NCBI GenBank assembly: GCA_026416755.1
Contig: JAOAEP010000095.1
Coordinates: forward strand, 1-34,786
Source of the DNA: a bacterium
Lineage (GTDB): Bacteria; Ratteibacteria; UBA8468; B48-G9; JAFGKM01
DNA: 34,786 bases
Direction of reading: 5' to 3'
Positions within the stretch are counted from its first letter, which is position 1, and each line of letters starts with the position of its first letter. Below, in pieces: positions 1-34,786 of this stretch. The translations under genes and the position numbers were made by a program. The notes below the pieces were generated by a model that worked only from the letters and a program-made list of their open reading frames with translations, was not told the origin of the DNA and did no database searches.

Positions 1-515
1 AAGAGACAGCTTATTATACTTTCCCAATTTTTTTGAAATTCAGTTAGTCGTTCATCAATTCCTTCTTCTATTTTATATGTTCCATATTTTAAACCCCATC
101 TAAAACCATCCCAAACTGGTGTACATTTTAACCTTTCAACCGCATATATATCATTTGAAGGCGCATGAGAAGGCAAATATACTATCAATTTTATATCTTT
201 TTCTGCAAGTTCCTCTCCTAAATCCTTAATTAAATCCCTTTTTGATAATCTACTTTTCTTCCTTTTTACAATCTCATCATATGTTTCATTTGGACTGCAA
301 TAAAATCCAGAACATTGACCTATCGTAAATATAATCCAACCACATTTAATCTCAGATAATTGTTTAACAAAATTTTTAACATTAAATCTATCAACTTTTT
401 TATTCCATTCTTCAACTTCTAACTTAATTTCTTCATGACAACTTGGATAATCTGCAAGGTAATGAACCATAACTCCCCATTTTCTTTCATACATCCATTC
501 TGCTCTATGTTTCAT
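1..515 (-). CDS. Partial CDS (first 171 codons, runs off left edge): putative TIM-barrel glycoside-hydrolase-like protein, tentatively alpha-L-fucosidase (GH29)-superfamily-like
   Basis: Open frame to the window edge, so it is absent from the ORF track. ATG at 515-513 lies 3 nt downstream of the stop (519-521) of the preceding gene. My translation is MKHRAEWMYERKWGVMVHYLADYP...FNVKNFVKQLSEIKCGWIIFTIGQCSGFYCSPNETYD. There is no signal peptide. The functional call is tentative. Confidence 0.55.
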   Translation of the reverse strand, partial: MKHRAEWMYERKWGVMVHYLADYPSCHEEIKLEVEEWNKKVDRFNVKNFVKQLSEIKCGWIIFTIGQCSGFYCSPNETYDEIVKRKKSRLSKRDLIKDLGEELAEKDIKLIVYLPSHAPSNDIYAVERLKCTPVWDGFRWGLKYGTYKIEEGIDERLTEFQKNWESIISCL

Positions 516-518
516 TCT

Positions 519-3410
519 CTAACTCTCATACATTTCTACTTCATATATCTCTGCCTTTGTACCTTGTTTTACTTTTGTTATAATTATTTTCATTTTTACA
601 GTTTTAATTTTTTCATCAAATTTAAATTCAATAACATCTTCTTTATTATCTTTAACTTCTCCTATCTTTTGCCATTCACCTTTTTTCCATATATAAACTT
701 CCATATCTTCTATCGTCGCTGAATATATTTTTAGTCGCTTAAATTCAGGAACAAATGTAAGAAATTTCATCTCAATAAAAGAAGGATTTTCAACTGATGT
801 GGATTTTGTCCAAGAAGACCAACCTAATGTATCTGTCATACCATCACATAGTGTAAATAGGAACATATTTGATATATAAGTATCTGAACTATTAAATTCT
901 ATTTCTCTTCCTTTCCCATAAAGTATATTCCCTTTATTTTTGAAACTATTTTTTATCTCATCTATCTGTTTTTTCAATTCTTCAACTTTTTTAAGACCTT
1001 TTCCTATCTCTGGATATGTTAAAATATGCACCTGATATGGATAAAAATTTAACTTAATTTTTCCATCTTTAACATCAACTAATAAATTCTCTCTAACTCC
1101 ATAAAGTTTCTTAATTTTTTCAAGTTCTTCTGAATATATCTCATCTTCCTGATTACTTTCTGTCATATTAACTGCAATAAGTAAAATTTTTCCGTCTTTC
1201 TCTTTTATCAAAATATCTATATCCTTATTTTTATTTCTAAATTCTAATTTTTCATTTGGATGTGTTAACAAAAATTCTTCAAGTTTTTCTATTGTTTCAT
1301 AAATAAAATCAACACCAAGACGTAAATCAACAGAATTTAAGTGGTCATTATATATAAAAGGAGTAAATCCTTTTGCACCATTTACTATACTTGTCCATAT
1401 CATACAATTAAACTCATCAAAAGTAGGATAATCAGCAAATCTATCAATAAATCCATAAGTAAATGCTTGAGGAGTACACCATGCTGGGATTTTGTTTTTG
1501 GCACTTTGATATACTTCTTCTATTACATTTTTTATTTCTTTTATACTTCTCATTTTCCTTTTTCCACTATCGTCAACACTTGGATTTAAATAAGGATGTG
1601 GATTTAATATGTCAGCGCAGTTAGTATATTTCTTAGGTTCTCTTGTTATAATCATTACAGGATGATATGGGTCTTTTTCTTTTATATACTCATACATATA
1701 TTTTAAATAAACAGGACTTACACCTCTACATTCTGGTTCATCACATAAATAATAAAACCATCTATTTTGGTCTTCTTTCATCTTTTCTATATTATAATCA
1801 AGCATATTAAAAACAAATTGGTGAGGTAATACATCTTGTTTTATTCTCATTGTTTCCTCTTTTGCAATTTTTATCAAGTCATCTTTTTTTATTCCATATT
1901 TATTAAGAAACTCGTTATTCCATGCAAGTTCTCTTAATCTTTCTGCTTCAACTCCCATCCAACATTCCCAAGTATTTACATATTTACTGTTTGGTTTATT
2001 ACCATATCTATTTCTTATTGCCTGACTAACAAGGTATATTGAATTTCCATACCATCCTCTTACAAATATTGGTTTTCCATTTACAACAAGATTTAAATTT
2101 TCATCTATATATACATAACTTCCTTTTTCTGGTTTTTTTATTTTCTTTATTTTTAATTCTTTTTTTTCAATAATTCCATCTTTTCCTGTTAATTCAACTA
2201 TTAAATTATATTCACCTTCTTTCAAATCACTTGCCTTAATTTTAAAATCTACTCTTTTATCTACCTTTAAATCAATTTCTCTTGATAAACTTTCTCCTTT
2301 AAGTTGTATTTTTAATTTTGAATCTTTTATCTTTTCTTCTGGAATATTTATATATACCTTTCCTTCAATATTTTCTATTCTTTCTTCTGGATATATACAA
2401 TTTGAATAGAATGGTTTTTCTATTTCAACTTTTAATTTTTCATAATCCACTTCTACCACTTGAATATTACCTGAAACTACATCTTTTTCATTTAAAATTA
2501 CTATACTTATTTCTTTTTTTCCTTCTTTGCCAAATTTAATATTTTCTACCTTTACTAAATTTCCTCCTTCTTTCAAATTTATTCTTTTGTTAGCAATTTC
2601 TTTTTCTGCTTCAAATACTTTAATTTCTCTTAAACCTATTGCTTTTTTCCCAACATTAAGTTTAATTATCAAATCACCTTCTAATTCTTCATTCTTTATC
2701 TCTACTTCTGTTTTGGTTATTTTTATATCATAAATAGGATTTTTAATAGGCATATTTGTAAACTTTCTAAATTTTTTTACTTCATGAAAACCTCTGTCAA
2801 GAATTGCCCATGTTGATAGTTCATTTACTGGGAATCTATTTCTTGTTATATTCAATAAATATGTATCTGAAAAATCTTTTGAATCTGTATAATAAAAACA
2901 ATATAAAGGAATTTTAACTTCAACAGACCAATAATTTTCTCCTTTAAAAACAGCACTTTCCCATAAACAACTATAATAACCACCACTAGTATTACCTCCT
3001 TCAATCCAATAAGAATCAAATTGTGAATTTGAGGCAGTAACTGCAAATTGATAATAATTCATTCCTTTACCTTCAGGGTCTATAAAAATTTCAACACTAT
3101 CCATTTCCCAGAAACTTGAATCTCTTGGTAAAAACTCGCTTTTTAACTTATTCATATATGGTTCCTCACATCTTATTCCCAAATAGATTGCATTTTCATC
3201 TGTTAAGATTCTAAAACTTGTATCTGCTTTCGGTTTTCCACCACCTTGTGATTGTAAAAGATTAAATCCACTATATAACTTCGCATTTTTCCAATCATCT
3301 TCTTCAAGTTTACCATCTATTTTTATCTCTCCTTTTTTAAAATCTGCTTTATATAATTCTTGACAAGAAAGAATAAAGGGAAATAAAAAAATAAAAGGGA
3401 AGAATTTCAT
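519..3410 (-). CDS. Secreted (possibly lipoprotein) multidomain carbohydrate-binding / putative glycoside hydrolase: CBM9/DOMON-like N-domain, TIM-barrel-like centre, discoidin (F5/8 type C)-like C-terminus
   Basis: 963-aa ORF with GGAGG upstream of the ATG. N-terminus MKFFPFIFLFPFILSC is a signal peptide with a possible lipobox Cys. CBM9-like motifs: DGKLEEDDW, EIFIDPEG..NYYQFAV. Central stretch WFYYLCDEPE resembles a hydrolase acid/base region. The GH family cannot be assigned by eye. Confidence 0.6.
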   Translation of the reverse strand: MKFFPFIFLFPFILSCQELYKADFKKGEIKIDGKLEEDDWKNAKLYSGFNLLQSQGGGKPKADTSFRILTDENAIYLGIRCEEPYMNKLKSEFLPRDSSFWEMDSVEIFIDPEGKGMNYYQFAVTASNSQFDSYWIEGGNTSGGYYSCLWESAVFKGENYWSVEVKIPLYCFYYTDSKDFSDTYLLNITRNRFPVNELSTWAILDRGFHEVKKFRKFTNMPIKNPIYDIKITKTEVEIKNEELEGDLIIKLNVGKKAIGLREIKVFEAEKEIANKRINLKEGGNLVKVENIKFGKEGKKEISIVILNEKDVVSGNIQVVEVDYEKLKVEIEKPFYSNCIYPEERIENIEGKVYINIPEEKIKDSKLKIQLKGESLSREIDLKVDKRVDFKIKASDLKEGEYNLIVELTGKDGIIEKKELKIKKIKKPEKGSYVYIDENLNLVVNGKPIFVRGWYGNSIYLVSQAIRNRYGNKPNSKYVNTWECWMGVEAERLRELAWNNEFLNKYGIKKDDLIKIAKEETMRIKQDVLPHQFVFNMLDYNIEKMKEDQNRWFYYLCDEPECRGVSPVYLKYMYEYIKEKDPYHPVMIITREPKKYTNCADILNPHPYLNPSVDDSGKRKMRSIKEIKNVIEEVYQSAKNKIPAWCTPQAFTYGFIDRFADYPTFDEFNCMIWTSIVNGAKGFTPFIYNDHLNSVDLRLGVDFIYETIEKLEEFLLTHPNEKLEFRNKNKDIDILIKEKDGKILLIAVNMTESNQEDEIYSEELEKIKKLYGVRENLLVDVKDGKIKLNFYPYQVHILTYPEIGKGLKKVEELKKQIDEIKNSFKNKGNILYGKGREIEFNSSDTYISNMFLFTLCDGMTDTLGWSSWTKSTSVENPSFIEMKFLTFVPEFKRLKIYSATIEDMEVYIWKKGEWQKIGEVKDNKEDVIEFKFDEKIKTVKMKIIITKVKQGTKAEIYEVEMYES

Positions 3411-4279
3411 TTTGGCCTCCTTTCTGTTTTTATTTCAAAATAATTGGCTGTCCATATTGGAACATTTATTTTACCTCCAAGTACAGTTGCTTTAATTAAA
3501 AAATTGCCAGGTGAATAAGTATCTATTTCTTTCCCATCCTTTTTAACTGAAGGTTTGTCTATCTTTTCTAATTTTATTTTCCCTATCCATATCTTTTGCT
3601 CATCATCTTCAGGTTTTAATTGTAAAGAACTTGAATTATTTACTTTTATTTCATGTGTTATATAAAAATCATAAAAAGTCAAACTTACATCTTCTGCTGG
3701 TTCTTTCAATATAACTTTAAAAATAATCTCATCTCCTATTTCTACATATCCTTTTTCTTTAATTGCAGGACTTTCTATTTCAATAAGATATTCTGGTTTT
3801 TTTACCATTTTTATATAACTAAAATGTATCTCAGTATTATAAAGAAATATTCTGCAATACTCAAAATTTTTAATATTTTTGTTTGAAAGAAATGGATTGG
3901 TAACAAAAAGACCTGGATAAATATGTGTTACAAAGTTAAAAACATTATTAGGGAAAGCCATTAAAAAATCTCTATATCCTTCTCCATAAATAACTTTTTT
4001 TATTTCCCAAACAAGATATGGATACTCTGAACTAAATTTAAAGTATCTACCAATAGAGTGCTTATCATTTGAAGGTGATTTTATCCTAAATCCATCTTCA
4101 AGTCCTTCAACTTCAAGTTTACCACTCCATGCTTTACCTTCCCAAAATTCTTTTTTTCCATATTCAATAATTGCAAAATTTTTCCCATCTTCAATCCATA
4201 ATGTATTTTCATCTGGATTATACTTTACTGCTGAGAAACATAAAGTTGAGAAAATATATAATACTATTAAAAATTTCAT
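3407..4279 (-). CDS. Secreted hypothetical protein (no recognisable family)
   Basis: ORF track gives 3407..4321. I prefer ATG 4279, which has GGAG just upstream and makes MKFLIVLYIFSTLCFSA an N-terminal signal peptide. Its TGA overlaps the downstream ATG (ATGA at 3407-3410), implying translational coupling. Confidence 0.6.
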   Translation of the reverse strand: MKFLIVLYIFSTLCFSAVKYNPDENTLWIEDGKNFAIIEYGKKEFWEGKAWSGKLEVEGLEDGFRIKSPSNDKHSIGRYFKFSSEYPYLVWEIKKVIYGEGYRDFLMAFPNNVFNFVTHIYPGLFVTNPFLSNKNIKNFEYCRIFLYNTEIHFSYIKMVKKPEYLIEIESPAIKEKGYVEIGDEIIFKVILKEPAEDVSLTFYDFYITHEIKVNNSSSLQLKPEDDEQKIWIGKIKLEKIDKPSVKKDGKEIDTYSPGNFLIKATVLGGKINVPIWTANYFEIKTERRPK

Positions 4280-4302
4280 GGCTTCTCCTTTCTTTTTATA
4301 AT

Positions 4303-5058
4303 TTATCTTAACCTTCCCCACGGCATTCTATAATACCAGTCCTGGTTGGGGTCATATGCTTTATTGTAAGTCCATGCTTCAACATGTCCATCAGCAAATG
4401 CAAATATACAAATCGAAGTTTTAAGATTATCTGTATTTCCATGTCTTAAATTAAACGATTGGCCTGGAGTAGTACCTAAACAAAAAGTATTGTTCCAAGG
4501 AGCAGCACAACCACCATAACCTGTACTTGTAGCTGCAGCATCTCCAAAAATAATCTGTTCAGAAGGTCTTTTTATTTCACTATATTTTTTGTAAGGCATA
4601 ACAGACCCATAATTTCTTCCTCCAACAATACAAACAGGCATTCCATAATGAGCCTCAAGTTGATAGACTAATCTTCCTCTTGCATTTCTATTTGAAGGGC
4701 ATTTCAAAATGCCATTTCTATATTTTGGTGGAATTGTAGCCCAATAGCCACCAGTTAATTCTGGCATGTTAAGATATGTTCTCATAATAAATGGCCACCA
4801 ATATGTTATAGATGGTTCTTGTTCATAAACCATTCCTGAAAATCTATACGCAGCATTATGAACAGCTGGTAAAATCTCATCATAATCTTCAATATACATT
4901 TTCCAAGCAAGAGCAAGTTGTTTTAAGTTATTCATACATAAAGACATTCTTGCTCTTTCTCTTGCTTTACTTAATGCTGGTAATAGCATGGCTGCCAAAA
5001 TAGCAATTATGGCAACCACTACAAGAAGTTCAATTAATGTAAATCCTTTCCTTTTCAT
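4303..5058 (-). CDS. Prepilin-type N-terminal cleavage/methylation domain protein (type II secretion/type IV pilin-like pseudopilin, DUF1559-like with C-terminal H..DG motif)
   Basis: [29 protein letters not shown] is a canonical class III (prepilin) signal. C-terminal RHGN...[11 protein letters not shown] resembles the H-X9-DG motif but with a longer spacer. I prefer ATG 5058 (GGAGGTGAG upstream) over the track start at 5106. Confidence 0.85.
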
Positions 5059-5102
5059 AATCTCACCTCCTTTTTTATTTTTTTCTTCTTTTTTAATTTT
5101 TC

Positions 5103-6121
5103 TCATAATCTCACCTCCTTTACACTTTCTCTTTCTATTATTTCAACATCAAATATTATCTTTTCAATTTTTTTATCAGGATTTTTTATTCTCTCTATCA
5201 ATAATTCAACTGCTTTTTTGCCCATCTCTTCAAGTGGTTGCTCTATTGATGTTAAAGTTGGATTTGAATATAAGCAATTTATTATATTATCAAAACCTAT
5301 TATACTTAATTCATCAGGAACTTTTATTCCAATTTTTGCACTTTCTCCTATTAAACTTAATGCATAAATATCTCCAAATGTAATCACTGCTGTCGGCCTT
5401 TCTTTCATACTGAACCAATTTTTTAATGTCTGTCTTGCATATTCATTTATCTCTTCTGTCCCACCGATTTTCCTCTCAGGCAAATTTATATATTCTTCTT
5501 TTATTTCAAGTCCAAAAATCTTAAGCCCTTCAATATATCCTTCTAACCTTTCTTTTTGATGTATTCCAAGTGGCTTCATCCCAAATAATGATATCTTTCT
5601 ATGACCTTTATTATAAAGATAACCTATTGCTTTTATTATCCCACCTTTATTATCAGGCATAACATAATCACAACTTACTTTCTCAGACCTATAATTTAAA
5701 AAAACAATAGGAATTTTCTCTTTCAATTTTTAAATAACATCATCTGGTATTTTTTCTTCTATTATAAGTCCATCAACTTTTTTTAATATATCAGGCCTAT
5801 ATAATATTTCTTGATAATTCTCTAATGCGTAAAGTAAAAGATTTAAATTTTTATTTTTTATAACCTCAAATACACCTGAATAAAATCTGTGATAATAAGG
5901 GTCTGATATAGAAACACTTGAAGGAAAGATATATCCAATATTTCCTGTCTTAAACCCATCTTCAACTGGTATATAAAATTTTCTATATCCAAATTCTTCT
6001 GCTGTCTCTATAATCTTCCTTCTTGTCTCTGGAGATATCTTTACTTCTTTATTATTTAAAACAAAACTAACTGTCGTCTGTGATACCCCCTCTTTGCAAT
6101 TTCTTTTTGGTTTACTTTCAT
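5103..6121 (-). pseudogene. LacI-family transcriptional regulator, disrupted by an N-terminal frameshift and an in-frame TAA
   Basis: ATG 6121 gives MKVNQKEIAK, then the frame is lost in a G5 run (plus-strand CCCCC, 6086-6090). The -1 frame continues GVSQTTVSFVLNNKEVKISPETRRKIIETAEEFGY (LacI HTH) and stays open to TAA at 5730-5732. The 207-aa track ORF (TTG 5726) continues in the same frame with the sugar-binding domain (IPIVFLNY...SIIGFDNI...LTSIEQP). Confidence 0.8.
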
Positions 6122-6144
6122 ATAAATTTTAATTTTGTCAAGAA

Positions 6145-6164
6145 AATCTTTTTTAGAAAAGATT
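6145..6164 (-). terminator. Weak AT-rich hairpin after the GH38 gene (AATCTTTT-N4-AAAAGATT), followed on the minus strand by TTCTT and a TTGACA hexamer (6136-6141)
   Basis: 8-bp inverted repeat with a 4-nt loop, read directly. It contains only one G:C pair, so function is uncertain. Confidence 0.3.
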
Positions 6165-6169
6165 CAATT

Positions 6170-8497
6170 TTATTTTTGTTTCTCTAAATAAAAAAATATT
6201 AGTTCATTTGGGTTGATTTTATATGTGACTAAATTATTCTTTGATTGAATTTTCTCAATTTTTTCTTCTATTGGGTTTGAAAGATAAAATTCTATATCTT
6301 CTTCAATTTTAAATTTTAAACTGAACTTAGTATTTTTATTATCAGTTTCTTTTAAACATAAAATATAACCATTATTATCATTGGATTTTTTAAAGTATAA
6401 GATAAAGATGTTATTTTTATCTATTTCAAAAACTCTCTCAACAATCTCTTTAAAATTTTTCTTTATATATTTATCTGAAATATCATATCCAAAATGATTT
6501 TCAATTTCTCCTTTTTTAGAAGTAAATAAATATCTAAATTGAATCATACCTGATTGGAAACATTTAAAATTTGTATACCAATAATTATTAATTACATAAG
6601 AAAAAACCCACCCCTTTTTTATATCTAATTTTTTTAACCATTTACCTGTATTTATGTCTGAAAGTTGTATAAGTGGACTATCTGGACTTATAAATAATAT
6701 ACTTTTTGAAATATCACTTAAAATAATCCAGTCCTCAGTGGAATAATAATCTTTTGCGGTATTTAGTAACTGTTCCTTCTCTGGGATAAAAATACTTTTA
6801 CCTGGACCTGATATCTTAATTTTTGGACAAATTAAGTTAAAGGGAAATGCGAAATATACACCTTCTGGATTTATATTTTCTTCCTTAAATAAGGTATTTT
6901 TTATCTTAATTATTTTTTCTTTATTACATAATTCAATTTCTGATAAAATGTTTTTACATCCTTTCCCTTTTAATTTTAATATAATCTTTTCTGCTTCTTT
7001 GTTTTTGCATTTTTCTGCAAACTTTAGTTTTGAAAAATATCTTTTAAATTTTGCATCTCTTCTTTTTCTACTTTCACTCCATAAAGGTTCTTTAGAATAT
7101 TCATCCCATATTGAATTTCTTCCTTCTTTAAATACAATTTCTTCAAATATGTATCTATTAAATAAATAGGGAGAATCTTTATCAACCATTTCCTCTTTTA
7201 ATTCTTTATCAATTATTGAACTTATAGCACCATTTTCTTCATTTATCTCAATTCTATAAAAATCATTTTCAATTTTAAAATCATTATTAATTTTTGAAAA
7301 ATTCCTTATATTATATTTTTCAAATTCAAGATTTATTTTTTTAAAAATCTCTGTCCCTTTCTTATATAATCTTTCATTTTCAATGTAGGCATTATAGATA
7401 AAATTTGACTTTATTTGCCACTGCAAAATTGAATTAACAGAAAATGGATTTTTTATACTTTCACTTGCACCAAAAGTATGTTCTGCGAAAAAAAATAGGT
7501 TTTCCCAAATTTCATATATTTTTTTTGATGGATATTTGTGTAAACTAAGAATCTCAAGATAAGCATAAATTAGTTCGTTTTCTAAAACTTTTCTGACACT
7601 TTCTAAATATTTAGATACTTCAAAAGCACATGAAGCATTTCCATCTGCCCACCAATCAGGCCATGCTTTTTTATGTATCTCAAATTTATCAAAATATTTT
7701 TTTTCCATATATTTAAAAAATTTTTTAGGTGTTGAAAAAATTATAAAAGGTTGTTTTTCTTTTCCGTTCCATTCTTTTATAATTTTGGATATTTCAATTG
7801 ATGGCGGTTGATTATCCATGGCGACTTGTATACATATTGCATCAAAAGGATAATTATTATAAAAATTTTCAATAAATTCATTTAAGTTTTTTTTAACTTT
7901 TTCGTATGATTCTAAAAAACCAATATTTATCCCTTCTGCATACCAAAAATTCCTACTTGCATTCCAAACAAGAACTCTACTATCATCAGGAGAAATCCAC
8001 CAGAAAGGAACTAAAACAGATGGTGCAAAAGCCCTTATTTCATTTGTTGCCATCAAAAGGTATCTTATTCCAATTTTATTTAAAATTTGAGGTAGATTCC
8101 ATGGAAGCCCATTAATATCACAATTCATTGCAGTAGTTATCTTTATACCGTATTTCTCCTTTAGTTCTTTTATAAAATATAAACTTCTTATTAAGGTTTC
8201 AATGGTATAAAGTTCTGTCATATTTAAATAAAGTCCAGTTATTTCAATTCTTCCTTCTTTTACTCTTTTAATAAATTCTTCTATTTTTCGTTGTCTATTT
8301 TCAAAATAATGTTTAACCTGCCATAATGTTTCACAAGTCCATCTAAATTTTGCTTCTTCAGGATAATCTTCTGTCTTCTTACAATAGAAAAGAACATCAT
8401 CAAAAAATTTAATATAATCATCAAAAAGTTTTGTTTGAATATCTGTATATCCAATGTCTGTGTGTGTATGATGGATTAAAAAAATTTTATTTATCAT
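6170..8497 (-). CDS. Glycoside hydrolase family 38-like (alpha-mannosidase-type), cytoplasmic
   Basis: 775 aa with no signal peptide. N-terminal IHHTHTDIGYTD resembles the GH38 metal-binding HxHxD motif. NCDINGLPWNLPQILNKIGIRYL resembles the GH38 DxFG..lPqil..Gi block. Confidence 0.6.
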   Translation of the reverse strand: MINKIFLIHHTHTDIGYTDIQTKLFDDYIKFFDDVLFYCKKTEDYPEEAKFRWTCETLWQVKHYFENRQRKIEEFIKRVKEGRIEITGLYLNMTELYTIETLIRSLYFIKELKEKYGIKITTAMNCDINGLPWNLPQILNKIGIRYLLMATNEIRAFAPSVLVPFWWISPDDSRVLVWNASRNFWYAEGINIGFLESYEKVKKNLNEFIENFYNNYPFDAICIQVAMDNQPPSIEISKIIKEWNGKEKQPFIIFSTPKKFFKYMEKKYFDKFEIHKKAWPDWWADGNASCAFEVSKYLESVRKVLENELIYAYLEILSLHKYPSKKIYEIWENLFFFAEHTFGASESIKNPFSVNSILQWQIKSNFIYNAYIENERLYKKGTEIFKKINLEFEKYNIRNFSKINNDFKIENDFYRIEINEENGAISSIIDKELKEEMVDKDSPYLFNRYIFEEIVFKEGRNSIWDEYSKEPLWSESRKRRDAKFKRYFSKLKFAEKCKNKEAEKIILKLKGKGCKNILSEIELCNKEKIIKIKNTLFKEENINPEGVYFAFPFNLICPKIKISGPGKSIFIPEKEQLLNTAKDYYSTEDWIILSDISKSILFISPDSPLIQLSDINTGKWLKKLDIKKGWVFSYVINNYWYTNFKCFQSGMIQFRYLFTSKKGEIENHFGYDISDKYIKKNFKEIVERVFEIDKNNIFILYFKKSNDNNGYILCLKETDNKNTKFSLKFKIEEDIEFYLSNPIEEKIEKIQSKNNLVTYKINPNELIFFYLEKQK

Positions 8498-9591
8498 TTA
8501 TTGCCTCCAGAATTGAAATCCAGGACAATTTACAAATTTCCAACCAATATCAAGTTTTTTTATTACTTTCCCAATTAGACTTATAGATAAGGTTCTGAAC
8601 CATGTAGCAAACATAGAACTTTCATTTATTTTTGAATACATTTCTTTATGTCCATATTCAAATTCTTTATCTTTAAAAAACAAAATCCACCATCTTCATT
8701 CTGATGAAATAAAATATTTGAAATTGTTTTATTAAGTGCTTTTTTTACATCTTCCCTTCTATAATCAATTTTGAAATATAATCTTACAAGTGGGTCTATA
8801 CAATCAATATCCTGAAAAGCAGAACTTATTGGATGATGAGGACCTAAAAAACCACCTTTTTCGTTCGGAAGAGACAAGATTCTATCAATAATTATTTCTT
8901 TGTAATTAAAATCTATATTGTCATAGAAAAAAAGTAAAAATTCGTGATAACCACCCATAATAACTTCTGATAAACTAATTTTATTATTTAAATCTATATT
9001 AGGTCCCCATGTACCGTGTTGTTTATTTTGATTTTTCAGTAACCATTCCAACATAATCTCTACTGAGTTTTTTGCTTTTTGCTTATTATGAAAATCTCTT
9101 GAATATTGAAGTAAAGAACCAATATTTAAAATCTCATTTCCTGAGTTGTTTGAACCCTCAGGTGTTTTAAAATTTCTTTCATTTAGCCATTTAACTAAAA
9201 AATCTGGATTATAAAATTTTCTTAAAAACTTAAATTCTTTTTTTACAACTTCTGATAAACAAGTTAGAGCAACTATTACATGACATGTTAAATGCCGCCA
9301 TCCCCACCAATCAAAATTTATATATTTACTATCTGAAACAACAGGGTCTTTAAATAAACCGTCATCATCCTGAAAAGAATTTAAATAATTTGCCCATAAT
9401 TTTATCTTTTCTTTTTCAAATTTTTTTAATTCATTAAATAAATCCAATGTCATAACAGCATAACATGAAGAATAAAAAGTTGGTCTTGAACTTCTCTTAC
9501 CATAAAAGTATTCATAAAATTTTTCCCCTTTCATGCTTTCAATAAATGACAAAATTCTTTTCTTAATTTCCAGAATATCAAATTTCTTCAT
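8498..9591 (-). CDS. Alpha/alpha-toroid repeat protein (prenyltransferase/squalene-oxidase-repeat-like), reading frame interrupted by a -1 shift at 8674-8680
   Basis: Track ORFs 8626..9645 (339 aa) and 8498..8683 (61 aa) are consecutive pieces. Repeats of the QxxDGGF type: FQDDDGLF, NEKGGFLG, HQNEDGGF. The -1 frame stays open for 59 codons and stops 1 nt before the GH38 start codon. Start is probably ATG 9591, because the TTG at 9645 lies deep inside the GH2 gene. Confidence 0.5.
8674..8680 (-). other. T TTT TTA (U UUU UUA) heptamer exactly at the junction of the two frames of the toroid-repeat gene. It is either a candidate -1 frameshift site or the site of a 1-nt T deletion.
   Basis: Minus-strand reading GGA TTT TGT TTT TTA AAG. 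A -1 slip on T_TTT_TTA gives TTT TTT AAA GAT, which is the 61-aa ORF frame. Codon phases were checked against both track ORFs. Confidence 0.3.
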
Positions 9592-11287
9592 ATATTTTTT
9601 TAAGTGTTTCAAAAACTGATTTTTTACTTCTATTAAATGACACAACTCCTTTATGATTTATTTCATCTGCCCAAAATCTAACAATTGACTTACTTGGGTC
9701 AGGATAATCATTAAAAGAAAATGGAAAATAGCCTATAATCTGTTGGAATTTTTTGAAAATTTTAAAACTTTCTTCCAATAAAGCAGAATGATAATCTTCA
9801 GAACCTAAAACAAAACCAGAAAAACGGAAGCCTGGTAAACTATCAGCACCAAATTCAGTAATTGCAACTGGTATTTTATGTCTATTGAAAAATTCTCTAA
9901 GTTTTATTTCAAGAATTGTTAAATCTAACTTTTCTTCTTTCCAGTTTTCATAATTTTTACCAAGTTTATCATACCAGCCAAAATATTCATTAAGTCCAAT
10001 TATATCAAGTTTTTTAAAGAATCCTTCTTCCTCTTTTCTCATCAAAATAAGAGATGCATAACTTATAAACCTATTCCTTTCAAGTTTTCTTGCAAATTCA
10101 ATTAATCTATCAAAGAAATCTTTTGCTCCAGGCAAAAAAGTACTATTTTCATTTCCAATTGACCATGTAATTATTGAGGGATGGTGAGAATAATAATTAA
10201 ATGTTTCTTGAAAATATTGTTCTGCTAATTTATAATTTTCTTCCTTTACAAAAAAATCATCTGGTATTCCTGCATACTTTTCAAGACAATATATAGGAAT
10301 ATCACACCATACCATAAGCCCTTCTTTATCACATAAACTAAAAAATTCTTCAGATAAGGGAAAATGGACTCTTATAGTGTTTACTCCAAGTTCTTTAATT
10401 AATTTTATATCCTCTTCTATCATCTCTTTTGTAAAAACAAGGCCACCAATAGGATTTATTGGTAAATAATTTATTCCCTTTAACTTTATCTCTTTACCAT
10501 TTAAAAAAATTTTATAATCAACAATTTTAAGTTCCCTTACACCAAATTCTTTCTCAATTTTATCAAGTAAATCTCCATTTTTATCAATTATCTTAAATAA
10601 AAATTTATAAACTTTGGGAAAATCAGGAGACCATTTTTTTAAATTATGCAGAGGGAATTTTAACTCTCCTGAAAAATCATCTATTTTATCCTTTTTTTCA
10701 TAAATAACAGTTTCCCCATCCAAAATATTTAAATAATAATACAATTCATTCCTATTTTTACCTTTAATTTCGTAATTAATTATCCCTTCTTCATTTTCAA
10801 AATTTAAAATTAACTTGTCAATTCTAATTTTTCTTGAAATTTTTATATACACAGGTCTATGTATTCCACCATAGTTAAACCAACCAACAACATATGGCAT
10901 TCTCAAAAGATGTCTTCTATTATCAACTTTTACTACAAGAACATTTTTTCCTTCTCTTATTTTTTCGGTAATGTCAAAAGAAAAAGGAGTATATCCACCT
11001 TCATGATAACCAATCTTTTCTCCATTTAAATAAACTTCACAAATATAATTGACACCTTCAAAACAAATTTCTGAAATAAAATCTTTTTTAAAATTATCAA
11101 TATAAAATTCCTTTGCAAACCATACCACTCCTTCATAAAGATAATATTTTTCTCGATATAAATTCCAAACAGAAGGAATATATATCGTTTCCCAATAATC
11201 TCTTGGGAAATCGGGATTAAAATACGGAGTTACAATTACTCCCATATCAATAGTAAATTTCCATACTCCATTTAAATTTAGAATCAT
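9578..11287 (-). CDS. Glycoside hydrolase family 2 (beta-galactosidase/beta-glucuronidase-like), cytoplasmic
   Basis: 569 aa. Motifs: LNGVWKF, NGEKIGYHEGGYTPFSFDIT, GIHRPVYI, WSIGNENS (acid/base NE), ITEFGADS (nucleophile E). GGGAGG RBS. No signal peptide. Confidence 0.85.
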   Translation of the reverse strand: MILNLNGVWKFTIDMGVIVTPYFNPDFPRDYWETIYIPSVWNLYREKYYLYEGVVWFAKEFYIDNFKKDFISEICFEGVNYICEVYLNGEKIGYHEGGYTPFSFDITEKIREGKNVLVVKVDNRRHLLRMPYVVGWFNYGGIHRPVYIKISRKIRIDKLILNFENEEGIINYEIKGKNRNELYYYLNILDGETVIYEKKDKIDDFSGELKFPLHNLKKWSPDFPKVYKFLFKIIDKNGDLLDKIEKEFGVRELKIVDYKIFLNGKEIKLKGINYLPINPIGGLVFTKEMIEEDIKLIKELGVNTIRVHFPLSEEFFSLCDKEGLMVWCDIPIYCLEKYAGIPDDFFVKEENYKLAEQYFQETFNYYSHHPSIITWSIGNENSTFLPGAKDFFDRLIEFARKLERNRFISYASLILMRKEEEGFFKKLDIIGLNEYFGWYDKLGKNYENWKEEKLDLTILEIKLREFFNRHKIPVAITEFGADSLPGFRFSGFVLGSEDYHSALLEESFKIFKKFQQIIGYFPFSFNDYPDPSKSIVRFWADEINHKGVVSFNRSKKSVFETLKKIYEEI

Positions 11288-11394
11288 TTATACCTCCCTA
11301 TTTCTTTTTTTATTTATCGGTACTTAAAATTTCTGAAGATATATTCCAAAAAGTGTAATTTTATCACCAAAAAGTCCCTTATATTCTCTTAAAT

Positions 11395-11730
11395 CTATAT
11401 GTTAAAATCAACTACTTTTTCCATAATTTCAACAACTAAATCTTTTTCTTCAATAAATAGTGGTAACCCATTTTCAAAACCAAAAGTCCTTTCAAGAATA
11501 AACCATGCTGGTTCTTCAATAGTTAAAGCAATAAAATCACCTTTTGTTCTTCCTTCTAAATAAGTTCTTATTAAATCTTCTCTTAAATACTCAATAGGGT
11601 CTATATCTTCAGGAATTCCTTCTTTTTTCCATCTTTCAATAGTTTTAGGCCAGAAAGAAATCTTACAAATTGGAACTCTATCAGGAATTTTTCCCTCTAA
11701 AACCATTCTTATTCTTTCTGATGAACTCAT
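11395..11730 (-). pseudogene. Truncated URO-D-like (uroporphyrinogen decarboxylase/MtaA superfamily) gene fragment, N-terminal ~110 codons only
   Basis: MSSSERIRMVLEGKIPDRVP matches the N-termini of the two full-length paralogues (MNSRERILSALENKDVDRVP; SKRERVERTLIFEDVDRV). The ORF stops after 111 aa and is followed by 107 nt of non-coding sequence before the GH2 gene. Confidence 0.6.
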
Positions 11731-11751
11731 TCTTTTTCTCCTTTTTATTTC

Positions 11752-12963
11752 TTAGCAATATTTTTTATAAATTTCTATCATTTTTTTAACATTTTCATAA
11801 GGTGTATCAGGAAAGAGAGAATCAACAGGAGATAAAATAACTCCTTTTTTTCCATAAATCTCAATTACATCCTTAATTTGTTTTTCTATTTCTTTTTCAT
11901 TACCATTTTTTAAAGTGAGAGTACTATTTATTCCACCCGCAATACAAAATTTATTTTTTACTTTTTCCTTCATTTCATTTAAATCAATTTTATCAAACAC
12001 AGGGTCAAAAAAATAAAGAAGGTCAATACCAACATTAGCAAAATCACCAATAAAATTCATAATTCCTGTTGTCATTATATATGCAAATTTTTTACCTGCT
12101 TGATGAACTAAATCAACTGATTTTTTCAAAATTGGTAAAACATATTTTTTAAATAAAGAAGGAGACCAAAAATCAGTTGAACTATACCATCCCCTTTGAA
12201 CTATTATATCTACTTCTCCTTCTTCAATTGCTATTTCTGTTCTCATTAAATCAAATTTAAAAATTAAATCTATAACTTCTTTGAAAAATTCTCCCTCTGT
12301 CATTGCTTTAAAAATCGCGTTTTCAATACCCATTAAATATATAACTCCATCCATTCCTAATAAAGTATGTCCTTGAACACAAACAGGTATTTCTGATTTA
12401 AATTTTTTTATTAATTTTATTTTTTCTCTGTAATCTTCTAATTGCTGTTTTGTAGGCGGTCGTAATAAATATTCAATTTTTTCTAAATCACTTTCTTCAG
12501 AAATAGGAAATTTTTCGCTCCTTGGCAAATTTAAGTCATCTATAAGAACACAGTTATCTCTTTGTATAGGCCAACCATTAGGAATTATTTCTTCCTTTTT
12601 TTTCACCTTTTGATAAATTGAACCTTTAGGGGTTTTATATTCTCTTATCATTAAATTTTTCTCTTTATAATCCTTTATTTCAACTTCTTTACTTATACTC
12701 CATGGTACAGAAATATCAATAATATCATCAATTCCAATAGATAACCATCTTTTAACCCTTTCAAACTCATCAAATATTGTCCATTCTTGAGGTAATCTAT
12801 GTATATGTTCAAGTCGCATTGTATACCAGTATTTTACTTCTTTACCATTTCTATTCCATCTTAATGATTTATCAGGAGAAAACCCAAAACACCAGCAATA
12901 CAAAGGAACTCTATCAACATCCTTATTTTCTAAAGCAGATAATATTCTTTCTCTTGAATTCAT
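11752..12963 (-). CDS. URO-D-like (uroporphyrinogen decarboxylase superfamily) protein of unknown function
   Basis: 403 aa. N-terminal RERILSALENKDVDRVPLY is typical of the URO-D/MtaA-like TIM-barrel family. It lies 2 nt from the upstream gene. Confidence 0.6.
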   Translation of the reverse strand: MNSRERILSALENKDVDRVPLYCWCFGFSPDKSLRWNRNGKEVKYWYTMRLEHIHRLPQEWTIFDEFERVKRWLSIGIDDIIDISVPWSISKEVEIKDYKEKNLMIREYKTPKGSIYQKVKKKEEIIPNGWPIQRDNCVLIDDLNLPRSEKFPISEESDLEKIEYLLRPPTKQQLEDYREKIKLIKKFKSEIPVCVQGHTLLGMDGVIYLMGIENAIFKAMTEGEFFKEVIDLIFKFDLMRTEIAIEEGEVDIIVQRGWYSSTDFWSPSLFKKYVLPILKKSVDLVHQAGKKFAYIMTTGIMNFIGDFANVGIDLLYFFDPVFDKIDLNEMKEKVKNKFCIAGGINSTLTLKNGNEKEIEKQIKDVIEIYGKKGVILSPVDSLFPDTPYENVKKMIEIYKKYC

Positions 12964-12965
12964 TT

Positions 12966-14270
12966 TTATCCCTTTCTTACATACTTAACCTTTATATTTT
13001 TAAATAATTCTTCTATTTCATCGCCAACATGTCCATATCCTATCATCCAGTGATGTCCAAAACCATATTCTTCAATAATTTTCAAAAATTCCTCAATTTT
13101 AAGTGGTAACATAATCTTAACAGGGTTGCCTGGAAAAACCATATCTGTCTTTATTGCTTTACCTTGAATAATAAAACTTCTGAAATTGTCCCTTCCTCCA
13201 ACTAAATTGATAAGTGTAACATCTCCTTCTTTTGATGGGAATTGACAACAAACTCCCTTATTTGCAAGACGAACTGATGAAAGTATTATTTTTCCTTTTT
13301 CTTCTGCAAGTGAAAAACTACTGCTTCCACAATGAGAAAATATTGCCCAATTTTCATTAAAATTTATGTCAAGTAAATCAGTATTATTAACAGGATTTCC
13401 TGTAAATTTATAGAGTATAAATGTAGCAATTAGAGAATTTACATCTCCTTCACAGGAAGAAACTATTCCTTCTTCTGATAATAAAGAAAAAGCAAGACAA
13501 ATATCACCCATTAGTTCTGGATAACATTCAACGGTTATTCCATCTATATCTTCTTCTTTTACCCATCTTTTTAAAGCAATGTAAAACTTTATTGAATCAA
13601 TTAATGCCTTTTCTTGAACTTCTATCTTCTCAACACTCTTTTTTAAAAACTGAATTATATCTAAAATCTCTTTTTTTCTTACTTTTTCTTTCATTAATTT
13701 TAAACTATCAATATCTAAAAAAATCATTCTTGGACCAAAAATTCTCTTAATTCCAATCTCATCATAAGCAATCTCAGTCATACCTTTTATTCTATGACCA
13801 ATTAGACCAAACTTTGATTTTGATAATCTATTTTTTAAAGCAATTATTTTTGAATAAGATATTATTTCCTTATACACATCTTCATCTTCAATATCTCCAA
13901 AAACAAATTTATAGGGTATGTCTATTTCTTTTAAAACAGAACATATCTGTTGACCTCCGCAAAGAGAACCATAATGGATTCCAGGGATAGCCCATATAAT
14001 AACAGGTAATTTAATTTCACTTAAAAGGTCAAGAATTAAAGTATCATCACTCCATGTAGCAAGTAAAACACAGAAAAGGTCAATTTCTTTGTCTTTAAAA
14101 AATTCTATTCCTTTTTTAAGTGTTTCTCTATTATCAATAACTCTGTCAAGGATAACAACATTTACCTTTTCAGATAATCTATACCCAGCAATTTTTAAAA
14201 GTGCTTCTCCTCTTTCAGCCCCAACCTCAAATTTACTTCTTATAACAAAAAACCCAATTTTACCTGACAT
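12966..14270 (-). CDS. L-fucose/L-arabinose isomerase-family sugar isomerase
   Basis: 434 aa. N-terminal KIGFFVI...DLFCVLLATWSDD...PVIIWAIPG and C-terminal GFGHHWMIGYGHVGDEIEEL resemble FucI-related (COG2407-type) proteins. AAAGG RBS. Confidence 0.55.
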   Translation of the reverse strand: MSGKIGFFVIRSKFEVGAERGEALLKIAGYRLSEKVNVVILDRVIDNRETLKKGIEFFKDKEIDLFCVLLATWSDDTLILDLLSEIKLPVIIWAIPGIHYGSLCGGQQICSVLKEIDIPYKFVFGDIEDEDVYKEIISYSKIIALKNRLSKSKFGLIGHRIKGMTEIAYDEIGIKRIFGPRMIFLDIDSLKLMKEKVRKKEILDIIQFLKKSVEKIEVQEKALIDSIKFYIALKRWVKEEDIDGITVECYPELMGDICLAFSLLSEEGIVSSCEGDVNSLIATFILYKFTGNPVNNTDLLDINFNENWAIFSHCGSSSFSLAEEKGKIILSSVRLANKGVCCQFPSKEGDVTLINLVGGRDNFRSFIIQGKAIKTDMVFPGNPVKIMLPLKIEEFLKIIEEYGFGHHWMIGYGHVGDEIEELFKNIKVKYVRKG

Positions 14271-14358
14271 AATTACCTTTCATTTAAAAACTTTTCATTT
14301 TTTATACTTTTTACCGTCTCAATCATTTTAATAAAGTTTTTAAATTTTATCATTGTAT

Positions 14359-15279
14359 TTACCTTGATGTTCCTATGAAAAGTCCTCCTTTATTTAAAGC
14401 ATTTGTTTCATATATTTGTCTTTTTACTTCTTTTTCTACATCATAAATACTCCCTCTTTCCATTAAATTAACACCATCAACACCACCAGCCCAGATAATA
14501 TTGGGATATTTGTTTTTTAATTCAACTATATCCATTCCACAAGATAATTCAAGACAGTAAAATCCATCCACTCCTATTTTTATAAAATCATCAATTAAAA
14601 TTTTATAATTTCCATCACTGTGATAGATTACTTTAATTCCATAAGCATGCCATACATCAATCTGTTTTTTAAGATATGGGAAAAAATATCTTTTATAAAA
14701 TTCAGGAGAAAAAATAGGCCCTGTTTTTGATGCAATATCATCTGGAATTAAAATAACAGGGAATAATTTTAAAACTCCAATTAAATCTGCCTTTTTTACT
14801 TCATATTCGGTCCTAAATTCAAAATATTCTTCAATAATTTCTGGCTCATCATATATTAAATAAGTAAGTGGTTCTATTAATCCATGATTCCATAGTTCGC
14901 ATAAACCAACACTTGTAGGATAATCACATATTACAGTATCATCTCCTATTAGTTTTTTGATATTTAAAATCTTTTCTTTATCTATATCTGGCGATTTTAT
15001 TACCCAGGTGCTCCAATAATCATCCTGGTATATTGTTCCATATTCTTCTACCCATCTTTTTCTTCCTTTTGGAGGAAATGAAGGAAATGTCATATCAAGT
15101 GTTTTCCTTATAACTTCACATATATCATTTAAAGAATAATTAAAACCATTTATTTTTCTACCAGTGTAAAAAGAGATAACCTCTGGATTATAACTTACTT
15201 GATCATGAATTGCCACTCTATCCACATCTTCAAAAATTAATGTTCTTTCAACTCTTTCTCTTTTTGATAATTCTTTCAT
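14359..15279 (-). CDS. URO-D-like (uroporphyrinogen decarboxylase superfamily) protein of unknown function
   Basis: 306 aa. Motifs: KRERVERTLIFEDVDRVAIHD and IKVIYHSDGNYKILIDDFIKIGVDGFYCLE, the latter in the position of the HxCGN block of MtaA-like enzymes. 4-nt overlap with the GH42-like gene. Confidence 0.6.
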   Translation of the reverse strand: MKELSKRERVERTLIFEDVDRVAIHDQVSYNPEVISFYTGRKINGFNYSLNDICEVIRKTLDMTFPSFPPKGRKRWVEEYGTIYQDDYWSTWVIKSPDIDKEKILNIKKLIGDDTVICDYPTSVGLCELWNHGLIEPLTYLIYDEPEIIEEYFEFRTEYEVKKADLIGVLKLFPVILIPDDIASKTGPIFSPEFYKRYFFPYLKKQIDVWHAYGIKVIYHSDGNYKILIDDFIKIGVDGFYCLELSCGMDIVELKNKYPNIIWAGGVDGVNLMERGSIYDVEKEVKRQIYETNALNKGGLFIGTSR

Positions 15280-17411
15280 ATTTTTTTCAATATTTTTACT
15301 GAAAGTGGCTCAATAAGTAATTCTTTTTTATATTGTTTTTCAAATATATCAATATATTTATCGCCAATTTTCAAACTTACTTTTTCATTTGTTGGATTTA
15401 TCAAAAACAAAATTTCATCTTTTTTATAAATCTTTTTTCTATATAAAACTTTACCAATTTTATTTTTTCTTAAATTTAAACTATCTAAAAGTTTTTCAAG
15501 GAATTTTTCTGTATCTTTATCTTCATAAGTTAAAATTGAATGCCCTAATAAAGTTCCTATAAGAAAAACTTTTCCTTCTCCATATTTTTTTACCACTCCA
15601 CAGGTATCTCTTTTATAAATTAAAATCTCTTCTCCATCAAAACACTTAAATGTTTGAATATATAAATTTGGTAAAACTCTATATTTATAAAATTGACCCT
15701 CTCCTTCAAGATATTCACAATTCACATATTCAATCCATGTCGGTTCTTCAGCAGTCCATAAATTTATACCTTTTTCCCTAACCATAAATAAATTTTTATG
15801 CTCTACACCCCAAAATTTAGGATCTATAATCTTTTCTTTCCTTGCAAATCCATACTTTGTATATCTTCCAGGACATGCCTCTGAAATCAAAACTCCACCT
15901 TCTTCAACATATTTCTTCAACTTTTCAAATGTTTTATCATCAATGGAAATGGGAAATGGCAGAAAAACTATTTTGTATTTATTAATATTTTCAATATATT
16001 CTTTATTTAAAAAATCAACCCAAATCCCATTTTTCCATAAAAATTTATAAATACCTCTTATTGTATATATTAAATGTTGAGTTGCTTTACCTTCTTTTAT
16101 AGGTATACATTCAAGAAAATTAAACTTATCTTCATCTATTAATATTGCAAATTCATTATCTTCCATTTTACCTTCTGAAAAAATTTCTCCATACTTATTG
16201 ATTATCTTTGATATCTTACCTGACTCTTTTGCTCTTTCTGTTAATTTCCCATCAAAATCAATAAGGCCAAATCCATATGCTTCCTGCCAAAAAATTTCTT
16301 CTTTGTGATTCCAAAAACATAATCCATTTATTCCAGTTGATAATGCAGTTAATACCCATCTTCTTATATCTTCTTTATTTGGAACTCTTCCTCTATTTAA
16401 AAAAGAAACAATTGGTCCTCCTTGAAATTCTGCAGCCCAATATTTTTTACCCATACATGCACTTCTTATATAATCAAACTTAAAAGAAATATTATTCCAC
16501 ATTTGAAATAATTTAATTTCATTTTCAGAATAGTCATTTTTATCCCATCTATCTTTTACACTCCAATCTGGATATACTGAACAACCGTAAAAATCAATAC
16601 TTTCCGCAAATTTCCAATCTTGTCCACTACCTATATATGGAAAAGCAACATGAGCAAAAATTGGTCTATTATGTTCATCATTTTCTTTTATAACTTTATA
16701 TTTGAATTTTAAAACTTCTGCCAAATAAACATTGTTCATATAATATTTAAAATCTATAATAGAGGGAACGGATGAATAATATCTTGGGGGTTCTATTTCA
16801 TTCCAATTTCCAAAACCTGTTTTCCAAGTTTCATTTAATTTTTCCAAAGAACCATATTTTTCTTCTAACCATTTCCTAAATTTATCAAGTGTATATTGAC
16901 AATAACAAAAGCCAATTTTACCAGGATACATAGGCCAAAAACCTATTTCTTGCCATATATTCCATGCAATTATATTTTTATATTTTGATATTTTTTTTAT
17001 AACCTCTCTCAAAAACCTTTCTGCTTCTTTTCTTATACCCGGATTATTCCAACAAGGACCTGGTTTTCCATCCGCTGGCAAAAGATATTGAGTTGGGTCT
17101 TTATGTATTGTCCCATCATTATAAATAAGATATGCATCAGGATACTTTTTCCATAACCAAGCAGGTGCTTGTTCTAATGTGAAACCGAAATAAACGTATA
17201 GATTTAATCTTTCAGTATCTTTAATTATTTTTTCAATTCTTGAAATATCAATTTCGCCTTCATTTTTTTCATCAATTGCCCAGGACTGTTGAATTTTAAC
17301 CATATTAAATCCAAGTTTTTTTAAAATCTTTAAATCATTTTTTATTTCTTCAATAGGTAAAGAAGGTTCTCTATAAATATGGCATCCATAAGGAAAAAAT
17401 TTTTTATTCAT
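15276..17411 (-). CDS. GH42-like beta-galactosidase (TIM barrel plus trimerisation-like domain), cytoplasmic
   Basis: 711 aa with no signal peptide. Motifs: LKKLGFNMVKIQQSWA, NIIAWNIWQEIGF, YWAAEFQGGP. C-terminal half contains VEEGGVLISEACPG, like the GH42 amidotransferase-like domain. Confidence 0.55.
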   Translation of the reverse strand: MNKKFFPYGCHIYREPSLPIEEIKNDLKILKKLGFNMVKIQQSWAIDEKNEGEIDISRIEKIIKDTERLNLYVYFGFTLEQAPAWLWKKYPDAYLIYNDGTIHKDPTQYLLPADGKPGPCWNNPGIRKEAERFLREVIKKISKYKNIIAWNIWQEIGFWPMYPGKIGFCYCQYTLDKFRKWLEEKYGSLEKLNETWKTGFGNWNEIEPPRYYSSVPSIIDFKYYMNNVYLAEVLKFKYKVIKENDEHNRPIFAHVAFPYIGSGQDWKFAESIDFYGCSVYPDWSVKDRWDKNDYSENEIKLFQMWNNISFKFDYIRSACMGKKYWAAEFQGGPIVSFLNRGRVPNKEDIRRWVLTALSTGINGLCFWNHKEEIFWQEAYGFGLIDFDGKLTERAKESGKISKIINKYGEIFSEGKMEDNEFAILIDEDKFNFLECIPIKEGKATQHLIYTIRGIYKFLWKNGIWVDFLNKEYIENINKYKIVFLPFPISIDDKTFEKLKKYVEEGGVLISEACPGRYTKYGFARKEKIIDPKFWGVEHKNLFMVREKGINLWTAEEPTWIEYVNCEYLEGEGQFYKYRVLPNLYIQTFKCFDGEEILIYKRDTCGVVKKYGEGKVFLIGTLLGHSILTYEDKDTEKFLEKLLDSLNLRKNKIGKVLYRKKIYKKDEILFLINPTNEKVSLKIGDKYIDIFEKQYKKELLIEPLSVKILKKI

Positions 17412-18582
17412 TTTTTAAATCCTTTAATACCTTTTTAAACATCTTTATTTTCTCTTTTATTTCTTTTTCCTTCCAATCAGGATTAACTGGAACAATAACT
17501 GTCTTACTTAAATTCTCTATTGACTTTGGATACATTTCTTTTGTAAATGTATGCCTTAAATCTTTATTTTCTGGGAAATTATATGGGTTTAATACATCTT
17601 TATGCCATATCCTTTTTTCTATAATTGGTTTCCAGTCAAACCAGACATGTTTTTTTGAATCAATTGGTCTATATCCACCTGCGTTTAAAGCAAATTTTTT
17701 AGCAATATTCTCGTCTTCAAATCTAAAGGGTATCATAACTCCACAATCTCCATTTATATCATTTGAAGGAGCAAATTTAAAACCCTTAATTTCTCTAAGT
17801 TCTTCCATAATTCTTCTTTTATTTTTCCTTAAATCCTTTAAAATTTTATCCAGTCGTTTTAACTGCACCCTCATTATTGCTCCCATTATTTCATCTGCTC
17901 TAAATTGTAATCCTAAAAATATAGGTATTGAAAATTCACTAGCATAAGGTCTAAAAGCAGTTCCACTATCATGAAAAATACTTGCTTTCTCATATAAAAT
18001 CCTATCATTTGTTACTAAACAACCACCTTCTCCACAACTTATTATTTTAAACCAGTTGAAACTATAAGCACCTGCATCTCCAATACTACCAAGCCGTTTA
18101 CCTTTATAACTTCCTCCAACTGCTTGGCACGCATCCTCAAGGACTTTTAGGTTATATTTTTTTGCAATGTCCAAAATTTTATCCATATTACAAGGAAATC
18201 CAACCATATGAACAGGAATAACTGCTTTTGTATTTTTTGTAATTTTTTTCTCTAAATCTATAGGGTCAATAGTACATGTCTCATCTACCTCAACAACTAC
18301 TGGAATTGCTCCTACCATTAAAACACTTGTTGCTGTTGCCATAAAAGTATAGGAAGGAATTAAAACTTCATCACCTGGCCCTATATCAAGACCAACAAGT
18401 CCGCATATTAAAGCAGCAGTTCCACCTCCTGACATAAGTAAAGCATATTTTGTACCAATTTTTTTTGCCCATTCTTCCTCAAATTTATCACATTCTCCTT
18501 TCCTTTTTTTTACTCTAAAAAGTTCTTTGCTCTTTATTACTTTTTCAACTGCTTTTACTTCCTCTTTCCCTATTCTATACAT
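17404..18582 (-). CDS. DegT/DnrJ/EryC1/StrS-family PLP-dependent sugar aminotransferase
   Basis: 392 aa. Motifs: ALLMSGGGTAALICGL, GDEVLIPSYTFMATA, AYSFNWFKIISCGEGGCLVTND (PLP-Lys block). GGAGG RBS. 8-nt overlaps with both neighbouring genes. Confidence 0.85.
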   Translation of the reverse strand: MYRIGKEEVKAVEKVIKSKELFRVKKRKGECDKFEEEWAKKIGTKYALLMSGGGTAALICGLVGLDIGPGDEVLIPSYTFMATATSVLMVGAIPVVVEVDETCTIDPIDLEKKITKNTKAVIPVHMVGFPCNMDKILDIAKKYNLKVLEDACQAVGGSYKGKRLGSIGDAGAYSFNWFKIISCGEGGCLVTNDRILYEKASIFHDSGTAFRPYASEFSIPIFLGLQFRADEIMGAIMRVQLKRLDKILKDLRKNKRRIMEELREIKGFKFAPSNDINGDCGVMIPFRFEDENIAKKFALNAGGYRPIDSKKHVWFDWKPIIEKRIWHKDVLNPYNFPENKDLRHTFTKEMYPKSIENLSKTVIVPVNPDWKEKEIKEKIKMFKKVLKDLKNE

Positions 18583-19564
18583 TGTTTACCTCCTTTGTTG
18601 TCTTTCTTATTATTAATTCTGGTTTAAATATTATTTTTTTTGGTTTTAAATCAGGATTTTTAATTTTTTCAACTATAAGAATTGCTGCTTGTTTACCAAT
18701 TTCATAGTTTGGCTGACTGACAGTTGTTAATGGTATATGAAAAATTGAAAGAAAATCAATATTATCATATCCAATTATTGAAATCTCTTCTGGAACTTTT
18801 ACACCATAATCATTTAAATTATTTATTACGTCTATCGCCATTATATCACTCCAACAGATTATTGCTGTAATTTTTTCTTTCATTACTTCTTTTATATTTT
18901 CTTTTAATCTCTGTTTGTCAAAATTATTCTCCATAATATATTTTTTTTCTATTCCGTATTCATTTAGTGTTTCTATATATCCTTTTTTTATTTGGTTATC
19001 TGAGTATATATTTCCACCAATTCCAAAATAAGCAATTTTTTTATGCCCAATTTTTATAAGATAATCAGTTGCAATTTTACCACCATAAAAATCATCATCT
19101 CCAACAAAATCAAAAGACCCTTCATCTATATTTTCACTCATTAAGACAAAAGGAATTTTTTTATTTGTCAAAATTTCTACTTCTTTTAAATTATTCATTA
19201 TCGGGGTCAAAATTATTCCATCTACTTTTCTACTTATCATCTCTTTTATATAATTTTGTTGATTTTGCTTCTCACTAAAACATATAATCAAAGCAAAACC
19301 ATAGTTAAATAGAGAGTCATTGATACCTTTAATTCTTTCAATTGTGGTTGGATTTCCAAGATAGGGTAATACAAGACCAATTGTATATGTTTTTTTCTCT
19401 ACAAGGCATTTTGCTATTGAATTTGGAATATAACCCATTTCTTCTGCAATCTTTTTTATCTTTTTTTTTGTTTTTTTTGAAATATCACTTTTATTATTGA
19501 GTGCCTTAGATACTGTTGCTTTTGAAACGCCTGCAATTTTTGCTATATCTTTTATCGTAACCAT
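18575..19564 (-). CDS. LacI-family transcriptional regulator (intact)
   Basis: 329 aa. HTH: VTIKDIAKIAGVSKATVSKALNN. Periplasmic-binding-like domain: VDGIILTP, ISIIGYDNIDF, LTTVSQP. Confidence 0.9.
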   Translation of the reverse strand: MVTIKDIAKIAGVSKATVSKALNNKSDISKKTKKKIKKIAEEMGYIPNSIAKCLVEKKTYTIGLVLPYLGNPTTIERIKGINDSLFNYGFALIICFSEKQNQQNYIKEMISRKVDGIILTPIMNNLKEVEILTNKKIPFVLMSENIDEGSFDFVGDDDFYGGKIATDYLIKIGHKKIAYFGIGGNIYSDNQIKKGYIETLNEYGIEKKYIMENNFDKQRLKENIKEVMKEKITAIICWSDIMAIDVINNLNDYGVKVPEEISIIGYDNIDFLSIFHIPLTTVSQPNYEIGKQAAILIVEKIKNPDLKPKKIIFKPELIIRKTTKEVNNV

Positions 19565-19584
19565 TTTCTTATTTTTTTTACTAA

Positions 19585-19613
19585 ATAATACTACATCATA
19601 AAATTTTTGTCAA
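19585..19613 (-). promoter_or_regulatory. Predicted sigma70-type promoter of the lacI-headed operon: TTGACA-17 nt-TATTAT
   Basis: On the minus strand the -35 TTGACA is at 19613-19608 and the -10 TATTAT at 19590-19585. The spacer is exactly 17 nt and the ATG is about 20 nt downstream. Confidence 0.5.
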
Positions 19614-19622
19614 ATAATTTTA

Positions 19623-19636
19623 CTTAACCGTTTTAG
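19623..19636. promoter_or_regulatory. Imperfect 14-bp palindrome with central CG (CTTAACCGTTTTAG), a candidate LacI-family operator
   Basis: 10 of 14 positions are self-complementary and the centre is a CG step, as in many LacI/GalR operators. It lies 9 nt upstream of the predicted -35. Confidence 0.25.
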
Positions 19637-19672
19637 AATAAATTAACAAAACTAACATTATCTTAAACTAAA

Positions 19673-20038
19673 TTAAAATTTCTGAAGAGTATAAATTGCT
19701 CTTAAAAATTGAAAAGGTAAAATAGGAAAAACAAGGTATGCATCAATTCCATACTCTATCATAAATTCTTCTACTGCTTTATCAAATTTAGATACAAGTA
19801 TAAGAAATTTACAATCTTCAAATTTTCTCTTTATCTCTTTTACTATTTTTTTTGTCTTTATATCCGGAGTTTCAATTTCTAATACTGCTATATCCACACA
19901 ATTTTCTTTTTCAATCCTGTTAATTAAATCTTTATCATTAAACAAAAATCCAAAACATTCATAACCATTTCCTTTTAAATATAGAGTAAATTTTTCCAGT
20001 AGAATTTTTTCTTTTGTAATAATTAATATTTTTCCCAT
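19673..20038 (-). CDS. Degenerate (pseudo-)receiver domain protein, CheY-like fold without the phospho-acceptor pocket
   Basis: 121 aa with the receiver pattern KILIITKEK...DIAVLEIETPD...FLILVSKF...AYLVFP. The DD pair is replaced by TK, the acceptor Asp by Glu, and the conserved Lys by Phe. Confidence 0.6.
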   Translation of the reverse strand: MGKILIITKEKILLEKFTLYLKGNGYECFGFLFNDKDLINRIEKENCVDIAVLEIETPDIKTKKIVKEIKRKFEDCKFLILVSKFDKAVEEFMIEYGIDAYLVFPILPFQFLRAIYTLQKF

Positions 20039-20057
20039 TGTTTTTATTATAAACCAT

Positions 20058-20096
20058 AATAACTTTAAGTCAACATATTTTTTAATAACTTTCAGT
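20058..20096. repeat. Two direct 13-mers, AATAACTTTAAGT (20058-20070) and AATAACTTTCAGT (20084-20096), in the divergent promoter region
   Basis: Read directly. One mismatch, with starts 26 bp apart. Located between the pseudo-receiver and XRE genes. Confidence 0.4.
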
Positions 20097-20136
20097 TTGT
20101 TTTAAGAATAGGGGTATAAAGTTATAATAAAAGCAA

Positions 20137-20478
20137 ATGAAAAAAGAATTATACATTAAAAAAATTGGGGAAAAAATCAGAGATATAAGAAAAGAAAAAG
20201 GATATACCCAAAGTGAACTTGCTTTTAGAATAGGAAGAAGTCCAAATTTTATTGGTCTTATTGAGAGAGGAAAAAAAATACCAAGTTTAGATACTTTAAT
20301 AAAAATAGCAGAAATACTTGAGGTAAATCCATCTGTTTTTTTTGTTAACTTTAATTATAAAGTGGGAAAAGAGGATATTCTTGTAAAAAAAATTAGTTCA
20401 ATTTTAAAGGAAGGTTCTCAGAAAGATAAAAAATTAATATATCAGATAGCAAAATCAATTGTAAAAGGAAAAAGATAG
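20137..20478 (+). CDS. XRE-family (Cro/C1-type) helix-turn-helix transcriptional regulator
   Basis: 113 aa. IRKEKGYTQSELAFRIGRSPNFIGLIERGKKIPSLDTLIKIAEIL. TATAAT at 20123-20128 lies only 8 nt before the ATG, and there is no SD. Confidence 0.85.
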   Translation: MKKELYIKKIGEKIRDIRKEKGYTQSELAFRIGRSPNFIGLIERGKKIPSLDTLIKIAEILEVNPSVFFVNFNYKVGKEDILVKKISSILKEGSQKDKKLIYQIAKSIVKGKR

Positions 20479-20480
20479 TT

Positions 20481-21272
20481 CTACTTTTCTTCTATTACAA
20501 AATTTTTAAGTGTTCCTATCCCTTCAATATCAACTTCAACTATATCTCCTTCTTTTAAAAAAATAGGTGGTTTTCTTGCAAATCCAACACCAGAGGGTGT
20601 ACCTGTTAGAATAATTGTTCCTGGTAGAAGTGTCATCTGTTTTGATAAATAGGATACAATTTGATAAACATTAAATATCATTTTTGAGGTATTTGAATCT
20701 TGCATAACATTTCCATTTAATATTGTCTTTATTCTTAAATTTGTTGGCTCTATTTCTGTTTCAATCCATGGGCCAATAGGACAAAATGTATCAAATGATT
20801 TTCCTCTTGCCCATTGTTTATCTCTTTTAAGTTGACAATCTCTTGCACTCACATCATTACCACAAGTATAACCAAAAATATATTCTTTTACTTCTTCTTC
20901 ACTAACATTTTTACATTTTTTACCTATTACAACTACAAGTTCACATTCATAATCAACTTCATTAGGTGCTTGTTTAGGTAAAATAATTGGTGATAAATGC
21001 CCTGTTAAAGAAGTAGTTGCTTTTAAAAATATAATTGGTTCATTTGGGACTTCATGCCCTCCTTCTTCTGCGTGTTCTTTATAATTTAAACCAAGAGCAA
21101 TAATATTTGGTGGGTCAGAGGGTGGTAAAAACTTAATCTCGTTTATATCAAAAATTTTCCCTGTAAATTCAAAATCATTTTCAAAAGTTCTCCAGTTTAT
21201 TTCAAAAACTTTATTATCTTTAAAAATTCCATAATGTTGCTTCTCTTTACTTATAAATCTTAAAAATTTCAT
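20481..21272 (-). CDS. Fumarylacetoacetate hydrolase (FAH) family protein
   Basis: 263 aa. Motifs: GLNYKEHAEE, PIIFLK, DYECELVVVIGKK, GYTCGNDVSARD, RGKSFDTFCPIGPW, LTGTPSGVG. Confidence 0.9.
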   Translation of the reverse strand: MKFLRFISKEKQHYGIFKDNKVFEINWRTFENDFEFTGKIFDINEIKFLPPSDPPNIIALGLNYKEHAEEGGHEVPNEPIIFLKATTSLTGHLSPIILPKQAPNEVDYECELVVVIGKKCKNVSEEEVKEYIFGYTCGNDVSARDCQLKRDKQWARGKSFDTFCPIGPWIETEIEPTNLRIKTILNGNVMQDSNTSKMIFNVYQIVSYLSKQMTLLPGTIILTGTPSGVGFARKPPIFLKEGDIVEVDIEGIGTLKNFVIEEK

Positions 21273-21302
21273 ATCTCTCTCCTTTTCTATGGAAAAAACT
21301 AT

Positions 21303-22750
<1,448 letters not shown>

Positions 22751-22820
22751 TTATTTTACATTTTTTTGATATATTTATAAACAAAATTTTATACATTTTG
22801 AGTGGATTTGTTAATTATTG

Positions 22821-24653
22821 TCAGTCAAAGGATATTGCTTTTCTTAATATTTTTATTACATCTGTTATATCTATCTGTCCATTTCCATCCATATCTGCAA
22901 ATTCAAGATTTTCAGGGTCAAGTCCTATTGCCATTCTTAAACATAATATTACATCTATTATATCTATAATAAAGTCGCCATTTATATCTCCCTTCTGCCT
23001 TTCTCCTTTTATCAAAATTTCTACATTATCAATTGCCCAAAACCAGTCATAATATGCATCATAGTAGTGCCATCTAAATTTTACATTATTCTTGCCTCTC
23101 ACAATATTTGAAATATCTATAATAACTACTCTTTCATCATCATATCCCTGCCATCTTTTTAAATTTTTCCAATTTTCCTCTTCAATTTTTATATCTAAAT
23201 CAGCAGTTTCATTTGAATAATACCAGAATTTATGTGAAAATTTTAAGTAAATTTTTTTATAATTTGGAAAATTAAAAGATTTAGAAATAAGTTGTTCATC
23301 CATTTTTTTATTCCCTGCCCAATCACTATCTACAATCATAAATGGTTCTGTTAAATAGGGACTTCTTCTATTTTTTGGATTTTGACTCATCCATGTAAAA
23401 CCATCATTAAATCCATCAATAATTTCCCAGTTTGAAGGCAATCCATTTGAAAAATCTTCTGAAAAAATTTTTATATACCCTTCAAATAAATTAGATGAAA
23501 AAAAACTATATAAAAATTCATCCCACATTGTTTCTTTAGGGAAAATTATAGTATTTTCATTGTAACCAGGGTCAATTGAAGAAAAATAAGAGGGAAAATA
23601 AATAGTAAGTCCATATGCTTTATCATTTGGATTTTTATCACATATTACTGCTTGATTGAAGATAATTTGAAACTCTTCAATTAAATTTTTTATATTATCA
23701 TTTTCTGCAATTAAATAATAATTTTCCCAAAAATTATAAATATCAGCAAATTCACTATCAAAAATTAGTGTTTCTTCTCTGGCAAGAAAAATAGGTAGGT
23801 AATCATTCAAATTAATTATTTCATTAAGGAGTTGGTTTAATTTTTGATTCAATTGACCTATTTTATTTAATTTTATTCCTGCTAATGTTTCTTGATTTGT
23901 TGAATTTATAATATAAAAAGTAAGTTCTTCAGCAGTTGCATTTGGATTATTTTTTAATGAGAGTAGAAAACCAGTATAATTCCATCCTTCGGTTGTTTCT
24001 GGACTTTCTGAAGAAACAAAAATATTTGCAAATTCTTTTATTTCAGTCGCAACTTCAATCATACCCATCAAACATGCATCAAAACCAATTAAATCAAAAT
24101 AATTATTTGAAAGTGCTGACCTTACCTCCTTCATTGAGAGATAATCATTACTTGTATCATCATAACATACTTCTTTATAAGGAATTCTTTTTTTTCCTAT
24201 TTCTTCTAAAATTGAGATTGTTCTCCAGCCACTTCCATGATTCCACAAAATTAAAGCATATTTTTCAGCAGGGTAATTTATTTTTGCCCAATTAATAAAA
24301 TCAATTAAAGTTTGTGGATCTCCCATATTTACTTCTCTTCCACCTATTCCATCTCCCCAATTTTTTATTGAATTTGCTCTTGTTGGTATCATTCCATAAG
24401 TTACATAAAATCTATTACATTCTGTCCAGTTATCAAATCTTCTATCATATCCATTTATTCTATCAAATTGAACAACTATATTTACATTCTCATTAGAACC
24501 AATAGATGCCATTTCAAGAAAATCATTAATTGCAAACTCTTCAAGGTCATTATCTCCATCAAGATAAACCATAACAGTCCATTTAGCACCAAAACCATTT
24601 AAAAAAAGACAAATAAAAATAAAAAAACCTAAAGTTAGAAATTTCCTTCCCAT
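22821..24653 (-). CDS. Secreted clostripain-like cysteine peptidase (family C11) with a MAM/choice-of-anchor-J-like domain and a C-terminal dockerin
   Basis: Signal peptide MGRKFLTLGFFIFICLFLNGFGA. I prefer ATG 24653 over the track GTG at 24695. C11 motifs: WTVMVYLDGDNDLE, LILWNHGSGW (His), IGFDACLMGMIEVA (Cys). Also FSEDFSNGLPSNWEIIDG...WFWAIDNVEI. Dockerin: GDINGDFIIDIIDVILCLR...ADMDGNGQIDITDVIKILRKAI. Confidence 0.8.
   Translation of the reverse strand: MGRKFLTLGFFIFICLFLNGFGAKWTVMVYLDGDNDLEEFAINDFLEMASIGSNENVNIVVQFDRINGYDRRFDNWTECNRFYVTYGMIPTRANSIKNWGDGIGGREVNMGDPQTLIDFINWAKINYPAEKYALILWNHGSGWRTISILEEIGKKRIPYKEVCYDDTSNDYLSMKEVRSALSNNYFDLIGFDACLMGMIEVATEIKEFANIFVSSESPETTEGWNYTGFLLSLKNNPNATAEELTFYIINSTNQETLAGIKLNKIGQLNQKLNQLLNEIINLNDYLPIFLAREETLIFDSEFADIYNFWENYYLIAENDNIKNLIEEFQIIFNQAVICDKNPNDKAYGLTIYFPSYFSSIDPGYNENTIIFPKETMWDEFLYSFFSSNLFEGYIKIFSEDFSNGLPSNWEIIDGFNDGFTWMSQNPKNRRSPYLTEPFMIVDSDWAGNKKMDEQLISKSFNFPNYKKIYLKFSHKFWYYSNETADLDIKIEEENWKNLKRWQGYDDERVVIIDISNIVRGKNNVKFRWHYYDAYYDWFWAIDNVEILIKGERQKGDINGDFIIDIIDVILCLRMAIGLDPENLEFADMDGNGQIDITDVIKILRKAISFD
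22824..22991 (-). repeat. Dockerin-coding module, left arm of an imperfect ~168-bp inverted repeat with 29460-29627
   Basis: Hand codon alignment to the giant-gene dockerin gives 38/56 identical residues and 117/168 identical nucleotides. It includes the near-identical run ATAGATATAAT(A/T)GATGTAAT(A/T)TTATGTTTAAG. Confidence 0.7.
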
Positions 24654-24695
24654 TTTATTAGAAAAATTATAACATAAAAAAATTTTCTCTTTCAC

Positions 24696-24725
24696 TTGAC
24701 TATTTTAATAATCTGGTTTTAAAAT
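24696..24725 (+). promoter_or_regulatory. Predicted promoter of the giant gene: TTGACT-18 nt-TAAAAT
   Basis: -35 at 24696-24701 and -10 at 24720-24725, followed by AAGGAGGG and ATG 24744. On the opposite strand TGTTATAAT (24674-24666) is an extended -10 located 12 nt before the C11 ATG. Confidence 0.45.
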
Positions 24726-24743
24726 ATTTTTAAAAGGAGGGAA

Positions 24744-27700
24744 ATGAATGGGATAATCATTTCATTTTTCCTATTCTATATTTATTCTTTTATTTTTGCA
24801 GAACCAATGATTTCTGCTGGTGGTAATTTTACAGTAGCAGTTAGTGAAGATGGATATGTTTATGCATGGGGTAATAATGATTATGGACAACTTGGAGATG
24901 GTACTTTTATTACTTCTTATGTCACGGTGAAGGTAAAAGGAGTAGCAGGAATCGGATATCTCTCTGGAATAAAAATGGTTTCTGCAGGTTATACACACGT
25001 TATTGCATTAAAAGAAGACGGAACTGTTTATGTTTGGGGAACTCTTCAATATACACATCCACATGAAGGATGGACAAGTGGTTTATTGGGTGGGATTCCT
25101 GAAGGTGCTCCTTTGATATCTTATGAACGTTATAATGTAGGTCAAAGTAGTTATCCAATTCAAGTTATGACTGAAGAACTTCATATTGATCCAGAAAGAG
25201 GACCTTATTTTGAGTATAAACCATTAAAAAATGTTAAATTGATCGCTTGCTCTTTTTTTCACTCAGTTGCTTTAAAAGAAGATGGAACAGTTTTGTGTTG
25301 GGGAGTAGATGTTGGAGATCAATGTGGATTGGGGAATACATCTGCTTTAGTATATCCTTATCCCCATGAACTAGTTAACACATACATTTATAATCCATAT
25401 ACACGAAGAAATGAGATATTAACAGATGTAAGATATATAAGTGCAGGAGATTGTTTTACAGTTGCAATAAAAAATGATGATTTTTTATGGTTCTGGGGCG
25501 AAAATAGTTTTAGAGTATACTCAGATTATGCAGATGGATATGCTCGTCCAAGTAATGTTGGTAATATATTAACTGTAGATAGTGGCCCTACTTATTTCAT
25601 TTTACTATCTAAAGACCAGACTGTTAAATTTTGGGGTAACGCTAATTATAATATTGGTATACCGTATTTTGGAAAAACACCTATTCAAATACCAAATCTC
25701 TCAGGAATTATTTCTGTTTCTGCTGGCGGAGGATTGGGTGTTTCTCCCATGGGACATGTTGTTTGTTTAAAAGCAGATGGAAGTATTTGGGGTTTTGGAG
25801 AAAATGGATGTGGACAACTTGGAAATGGGAAAACAAACTGGTATGAGTTGGAGCCGCAGAAAGTTTTAGGATTAAATGGTACTGGTTATTTGAATCTTTT
25901 TAATATTTGTGTTATTCCTAATCCTTTTAATTTTCCAACTACACCTATAGGATGTAAAAATTTAATGACTTTTTTTGTTAAAAATATTTCAGAAAGGCCA
26001 ATAACTATTGGAAAAATATTTATAGAAGGAGAATATAAGAATGAATTTTCAATTGAAAGAGATTTTGTTTCTTTTGCTACATTAAAACCAAAAGAAGCAA
26101 AGAGTTTTAAAATTATTTTTCATCCAATAAAGATTGGAAGTAAAACTATAAGAGTTATAATTCCTTACGGTAATAAAAAAAGAGAGTTATATATAAATGG
26201 AGTATGTGGAACAGTAGAAAATAAAGTTGTAATAAAAGGAACAGTATATGATAAAAAAACAGGTAATCCTATTGAAAATGCAAATATTTTAATAGGTTAT
26301 TATTCTACAATTACAAATGAAAATGGTTTTTATATGATTGATTGGGCTTCTCCTGGAATTTACAATTATGCAGTTTCAAAGGAGGGATATGTTTCTTCTT
26401 ATGGGACAATTGAACTTACTTCAGCAAGTGTAATAAATAAAAATTTTTACTTAATTCCATCAACTACTGGAGAAAAAATTGAAATTACGGAGATAAACAC
26501 AAAATATAACCTTCCTCTATATTTTCTCGGCAAAGTATCTTTTCCTGTTGAATTTTCTGTATCTGTTGATTGGAAAAATTATACACCTTATAAAGCAATT
26601 TTTAAAACAACAAAATCAAATAAAATTTATGAATGGGAAGCAAGTCAATCAAACCCATATTTACCAAAAATAACAATTGATATAGGAGAACTTGAACCTG
26701 GAGATATTTTAAGAGTTAAAGCAATATCAGGAGAAGGTAGTGCGTCTGAGGAAAAGGAATTTATATTTGTTATAATGAAGCCCCTAATAGGAGATTTTAA
26801 GGTTATAGATATAGGTAGTTATTTTTATTATCAAGTTCCATATTTTTTAGAAGGTTTTTCTTTTATTAATGAAGGAATTGAATCCGACTTAATTCCAACA
26901 GAAATTCCATTTTTTGGAGGAAGTAGTATAAACTTACTTTTTACTCCTGTTTTAAAAGCAGAAGTAATAAATAATACTGCCGAATATTCTCTCTTATATA
27001 AGGATTTGATTAAAGGAGGGAATATCGGTCCAGTTGAAATAAATTTTTCACCACATTTTGGGCTATCTGGAGTTTATTCTTCATATTTAATGAAATGGCA
27101 ATGGAATGGTTTTATTGGTCTTCTAACAGATATGAAATCAGAAACACCTCCATTTTATTTACCAATCCCAATACCAATTCCTATTTATGTTAAAGGAGCA
27201 TTTCTTTTATCTCTTGACACAAGATTAAATATACTAAATATAAAACCTGTTGAGTTAAGTGGTAACTTTGTAGTAGAACCTGCTGTTAGAGGGATTTTTG
27301 GAGTTGGTATTTCAGATGTACTTTCTGCAGAAGGTTGGGTTCAAGCAGGTGCTGAAATAAGTATGCAGTATCCACATCAACCAAATTTACAACAAATTTT
27401 AATTGTTGTTAAGTGTGGTTATACAGTTTATTTCATTATAGGTGAATATGAAGCTGGCCTCTGTGAATGGCAATGGAAACTTTATGGGGATAAAAGAAAT
27501 CCAGAATATAAAAAAATTATAAGTGATGAGAAATGGAAATTAATACCGCGTGACTATTTAATCAATGAAAACTATGGAATTTTTAATAGTGGGAAGAAAA
27601 AAGAAATATCAAAGAAAACAATAGAAGATAAAAATTATACATTTTTAAAAGCCATACTACAAGAAAATGTTTTCCCATTACCACAACCAAAACTTATTTC

Positions 27701-29630
27701 AAGAGGAAACAATTTATATCTTGTTTATCTTTACGACAATCCAGAAAGGAGTTCAATAAATAGAACTGTGCTTGTTTTTACATCTTATAATGGAAACCAA
27801 TGGAGTTCCCCTGTGTATATATATGATGATGGAACACTTGATTTTCATCCTGATTTAGTTGTTTTTGATAATGGAGATGCTATTTGTACATGGGAAAATA
27901 TAAAAGAAATTTTATCTGATAACTTCCCAATTCAAAATATTCCAGAAAAAATGGAAATAACTGTGGCAAGATATAATTCTTCTATAAATATGTGGGAAAG
28001 AATTCAGAATTTAACCAATGATAATTATTATGATAGAACTCCTCTTGTGAGAGGTGAATTAAACGACCTTTTCTGCATTTGGATAAAAAATAAAGGAAAT
28101 AGTTTTATTGCTTCTCAAAATTATCCAGATGAAATTTATTATTCAAAGTGGAATGGAGAAAATTGGACTTCTCCAGAGAAAATAAATGAATTTAAAATAC
28201 CGGTTTTGAAAATGGATTTTATTTATAAAAATGGATATGGTTACATTGTTTTAAATTGTGATACTGATTCTAATTTACAAACAATTGAAGATAGAGAGAT
28301 TTATTTAATTAAATATGAAAATGGTATATGGAAAGAACCCATAAAACTAACAGATGACAATGAAGTTGATGATAATCCAAAATTAGTTTTAACCCATGAC
28401 AATAAATTAAAACTTTTCTGGATAAAAAAGAATGGAATTTTTGAATGTGAAGAATTTAATGTAGAAAATAAAAGATTGATAAGAAAGGAAAATTATTCTT
28501 CCCAAATAGCTGATTTTAAAGTTACATCTTCTGAGAATGGGAAAATTGCTATTATATGGACAGAACCATCTGGTTATACATCTGATATCTATTCTATTTT
28601 ATATAACCAAGATTTTGATATTTGGAGTGAAAAGATAAATTTAACTGAAGATGAAGAGGTGGAAAAATATGTTTCACCAACATACTTTAATGAAGATTTG
28701 TCTATTATATATCTCAAACAGAGATATAAAACAAAAGAAATTCCAACGAAATCAAATATTCCTAACTTGAAATCCTTCATGATGCCTTCTCTTATAAAAA
28801 GTGAAATTTCTTTTCTACAATTTATTGAAGGAATTGACATATCAGTTGAAAATATAATAATAACTCCTGAAAATGCTTTGCCCGGAGATATTATCTTTTT
28901 AGAAACAAAAATTGTAAATAAAGGAGAAAAGCCGTTAAGTAATTTTGATATTGTTTTTTACATTAATGATAATGAAGTATTAAGAACAAAATTTGAAGAT
29001 ATTATAAATACTGGTGAAGAAAAAATACTATTAAATGAGTTTATAATTCCTACTATAGGTTTTCCATTCTCATTGAAAGTTGTGGTTGATCCTGAAAATA
29101 AATTGGGTGATAGAGATATTTCAAACAATATAAAATTAGTAAAATATGGTCTTCCCGACTTAAAAATAGAAAATTTATCTGTTTTTGAAAAAAGAGAAAA
29201 ATTACAGATAATTATAAGAATTAGCAATAAAGGGACTTCAGATAGTGGGCAATTTACTTTGAAAATAAAAAATGAATTAGGATTAATTACTCAAAAAGAC
29301 ATTGAAAATTTAAAGAAAGAAGAAAGTCAAGATATTGTTTTGGAAATAGAAAAAGGATATAAAGAGTTTTTTGTTGTTCTTGATGAAGAAGATTATGTGG
29401 AAGAAAAAAATGAAGAAAATAATTCATTGTATTTCTTTTATGAAATTTTTGAAAAATCGGGTGATTTAAATGGTGATAATGAAATAGATATAATTGATGT
29501 AATTTTATGTTTAAGGCAGGCAATTGGACTTGATGAAACAAACTTTATTTTTGCTGATATAAATAAAGATGGAGAAATAGATATTTCTGATGTTATTCTT
29601 ATTTTAAGGAAAGCGATAGGGCTTATATAA
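24744..29630 (+). CDS. Giant secreted multidomain protein (1628 aa): RCC1 beta-propeller, ASH/HYDIN-like Ig domain, carboxypeptidase-regulatory-like domain, ~400-aa unassigned core, BNR/sialidase-like repeat region, 2x CARDB, C-terminal dockerin
   Basis: N-terminal hydrophobic signal. About 6 RCC1 blades (GGNFTVAVSEDGYVYAWGNNDYGQLGDG; AGYTHVIALKEDGTVYVWG; FHSVALKEDGTVLCWG; ...GSIWGFGENGCGQLGNG) at nt 24816-25868. Ig-like domain at 25905-26204. VIKGTVYDKKTGNPIENANI...NGFYMI at 26223-26453. Repeated NGxxWSSP/WTSP/WKEP motifs at 27678-28730. CARDB x2 at 28836-29423 (LPGDIIFLETKIVNKGEKP..; ISNKGTSDSG..). Dockerin at 29457-29627. Confidence 0.85.
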   Translation: MNGIIISFFLFYIYSFIFAEPMISAGGNFTVAVSEDGYVYAWGNNDYGQLGDGTFITSYVTVKVKGVAGIGYLSGIKMVSAGYTHVIALKEDGTVYVWGTLQYTHPHEGWTSGLLGGIPEGAPLISYERYNVGQSSYPIQVMTEELHIDPERGPYFEYKPLKNVKLIACSFFHSVALKEDGTVLCWGVDVGDQCGLGNTSALVYPYPHELVNTYIYNPYTRRNEILTDVRYISAGDCFTVAIKNDDFLWFWGENSFRVYSDYADGYARPSNVGNILTVDSGPTYFILLSKDQTVKFWGNANYNIGIPYFGKTPIQIPNLSGIISVSAGGGLGVSPMGHVVCLKADGSIWGFGENGCGQLGNGKTNWYELEPQKVLGLNGTGYLNLFNICVIPNPFNFPTTPIGCKNLMTFFVKNISERPITIGKIFIEGEYKNEFSIERDFVSFATLKPKEAKSFKIIFHPIKIGSKTIRVIIPYGNKKRELYINGVCGTVENKVVIKGTVYDKKTGNPIENANILIGYYSTITNENGFYMIDWASPGIYNYAVSKEGYVSSYGTIELTSASVINKNFYLIPSTTGEKIEITEINTKYNLPLYFLGKVSFPVEFSVSVDWKNYTPYKAIFKTTKSNKIYEWEASQSNPYLPKITIDIGELEPGDILRVKAISGEGSASEEKEFIFVIMKPLIGDFKVIDIGSYFYYQVPYFLEGFSFINEGIESDLIPTEIPFFGGSSINLLFTPVLKAEVINNTAEYSLLYKDLIKGGNIGPVEINFSPHFGLSGVYSSYLMKWQWNGFIGLLTDMKSETPPFYLPIPIPIPIYVKGAFLLSLDTRLNILNIKPVELSGNFVVEPAVRGIFGVGISDVLSAEGWVQAGAEISMQYPHQPNLQQILIVVKCGYTVYFIIGEYEAGLCEWQWKLYGDKRNPEYKKIISDEKWKLIPRDYLINENYGIFNSGKKKEISKKTIEDKNYTFLKAILQENVFPLPQPKLISRGNNLYLVYLYDNPERSSINRTVLVFTSYNGNQWSSPVYIYDDGTLDFHPDLVVFDNGDAICTWENIKEILSDNFPIQNIPEKMEITVARYNSSINMWERIQNLTNDNYYDRTPLVRGELNDLFCIWIKNKGNSFIASQNYPDEIYYSKWNGENWTSPEKINEFKIPVLKMDFIYKNGYGYIVLNCDTDSNLQTIEDREIYLIKYENGIWKEPIKLTDDNEVDDNPKLVLTHDNKLKLFWIKKNGIFECEEFNVENKRLIRKENYSSQIADFKVTSSENGKIAIIWTEPSGYTSDIYSILYNQDFDIWSEKINLTEDEEVEKYVSPTYFNEDLSIIYLKQRYKTKEIPTKSNIPNLKSFMMPSLIKSEISFLQFIEGIDISVENIIITPENALPGDIIFLETKIVNKGEKPLSNFDIVFYINDNEVLRTKFEDIINTGEEKILLNEFIIPTIGFPFSLKVVVDPENKLGDRDISNNIKLVKYGLPDLKIENLSVFEKREKLQIIIRISNKGTSDSGQFTLKIKNELGLITQKDIENLKKEESQDIVLEIEKGYKEFFVVLDEEDYVEEKNEENNSLYFFYEIFEKSGDLNGDNEIDIIDVILCLRQAIGLDETNFIFADINKDGEIDISDVILILRKAIGLI
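29460..29627 (+). repeat. Dockerin-coding module, right arm of the inverted repeat with 22824-22991
   Basis: GDLNGDNEIDIIDVILCLRQAIGLD...ADINKDGEIDISDVILILRKAIGL. See the left-arm entry for the hand alignment. Confidence 0.7.
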
Positions 29631-29694
29631 GATTTTTTTACCCTCCATTATATACCTTAAATAAATTTTTAATCTTTTGAGTTTAAGTTGATTC

Positions 29695-29723
29695 TTGCAA
29701 AATAAAAGTAATTCAGTTAATAT
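29695..29723 (+). promoter_or_regulatory. Predicted tRNA promoter: TTGCAA-17 nt-TAATAT
   Basis: -35 at 29695-29700 and -10 at 29718-29723. The tRNA 5' end is 11 nt after the -10. Confidence 0.45.
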
Positions 29724-29734
29724 ATTTATAAAAA

Positions 29735-29809
29735 GCCCCTGTAGCTCAGGAAGGATAGAGCAGCGGTTTCCTAAACCGCGTGTCGCCCGTTCAAGTCGGG
29801 CCAGGGGCA
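29735..29809 (+). tRNA. tRNA-Arg (anticodon CCT)
   Basis: Hand-folded 75-nt cloverleaf. Acceptor GCCCCTG/CAGGGGC, D stem GCTC/GAGC, anticodon stem GCGGT/ACCGC with loop TTCCTAA (anticodon CCT), variable GTGTC, T stem GCCCG/CGGGC with loop TTCAAGT, discriminator A. CCA is not encoded. Confidence 0.93.
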
Positions 29810-29923
29810 AAAAGGAATTTGGATTTACTTGAAAACTTGTATAGAAATAGGTTAGATTAGAAAGGGCGACACAAAGGGGTTATAGGGGAAAGGACTGTCC
29901 CTTTTATATAATTAAAAATTAAT

Positions 29924-29952
29924 TTGACAGGGAATAAAAAATATGTTTAATT
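29924..29952 (+). promoter_or_regulatory. Possible promoter of the OMP gene: TTGACA-17 nt-TTAATT
   Basis: Perfect -35 at 29924-29929 but a weak -10 at 29947-29952. AAAGGAGGTG RBS precedes ATG 29987. Confidence 0.3.
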
Positions 29953-29986
29953 ATTAAGTAATAAAAAAGAAAGGAGGTGAAAAGAG

Positions 29987-30466
29987 ATGAAGAGATTTTT
30001 GGTAATAGGTATATTAGGACTTTTCTTAGGGATTAGTTCAATTGCTTCAGCAGAAACAAGTAAAAGTGATAAAAATTTCGTAATCTCTGTTGGATATGGA
30101 TATTTCTTCAACGGTGCAGATAAATGGGATGGAACAGCAGGAATAGGTTTTGGTTTCTTTTTAGCAGATGCTATGGAATTAAATATAACAGTCAACAGTG
30201 CATGGGATTCATTTGGTGATAGTGTAAGTGTACTTTTAAAACCTAATTTCTACTTTAATACTCAGTCAAATGTAAATCCTTATATGGGAATTGCTTTAGG
30301 TGCTACTTTCAATGGAGGCACAGATTTTACTTATGGTGTACAAATAGGAGCCAAGCAATTTATAAGCGAAAATACTTTTATTCAATATGAAATAGGATAT
30401 CAGAGAATAGAGGATGTAGATTCAAATTCGGTTGTTTTCGCTTTGGGACTTGGGTTTAAGTTTTAA
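29987..30466 (+). CDS. Small outer-membrane beta-barrel protein (OmpW/OmpA-like porin-family fold)
   Basis: 159 aa. Signal peptide MKRFLVIGILGLFLGISSIASA, alternating hydrophobic beta-strand pattern, and a C-terminal ...FALGLGFKF ending in aromatic Phe as in beta-barrel OMPs. Confidence 0.75.
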   Translation: MKRFLVIGILGLFLGISSIASAETSKSDKNFVISVGYGYFFNGADKWDGTAGIGFGFFLADAMELNITVNSAWDSFGDSVSVLLKPNFYFNTQSNVNPYMGIALGATFNGGTDFTYGVQIGAKQFISENTFIQYEIGYQRIEDVDSNSVVFALGLGFKF

Positions 30467-30497
30467 TTCAAATCATTGATGTCAAAAAATTTTTTAG

Positions 30498-30530
30498 AAA
30501 AGGGGAGGTAAAACTCCCCTTTTCTTTTTT
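30498..30530 (+). terminator. Rho-independent terminator
   Basis: AAAAGGGGAG-GTAAAA-CTCCCCTTTT followed by a T-rich tail (TTTTCTTTTTT), 31 nt after the OMP stop. Confidence 0.85.
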
Positions 30531-30538
30531 ATTAAGAT

Positions 30539-30567
30539 TTGAAAATTAAGAGAATCTAAAATAATAT
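30539..30567 (+). promoter_or_regulatory. Predicted promoter of the GYD-led operon: TTGAAA-17 nt-TAATAT
   Basis: -35 at 30539-30544 and -10 at 30562-30567. AAAGGAGGTGAGG RBS precedes ATG 30605. Confidence 0.45.
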
Positions 30568-30604
30568 ATATAAAAGGTAAAAAAATAAAAAGGAGGTGAG
30601 GAAT

Positions 30605-30889
30605 ATGAAAAAATTTGTTATGTTGAGTACTTTAACAGAAAAAGGAGCAAAAACAATAAAGAAAAATCCAGATAGAATAAAAGAAGTAAATAAAGAAGTT
30701 GAAAAAATGGGTGGGAAAATTTTATCTCAGTATGCTATTTTAGGACCATTTGATTTTCTTACAATTATACAAGCAGAAAGTGAAGAAGTTATTGCTAAAA
30801 TTTCCCTTGAAATTTCTCAAAGAGGAAGTGTAAAAATAACAACCTATCCAGCAATAGATGTGGATGATTTTATAAAGACGATAAAATGA
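30605..30889 (+). CDS. GYD-domain protein (unknown function)
   Basis: MKKFVMLSTLTEKGAKTIKKNPDRIKEV...ILGPFDFLTIIQAESEE...GSVKITTYPAI fits the GYD family pattern, with GPFD in place of GxYD. I prefer ATG 30605 over the track GTG at 30596. Confidence 0.7.
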   Translation: MKKFVMLSTLTEKGAKTIKKNPDRIKEVNKEVEKMGGKILSQYAILGPFDFLTIIQAESEEVIAKISLEISQRGSVKITTYPAIDVDDFIKTIK

Positions 30890-31659
30890 GATGTAGATTA
30901 ATTATATGTGAAGATTATGACCCATTTTTTAATATGGCTTTTGATTATTATTTTTGGAAAGAGTGTGCAAGGCCAGAAAGTTTTACTGTTTTAAGATTTT
31001 ACAAATGGACTCCAAGTAGTGTTTCAATAGGTTATAATCAGATGGAAGAAAAGATAGTTAATTTAGATTTCTGTAAAAAAAGTAATATTCCGATTGTTAT
31101 GAGACCCACTGGAGGAAGTGCTATTTTTCACGATATAGAAATTACTTATTCTTTCTGTGCAGACTTAAAAACCCATTTTTATTTTTCTTCTCCATTTCTT
31201 TCTTATATAAGTGTTTGTAATGGAATAATTAAAGGAATAGAAAAAATAGGTATTAAACTTGAAATTAGAGGCATTTCAGAATGTAAAGAGCCATCTTTTA
31301 CAAATATCCCATGTTTTTCTTTATCTTCACGGCATGACATTATTTATAATGGTAGGAAAATAGTTGGGTCCGCTCAAAGGAGAAATAATTATTCCTTTTT
31401 ACAGCATGGTTCTATTTTGATTGATATAAGAGAAGATTTGTGGAAAAATATATTTTTAAAAGGAGTTGACTTTTCTAAAATTATTTGTTTAAAAAAAATA
31501 GTTGGAGATACTAAGGAAGAGGAATTGAGAGATTTCCTAAAAAAAGGATTTGAAGAAGTTTTTGAATTTGAAATTTTTGAGGATGAACTTGAAAGCAAAG
31601 AAATAAAAGAGATTGAAAAAATACAAGAAAAGTTAAAAAAGGAGGGAAAATATGAATAA
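30886..31659 (+). CDS. Lipoate-protein ligase/octanoyltransferase-family protein (BPL/LPL catalytic domain only, LplA/LipM-like)
   Basis: 257 aa. Motifs: LRFYKWTPSSVSIGYNQ, VMRPTGGSAIFHD, GRKIVGSAQRR (conserved Lys block), LQHGSILID. ATGA overlap with the GYD gene. Confidence 0.75.
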   Translation: MRCRLIICEDYDPFFNMAFDYYFWKECARPESFTVLRFYKWTPSSVSIGYNQMEEKIVNLDFCKKSNIPIVMRPTGGSAIFHDIEITYSFCADLKTHFYFSSPFLSYISVCNGIIKGIEKIGIKLEIRGISECKEPSFTNIPCFSLSSRHDIIYNGRKIVGSAQRRNNYSFLQHGSILIDIREDLWKNIFLKGVDFSKIICLKKIVGDTKEEELRDFLKKGFEEVFEFEIFEDELESKEIKEIEKIQEKLKKEGKYE

Positions 31660-32395
31660 TTTTTCAGAAAATTTAGGAGTACAGAGTTATTGTTTTAGAA
31701 ATTTTAAGGATAATAAAGTTGTTGCTAAAATGGTGAGAGAACTTGGTTTGAATAAAATTGAATTATGTGGAGTACATATTGATTTTCTTGATGAAAGTAA
31801 ATTTAAAGATGTAATTTCAATTTATAAAGATGAAGGAGTAGAAATTTATTCTATAGGTGTTCAATATTTTTCAAACAATGAAACAAATGAGAGGAAATAT
31901 TTTGAATTTGTTAAAATATGTGGAGCAAAGTATATTAGTGCTGATTTTGATATAAATAAAATCTTTGATTGTTTTAGAATTGCTGAAAAACTTGCAGATG
32001 AATATGATATAAAAATTGCTATTCATAATCATGGCGGATGGCACTGGCTTGGAAATATTCAAACCCTTGAGTATGTTTTTAAAAACACTTCAGAAAGAAT
32101 TGGCCTTTGTCTTGATACTGCATGGGCACTTGATTCAAGAATAGACCCATTAAAAATGATAGATACATTTAGTAAAAGATTATATTCACTTCATTTAAAA
32201 GATTTTGTTTTTGAAAGAGATAGAAGACCAATTGATGTTGTTCTTGGAGAAGGGAATATTGATATAGGAAAACTTGTAAATAAACTCAAAGAAGTAAACT
32301 TTAAAGGCCCACTTATAATTGAATATGAAGGAGAGCCTGAAAATCCGGTGCCATCTATAAAAAAAGGAATCTATAATTTTAAAAATGCTCTTTAA
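31652..32395 (+). CDS. Sugar phosphate isomerase/epimerase (xylose-isomerase-like TIM barrel)
   Basis: 247 aa. Motifs: IELCGVH, IAIHNHGGWHWLGN, LCLDTAWA, LHLKDF, PLIIEYEGE. 8-nt overlap (ATGAATAA) with the upstream gene. Confidence 0.75.
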   Translation: MNNFSENLGVQSYCFRNFKDNKVVAKMVRELGLNKIELCGVHIDFLDESKFKDVISIYKDEGVEIYSIGVQYFSNNETNERKYFEFVKICGAKYISADFDINKIFDCFRIAEKLADEYDIKIAIHNHGGWHWLGNIQTLEYVFKNTSERIGLCLDTAWALDSRIDPLKMIDTFSKRLYSLHLKDFVFERDRRPIDVVLGEGNIDIGKLVNKLKEVNFKGPLIIEYEGEPENPVPSIKKGIYNFKNAL

Positions 32396-32415
32396 AACTA
32401 TCTGGAGGTAATTTT

Positions 32416-34044
32416 TTGAAGGTAAAAGGAGTAATTTTTGATTTCGATGGAACTCTTGTAATCCTTTCAATTGACTTTAAAAAAATAAAGGAGAAAATAT
32501 TAAATGAAGCAAAAAATTTAAATCTAAAAGTTCCTTCAGAAGAATTACCAATCCTTGAATTACTTGAAGAAATTAGAAAATTAAATGGTAAAAAAGGGGG
32601 AAATTTTTATACTATTGGACATAATATTTTAAAAGAAGAAGAAATTAAAGCATCTCAAAAAACATATCCCAGAAAAGGGACCTTAGAGTTACTTAAAAAA
32701 TTGAGAGAAAATGAGATAAAAATAGGAATAATTACAAGAAACTGTAGACAAGTGGTTGAAAAAGTTATTGAAAAATTTGGAATACCTTATGATGTACTTT
32801 TAACACGCGATGATGTTGAGAGATTTAAACCAGACCCATTACATATAAAAGAGTGTTTGAAAAAATTAGGATTGAAAAAAGATGAAGTTATTCTTGTTGG
32901 AGACCATTTCTTAGATGTTAGATGTGGTAAAAAATTGAACATATTAAGCATTGGGCTTTTAAGTGAAAATGTAAAAGAAGAAGATTTTCTGAAAGAAGGT
33001 GCTGATTTTGTTTTGGATGATATAAAAGATATTGAGTATATTCTGGATCTAAAAGGTTTTCCAACTGGTAAACTTCAAAATAGATTTTTAAAGTATCTCA
33101 TTGAAAAATATACAACAAAAGATAAAGAGGTATTGATTGGTTCTGGTATTGGAATTGACTGTGCAATTTTTAAAGTAAAAGATAGATATATTTATGCAAA
33201 GACAGATCCAATAACCTTGACATCAAAAGATATTGGTTTTTATCTTGTAAATATAAATGTTAATGATATTTCTGTTATGGGTGGGATTCCTATATATTTT
33301 TTATGTATCCTGCTTTTTCCTGAAAATATAACTTTTTCTGAAATTGAATATGTTTTTTCTCAAATAAATAATGAGTGTAAAAAATTTAATATAAAATGGA
33401 TAGGAGGGCATACCGAAATAATAAGTGGAATTAAAAATCCAATTGCAGTTGGTTTTTTAATTGGGAAAAAAATTAAAAAAATTTATTTCCCAGAAGTTAA
33501 AATAGGAGACAAGGTTTTTTTAATAAAAGAAATAGGAATTGAAGGTGCTTCGTTAATAGTAAGAGAAAAATTTAATGAATTGAAAAAATATTTTTCAGAA
33601 AAATATCTTAAAAAGGTTCAAAATTCAATTAAAAATCCAGGAATAAATGTATTTAAAGAAGCAAAAATTTTGTGGGAAAATTTTAAAATAAAATGGATGC
33701 ATGACCCAACAGAAGGAGGGATATCTACTGCATTATATGAAATTTCAGAAAGTAAAAGAGTAGGGATTTTAATTGATTTAAAGAAATTAAATTTTTATCC
33801 ACCAGTTGTTAAATTTTGTAAAATTTTTGGGCTTAATCCATATGGTATAATTTCATCTGGTTGTCTTTTAGGGATAATAGATAAGAAAAACGAAAAAAAA
33901 CTTATAGAATTTTGTAGAAAAAATAAAATTAAAATCAGAATTATAGGAGAAATTATAAAAGAAAAAGGTGTTTTTTATATAGAGAAGAATAAAAAATACA
34001 ATTTCCCCAAATTTGAGAGAGATGAGATAAATAGATTAGTTTGA
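32416..34044 (+). CDS. Fusion protein: N-terminal HAD-superfamily phosphatase plus C-terminal PurM-like (AIR synthase-related/HypE-ThiL-SelD-type) ATP-binding domain
   Basis: 542 aa with a TTG start and GGAGGT 6 nt upstream. HAD motifs: VIFDFDGTLV (I), IITRN (II), RFKPDP (Lys), LVGDHFLDVRCG (IV). PurM-like: GKLQNRFL, GIDCAIFKV, KTDPITL, NVNDISVMGGIP, WIGGHTEI, MHDPTEGG. Confidence 0.7.
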   Translation: MKVKGVIFDFDGTLVILSIDFKKIKEKILNEAKNLNLKVPSEELPILELLEEIRKLNGKKGGNFYTIGHNILKEEEIKASQKTYPRKGTLELLKKLRENEIKIGIITRNCRQVVEKVIEKFGIPYDVLLTRDDVERFKPDPLHIKECLKKLGLKKDEVILVGDHFLDVRCGKKLNILSIGLLSENVKEEDFLKEGADFVLDDIKDIEYILDLKGFPTGKLQNRFLKYLIEKYTTKDKEVLIGSGIGIDCAIFKVKDRYIYAKTDPITLTSKDIGFYLVNINVNDISVMGGIPIYFLCILLFPENITFSEIEYVFSQINNECKKFNIKWIGGHTEIISGIKNPIAVGFLIGKKIKKIYFPEVKIGDKVFLIKEIGIEGASLIVREKFNELKKYFSEKYLKKVQNSIKNPGINVFKEAKILWENFKIKWMHDPTEGGISTALYEISESKRVGILIDLKKLNFYPPVVKFCKIFGLNPYGIISSGCLLGIIDKKNEKKLIEFCRKNKIKIRIIGEIIKEKGVFYIEKNKKYNFPKFERDEINRLV

Positions 34045-34101
34045 GATTCCAAGATTAAATCTTTTCAAATATAATTCTATGGTTTTACCTAATAAAAATA
34101 A

Positions 34102-34130
34102 TAGACATCCAAATCAAAAAGTGGTAAAAT
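34102..34130 (+). promoter_or_regulatory. Predicted promoter TAGACA-17 nt-(TGg)TAAAAT positioned for a leaderless or near-leaderless transcript of the receiver gene
   Basis: -35 at 34102-34107. -10 at 34125-34130, preceded by GTGG (extended -10-like). Only 6 nt (AATAAT) separate the -10 from ATG 34137, and there is no SD. Confidence 0.45.
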
Positions 34131-34136
34131 AATAAT

Positions 34137-34508
34137 ATGGAACTAAAAAAAATATTAATAATTGAAGATGACGCAGAAGAAAGATTGATTTTAGGTAGAG
34201 AATTGAGAAGACAAGGATATATAGTTTATGAAGCACCAACAGGAGAAGAAGGGTTAAAGATTTTTAAAGAAGATAGGCCAGATTTAGTTATTCTTGATGT
34301 AATGCTTCCTGGAATAGATGGTTGGGAAGTTTTAAAAAGAATTAAAAAAGGTCCTTTAAGCAGGAAAGTCCCTGTTATGATGTTAACAGGGAAGGCAGAA
34401 GATAAAGATAAAATAAAAGGATATGAAATTGGTGCTGACTATTATGTGACAAAACCATATAATGTTAATAAATTGCTTCCCGTTATTGAAAGTTTAATTG
34501 AAGAATAA
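34137..34508 (+). CDS. Stand-alone response-regulator receiver protein (CheY-like, canonical)
   Basis: 123 aa. ILIIEDDAEE (acidic pair), DLVILDVMLPGIDG (acceptor Asp), VMMLTGK (Thr), YYVTKPY (Lys). Confidence 0.9.
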   Translation: MELKKILIIEDDAEERLILGRELRRQGYIVYEAPTGEEGLKIFKEDRPDLVILDVMLPGIDGWEVLKRIKKGPLSRKVPVMMLTGKAEDKDKIKGYEIGADYYVTKPYNVNKLLPVIESLIEE

Positions 34509-34510
34509 AA

Positions 34511-34786
34511 ATGGTTGTCAATTTACCTCCCCAGTTTCATGAAAAAGAAGCAGAATTAAAAAAAGCAAAAACAATTGAAGAAAAAATTTCTATTCTTGAA
34601 GAGATGCTTGCCATAATGCCCAAACATAAGTCAAGTGAAAAACTTCAAGCACTTTTAAAAAGCAAAATTTCAAAATATAAAAAAATGCTTGAAGAACAGA
34701 CAAAGACGAAGAAAAAATCTCCTGTACCAATAATTCAAAGGGAAGGGGCAGGTCAAATAGGAATATGTGGTCCACCCAATTCAGGA
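34511..34786 (+). CDS. Partial CDS (first 92 codons, runs off right edge): DRG/Rbg-like OBG-family GTPase
   Basis: Open frame from ATG 34511, 3 nt after the receiver stop. It is not in the track because there is no stop inside the window. My translation is MVVNLPPQFHEKEAELKKAKTIEEKISILEEMLAIMPKHKSSEKLQALLKSKISKYKK...IIQREGAGQIGICGPPNSG, ending in the start of a G1/P-loop. This pattern is typical of DRG-type GTPase N-termini. Confidence 0.65.
   Translation, partial: MVVNLPPQFHEKEAELKKAKTIEEKISILEEMLAIMPKHKSSEKLQALLKSKISKYKKMLEEQTKTKKKSPVPIIQREGAGQIGICGPPNSG

Follow-up and report, generated by a model that had tools for sequence, protein, structure and literature searches.

Anaerobic corrinoid-dependent O-demethylases such as MtvABC of Moorella, Odm/Vdm of Acetobacterium and Desulfitobacterium and Mto of Methermicoccus have four components: the substrate-specific methyltransferase (MT1), which belongs to the URO-D superfamily, a small corrinoid protein, a methyl-THF methyltransferase and an activator of the RACo/RamA type. 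As a rule, the gene of a characterised MT1 adjoins that of its corrinoid protein. The known substrates of these systems are aryl methyl ethers. Quaternary amines are handled by the non-pyrrolysine MttB-superfamily methyltransferases MtgB, MtcB and MtpB, and substrate:corrinoid methyl transfer is, to our knowledge, the sole activity known to be common to MttB and the URO-D superfamily. MtaA-like proteins of the URO-D superfamily also occur outside methanogens in the multi-paralogue type 1 mlp gene clusters, which have been tied to methyl-sulfur and methyl-selenide metabolism (Kountz and Balskus, PMC10418091); the words sugar, carbohydrate and glycos- are absent from the text of that paper. Here we describe a locus, likewise with several URO-D-like paralogues in a host that is not a methanogen, where in contrast to the demethylases of aryl methyl ethers the context is one of glycosidases and sugar enzymes. 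It lies in a window of 34,786 nucleotides (the whole stretch analysed) from the 1.43-Mb genome of a hot-spring bacterium. As a preliminary description of this DNA had supposed, no described pathway is known to have this composition: profile searches name none, and full-text literature searches found none.

ORF calls place ten co-directional genes on the minus strand between 19564 and 6170, in the order LacI, DegT aminotransferase, GH42, short URO-D-like protein, FucI-like isomerase, long URO-D/MtaA-fold protein (URO-D_L), URO-D remnant, GH2, alpha/alpha-toroid protein and GH38. Together with the profile searches this bears out the gene content, order and strand given in the preliminary description, which had counted eleven genes rather than ten and had put the gaps at no more than 107 nt; the largest gap as called is 128 nt, from the toroid stop to the GH38 start, and it vanishes when a frameshift in the toroid gene is read through. 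Profile searches of the ten ORFs gave no ABC, MFS, PTS, TonB, kinase or aldolase domain, and in a crude N-terminal check all ten proteins were free of a hydrophobic leader, in agreement with the earlier statements that transporters, kinases and aldolases are missing and that the glycosidases lack signal peptides. The view of the locus as catabolic and cytoplasmic also stands. The first gene encodes a LacI-family repressor of 329 aa (18575..19564; LacI HTH 73.8 bits plus Peripla_BP_3/1) whose best model is RbsR-like, with a score under the equivalog cut-off. A search for a LacI-type palindrome found none. A minus-strand promoter-like site (19585..19613; TTGACA, 17 nt, TATTAT) lies 21 nt upstream of the LacI start and matches the consensus at 11 of 12 positions; as a putative promoter it is only suggestive, such sites being no commoner than in shuffles and the region being AT-rich.

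The GH42-family glycosidase (15276..17411; 711 aa, cytoplasmic) scores 144.6 bits to Glyco_hydro_42, carries the trimerisation domain and resembles solved beta-galactosidases only distantly (1e-26). Its orthologues (566-666 bits) occur near the isomerase in eight other loci, full-length in seven and as a 3' end only in the nearest relative, L009. By profile and solved relatives, the GH2 enzyme (9578..11287; 569 aa) is of the beta-glucuronidase/galacturonidase (GUS) type, so that the earlier guess of a galactoside or mannoside substrate is incomplete. It scores 240 bits to the beta-glucuronidase model against a cut-off of 544, among solved structures it is closest to GUS and beta-galacturonidase enzymes (2e-59), and it carries WSIGNENS, ITEFGAD and N-H-K-G motifs, which by comparison with E. 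coli GUS we take to provide the acid/base, the nucleophile and carboxylate recognition. The last gene of the operon encodes a divergent GH38-family glycosidase (6170..8497; 775 aa) with 94 bits to Glyco_hydro_38N and weak scores to the remaining GH38 domains; no solved relative was found by sequence. Between GH2 and GH38, the alpha/alpha-toroid gene (8504..9645, as called 8626-9645) is frameshifted at a T-run (8674-8680): the L009 orthologue, a 384-aa open frame with 361 aa from its ATG, aligns to the window in two frames, 9654-8665 and then 8680-8504. The true start is likely the ATG at 9591. Beta subunits of prenyltransferases (Z 22) are the best structural match to the AF2 model (pLDDT 95.7); GH and epimerase toroids rank below them.

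The DegT/DnrJ/EryC1-family PLP aminotransferase (17404..18582; 392 aa; PF01041 253 bits) keeps the catalytic Lys of the ...NWFKIISCGEGG motif and falls inside a clade of isomerase-linked DegTs (support 100/100). Its closest solved relatives are KdnA, the 8-amino-3,8-dideoxy-manno-octulosonate transaminase (5k8b; 1.5e-66), and scyllo-inosose aminotransferases (1e-51), whose substrates are free sugars or cyclitols, not nucleotide sugars. Unlike in those systems, the window holds no Kdo or inositol pathway genes and the aminotransferase stands in a catabolic operon. The isomerase-like protein of the FucI/AraA aldose-ketose isomerase superfamily (12966..14270; 434 aa) is a distant match to the sulfoquinovose isomerase SftI (193 bits, cut-off 700) and scores 17.5 bits to Fucose_iso_C and 30 bits to AraA; all of its 655 homologues are unnamed or labelled 'fucose isomerase-like'. 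The family-invariant residues are E274, D298, H313, H406/H407 and five Cys, and the window copy keeps every one. With L-fucose isomerase, L-arabinose isomerase and SftI it has in common the superfamily and a Glu and an Asp 24 residues apart plus a His, presumably as in FucI; we know of no counterpart of the five invariant Cys in those enzymes. The isomerase is the anchor of a conserved module.

URO-D_L (11752..12963; 403 aa; URO-D 80.4 bits) is modelled by AF2 with a pLDDT of 94, and the methylcobamide:coenzyme M methyltransferases MtaA/MtbA provide its best match both in fold (MtaA, 4ay7, followed by URO-D) and in sequence. The score is nevertheless far under the family cut-off (74 versus 244 bits), URO-D_L has an extra beta-rich insert of ~40-60 aa, the context lacks CoM genes, and the His-x-Cys...Cys zinc site of MtaA is replaced, with I296, T298 and D381 in place of the ligands. 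In the alignment every MtaA zinc ligand is missing from it and no Cys is invariant, which counts against a corrinoid reading; its invariant set consists of Asp, Arg, Trp, Tyr and His, all kept in the window copy. No fusion of URO-D_L to a B12 domain occurs among proteins of 707-2015 residues, all of them longer than the expected fusion of ~600 aa. The short URO-D-like gene (14273..15279; 306 aa as called at 14359-15279) scores 34.6 bits to URO-D and about 32-35 bits to MtaA-type models, and has H-x-D at the MtaA metal positions (H296-equivalent, S, D). Its frame is broken at the 3' end, near 14366: the L009 orthologue (366 aa) has its residues 341-365 matched in a different frame, 14365-14291, which continues to 14273, and ~27 residues are lost internally. 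The fragment reported earlier as URO-D-like (11316..11733) does match URO-D paralogues, as a 111-aa ORF (11395-11730), and is the remnant of a fourth such gene, 360 aa long and intact in L009. Since residues 4-59 and 137-193 of the L009 protein align in one frame, ~77 aa have been lost internally; additional pieces, reaching as far as 11316, are read in two other frames. One further L009 URO-D gene is absent from the window.

The core module of aminotransferase, FucI-like isomerase and methyltransferase-fold enzyme recurs in more than a dozen phyla, and the adjacency of DegT, isomerase and URO-D-like genes is strongly conserved among them, contrary to the refuting case set out in the preliminary description, an adjacency conserved in no related genome. 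Isomerase loci were confirmed in species genomes in 204 cases, and the neighbourhood set comprised 80 loci from bacteria and archaea in >12 phyla. An orthologous URO-D_L adjoins the isomerase in 41 of the 80 by clustering and in 39 by score (mostly 330-480 bits, 779 in L009), and a DegT of the window's clade is found in 37; GH38-like (21), Gfo/Idh/MocA (17) and XylA-like (11) genes are further neighbours. A non-Pyl MttB gene lies beside the isomerase in 16 loci and usually stands in for URO-D directly upstream of it, and in Poribacteria (4/80) the slot is filled by a PhyH dioxygenase of the 2OG type. Where at least two genes are present on each side of the isomerase (54 loci), URO-D, MttB or PhyH is at most two genes away in 38. 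The slot MttB scores 377 bits to the TMA methyltransferase model, and its gene often lies with those of a PotD-like amine ABC importer and of glutamate dehydrogenase; unlike MtgB, MtcB and MtpB, it has no adjacent corrinoid protein and its neighbours are sugar enzymes. MttB is absent from the window and its genome. Companions of the module in other phyla are regulators of the ROK, LacI or GntR type, ABC importers, a TonB receptor and glutamate dehydrogenase. The last of these, together with a ceramidase-like amidase, GH129 and a sulfamidase-like sulfatase at other loci, points to an amino-sugar catabolic direction.

We favour, at a probability of roughly 45%, the reading that this is a LacI-controlled cytoplasmic accessory catabolic operon that trims a glycan and then takes a modified sugar through demethylation by a corrinoid system, transamination and isomerisation. 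The leaderless GH42, GUS-type GH2 and divergent GH38 would trim an oligosaccharide imported by a system encoded elsewhere, and the released unusual monosaccharide would enter the three-part module. There, the URO-D/MtaA-fold enzyme would first act as the MT1 of a corrinoid-dependent demethylase, transferring a methyl group from the sugar to the only stand-alone corrinoid protein in the genome; RACo would keep this protein active, a methyl-THF:corrinoid methyltransferase would unload it to tetrahydrofolate, and the methyl group would enter Wood-Ljungdahl/C1 metabolism. The KdnA-like DegT would then turn the amino group of the free sugar into a keto group, and the FucI-like, metal-dependent isomerase would convert the resulting aldose to a ketose for central metabolism. 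The direction in which the reactions run, the need of URO-D_L for a corrinoid and the nature of the sugar are our inferences.

All four gene kinds of the MtvABC, Odm/Vdm and Mto systems are present in the window's genome. Encoded elsewhere are a single stand-alone corrinoid protein (219 aa, MtgC/MtbC-like), two full RACo proteins and a methyl-THF:corrinoid methyltransferase (261 bits, cut-off 259), and URO-D matches number 17 paralogues; at the metal site of MtaA, most of these retain a His together with H-x-C, H-x-D or D-x-D. Many paralogous MT1 genes and an acetyl-CoA pathway (acetyl-CoA synthase and formate-THF ligase in the same genome, MTHFR in four genus relatives) are further likenesses; unlike in those systems, the MT1 candidate is not beside the corrinoid protein and URO-D_L lacks metal ligands at the MtaA site. 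Two Acidobacteriota genomes that carry the module show physical linkage: in a single run, four or three URO-D-like genes are followed by RACo, a corrinoid protein and another two URO-D-like genes. The earlier suggestion that the URO-D-like and DegT enzymes remove methyl and amino or keto modifications fits this corrinoid kit, MttB and PhyH in the slot and the dehydrogenase, amidase-like, GH129 and sulfatase neighbours; the chemistry itself we infer.

A somewhat unlikely alternative, in our view, keeps the operon sugar-catabolic but has the URO-D-fold proteins, or at least URO-D_L, work on the sugar itself as TIM-barrel enzymes that need no corrinoid. Their substrate could be a uronic or keto sugar set free by the uronidase-type GH2, and their reaction that of a decarboxylase, lyase/eliminase, hydratase or epimerase, while MttB and PhyH would do other steps at other loci. 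The loss of the zinc ligands in URO-D_L agrees with this, its invariant residues are as in sugar-binding sites, and the founding member of the URO-D fold, also among its fold matches, is a cofactor-free decarboxylase. Moreover, within 10 kb of the isomerase none of the 80 loci has a gene for a corrinoid protein or RACo, which also weighs against demethylation through a corrinoid, and the RACo and methyl-THF methyltransferase genes could serve only the genus's acetyl-CoA pathway, which would by itself explain them. That pathway does not need the methyltransferase-type stand-alone corrinoid protein, however, and the alternation of URO-D and MttB in one slot, given their only known common activity, argues for methyl transfer, as do the runs of URO-D-like, RACo and corrinoid genes in the two Acidobacteriota and the MtaA likeness of URO-D_L.

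The state of the operon is a separate matter. It is not the intact unit described earlier, in which broken or shortened genes had gone unnoticed: the block, three of whose genes are decayed, is a patchily distributed and partly decayed addition beside a genus-conserved DegT gene. The isomerase and block occur in only 2 of 65 genomes of the phylum, and, DegT excepted, none of the genus's ten other species has the block, which may therefore no longer function as a unit. DegT is the sole block gene conserved in the genus and the only one conserved at the DNA level, and its orthologues in genus relatives (86-89% identical) lie within another operon. The toroid copy has lost family-invariant Cys259 to Phe, and it and the short URO-D-like protein are probably inactive in the window. 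Between the operon and a pseudopilin/CBM9 operon, a second LacI-family gene (5103..6128, minus strand) is broken in two places: its HTH is frameshifted in a G-run near 6095, and a TAA stands in frame at 5730-5732. With this gene and the three operon lesions falling in ~14 kb, the block could be a non-functional, decaying remnant of an acquired island in which DegT, and perhaps single enzymes, are still used. We consider this unlikely: LacI, DegT, GH42, isomerase, URO-D_L, GH2 and GH38 all have complete open frames that adjoin closely or overlap, no family-invariant residue has been lost from the isomerase or URO-D_L, and in a metagenome bin frame breaks of one base may stem from misassembly. 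A remnant would in any case concern the state of the operon rather than its function and is compatible with corrinoid-dependent demethylation.

DegT-family enzymes are mostly biosynthetic and corrinoid methyltransferases reversible in principle, but a biosynthetic cluster, with DegT and the isomerase supplying an amino sugar to a cell-surface glycan and the URO-D-like enzymes methylating it, is very improbable beside three glycoside hydrolases and a LacI repressor, with profile searches of the ten ORFs giving no glycosyltransferase, nucleotidyltransferase or flippase and with the module elsewhere accompanied by regulators, importers and glutamate dehydrogenase. Under corrinoid-dependent demethylation, candidate substrates would be amino, deoxy or uronic sugars that carry O- or N-methyl groups and come from microbial or plant glycans, and the module would remove methyl and amino groups from such unusual sugars by an undescribed, oxygen-free route.

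ORF listing together with Pfam and NCBIfam scans identified ten co-directional genes on the minus strand between positions 19564 and 6170, in the order LacI, DegT, GH42, a short URO-D-like gene (14359-15279 as called), the isomerase (12966-14270), a long URO-D-like gene (URO-D_L, 11752-12963), a 111-aa ORF, GH2, an alpha/alpha toroid and GH38-like. These searches upheld the operon outlined in the preliminary description, with ten genes instead of the eleven counted there and a different largest gap; adjacent genes overlap or are separated by short gaps. A check of the N termini showed no hydrophobic leader in any of the ten proteins, and the domain scans found no transporter, kinase or aldolase domain in them. 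Elsewhere in the genome, a bin of 1.43 Mb in 178 contigs (82% complete, about 27% G+C), there are three ABC permease pairs and about five MFS genes, two of these next to DegT paralogues. A -35/-10 match is found just upstream of LacI, such matches being no commoner than in shuffles of AT-rich DNA; promoter and terminator counts were not above those of shuffled sequence, and a search around the promoter and within the operon gaps gave no LacI-type operator palindrome. Just upstream of the operon lies a 121-aa gene (19673-20038, minus strand) with a weak receiver-domain match (27 bits, below cut-off), followed by a divergent HTH_3 regulator (20137-20478). At the other end, a second LacI-family gene (5103-6128, minus strand) is broken twice, by a frameshift where a G-run interrupts the HTH (near 6095) and by an in-frame TAA at 5730-5732, and separates the operon from another at 519-5106 that consists of pseudopilin (N_methyl/DUF1559), unknown and CBM9 genes. 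Words of the window sequence are present in two hot-spring DNA metagenome runs from different studies (0.95 and 0.68 of words), and the sequencing-run search listed no RNA runs holding it.

The isomerase belongs to a family of hundreds of members, all of them unnamed or called 'fucose isomerase-like'. Scanning one genome per species yielded 204 confirmed isomerase loci, and the best 80 of these were analyzed with 10-kb flanks. They are spread over Planctomycetota, Acidobacteriota, Chloroflexota, Bacillota, Atribacterota, Armatimonadota, Verrucomicrobiota, Poribacteria, Latescibacterota, Aerophobetes, Bathyarchaeia, Brockarchaeota and Asgard archaea. A URO-D_L orthologue is found near the isomerase in 41 of the 80 best loci, mostly at 330-480 bits and nearly always adjacent, and DegT in 37. 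Further neighbors are GH38-like proteins (21 loci), Gfo/Idh/MocA oxidoreductases (17), non-pyrrolysine MttB-superfamily methyltransferases (16), XylA-like TIM barrels (11), LacI regulators (11), full-length GH42 orthologues (7, and in addition a 3' fragment where L009, the locus most closely related to the operon block, begins), ROK regulators (6) and the toroid (5). Genes for ABC importers, both permeases and solute-binding proteins, are seen repeatedly as well, and so are GH2 genes, GUS-like or other. A further set of recurring neighbors points to the catabolism of an amino-substituted sugar or sugar acid: glutamate dehydrogenase, ceramidase-like amidases, GH129, a sulfamidase-like sulfatase, a PotD-like amine importer in loci with MttB and, in Acidobacteriota, a TonB-dependent receptor, a GntR regulator, an enolase-superfamily dehydratase, an SDR and an EamA transporter. 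In a maximum-likelihood tree, the DegT of the window falls within a fully supported clade of isomerase-linked DegTs, with four of six paralogues from the genome outside it.

A single position beside the isomerase is filled in different ways. MttB is usually directly upstream of the isomerase, in loci without URO-D, and in four Poribacteria loci (L049, L050, L054, L061), which have neither URO-D nor MttB, the gene after the isomerase encodes a PhyH-type 2OG dioxygenase. The Poribacteria variant of the module comprises a GMC oxidoreductase, DegT, the isomerase, the PhyH-type 2OG dioxygenase, a Zn-ADH and ThuA, and its carriers are presumably aerobic. Counting within two genes of the isomerase, over the 54 loci having at least two genes on each side, we found URO-D in 25, MttB in 7, both in 2, PhyH in 4 and none in 16. 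Because substrate:corrinoid methyl transfer is the only known activity common to URO-D and MttB, their alternation in one conserved slot argues for corrinoid demethylation; this is our strongest argument, and the dioxygenase that takes the slot in Poribacteria forms its second half. We propose, with a probability of roughly 0.45, that an imported oligosaccharide is trimmed in the cytoplasm and that the conserved module then carries out corrinoid-dependent demethylation, transamination and isomerisation. The glycosidases of the operon would trim the oligosaccharide, and a URO-D-like enzyme would serve as the substrate-specific methyltransferase (MT1) that takes the methyl group from the sugar, several such enzymes sharing one corrinoid protein. 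DegT would transaminate the modified sugar, the isomerase would convert aldose to ketose, and the methyl group would pass to THF and the acetyl-CoA pathway.

The model of URO-D_L (pLDDT 94) has MtaA (4ay7) as its best fold match, followed by URO-D. Where MtaA has its His-x-Cys...Cys zinc ligands, URO-D_L has Ile296, Thr298 and Asp381 and the short copy H-x-D; at these metal positions most paralogues in the genome, including the short copy, have His together with H-x-C, H-x-D or D-x-D. The URO-D_L orthogroup has no invariant Cys, and an invariant set of Asp, Arg, Trp, Tyr and His is present instead. Most of the 17 URO-D matches in the genome lie among Gfo/Idh/MocA, DUF1559 pseudopilin, GH2 and ceramidase-like genes. 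No URO-D_L fusions were found among proteins of 707-2015 aa, and a protein atlas search returned only 'URO-D domain protein' clusters. Two familiar identities were rejected: HemE, by 26.9 bits to TIGR01464 against a cut-off of 303 and by the 17 paralogues in sugar loci, and MtaA/MtbA/CmuA (CoM methyltransferase, MT2), by scores of 74 bits (URO-D_L) and 35 bits (short copy) against a cut-off of 244 and by the replaced zinc ligands. Several paralogue families are large for a 1.43-Mb genome, with 17 URO-D-like, about 22 Gfo/Idh/MocA, about 19 DUF1559 pseudopilin-like and 8 DegT-like members.

The main rival holds that the URO-D fold acts on the sugar without a corrinoid. Against demethylation and in favor of this rival, none of the 80 best isomerase loci carries a corrinoid or RACo (corrinoid activator) gene within its 10-kb flanks. 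Linkage of MT1 and corrinoid genes was seen only for other URO-D-like paralogues, in two Acidobacteriota genomes that also carry the isomerase/URO-D module: L118 (G001 C7:486000-504000) has a methyl-THF methyltransferase, four URO-D-like genes, RACo, a corrinoid protein and two URO-D-like genes, and L119 (G004 C24:985000-1003000) is the same with three upstream URO-D-like copies. At the level of the genome, the bacterium of the window encodes the components that an MT1 of such a demethylase system would need: one stand-alone MtgC/MtbC-type corrinoid protein (C82:2980-3636), sited among housekeeping genes, two full-length RACo-type activators, one of them at C60:3207-4841, and a methyl-THF:corrinoid methyltransferase (MT2) that scores just over the NCBIfam cut-off. 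A second point against demethylation is that RACo and the methyl-THF enzyme are also required by the acetyl-CoA pathway, and MT2 and one RACo could instead be part of it. RACo was detected in 59 of the 65 genomes from the phylum versus 1 of 14 control genomes, and the five distant genomes with URO-D_L all encode RACo as well as small corrinoid proteins. Among five genomes with the isomerase and no nearby URO-D, the sole one without RACo is also without any URO-D-like gene. We consider action without a corrinoid somewhat less probable than corrinoid-dependent demethylation, which we retain as the preferred reading. A biosynthetic cluster was rejected on its gene context.

Acetyl-CoA synthase (a 742-aa ORF), formate-THF ligase and methyl-THF:corrinoid methyltransferase are carried by the genus; the C1-pathway genes in the genome of the window are at C108:2349-2813, C12:1072-2757 and C9:1570-2247, and the genus relatives compared were G048-G056. 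MTHFR turned up in four genus relatives and was not detected in the bin, which is incomplete. With acetyl-CoA-pathway genes in the genus and RACo near-universal in the phylum, these small-genome bacteria look like Wood-Ljungdahl organisms.

The remaining proteins are members of known families. The isomerase stays under the family cut-offs (Fucose_iso_C, 17.5 bits against 29.3; AraA, 30 against 622) and is a member of the FucI/AraA superfamily only, its closest named relative being the sulfoquinovose isomerase SftI, at 193 bits versus a cut-off of 700. Its invariant E274, D298 and His would fit a metal-dependent isomerase. The family also has five invariant cysteines (C104, C249, C258, C273 and C314 in alignment A1), two of which adjoin the putative catalytic Glu and His; we know of no counterpart of this set in FucI or AraA, and a metal or redox site is possible. 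DegT belongs to the DegT/DnrJ/EryC1/StrS family (PF01041, 253 bits) and scores below the cut-offs of all NCBIfam equivalogs. It has the Lys of the SFNWFKIISCGEGG motif, which we take to be PLP-binding and of the aminotransferase type, as opposed to the His of dehydratases, and its best solved relative, KdnA, transaminates a free sugar. LacI is a LacI/GalR member (PF00356, 73.8 bits; PF13377, 100 bits; PF00532, 91 bits), and the GH42 protein has both the catalytic TIM barrel (144.6 bits) and the trimerisation domain (49.5 bits). The GH2 protein has three GH2 domains and the NE, TEFG and NHKG motifs in its translation, for which we assume the roles known from E. coli GUS: acid/base (NE), nucleophile (TEFG) and recognition of the uronate carboxylate (N-x-K in NHKG). 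It is nearest to beta-glucuronidases and beta-galacturonidases, at 240 bits to the GUS equivalog, under the cut-off of 544. For the GH38-like protein, the N domain scores 94 bits and the middle and C domains below or near cut-off; HHTHTD at residues 9-14 resembles the HxHxD metal motif, and no solved relative was found by sequence. The toroid family consists of 639 clusters. Its model (pLDDT 95.7) is closest to the prenyltransferase beta subunit 2zir_B (Z 22.1, rmsd 3.7 A over 292 residues); matches to toroids of the GH and epimerase kinds score lower (Z 15-18). Pfam Prenyltrans gives 25.1 bits, under the cut-off of 26.5, and the family invariants H216, C259 and D263 may be compared with the Asp/Cys/His Zn site of prenyltransferase beta subunits.

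Within the genus and phylum the operon block is rare. DNA-level sharing with ten other species of the genus is confined to DegT (79-84%), whose orthologue there is 86-89% identical and heads a different operon (L115, G052 C6:12000-30000; also L114, L116 and L117), with two Amidohydro_2 genes, a GDSL-like esterase and a metallo-beta-lactamase, adjoining 2-oxoacid:ferredoxin oxidoreductase genes. Among the 65 species genomes of the phylum, just two have an isomerase orthologue (70% identical), that of the window and that of L009 (G011), which is from the same order and another family; a third genome has a distant homologue only (29% identity, 2.6e-56). With DegT alone shared in the genus and the isomerase so restricted in the phylum, the block is an accessory element joined to a genus-conserved DegT.

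Comparison with L009, whose order is GH42, URO-D, LacI, isomerase, four URO-D-like genes, GH2, toroid and GH38 (isomerase 70% and URO-D_L 82% identical), revealed damage in the copy of the window. The toroid gene shifts frame at a T-run (8674-8680), and the family-invariant Cys259 is Phe. The short URO-D gene has lost about 27 internal residues and has its final 25 codons in another frame, the 111-aa ORF is what remains of a URO-D gene of 360 aa that has lost about 77 aa internally and has more frame breaks, and one URO-D gene of L009 is wholly absent. LacI, DegT, GH42, isomerase, URO-D_L, GH2 and GH38 are intact, and every family-invariant residue is kept in the isomerase and URO-D_L. The single-base lesions, read from assembled sequence, may represent decay or assembly errors, and this copy of the operon, whatever its chemistry, may be on its way to loss.

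The preliminary description knew of no pathway with this composition, and we likewise found no characterized one, the parts being of known families. Searches of full-text literature yielded no publication dealing with URO-D-like genes in sugar loci. Mlp clusters have been described for methyl-sulfur and methyl-selenium metabolism (Kountz and Balskus, PMC10418091), and a paper on Brockarchaeota reads MttB as a TMA methyltransferase. New here are the triad of DegT, isomerase and URO-D/MttB/PhyH and its breadth across phyla, a host with a complete corrinoid kit plus the acetyl-CoA pathway, physical URO-D/RACo/corrinoid clusters in module-bearing Acidobacteriota, and the accessory, decaying state of the copy in the window. 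More broadly, and tentatively, we suggest an undescribed pathway widespread in uncultured glycan degraders. Its substrate would be a methylated sugar of the amino, deoxy or uronic type released from complex glycans. In anaerobes a corrinoid-dependent methyltransferase (URO-D-fold or non-Pyl MttB) would remove the methyl group, which would enter THF/Wood-Ljungdahl metabolism; in Poribacteria, as aerobes, a 2OG dioxygenase would take the place of this enzyme. A free-sugar DegT would then deaminate the sugar, and a new FucI-like enzyme would isomerise it. Candidate substrates considered are 4-O-methyl-glucuronate of arabinogalactan-type glycans (compare the GUS-type GH2 and GH42), methylated 6-deoxyhexoses (the FucI-like isomerase and the Acidobacteriota dehydratase, SDR and EamA genes) and N-methylated amino sugars (MttB, the PotD-like importer and glutamate dehydrogenase). 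The MttB variant of the module (L023, L030, L052, L059 and others, in Atribacterota and Bacillota) carries a PotD/YdcS-like solute-binding protein and a PotABC-like importer, with glutamate dehydrogenase also in three loci, a combination suggesting that the substrate is a small amine and not an oligosaccharide.

Sugars carrying methyl groups are constituents of exopolysaccharides from cyanobacteria and algae, of hemicellulose and pectin in plants, and of the surface glycans of bacteria, and how anoxic communities use them is the wider question. To our knowledge, the sole route of sugar demethylation is oxygen-dependent, by a P450 acting on 6-O-methyl-galactose. If true, the proposal would provide the first oxygen-free route for sugar methyl groups and a direct link from glycan degradation to C1/acetyl-CoA metabolism, with the triad of DegT, isomerase and methyltransferase as a compact, testable enzyme set. 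Many 'MtaA/MttB' genes now read as methanol or methylamine methylotrophy would be reassigned. If the URO-D-like and MttB-like genes found in sugar loci encode sugar demethylases, a large and as yet unnamed share of the genes annotated as 'uroporphyrinogen decarboxylase family' or 'trimethylamine methyltransferase' would have to be reinterpreted, in Planctomycetota, Acidobacteriota, Chloroflexota, Atribacterota, Bathyarchaeia, Brockarchaeota and Asgard archaea.

Follow-up and report, generated by a model that had tools for sequence, protein, structure and literature searches.

Cohesin–dockerin interactions are best understood for the degradation of cellulose in Firmicutes, and their role elsewhere has long been a loose end. 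In clostridial and ruminococcal cellulosomes, as in the proteins described here, secreted cargo carries a C-terminal, two-segment, calcium-binding dockerin, and the cohesin modules are beta-sandwiches. The likeness extends to multi-cohesin proteins, to adaptors combining cohesins with a dockerin, and to anchor-bearing cohesin proteins, all of which are found in relatives of the present locus. The two dockerin segments are internally symmetric, as in the dual-binding-mode dockerins of cellulosomes. Cellulosomes, however, belong to Firmicutes, whereas the present genes come from a diderm PVC-type candidate lineage. The cargo of cellulosomes is cellulases; here it comprises C11 and M14 proteases, a peptidoglycan hydrolase, propeller/Ig giants and a beta-helix protein. 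Unlike in cellulosomes, no SLH or sortase anchoring is found; hydrophobic segments at the C-terminus, or a C-terminal domain that resembles a barrel, are the candidates for this role.

Dockerins and cohesins have been described before on proteins that have nothing to do with the breakdown of cellulose. Such non-cellulosomal modules (Peer et al. 2009, PMC3035643), of which the Archaeoglobus fulgidus cohesin 2XDH is an example, are mostly isolated and have no known partner, in contrast to the multi-component hierarchy and conserved cohesin-protease operon reported below. A system inferred for the uncultured diderm ‘Ca. Stygibacter’ of the Cloacimonadota (Williams et al. 2021, PMC8542988) likewise has signal-peptide enzymes with C-terminal dockerins, namely peptidases (S8 and the gingipain-like cysteine peptidase C25) and glycoside hydrolases, together with a cohesin-rich scaffoldin; degradation of both polypeptides and polysaccharides was inferred. 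That system belongs to a different phylum and its cysteine protease is C25 rather than C11. It also differs in that the C11 protease, in relatives of the present locus, is operonic with a dedicated cohesin protein of ∼540 aa, here called CohX, and in that no T9SS C-terminal domain was seen on the scaffold candidates. The ‘dockerin-type’ giants of Omnitrophota, a neighboring PVC phylum (West-Roberts et al. 2023 preprint; Seymour et al. 2023), are also large, secreted and adhesin-like, contain Dockerin_1, and have been proposed to function in adhesion. They exceed 10,000–30,000 aa and contain many internal dockerin and TSP3 repeats as well as transmembrane anchors, whereas the giant described here has 1,628 aa, a single dockerin at its end and a widespread core unlike theirs.

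The locus lies in a 34.8-kb stretch of DNA, the whole of which is referred to as the window, and consists of two divergent genes (Table 1). ORF A encodes a cysteine protease and ORF B the giant. We consider it probable that the two genes encode separate cargo subunits of a non-cellulosomal, cellulosome-like cohesin–dockerin system that is typical of a PVC-group candidate lineage.

Table 1. Predicted features of the protease–giant locus, by position in the window.
Feature	Position	Strand	Basis
C11 (clostripain-family) cysteine protease gene, ORF A, 610 aa	22821..24653	-	Peptidase_C11 1.1e-49; start as in the L002 gene call
C-terminal type I dockerin of protease, two Ca-loop/helix segments	22824..22991	-	Dockerin_1 28.1 bits, motif scan, PDB
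Cleaved_Adhesin / MAM-like beta-sandwich domain of protease	23202..23468	-	Pfam 21.6 bits, cutoff 21.4
C11 catalytic domain of protease	23661..24569	-	alignment to clostripain 9CIP and C11 zymogen 6MZO
Catalytic Cys194 of protease (in FDAC)	24072-24074	-	aligned to clostripain
S1 Asp192 of protease (in FDAC)	24078-24080	-	aligned to clostripain
Catalytic His139 of protease (in LILWNHGSGW)	24237-24239	-	aligned to clostripain
Signal-peptide-like N-terminus of protease (MGRKFLTLGFFIFICLFLNGFG)	24588..24653	-	hydrophobicity scan
Divergent intergenic region, 90 bp, 82% AT; back-to-back promoter-like hexamers; AAGGAGGG	24654..24743	no strand	
Giant secreted multi-domain protein gene, ORF B, 1628 aa	24744..29630	+	
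RCC1-type beta-propeller ‘head’ of giant	24810..25913	+	Pfam
Ig-like (HYDIN/ASH-like, weak), then CarboxypepD_reg	25920..26450	+	Pfam
Conserved core of giant	26460..28823	+	no Pfam/NCBIfam match; AF2 and Foldseek
Two CARDB domains of giant	28845..29429	+	Pfam 6e-19, two stretches
C-terminal type I dockerin of giant	29460..29627	+	Dockerin_1 28.6 bits

The spacer between the two genes is exactly as long as originally predicted and richer in AT than the window as a whole (73%). It contains a strong Shine-Dalgarno sequence, AAGGAGGG, ahead of the giant gene. The promoter-like elements predicted on both strands are present, but such hexamers are frequent in this AT-rich DNA (64 found against 45 expected) and those in the spacer do not rise above background. 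ORF A is open as far as a GTG at 24695 (full ORF 22821..24695, minus strand); the ATG at 24653 is the likelier start and is the one called in the identical contig L002. A replication origin at the switch of strand and GC skew near 24.7 kb was rejected (18 DnaA boxes against 14 expected, with none in the spacer), as was a regulatory RNA in the spacer, the sole match of an Rfam search being a tRNA-Arg.

ORF A matches Peptidase_C11 (PF03415) with 170.4 bits against a cutoff of 25.8, and the PDB entry of clostripain (9CIP) at 4.4e-19, in agreement with the clostripain-like His/Cys protease first proposed. Against TIGR02806, the NCBIfam equivalog model for clostripain, it scores 89.9 bits, below the cutoff of 550, and it is best classified as a member of the C11 family, not as an orthologue of clostripain. 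Orthologues in related contigs are 41–67% identical and keep both the dyad and the dockerin; His139, Asp192 and Cys194 are invariant across 11 of them, and the catalytic dyad of ORF A is intact by alignment. With the known C11 peptidases (clostripain, PmC11, thetapain, distapain) ORF A shares the clan CD fold signature, the His…Cys order and a basic inter-subunit loop at the autoprocessing position (GKKRIPYK, between His and Cys). The Asp two residues ahead of the Cys is shared with the Arg/Lys-specific members. Unlike these peptidases, ORF A has an additional MAM-like/Cleaved_Adhesin domain and a dockerin; the literature searched yielded no connection between C11 and dockerins. The MAM-like domain had been anticipated and is barely above its Pfam cutoff (Table 1), and it is also found in the orthologues of L010 and L096. 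Protease and giant each have a single N-terminal hydrophobic signal-like segment, as predicted, and the scan found no further transmembrane segments in either; for the protease the segment is defined by hydrophobicity.

Most of the domains read from the sequence of ORF B are confirmed by Pfam: an RCC1 propeller (4.7e-45; WD40_RLD 154.9 bits with a cutoff of 150, RCC1_2 107 bits, RCC1 68.7 bits), CarboxypepD_reg (1.6e-10) and two stretches of CARDB (68.6 bits, over threshold). The predicted ASH-like Ig domain has an Ig-like match, albeit a weak one. The head is variable, with one extra blade in strain L002 and a PQQ-like propeller in place of RCC1 in L074. The core, about 750–790 aa long, matches no Pfam or NCBIfam model and yet is found in 2,291 representative clusters. 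A six-bladed, sialidase-like propeller probably makes up its second half. The AF2 model of the giant is of low confidence (mean pLDDT 42.5; 50–83 in the propeller part; about 20 for residues 573–982, modeled from a two-sequence alignment), and the best Foldseek matches of the propeller are GH33 sialidases at E∼1e-9 but with a TMt of only about 0.4. The BNR-like repeats of the original prediction have no match in Pfam, even at E≤1, and may correspond to the propeller of this low-confidence model. A cohesin hidden within the giant was ruled out at the sequence level (best E 6.4 with a lineage-specific HMM). With its architecture (variable head, CarboxypepD_reg, core of ∼750 aa, CARDB), ORF B is a lineage-specific, dockerin-tailed form of a very large and widespread family in which the head can be swapped and for which no family model exists.

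The bodies of the two proteins are unrelated, and in BLASTP the alignment is confined to their final 58 residues, of which 38 are identical (E 5e-18; 38/56 in the earlier hand alignment). Type I dockerins are defined by two tandem segments of ∼22 residues, each with an EF-hand-like calcium loop (D/N at positions 1, 3, 5 and 9; D/E at 12) followed by a helix, and both tails show this organization. In all four segments (DLNGDNEIDIID.../DINKDGEIDISD... in the giant; DINGDFIIDIID.../DMDGNGQIDITD... in the protease) loop positions 1, 3, 5, 9 and 12 are D/N/D/D/D, and the two segments of the giant are identical to each other at 16/22 positions. Both tails exceed the Dockerin_1 (PF00404) cutoff of 22.9 bits, and their best PDB matches, 5LXV_B and 1OHZ_B, are dockerins solved in complex with cohesins. 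By these measures the tails, as predicted, are bona fide dockerins. DNA-pattern scans of related contigs found the same dockerin type in 90 of the 95 sources scanned, carried by at least 33 unrelated protein families and located at the extreme C-terminus in 109/117 carrier ORFs. The dockerins of the C11 protease, the giant and the other cargo form one sequence type (63/73 in a single cluster). A private specificity for the protease was rejected, as C11 dockerins are no closer to each other than to those of other cargo; specificity between given cohesin and dockerin partners is beyond what sequence can tell.

Cohesins verified by Pfam occur in related contigs (L008, 37.8 bits; L009, 38.0; L010, 35.3; L034, 39.3; L070, 36.1), in multi-cohesin scaffoldin-like proteins, in cohesin-plus-dockerin adaptors and in proteins with C-terminal, membrane-anchor-like ends. 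Examples are a protein with three cohesins and a dockerin (134 bits) and an adaptor with two cohesins and a dockerin. The modeled structure of CohX (pLDDT 75.9) has cohesins as its best Foldseek matches (6KGC_A and, from Archaeoglobus fulgidus, 2XDH; TMt 0.75–0.79). Among 12 informative loci, 10 have CohX immediately upstream of the C11 protease gene, and the two genes often overlap by 4 nt (CohX is the direct upstream neighbor in L034, L039, L048, L070, L095, L096, L097, L098 and L099), and a cohesin gene lies at most two genes from C11 in 12 of 13 informative distinct loci. The conserved neighbor of the protease is CohX, not the giant. In the window itself CohX is absent, and no cohesin was found with the lineage-specific HMM (best E 0.52), as had been noted before. 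This is not unusual, since a cohesin is present in only 7 of the 21 dockerin loci that are at least 10 kb long. A search for the CohX family returned 16 clusters, none with an accession from the assemblies of this organism, and cohesins are therefore presumed in this particular genome. Docking to a cohesin-bearing scaffold encoded elsewhere, as originally proposed, is reasonable because numerous verified cohesins accompany this dockerin type in related contigs. In the lineage the system comprises 33 cargo families, multi-cohesin proteins, adaptors and anchor-like proteins, of which two cargo genes are visible here.

The original prediction regarded the two genes as a dedicated, co-regulated module in which the protease matures or sheds the giant on a common anchor, both being expressed from one control region. 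The divergent arrangement around a short AT-rich spacer with promoter-like hexamers on both strands is compatible with this, as is the existence of processing proteases among C11 enzymes (e.g., PmC11, and clostripain by autoprocessing; PMC4850288). C11 orthologues are, moreover, usually followed by large dockerin-tailed proteins, and a gene for an RCC1-repeat protein is near C11 three times, directly downstream in L034 and L054 and two genes downstream in L099. We nevertheless find such a module improbable. Neither of the giant's two non-identical relatives (L001 and L074) has a C11 gene nearby, the gene upstream of the relative in L001 being RsmE-like, and at about 13 distinct C11 loci this giant is missing. 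The pair is not a conserved module, an outcome by which the original prediction was to be refuted; it reflects local gene order only. The large neighbors of C11 are non-orthologous between loci (an NHL giant, an Ig giant, a glucosaminidase, a beta-helix protein), and nothing links the protease specifically to the giant. Arg/Lys-rich linkers, suggested as C11 sites, were not found: no 30-residue window of the giant has ≥30% Lys+Arg, and hence no C11 cleavage site is evident in it. The promoter-like matches, at background level, also weigh against common control. If instead the C-terminal module bound no cohesin, it could be a generic calcium-binding tag for stabilization or sorting, such as a signal for export or surface retention, or an element of glycan- or calcium-mediated adhesion. 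Its occurrence on so many unrelated families, the lack of a cohesin in the window or traced to this organism's assemblies, and the many dockerin-bearing genomes without cohesins known from Peer et al. 2009 (PMC3035643, as cited in PMC8542988 and PMC10066038) would all fit. A generic tag, to which the original prediction would have turned if a complete genome had no cohesin and the module sat on many unrelated secreted proteins, is unlikely because cohesins abound in related contigs. Adaptors of the same lineage fuse the identical dockerin type to cohesins, and this type is also found next to multi-cohesin proteins; such an arrangement is the hallmark of a working cohesin–dockerin hierarchy. 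The C11 orthologue shares an operon with the gene of a cohesin protein, and the helices of both dockerin segments are complete and keep conserved residues on their surface.

The cargo interpretation could also take another functional form, in which an epibiotic or predatory cell uses the complex for attack or attachment and not to degrade polymers for nutrition, the giant serves as an adhesin for host or prey, and the C11 protease, with other cargo, breaches the envelope of the target. The same dockerin is found on a peptidoglycan glucosaminidase (L048) and an M14 carboxypeptidase, some members of the giant's core family have M23 or MepM heads, and Omnitrophota have been proposed to be ultra-small cells that either depend on a host or are predators, and to have adhesin-like giants with dockerins (PMC10066038; bioRxiv 10.1101/2023.11.21.568195). 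We consider this quite unlikely. It is drawn purely from domain content, and Ratteibacteria do not have the very large proteins that are typical of Omnitrophota (bioRxiv 10.1101/2023.11.21.568195). The ultra-small or epibiotic candidate-phylum host first envisaged also fits poorly with the window, which encodes an OMP beta-barrel, PVC-type pseudopilins (N_methyl+DUF1559) and a free-living-style repertoire for glycan use (GH2, GH38, GH42, CBM9, LacI regulators), and in which no markers of host interaction or predation are present. From this gene content the organism appears to be a PVC-type diderm glycan degrader rather than a CPR bacterium. The lineage assignment is based on the labels of related contigs, which read Ratteibacteria or Omnitrophota.

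Under the favored interpretation of two separate cargo subunits, protease and giant would each be exported by their own signal peptide, and their dockerins would insert into cohesin modules on scaffold proteins whose genes lie elsewhere in the genome. A cysteine protease of the Arg/Lys type and a large binding protein, with its propeller head, conserved core and CARDB domains, would thereby come together in one cell-surface or extracellular complex. The C11 protease would be a recurrent core member, co-transcribed with CohX in most relatives. The role of the complex would most likely be the capture and degradation of extracellular polymers or of the envelopes of other cells. It is conceivable, though a long shot, that the protease and the translationally coupled CohX form the conserved organizing or maturation unit of an undescribed proteolytic ‘cellulosome’ in Ratteibacteria-type bacteria, which would activate or trim docked cargo, including the head-swappable giants, and whose assembly would attach to and digest the envelopes of other cells; in this genome the protease would have become uncoupled from CohX and come under a control region common with one client. 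The peptidoglycan hydrolase and the M14/M23 cargo suggest the envelope-digesting part of that proposal.

Protease and giant are adjacent here only; the observation itself is confirmed, and its original interpretation is upheld only in part. The core of ∼750 residues, found in over 2,000 protein clusters from several phyla, deserves a family model. The hierarchy found in an uncultured PVC-group lineage is complete, with cargo and adaptors as well as multi-cohesin proteins and candidates for the anchor. Its most constant cargo, a clostripain-type protease, shares an operon with the gene of its own cohesin protein. Such genes offer clonable pairs, for example the C11 dockerin and the CohX cohesin, with which cohesin–dockerin function outside the cellulosome could be tested.

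The two genes diverge from a spacer of exactly 90 bp when the C11 protease (A) is read from the ATG at 24653 (610 aa, N-terminus MGRKFLTLGFF...) instead of as the longest ORF. This start is biologically likelier and is the one that the gene call uses in L002 (GCA_025059975.1), an independent contig of almost the same sequence. At 82% AT, against 73% for the window, the spacer confirms the predicted arrangement of two genes around a 90-bp AT-rich region. The promoter-like elements predicted on both strands are present as hexamers, but those in the spacer do not exceed the background of such AT-rich DNA (64 found, 45 expected). Because no Shine-Dalgarno sequence lies upstream of the A ATG (24654-24675, minus strand) and a TATAAT in the same interval is only about 14 nt from it, the A mRNA may have a very short leader or none. 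The gene for the giant protein (B), unlike A, has a strong AAGGAGGG.

In the whole-window profile, the sign of the GC skew and the orientation of genes both flip at this spacer (about 24700), with all large genes but one on the minus strand to its left and all on the plus strand to its right. A replication origin was rejected for this position, as the window shows no enrichment of DnaA boxes (18 found, 14 expected) and the spacer has none at all. The switch is most simply a coding-strand effect.

Coordinates of features in the window and in related loci
Locus	Position	Strand	Feature
Window	519-3410	-	CBM9-containing protein, 963 aa
Window	4303-5106	-	N_methyl+DUF1559 pseudopilin-like protein
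Window	22821..24695	-	A, longest ORF, 624 codons (ORF scan)
Window	24654-24743		A/B spacer, with the ATG 24653 start
Window	24744..29630	+	B, 1628 codons (ORF scan)
Window	26460-28823		B core, aa 573-1360, 788 residues
L002	1534-1610		168-bp tandem duplication relative to window 24811-24901; one extra 56-aa RCC1 blade
L074	5153-10261		B orthologue
L034	13237-16392		Three cohesins and a dockerin (Pfam Cohesin, 134 bits)
L068	9555-11609		Two cohesins and a dockerin (Pfam Cohesin)
L008	1293-4289		Large N-terminal-cohesin protein
L027	5632-8823		Large N-terminal-cohesin protein
L028	1493-5488		Large N-terminal-cohesin protein
L068	13071-16928		Large N-terminal-cohesin protein
L010	5900-6733		SurA-like parvulin PPIase
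L036	3379-4239		SurA-like parvulin PPIase

Pfam searches agree nearly point by point with the domains originally read in the two products, each of which has a single N-terminal hydrophobic segment and no other transmembrane segment. A matches Peptidase_C11 (1.1e-49), Cleaved_Adhesin, a MAM-like sandwich (21.6 bits, barely over the 21.4 cutoff), and Dockerin_1 (28.1 bits, cutoff 22.9). Its alignment to clostripain 9CIP (E 4e-19) retains His139 in LILWNHGSGW and Asp192 and Cys194 in FDAC, which bears out the predicted His/Cys motifs. A basic loop, GKKRIPYK, falls between the catalytic His and Cys, the position at which C11 enzymes autoprocess. B matches an RCC1 propeller (4.7e-45), weakly an Ig-like domain, CarboxypepD_reg (1.6e-10), two CARDB domains (6e-19) and Dockerin_1 (28.6 bits); profile support was absent for the ‘BNR-like repeats’ ascribed to it.

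The proposed two-segment C-terminal dockerin is indeed shared: BLASTP of A against B aligns the last 58 residues exclusively (38/58 identical, E 5e-18), and a six-frame motif scan finds no other dockerin in the window. All four calcium loops of the two tails are canonical, and the segments of the B dockerin are 16/22 identical to each other, a symmetry that goes with dual-binding-mode dockerins. Among solved structures, the best matches to the dockerin profile are dockerins crystallised in complex with cohesins.

A dockerin-pattern scan of species-representative genomes and metagenome contigs yielded 92 loci, which were then searched in all stop-to-stop frames with local HMMs. Dockerins occur in 117 ORFs, at the extreme C-terminus in 109, and those of A, B and other cargo are of one sequence type (63/73 in one cluster). 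Pfam gave independent confirmation of cohesins in L008 (37.8 bits), L009 (38.0), L010 (35.3), L034 (39.3) and L070 (36.1), and two proteins combine several cohesins with a dockerin. The four large N-terminal-cohesin proteins have one of two kinds of C-terminus: a strongly hydrophobic segment with a basic tail, or a domain of about 270 aa with a terminal Phe or Leu, as in outer-membrane barrels. They are candidate membrane anchors or anchoring scaffoldins of a diderm system. With anchor candidates joining the cargo, adaptors and scaffoldin-like proteins, this lineage shows the architecture of a cohesin-dockerin hierarchy. As predicted, the window itself has no cohesin, even by a 33-domain lineage-specific HMM (best E 0.52), which is not unusual given that just 7/21 dockerin loci of at least 10 kb contain one.

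Orthologues of A (41-67% identity), all with the C11, MAM-like and dockerin architecture, are found in L010, L027, L034, L036, L039/L068, L048, L054, L070/L073 and L095-L099. Their conserved neighbour is CohX, which is secreted, measures about 520-570 aa and is 28-53% identical across loci; besides its signal peptide and N-terminal cohesin it has a Pro/Ser/Thr-rich linker and three more beta-domains. CohX lies directly upstream of C11 on the same strand in L034, L039/L068, L048, L070/L073 and L095-L099, and of the five loci for which genes are called, four show a 4-nt overlap of the two; in L010 it is two genes downstream, and in L027 a short version is directly downstream. The only exceptions are the window and L036, which holds the closest relative of A (67% identity). 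The family comprises only 16 clusters in a 5.8-billion-protein database, the named ones being ‘cohesin domain-containing protein’ from Ratteibacteria or Omnitrophica, and its cohesins form their own clade, apart from scaffoldin cohesins. An AF2 model of CohX (15-sequence alignment, mean pLDDT 75.9) best matches cohesins in the PDB, including 6KGC_A (TMt 0.75) and the non-cellulosomal A. fulgidus 2XDH (TMt 0.79). The upstream context of the operon is also conserved (RND efflux genes, rhomboid, GT9, a 107-aa ORF). Downstream there is usually a large dockerin cargo of varied kind: an NHL giant (1980 aa), an Ig giant (1411 aa), a beta-helix protein, a peptidoglycan glucosaminidase or small RCC1+dockerin proteins. 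Given the adjoining CohX and this varied cargo, the C11 protease belongs to cohesin-dockerin gene islands, of which the window is a cohesin-less variant. In L010 and L036 the gene next after the C11-dockerin gene encodes a SurA-like parvulin PPIase, which may help to fold exported cargo; no such gene is present in the window.

The window (27% GC) also encodes GH2, GH38 and GH42 enzymes, LacI regulators, and the pseudopilin-like and CBM9 proteins, whose genes lie among the GH genes. This neighbourhood is one of PVC-style glycan utilisation, and the N_methyl+DUF1559 pseudopilin is a hallmark of the PVC superphylum. All close relatives found for the dockerin, protease and CohX carry the label Candidatus Ratteibacteria, Candidatus Omnitrophica/Omnitrophota, ‘TA06’ or ‘bacterium’. 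Since many ‘Omnitrophica’-labelled genomes are Ratteibacteria under GTDB (preprint), these labels place the host, with moderate confidence, in a PVC-group Ratteibacteria/Omnitrophota-type lineage.

The domains, catalytic dyad, shared tag, lineage-wide cohesin hierarchy and synteny are observed; binding, location, the presence of cohesins in this genome and the purpose of the complex are inferred. Probably, A and B are both exported and dock, through their dockerins, to cohesins on scaffold proteins whose genes lie elsewhere in the genome; a cysteine protease of Arg/Lys type and a large binding protein would then share one surface or extracellular complex. A generic tag without cohesin binding is unlikely. 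The original prediction had looked for such a tag in a wide spread combined with a lack of cohesins; the spread is there (94 carriers with >150 aa upstream of the dockerin represent 33 unrelated families) and would by itself fit, but the same loci hold 34 cohesin-bearing ORFs in 21 loci. The dedicated protease-substrate pair first envisaged, with A acting on B, is quite unlikely, and the two genes are not a conserved module. Only two non-identical full-length relatives of B exist: that of P0002/L001 (48% identical) has an RsmE-like divergent upstream gene, that of L074 has no C11 gene in its flanks, and none of the listed A orthologues adjoins a relative of B. Most doubtful is a functional variant of the docking model, in which the complex serves an epibiont or predator for attack or attachment. 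The ultra-small host once suggested is not borne out, the organism not being CPR-type: it encodes glycoside hydrolases, an OMP beta-barrel, the DUF1559 pseudopilin and housekeeping genes (DnaJ, CutA, lipoate ligase).

The cohesin-dockerin principle is familiar from known systems. Cohesin and dockerin modules outside cellulosomes occur in all three domains of life (Peer et al. 2009, PMC3035643), a cellulosome-like system that includes dockerin-tagged peptidases of families S8 and C25 has been inferred in Cloacimonadota (PMC8542988), and the literature also records giant proteins with dockerins in Omnitrophota. Our literature search turned up no paper that connects C11 peptidases to dockerins or describes cohesin-dockerin systems in Ratteibacteria; new, therefore, are the lineage, the operon that joins C11 to a dedicated cohesin in relatives, and the giant chassis protein with its dockerin tail.

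Neither Pfam nor NCBIfam has a model for the core of B, a module of about 750-790 aa between CarboxypepD_reg and CARDB. Almost the whole core is nevertheless matched by 2,291 representative clusters (428 of them at E<=1e-30), in proteins of 1,000-5,000 aa whose named members come from Omnitrophota, Desulfuromonas and Phycisphaerae. The family order is variable head, CarboxypepD_reg, core, CARDB. Among 28 members examined, CARDB is present in 25 and CarboxypepD_reg in 24, N-terminal heads include RCC1, PQQ, M23, FG-GAP and SBBP, and a dockerin is an uncommon partner. With heads so variable and dockerins so uncommon, B is a head-swappable chassis protein whose dockerin tail was acquired in this lineage. 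Two comparisons fit this view. The L074 orthologue retains Ig, CarboxypepD_reg, core, 2x CARDB and dockerin and has a PQQ/BamB-like propeller in place of RCC1, a head swap, and L002, otherwise 99.6-99.9% identical to the window, carries an extra RCC1 blade, a strain-level polymorphism in blade number. An AF2 model of the core, built from a 2-sequence alignment, gave no usable fold for aa 573-982 and a moderate-confidence propeller at about aa 983-1322 resembling GH33 sialidase and lectin propellers, only a hint of such a fold. The core family is large, uncharacterised and spread over several phyla, and merits a family model and a structure.
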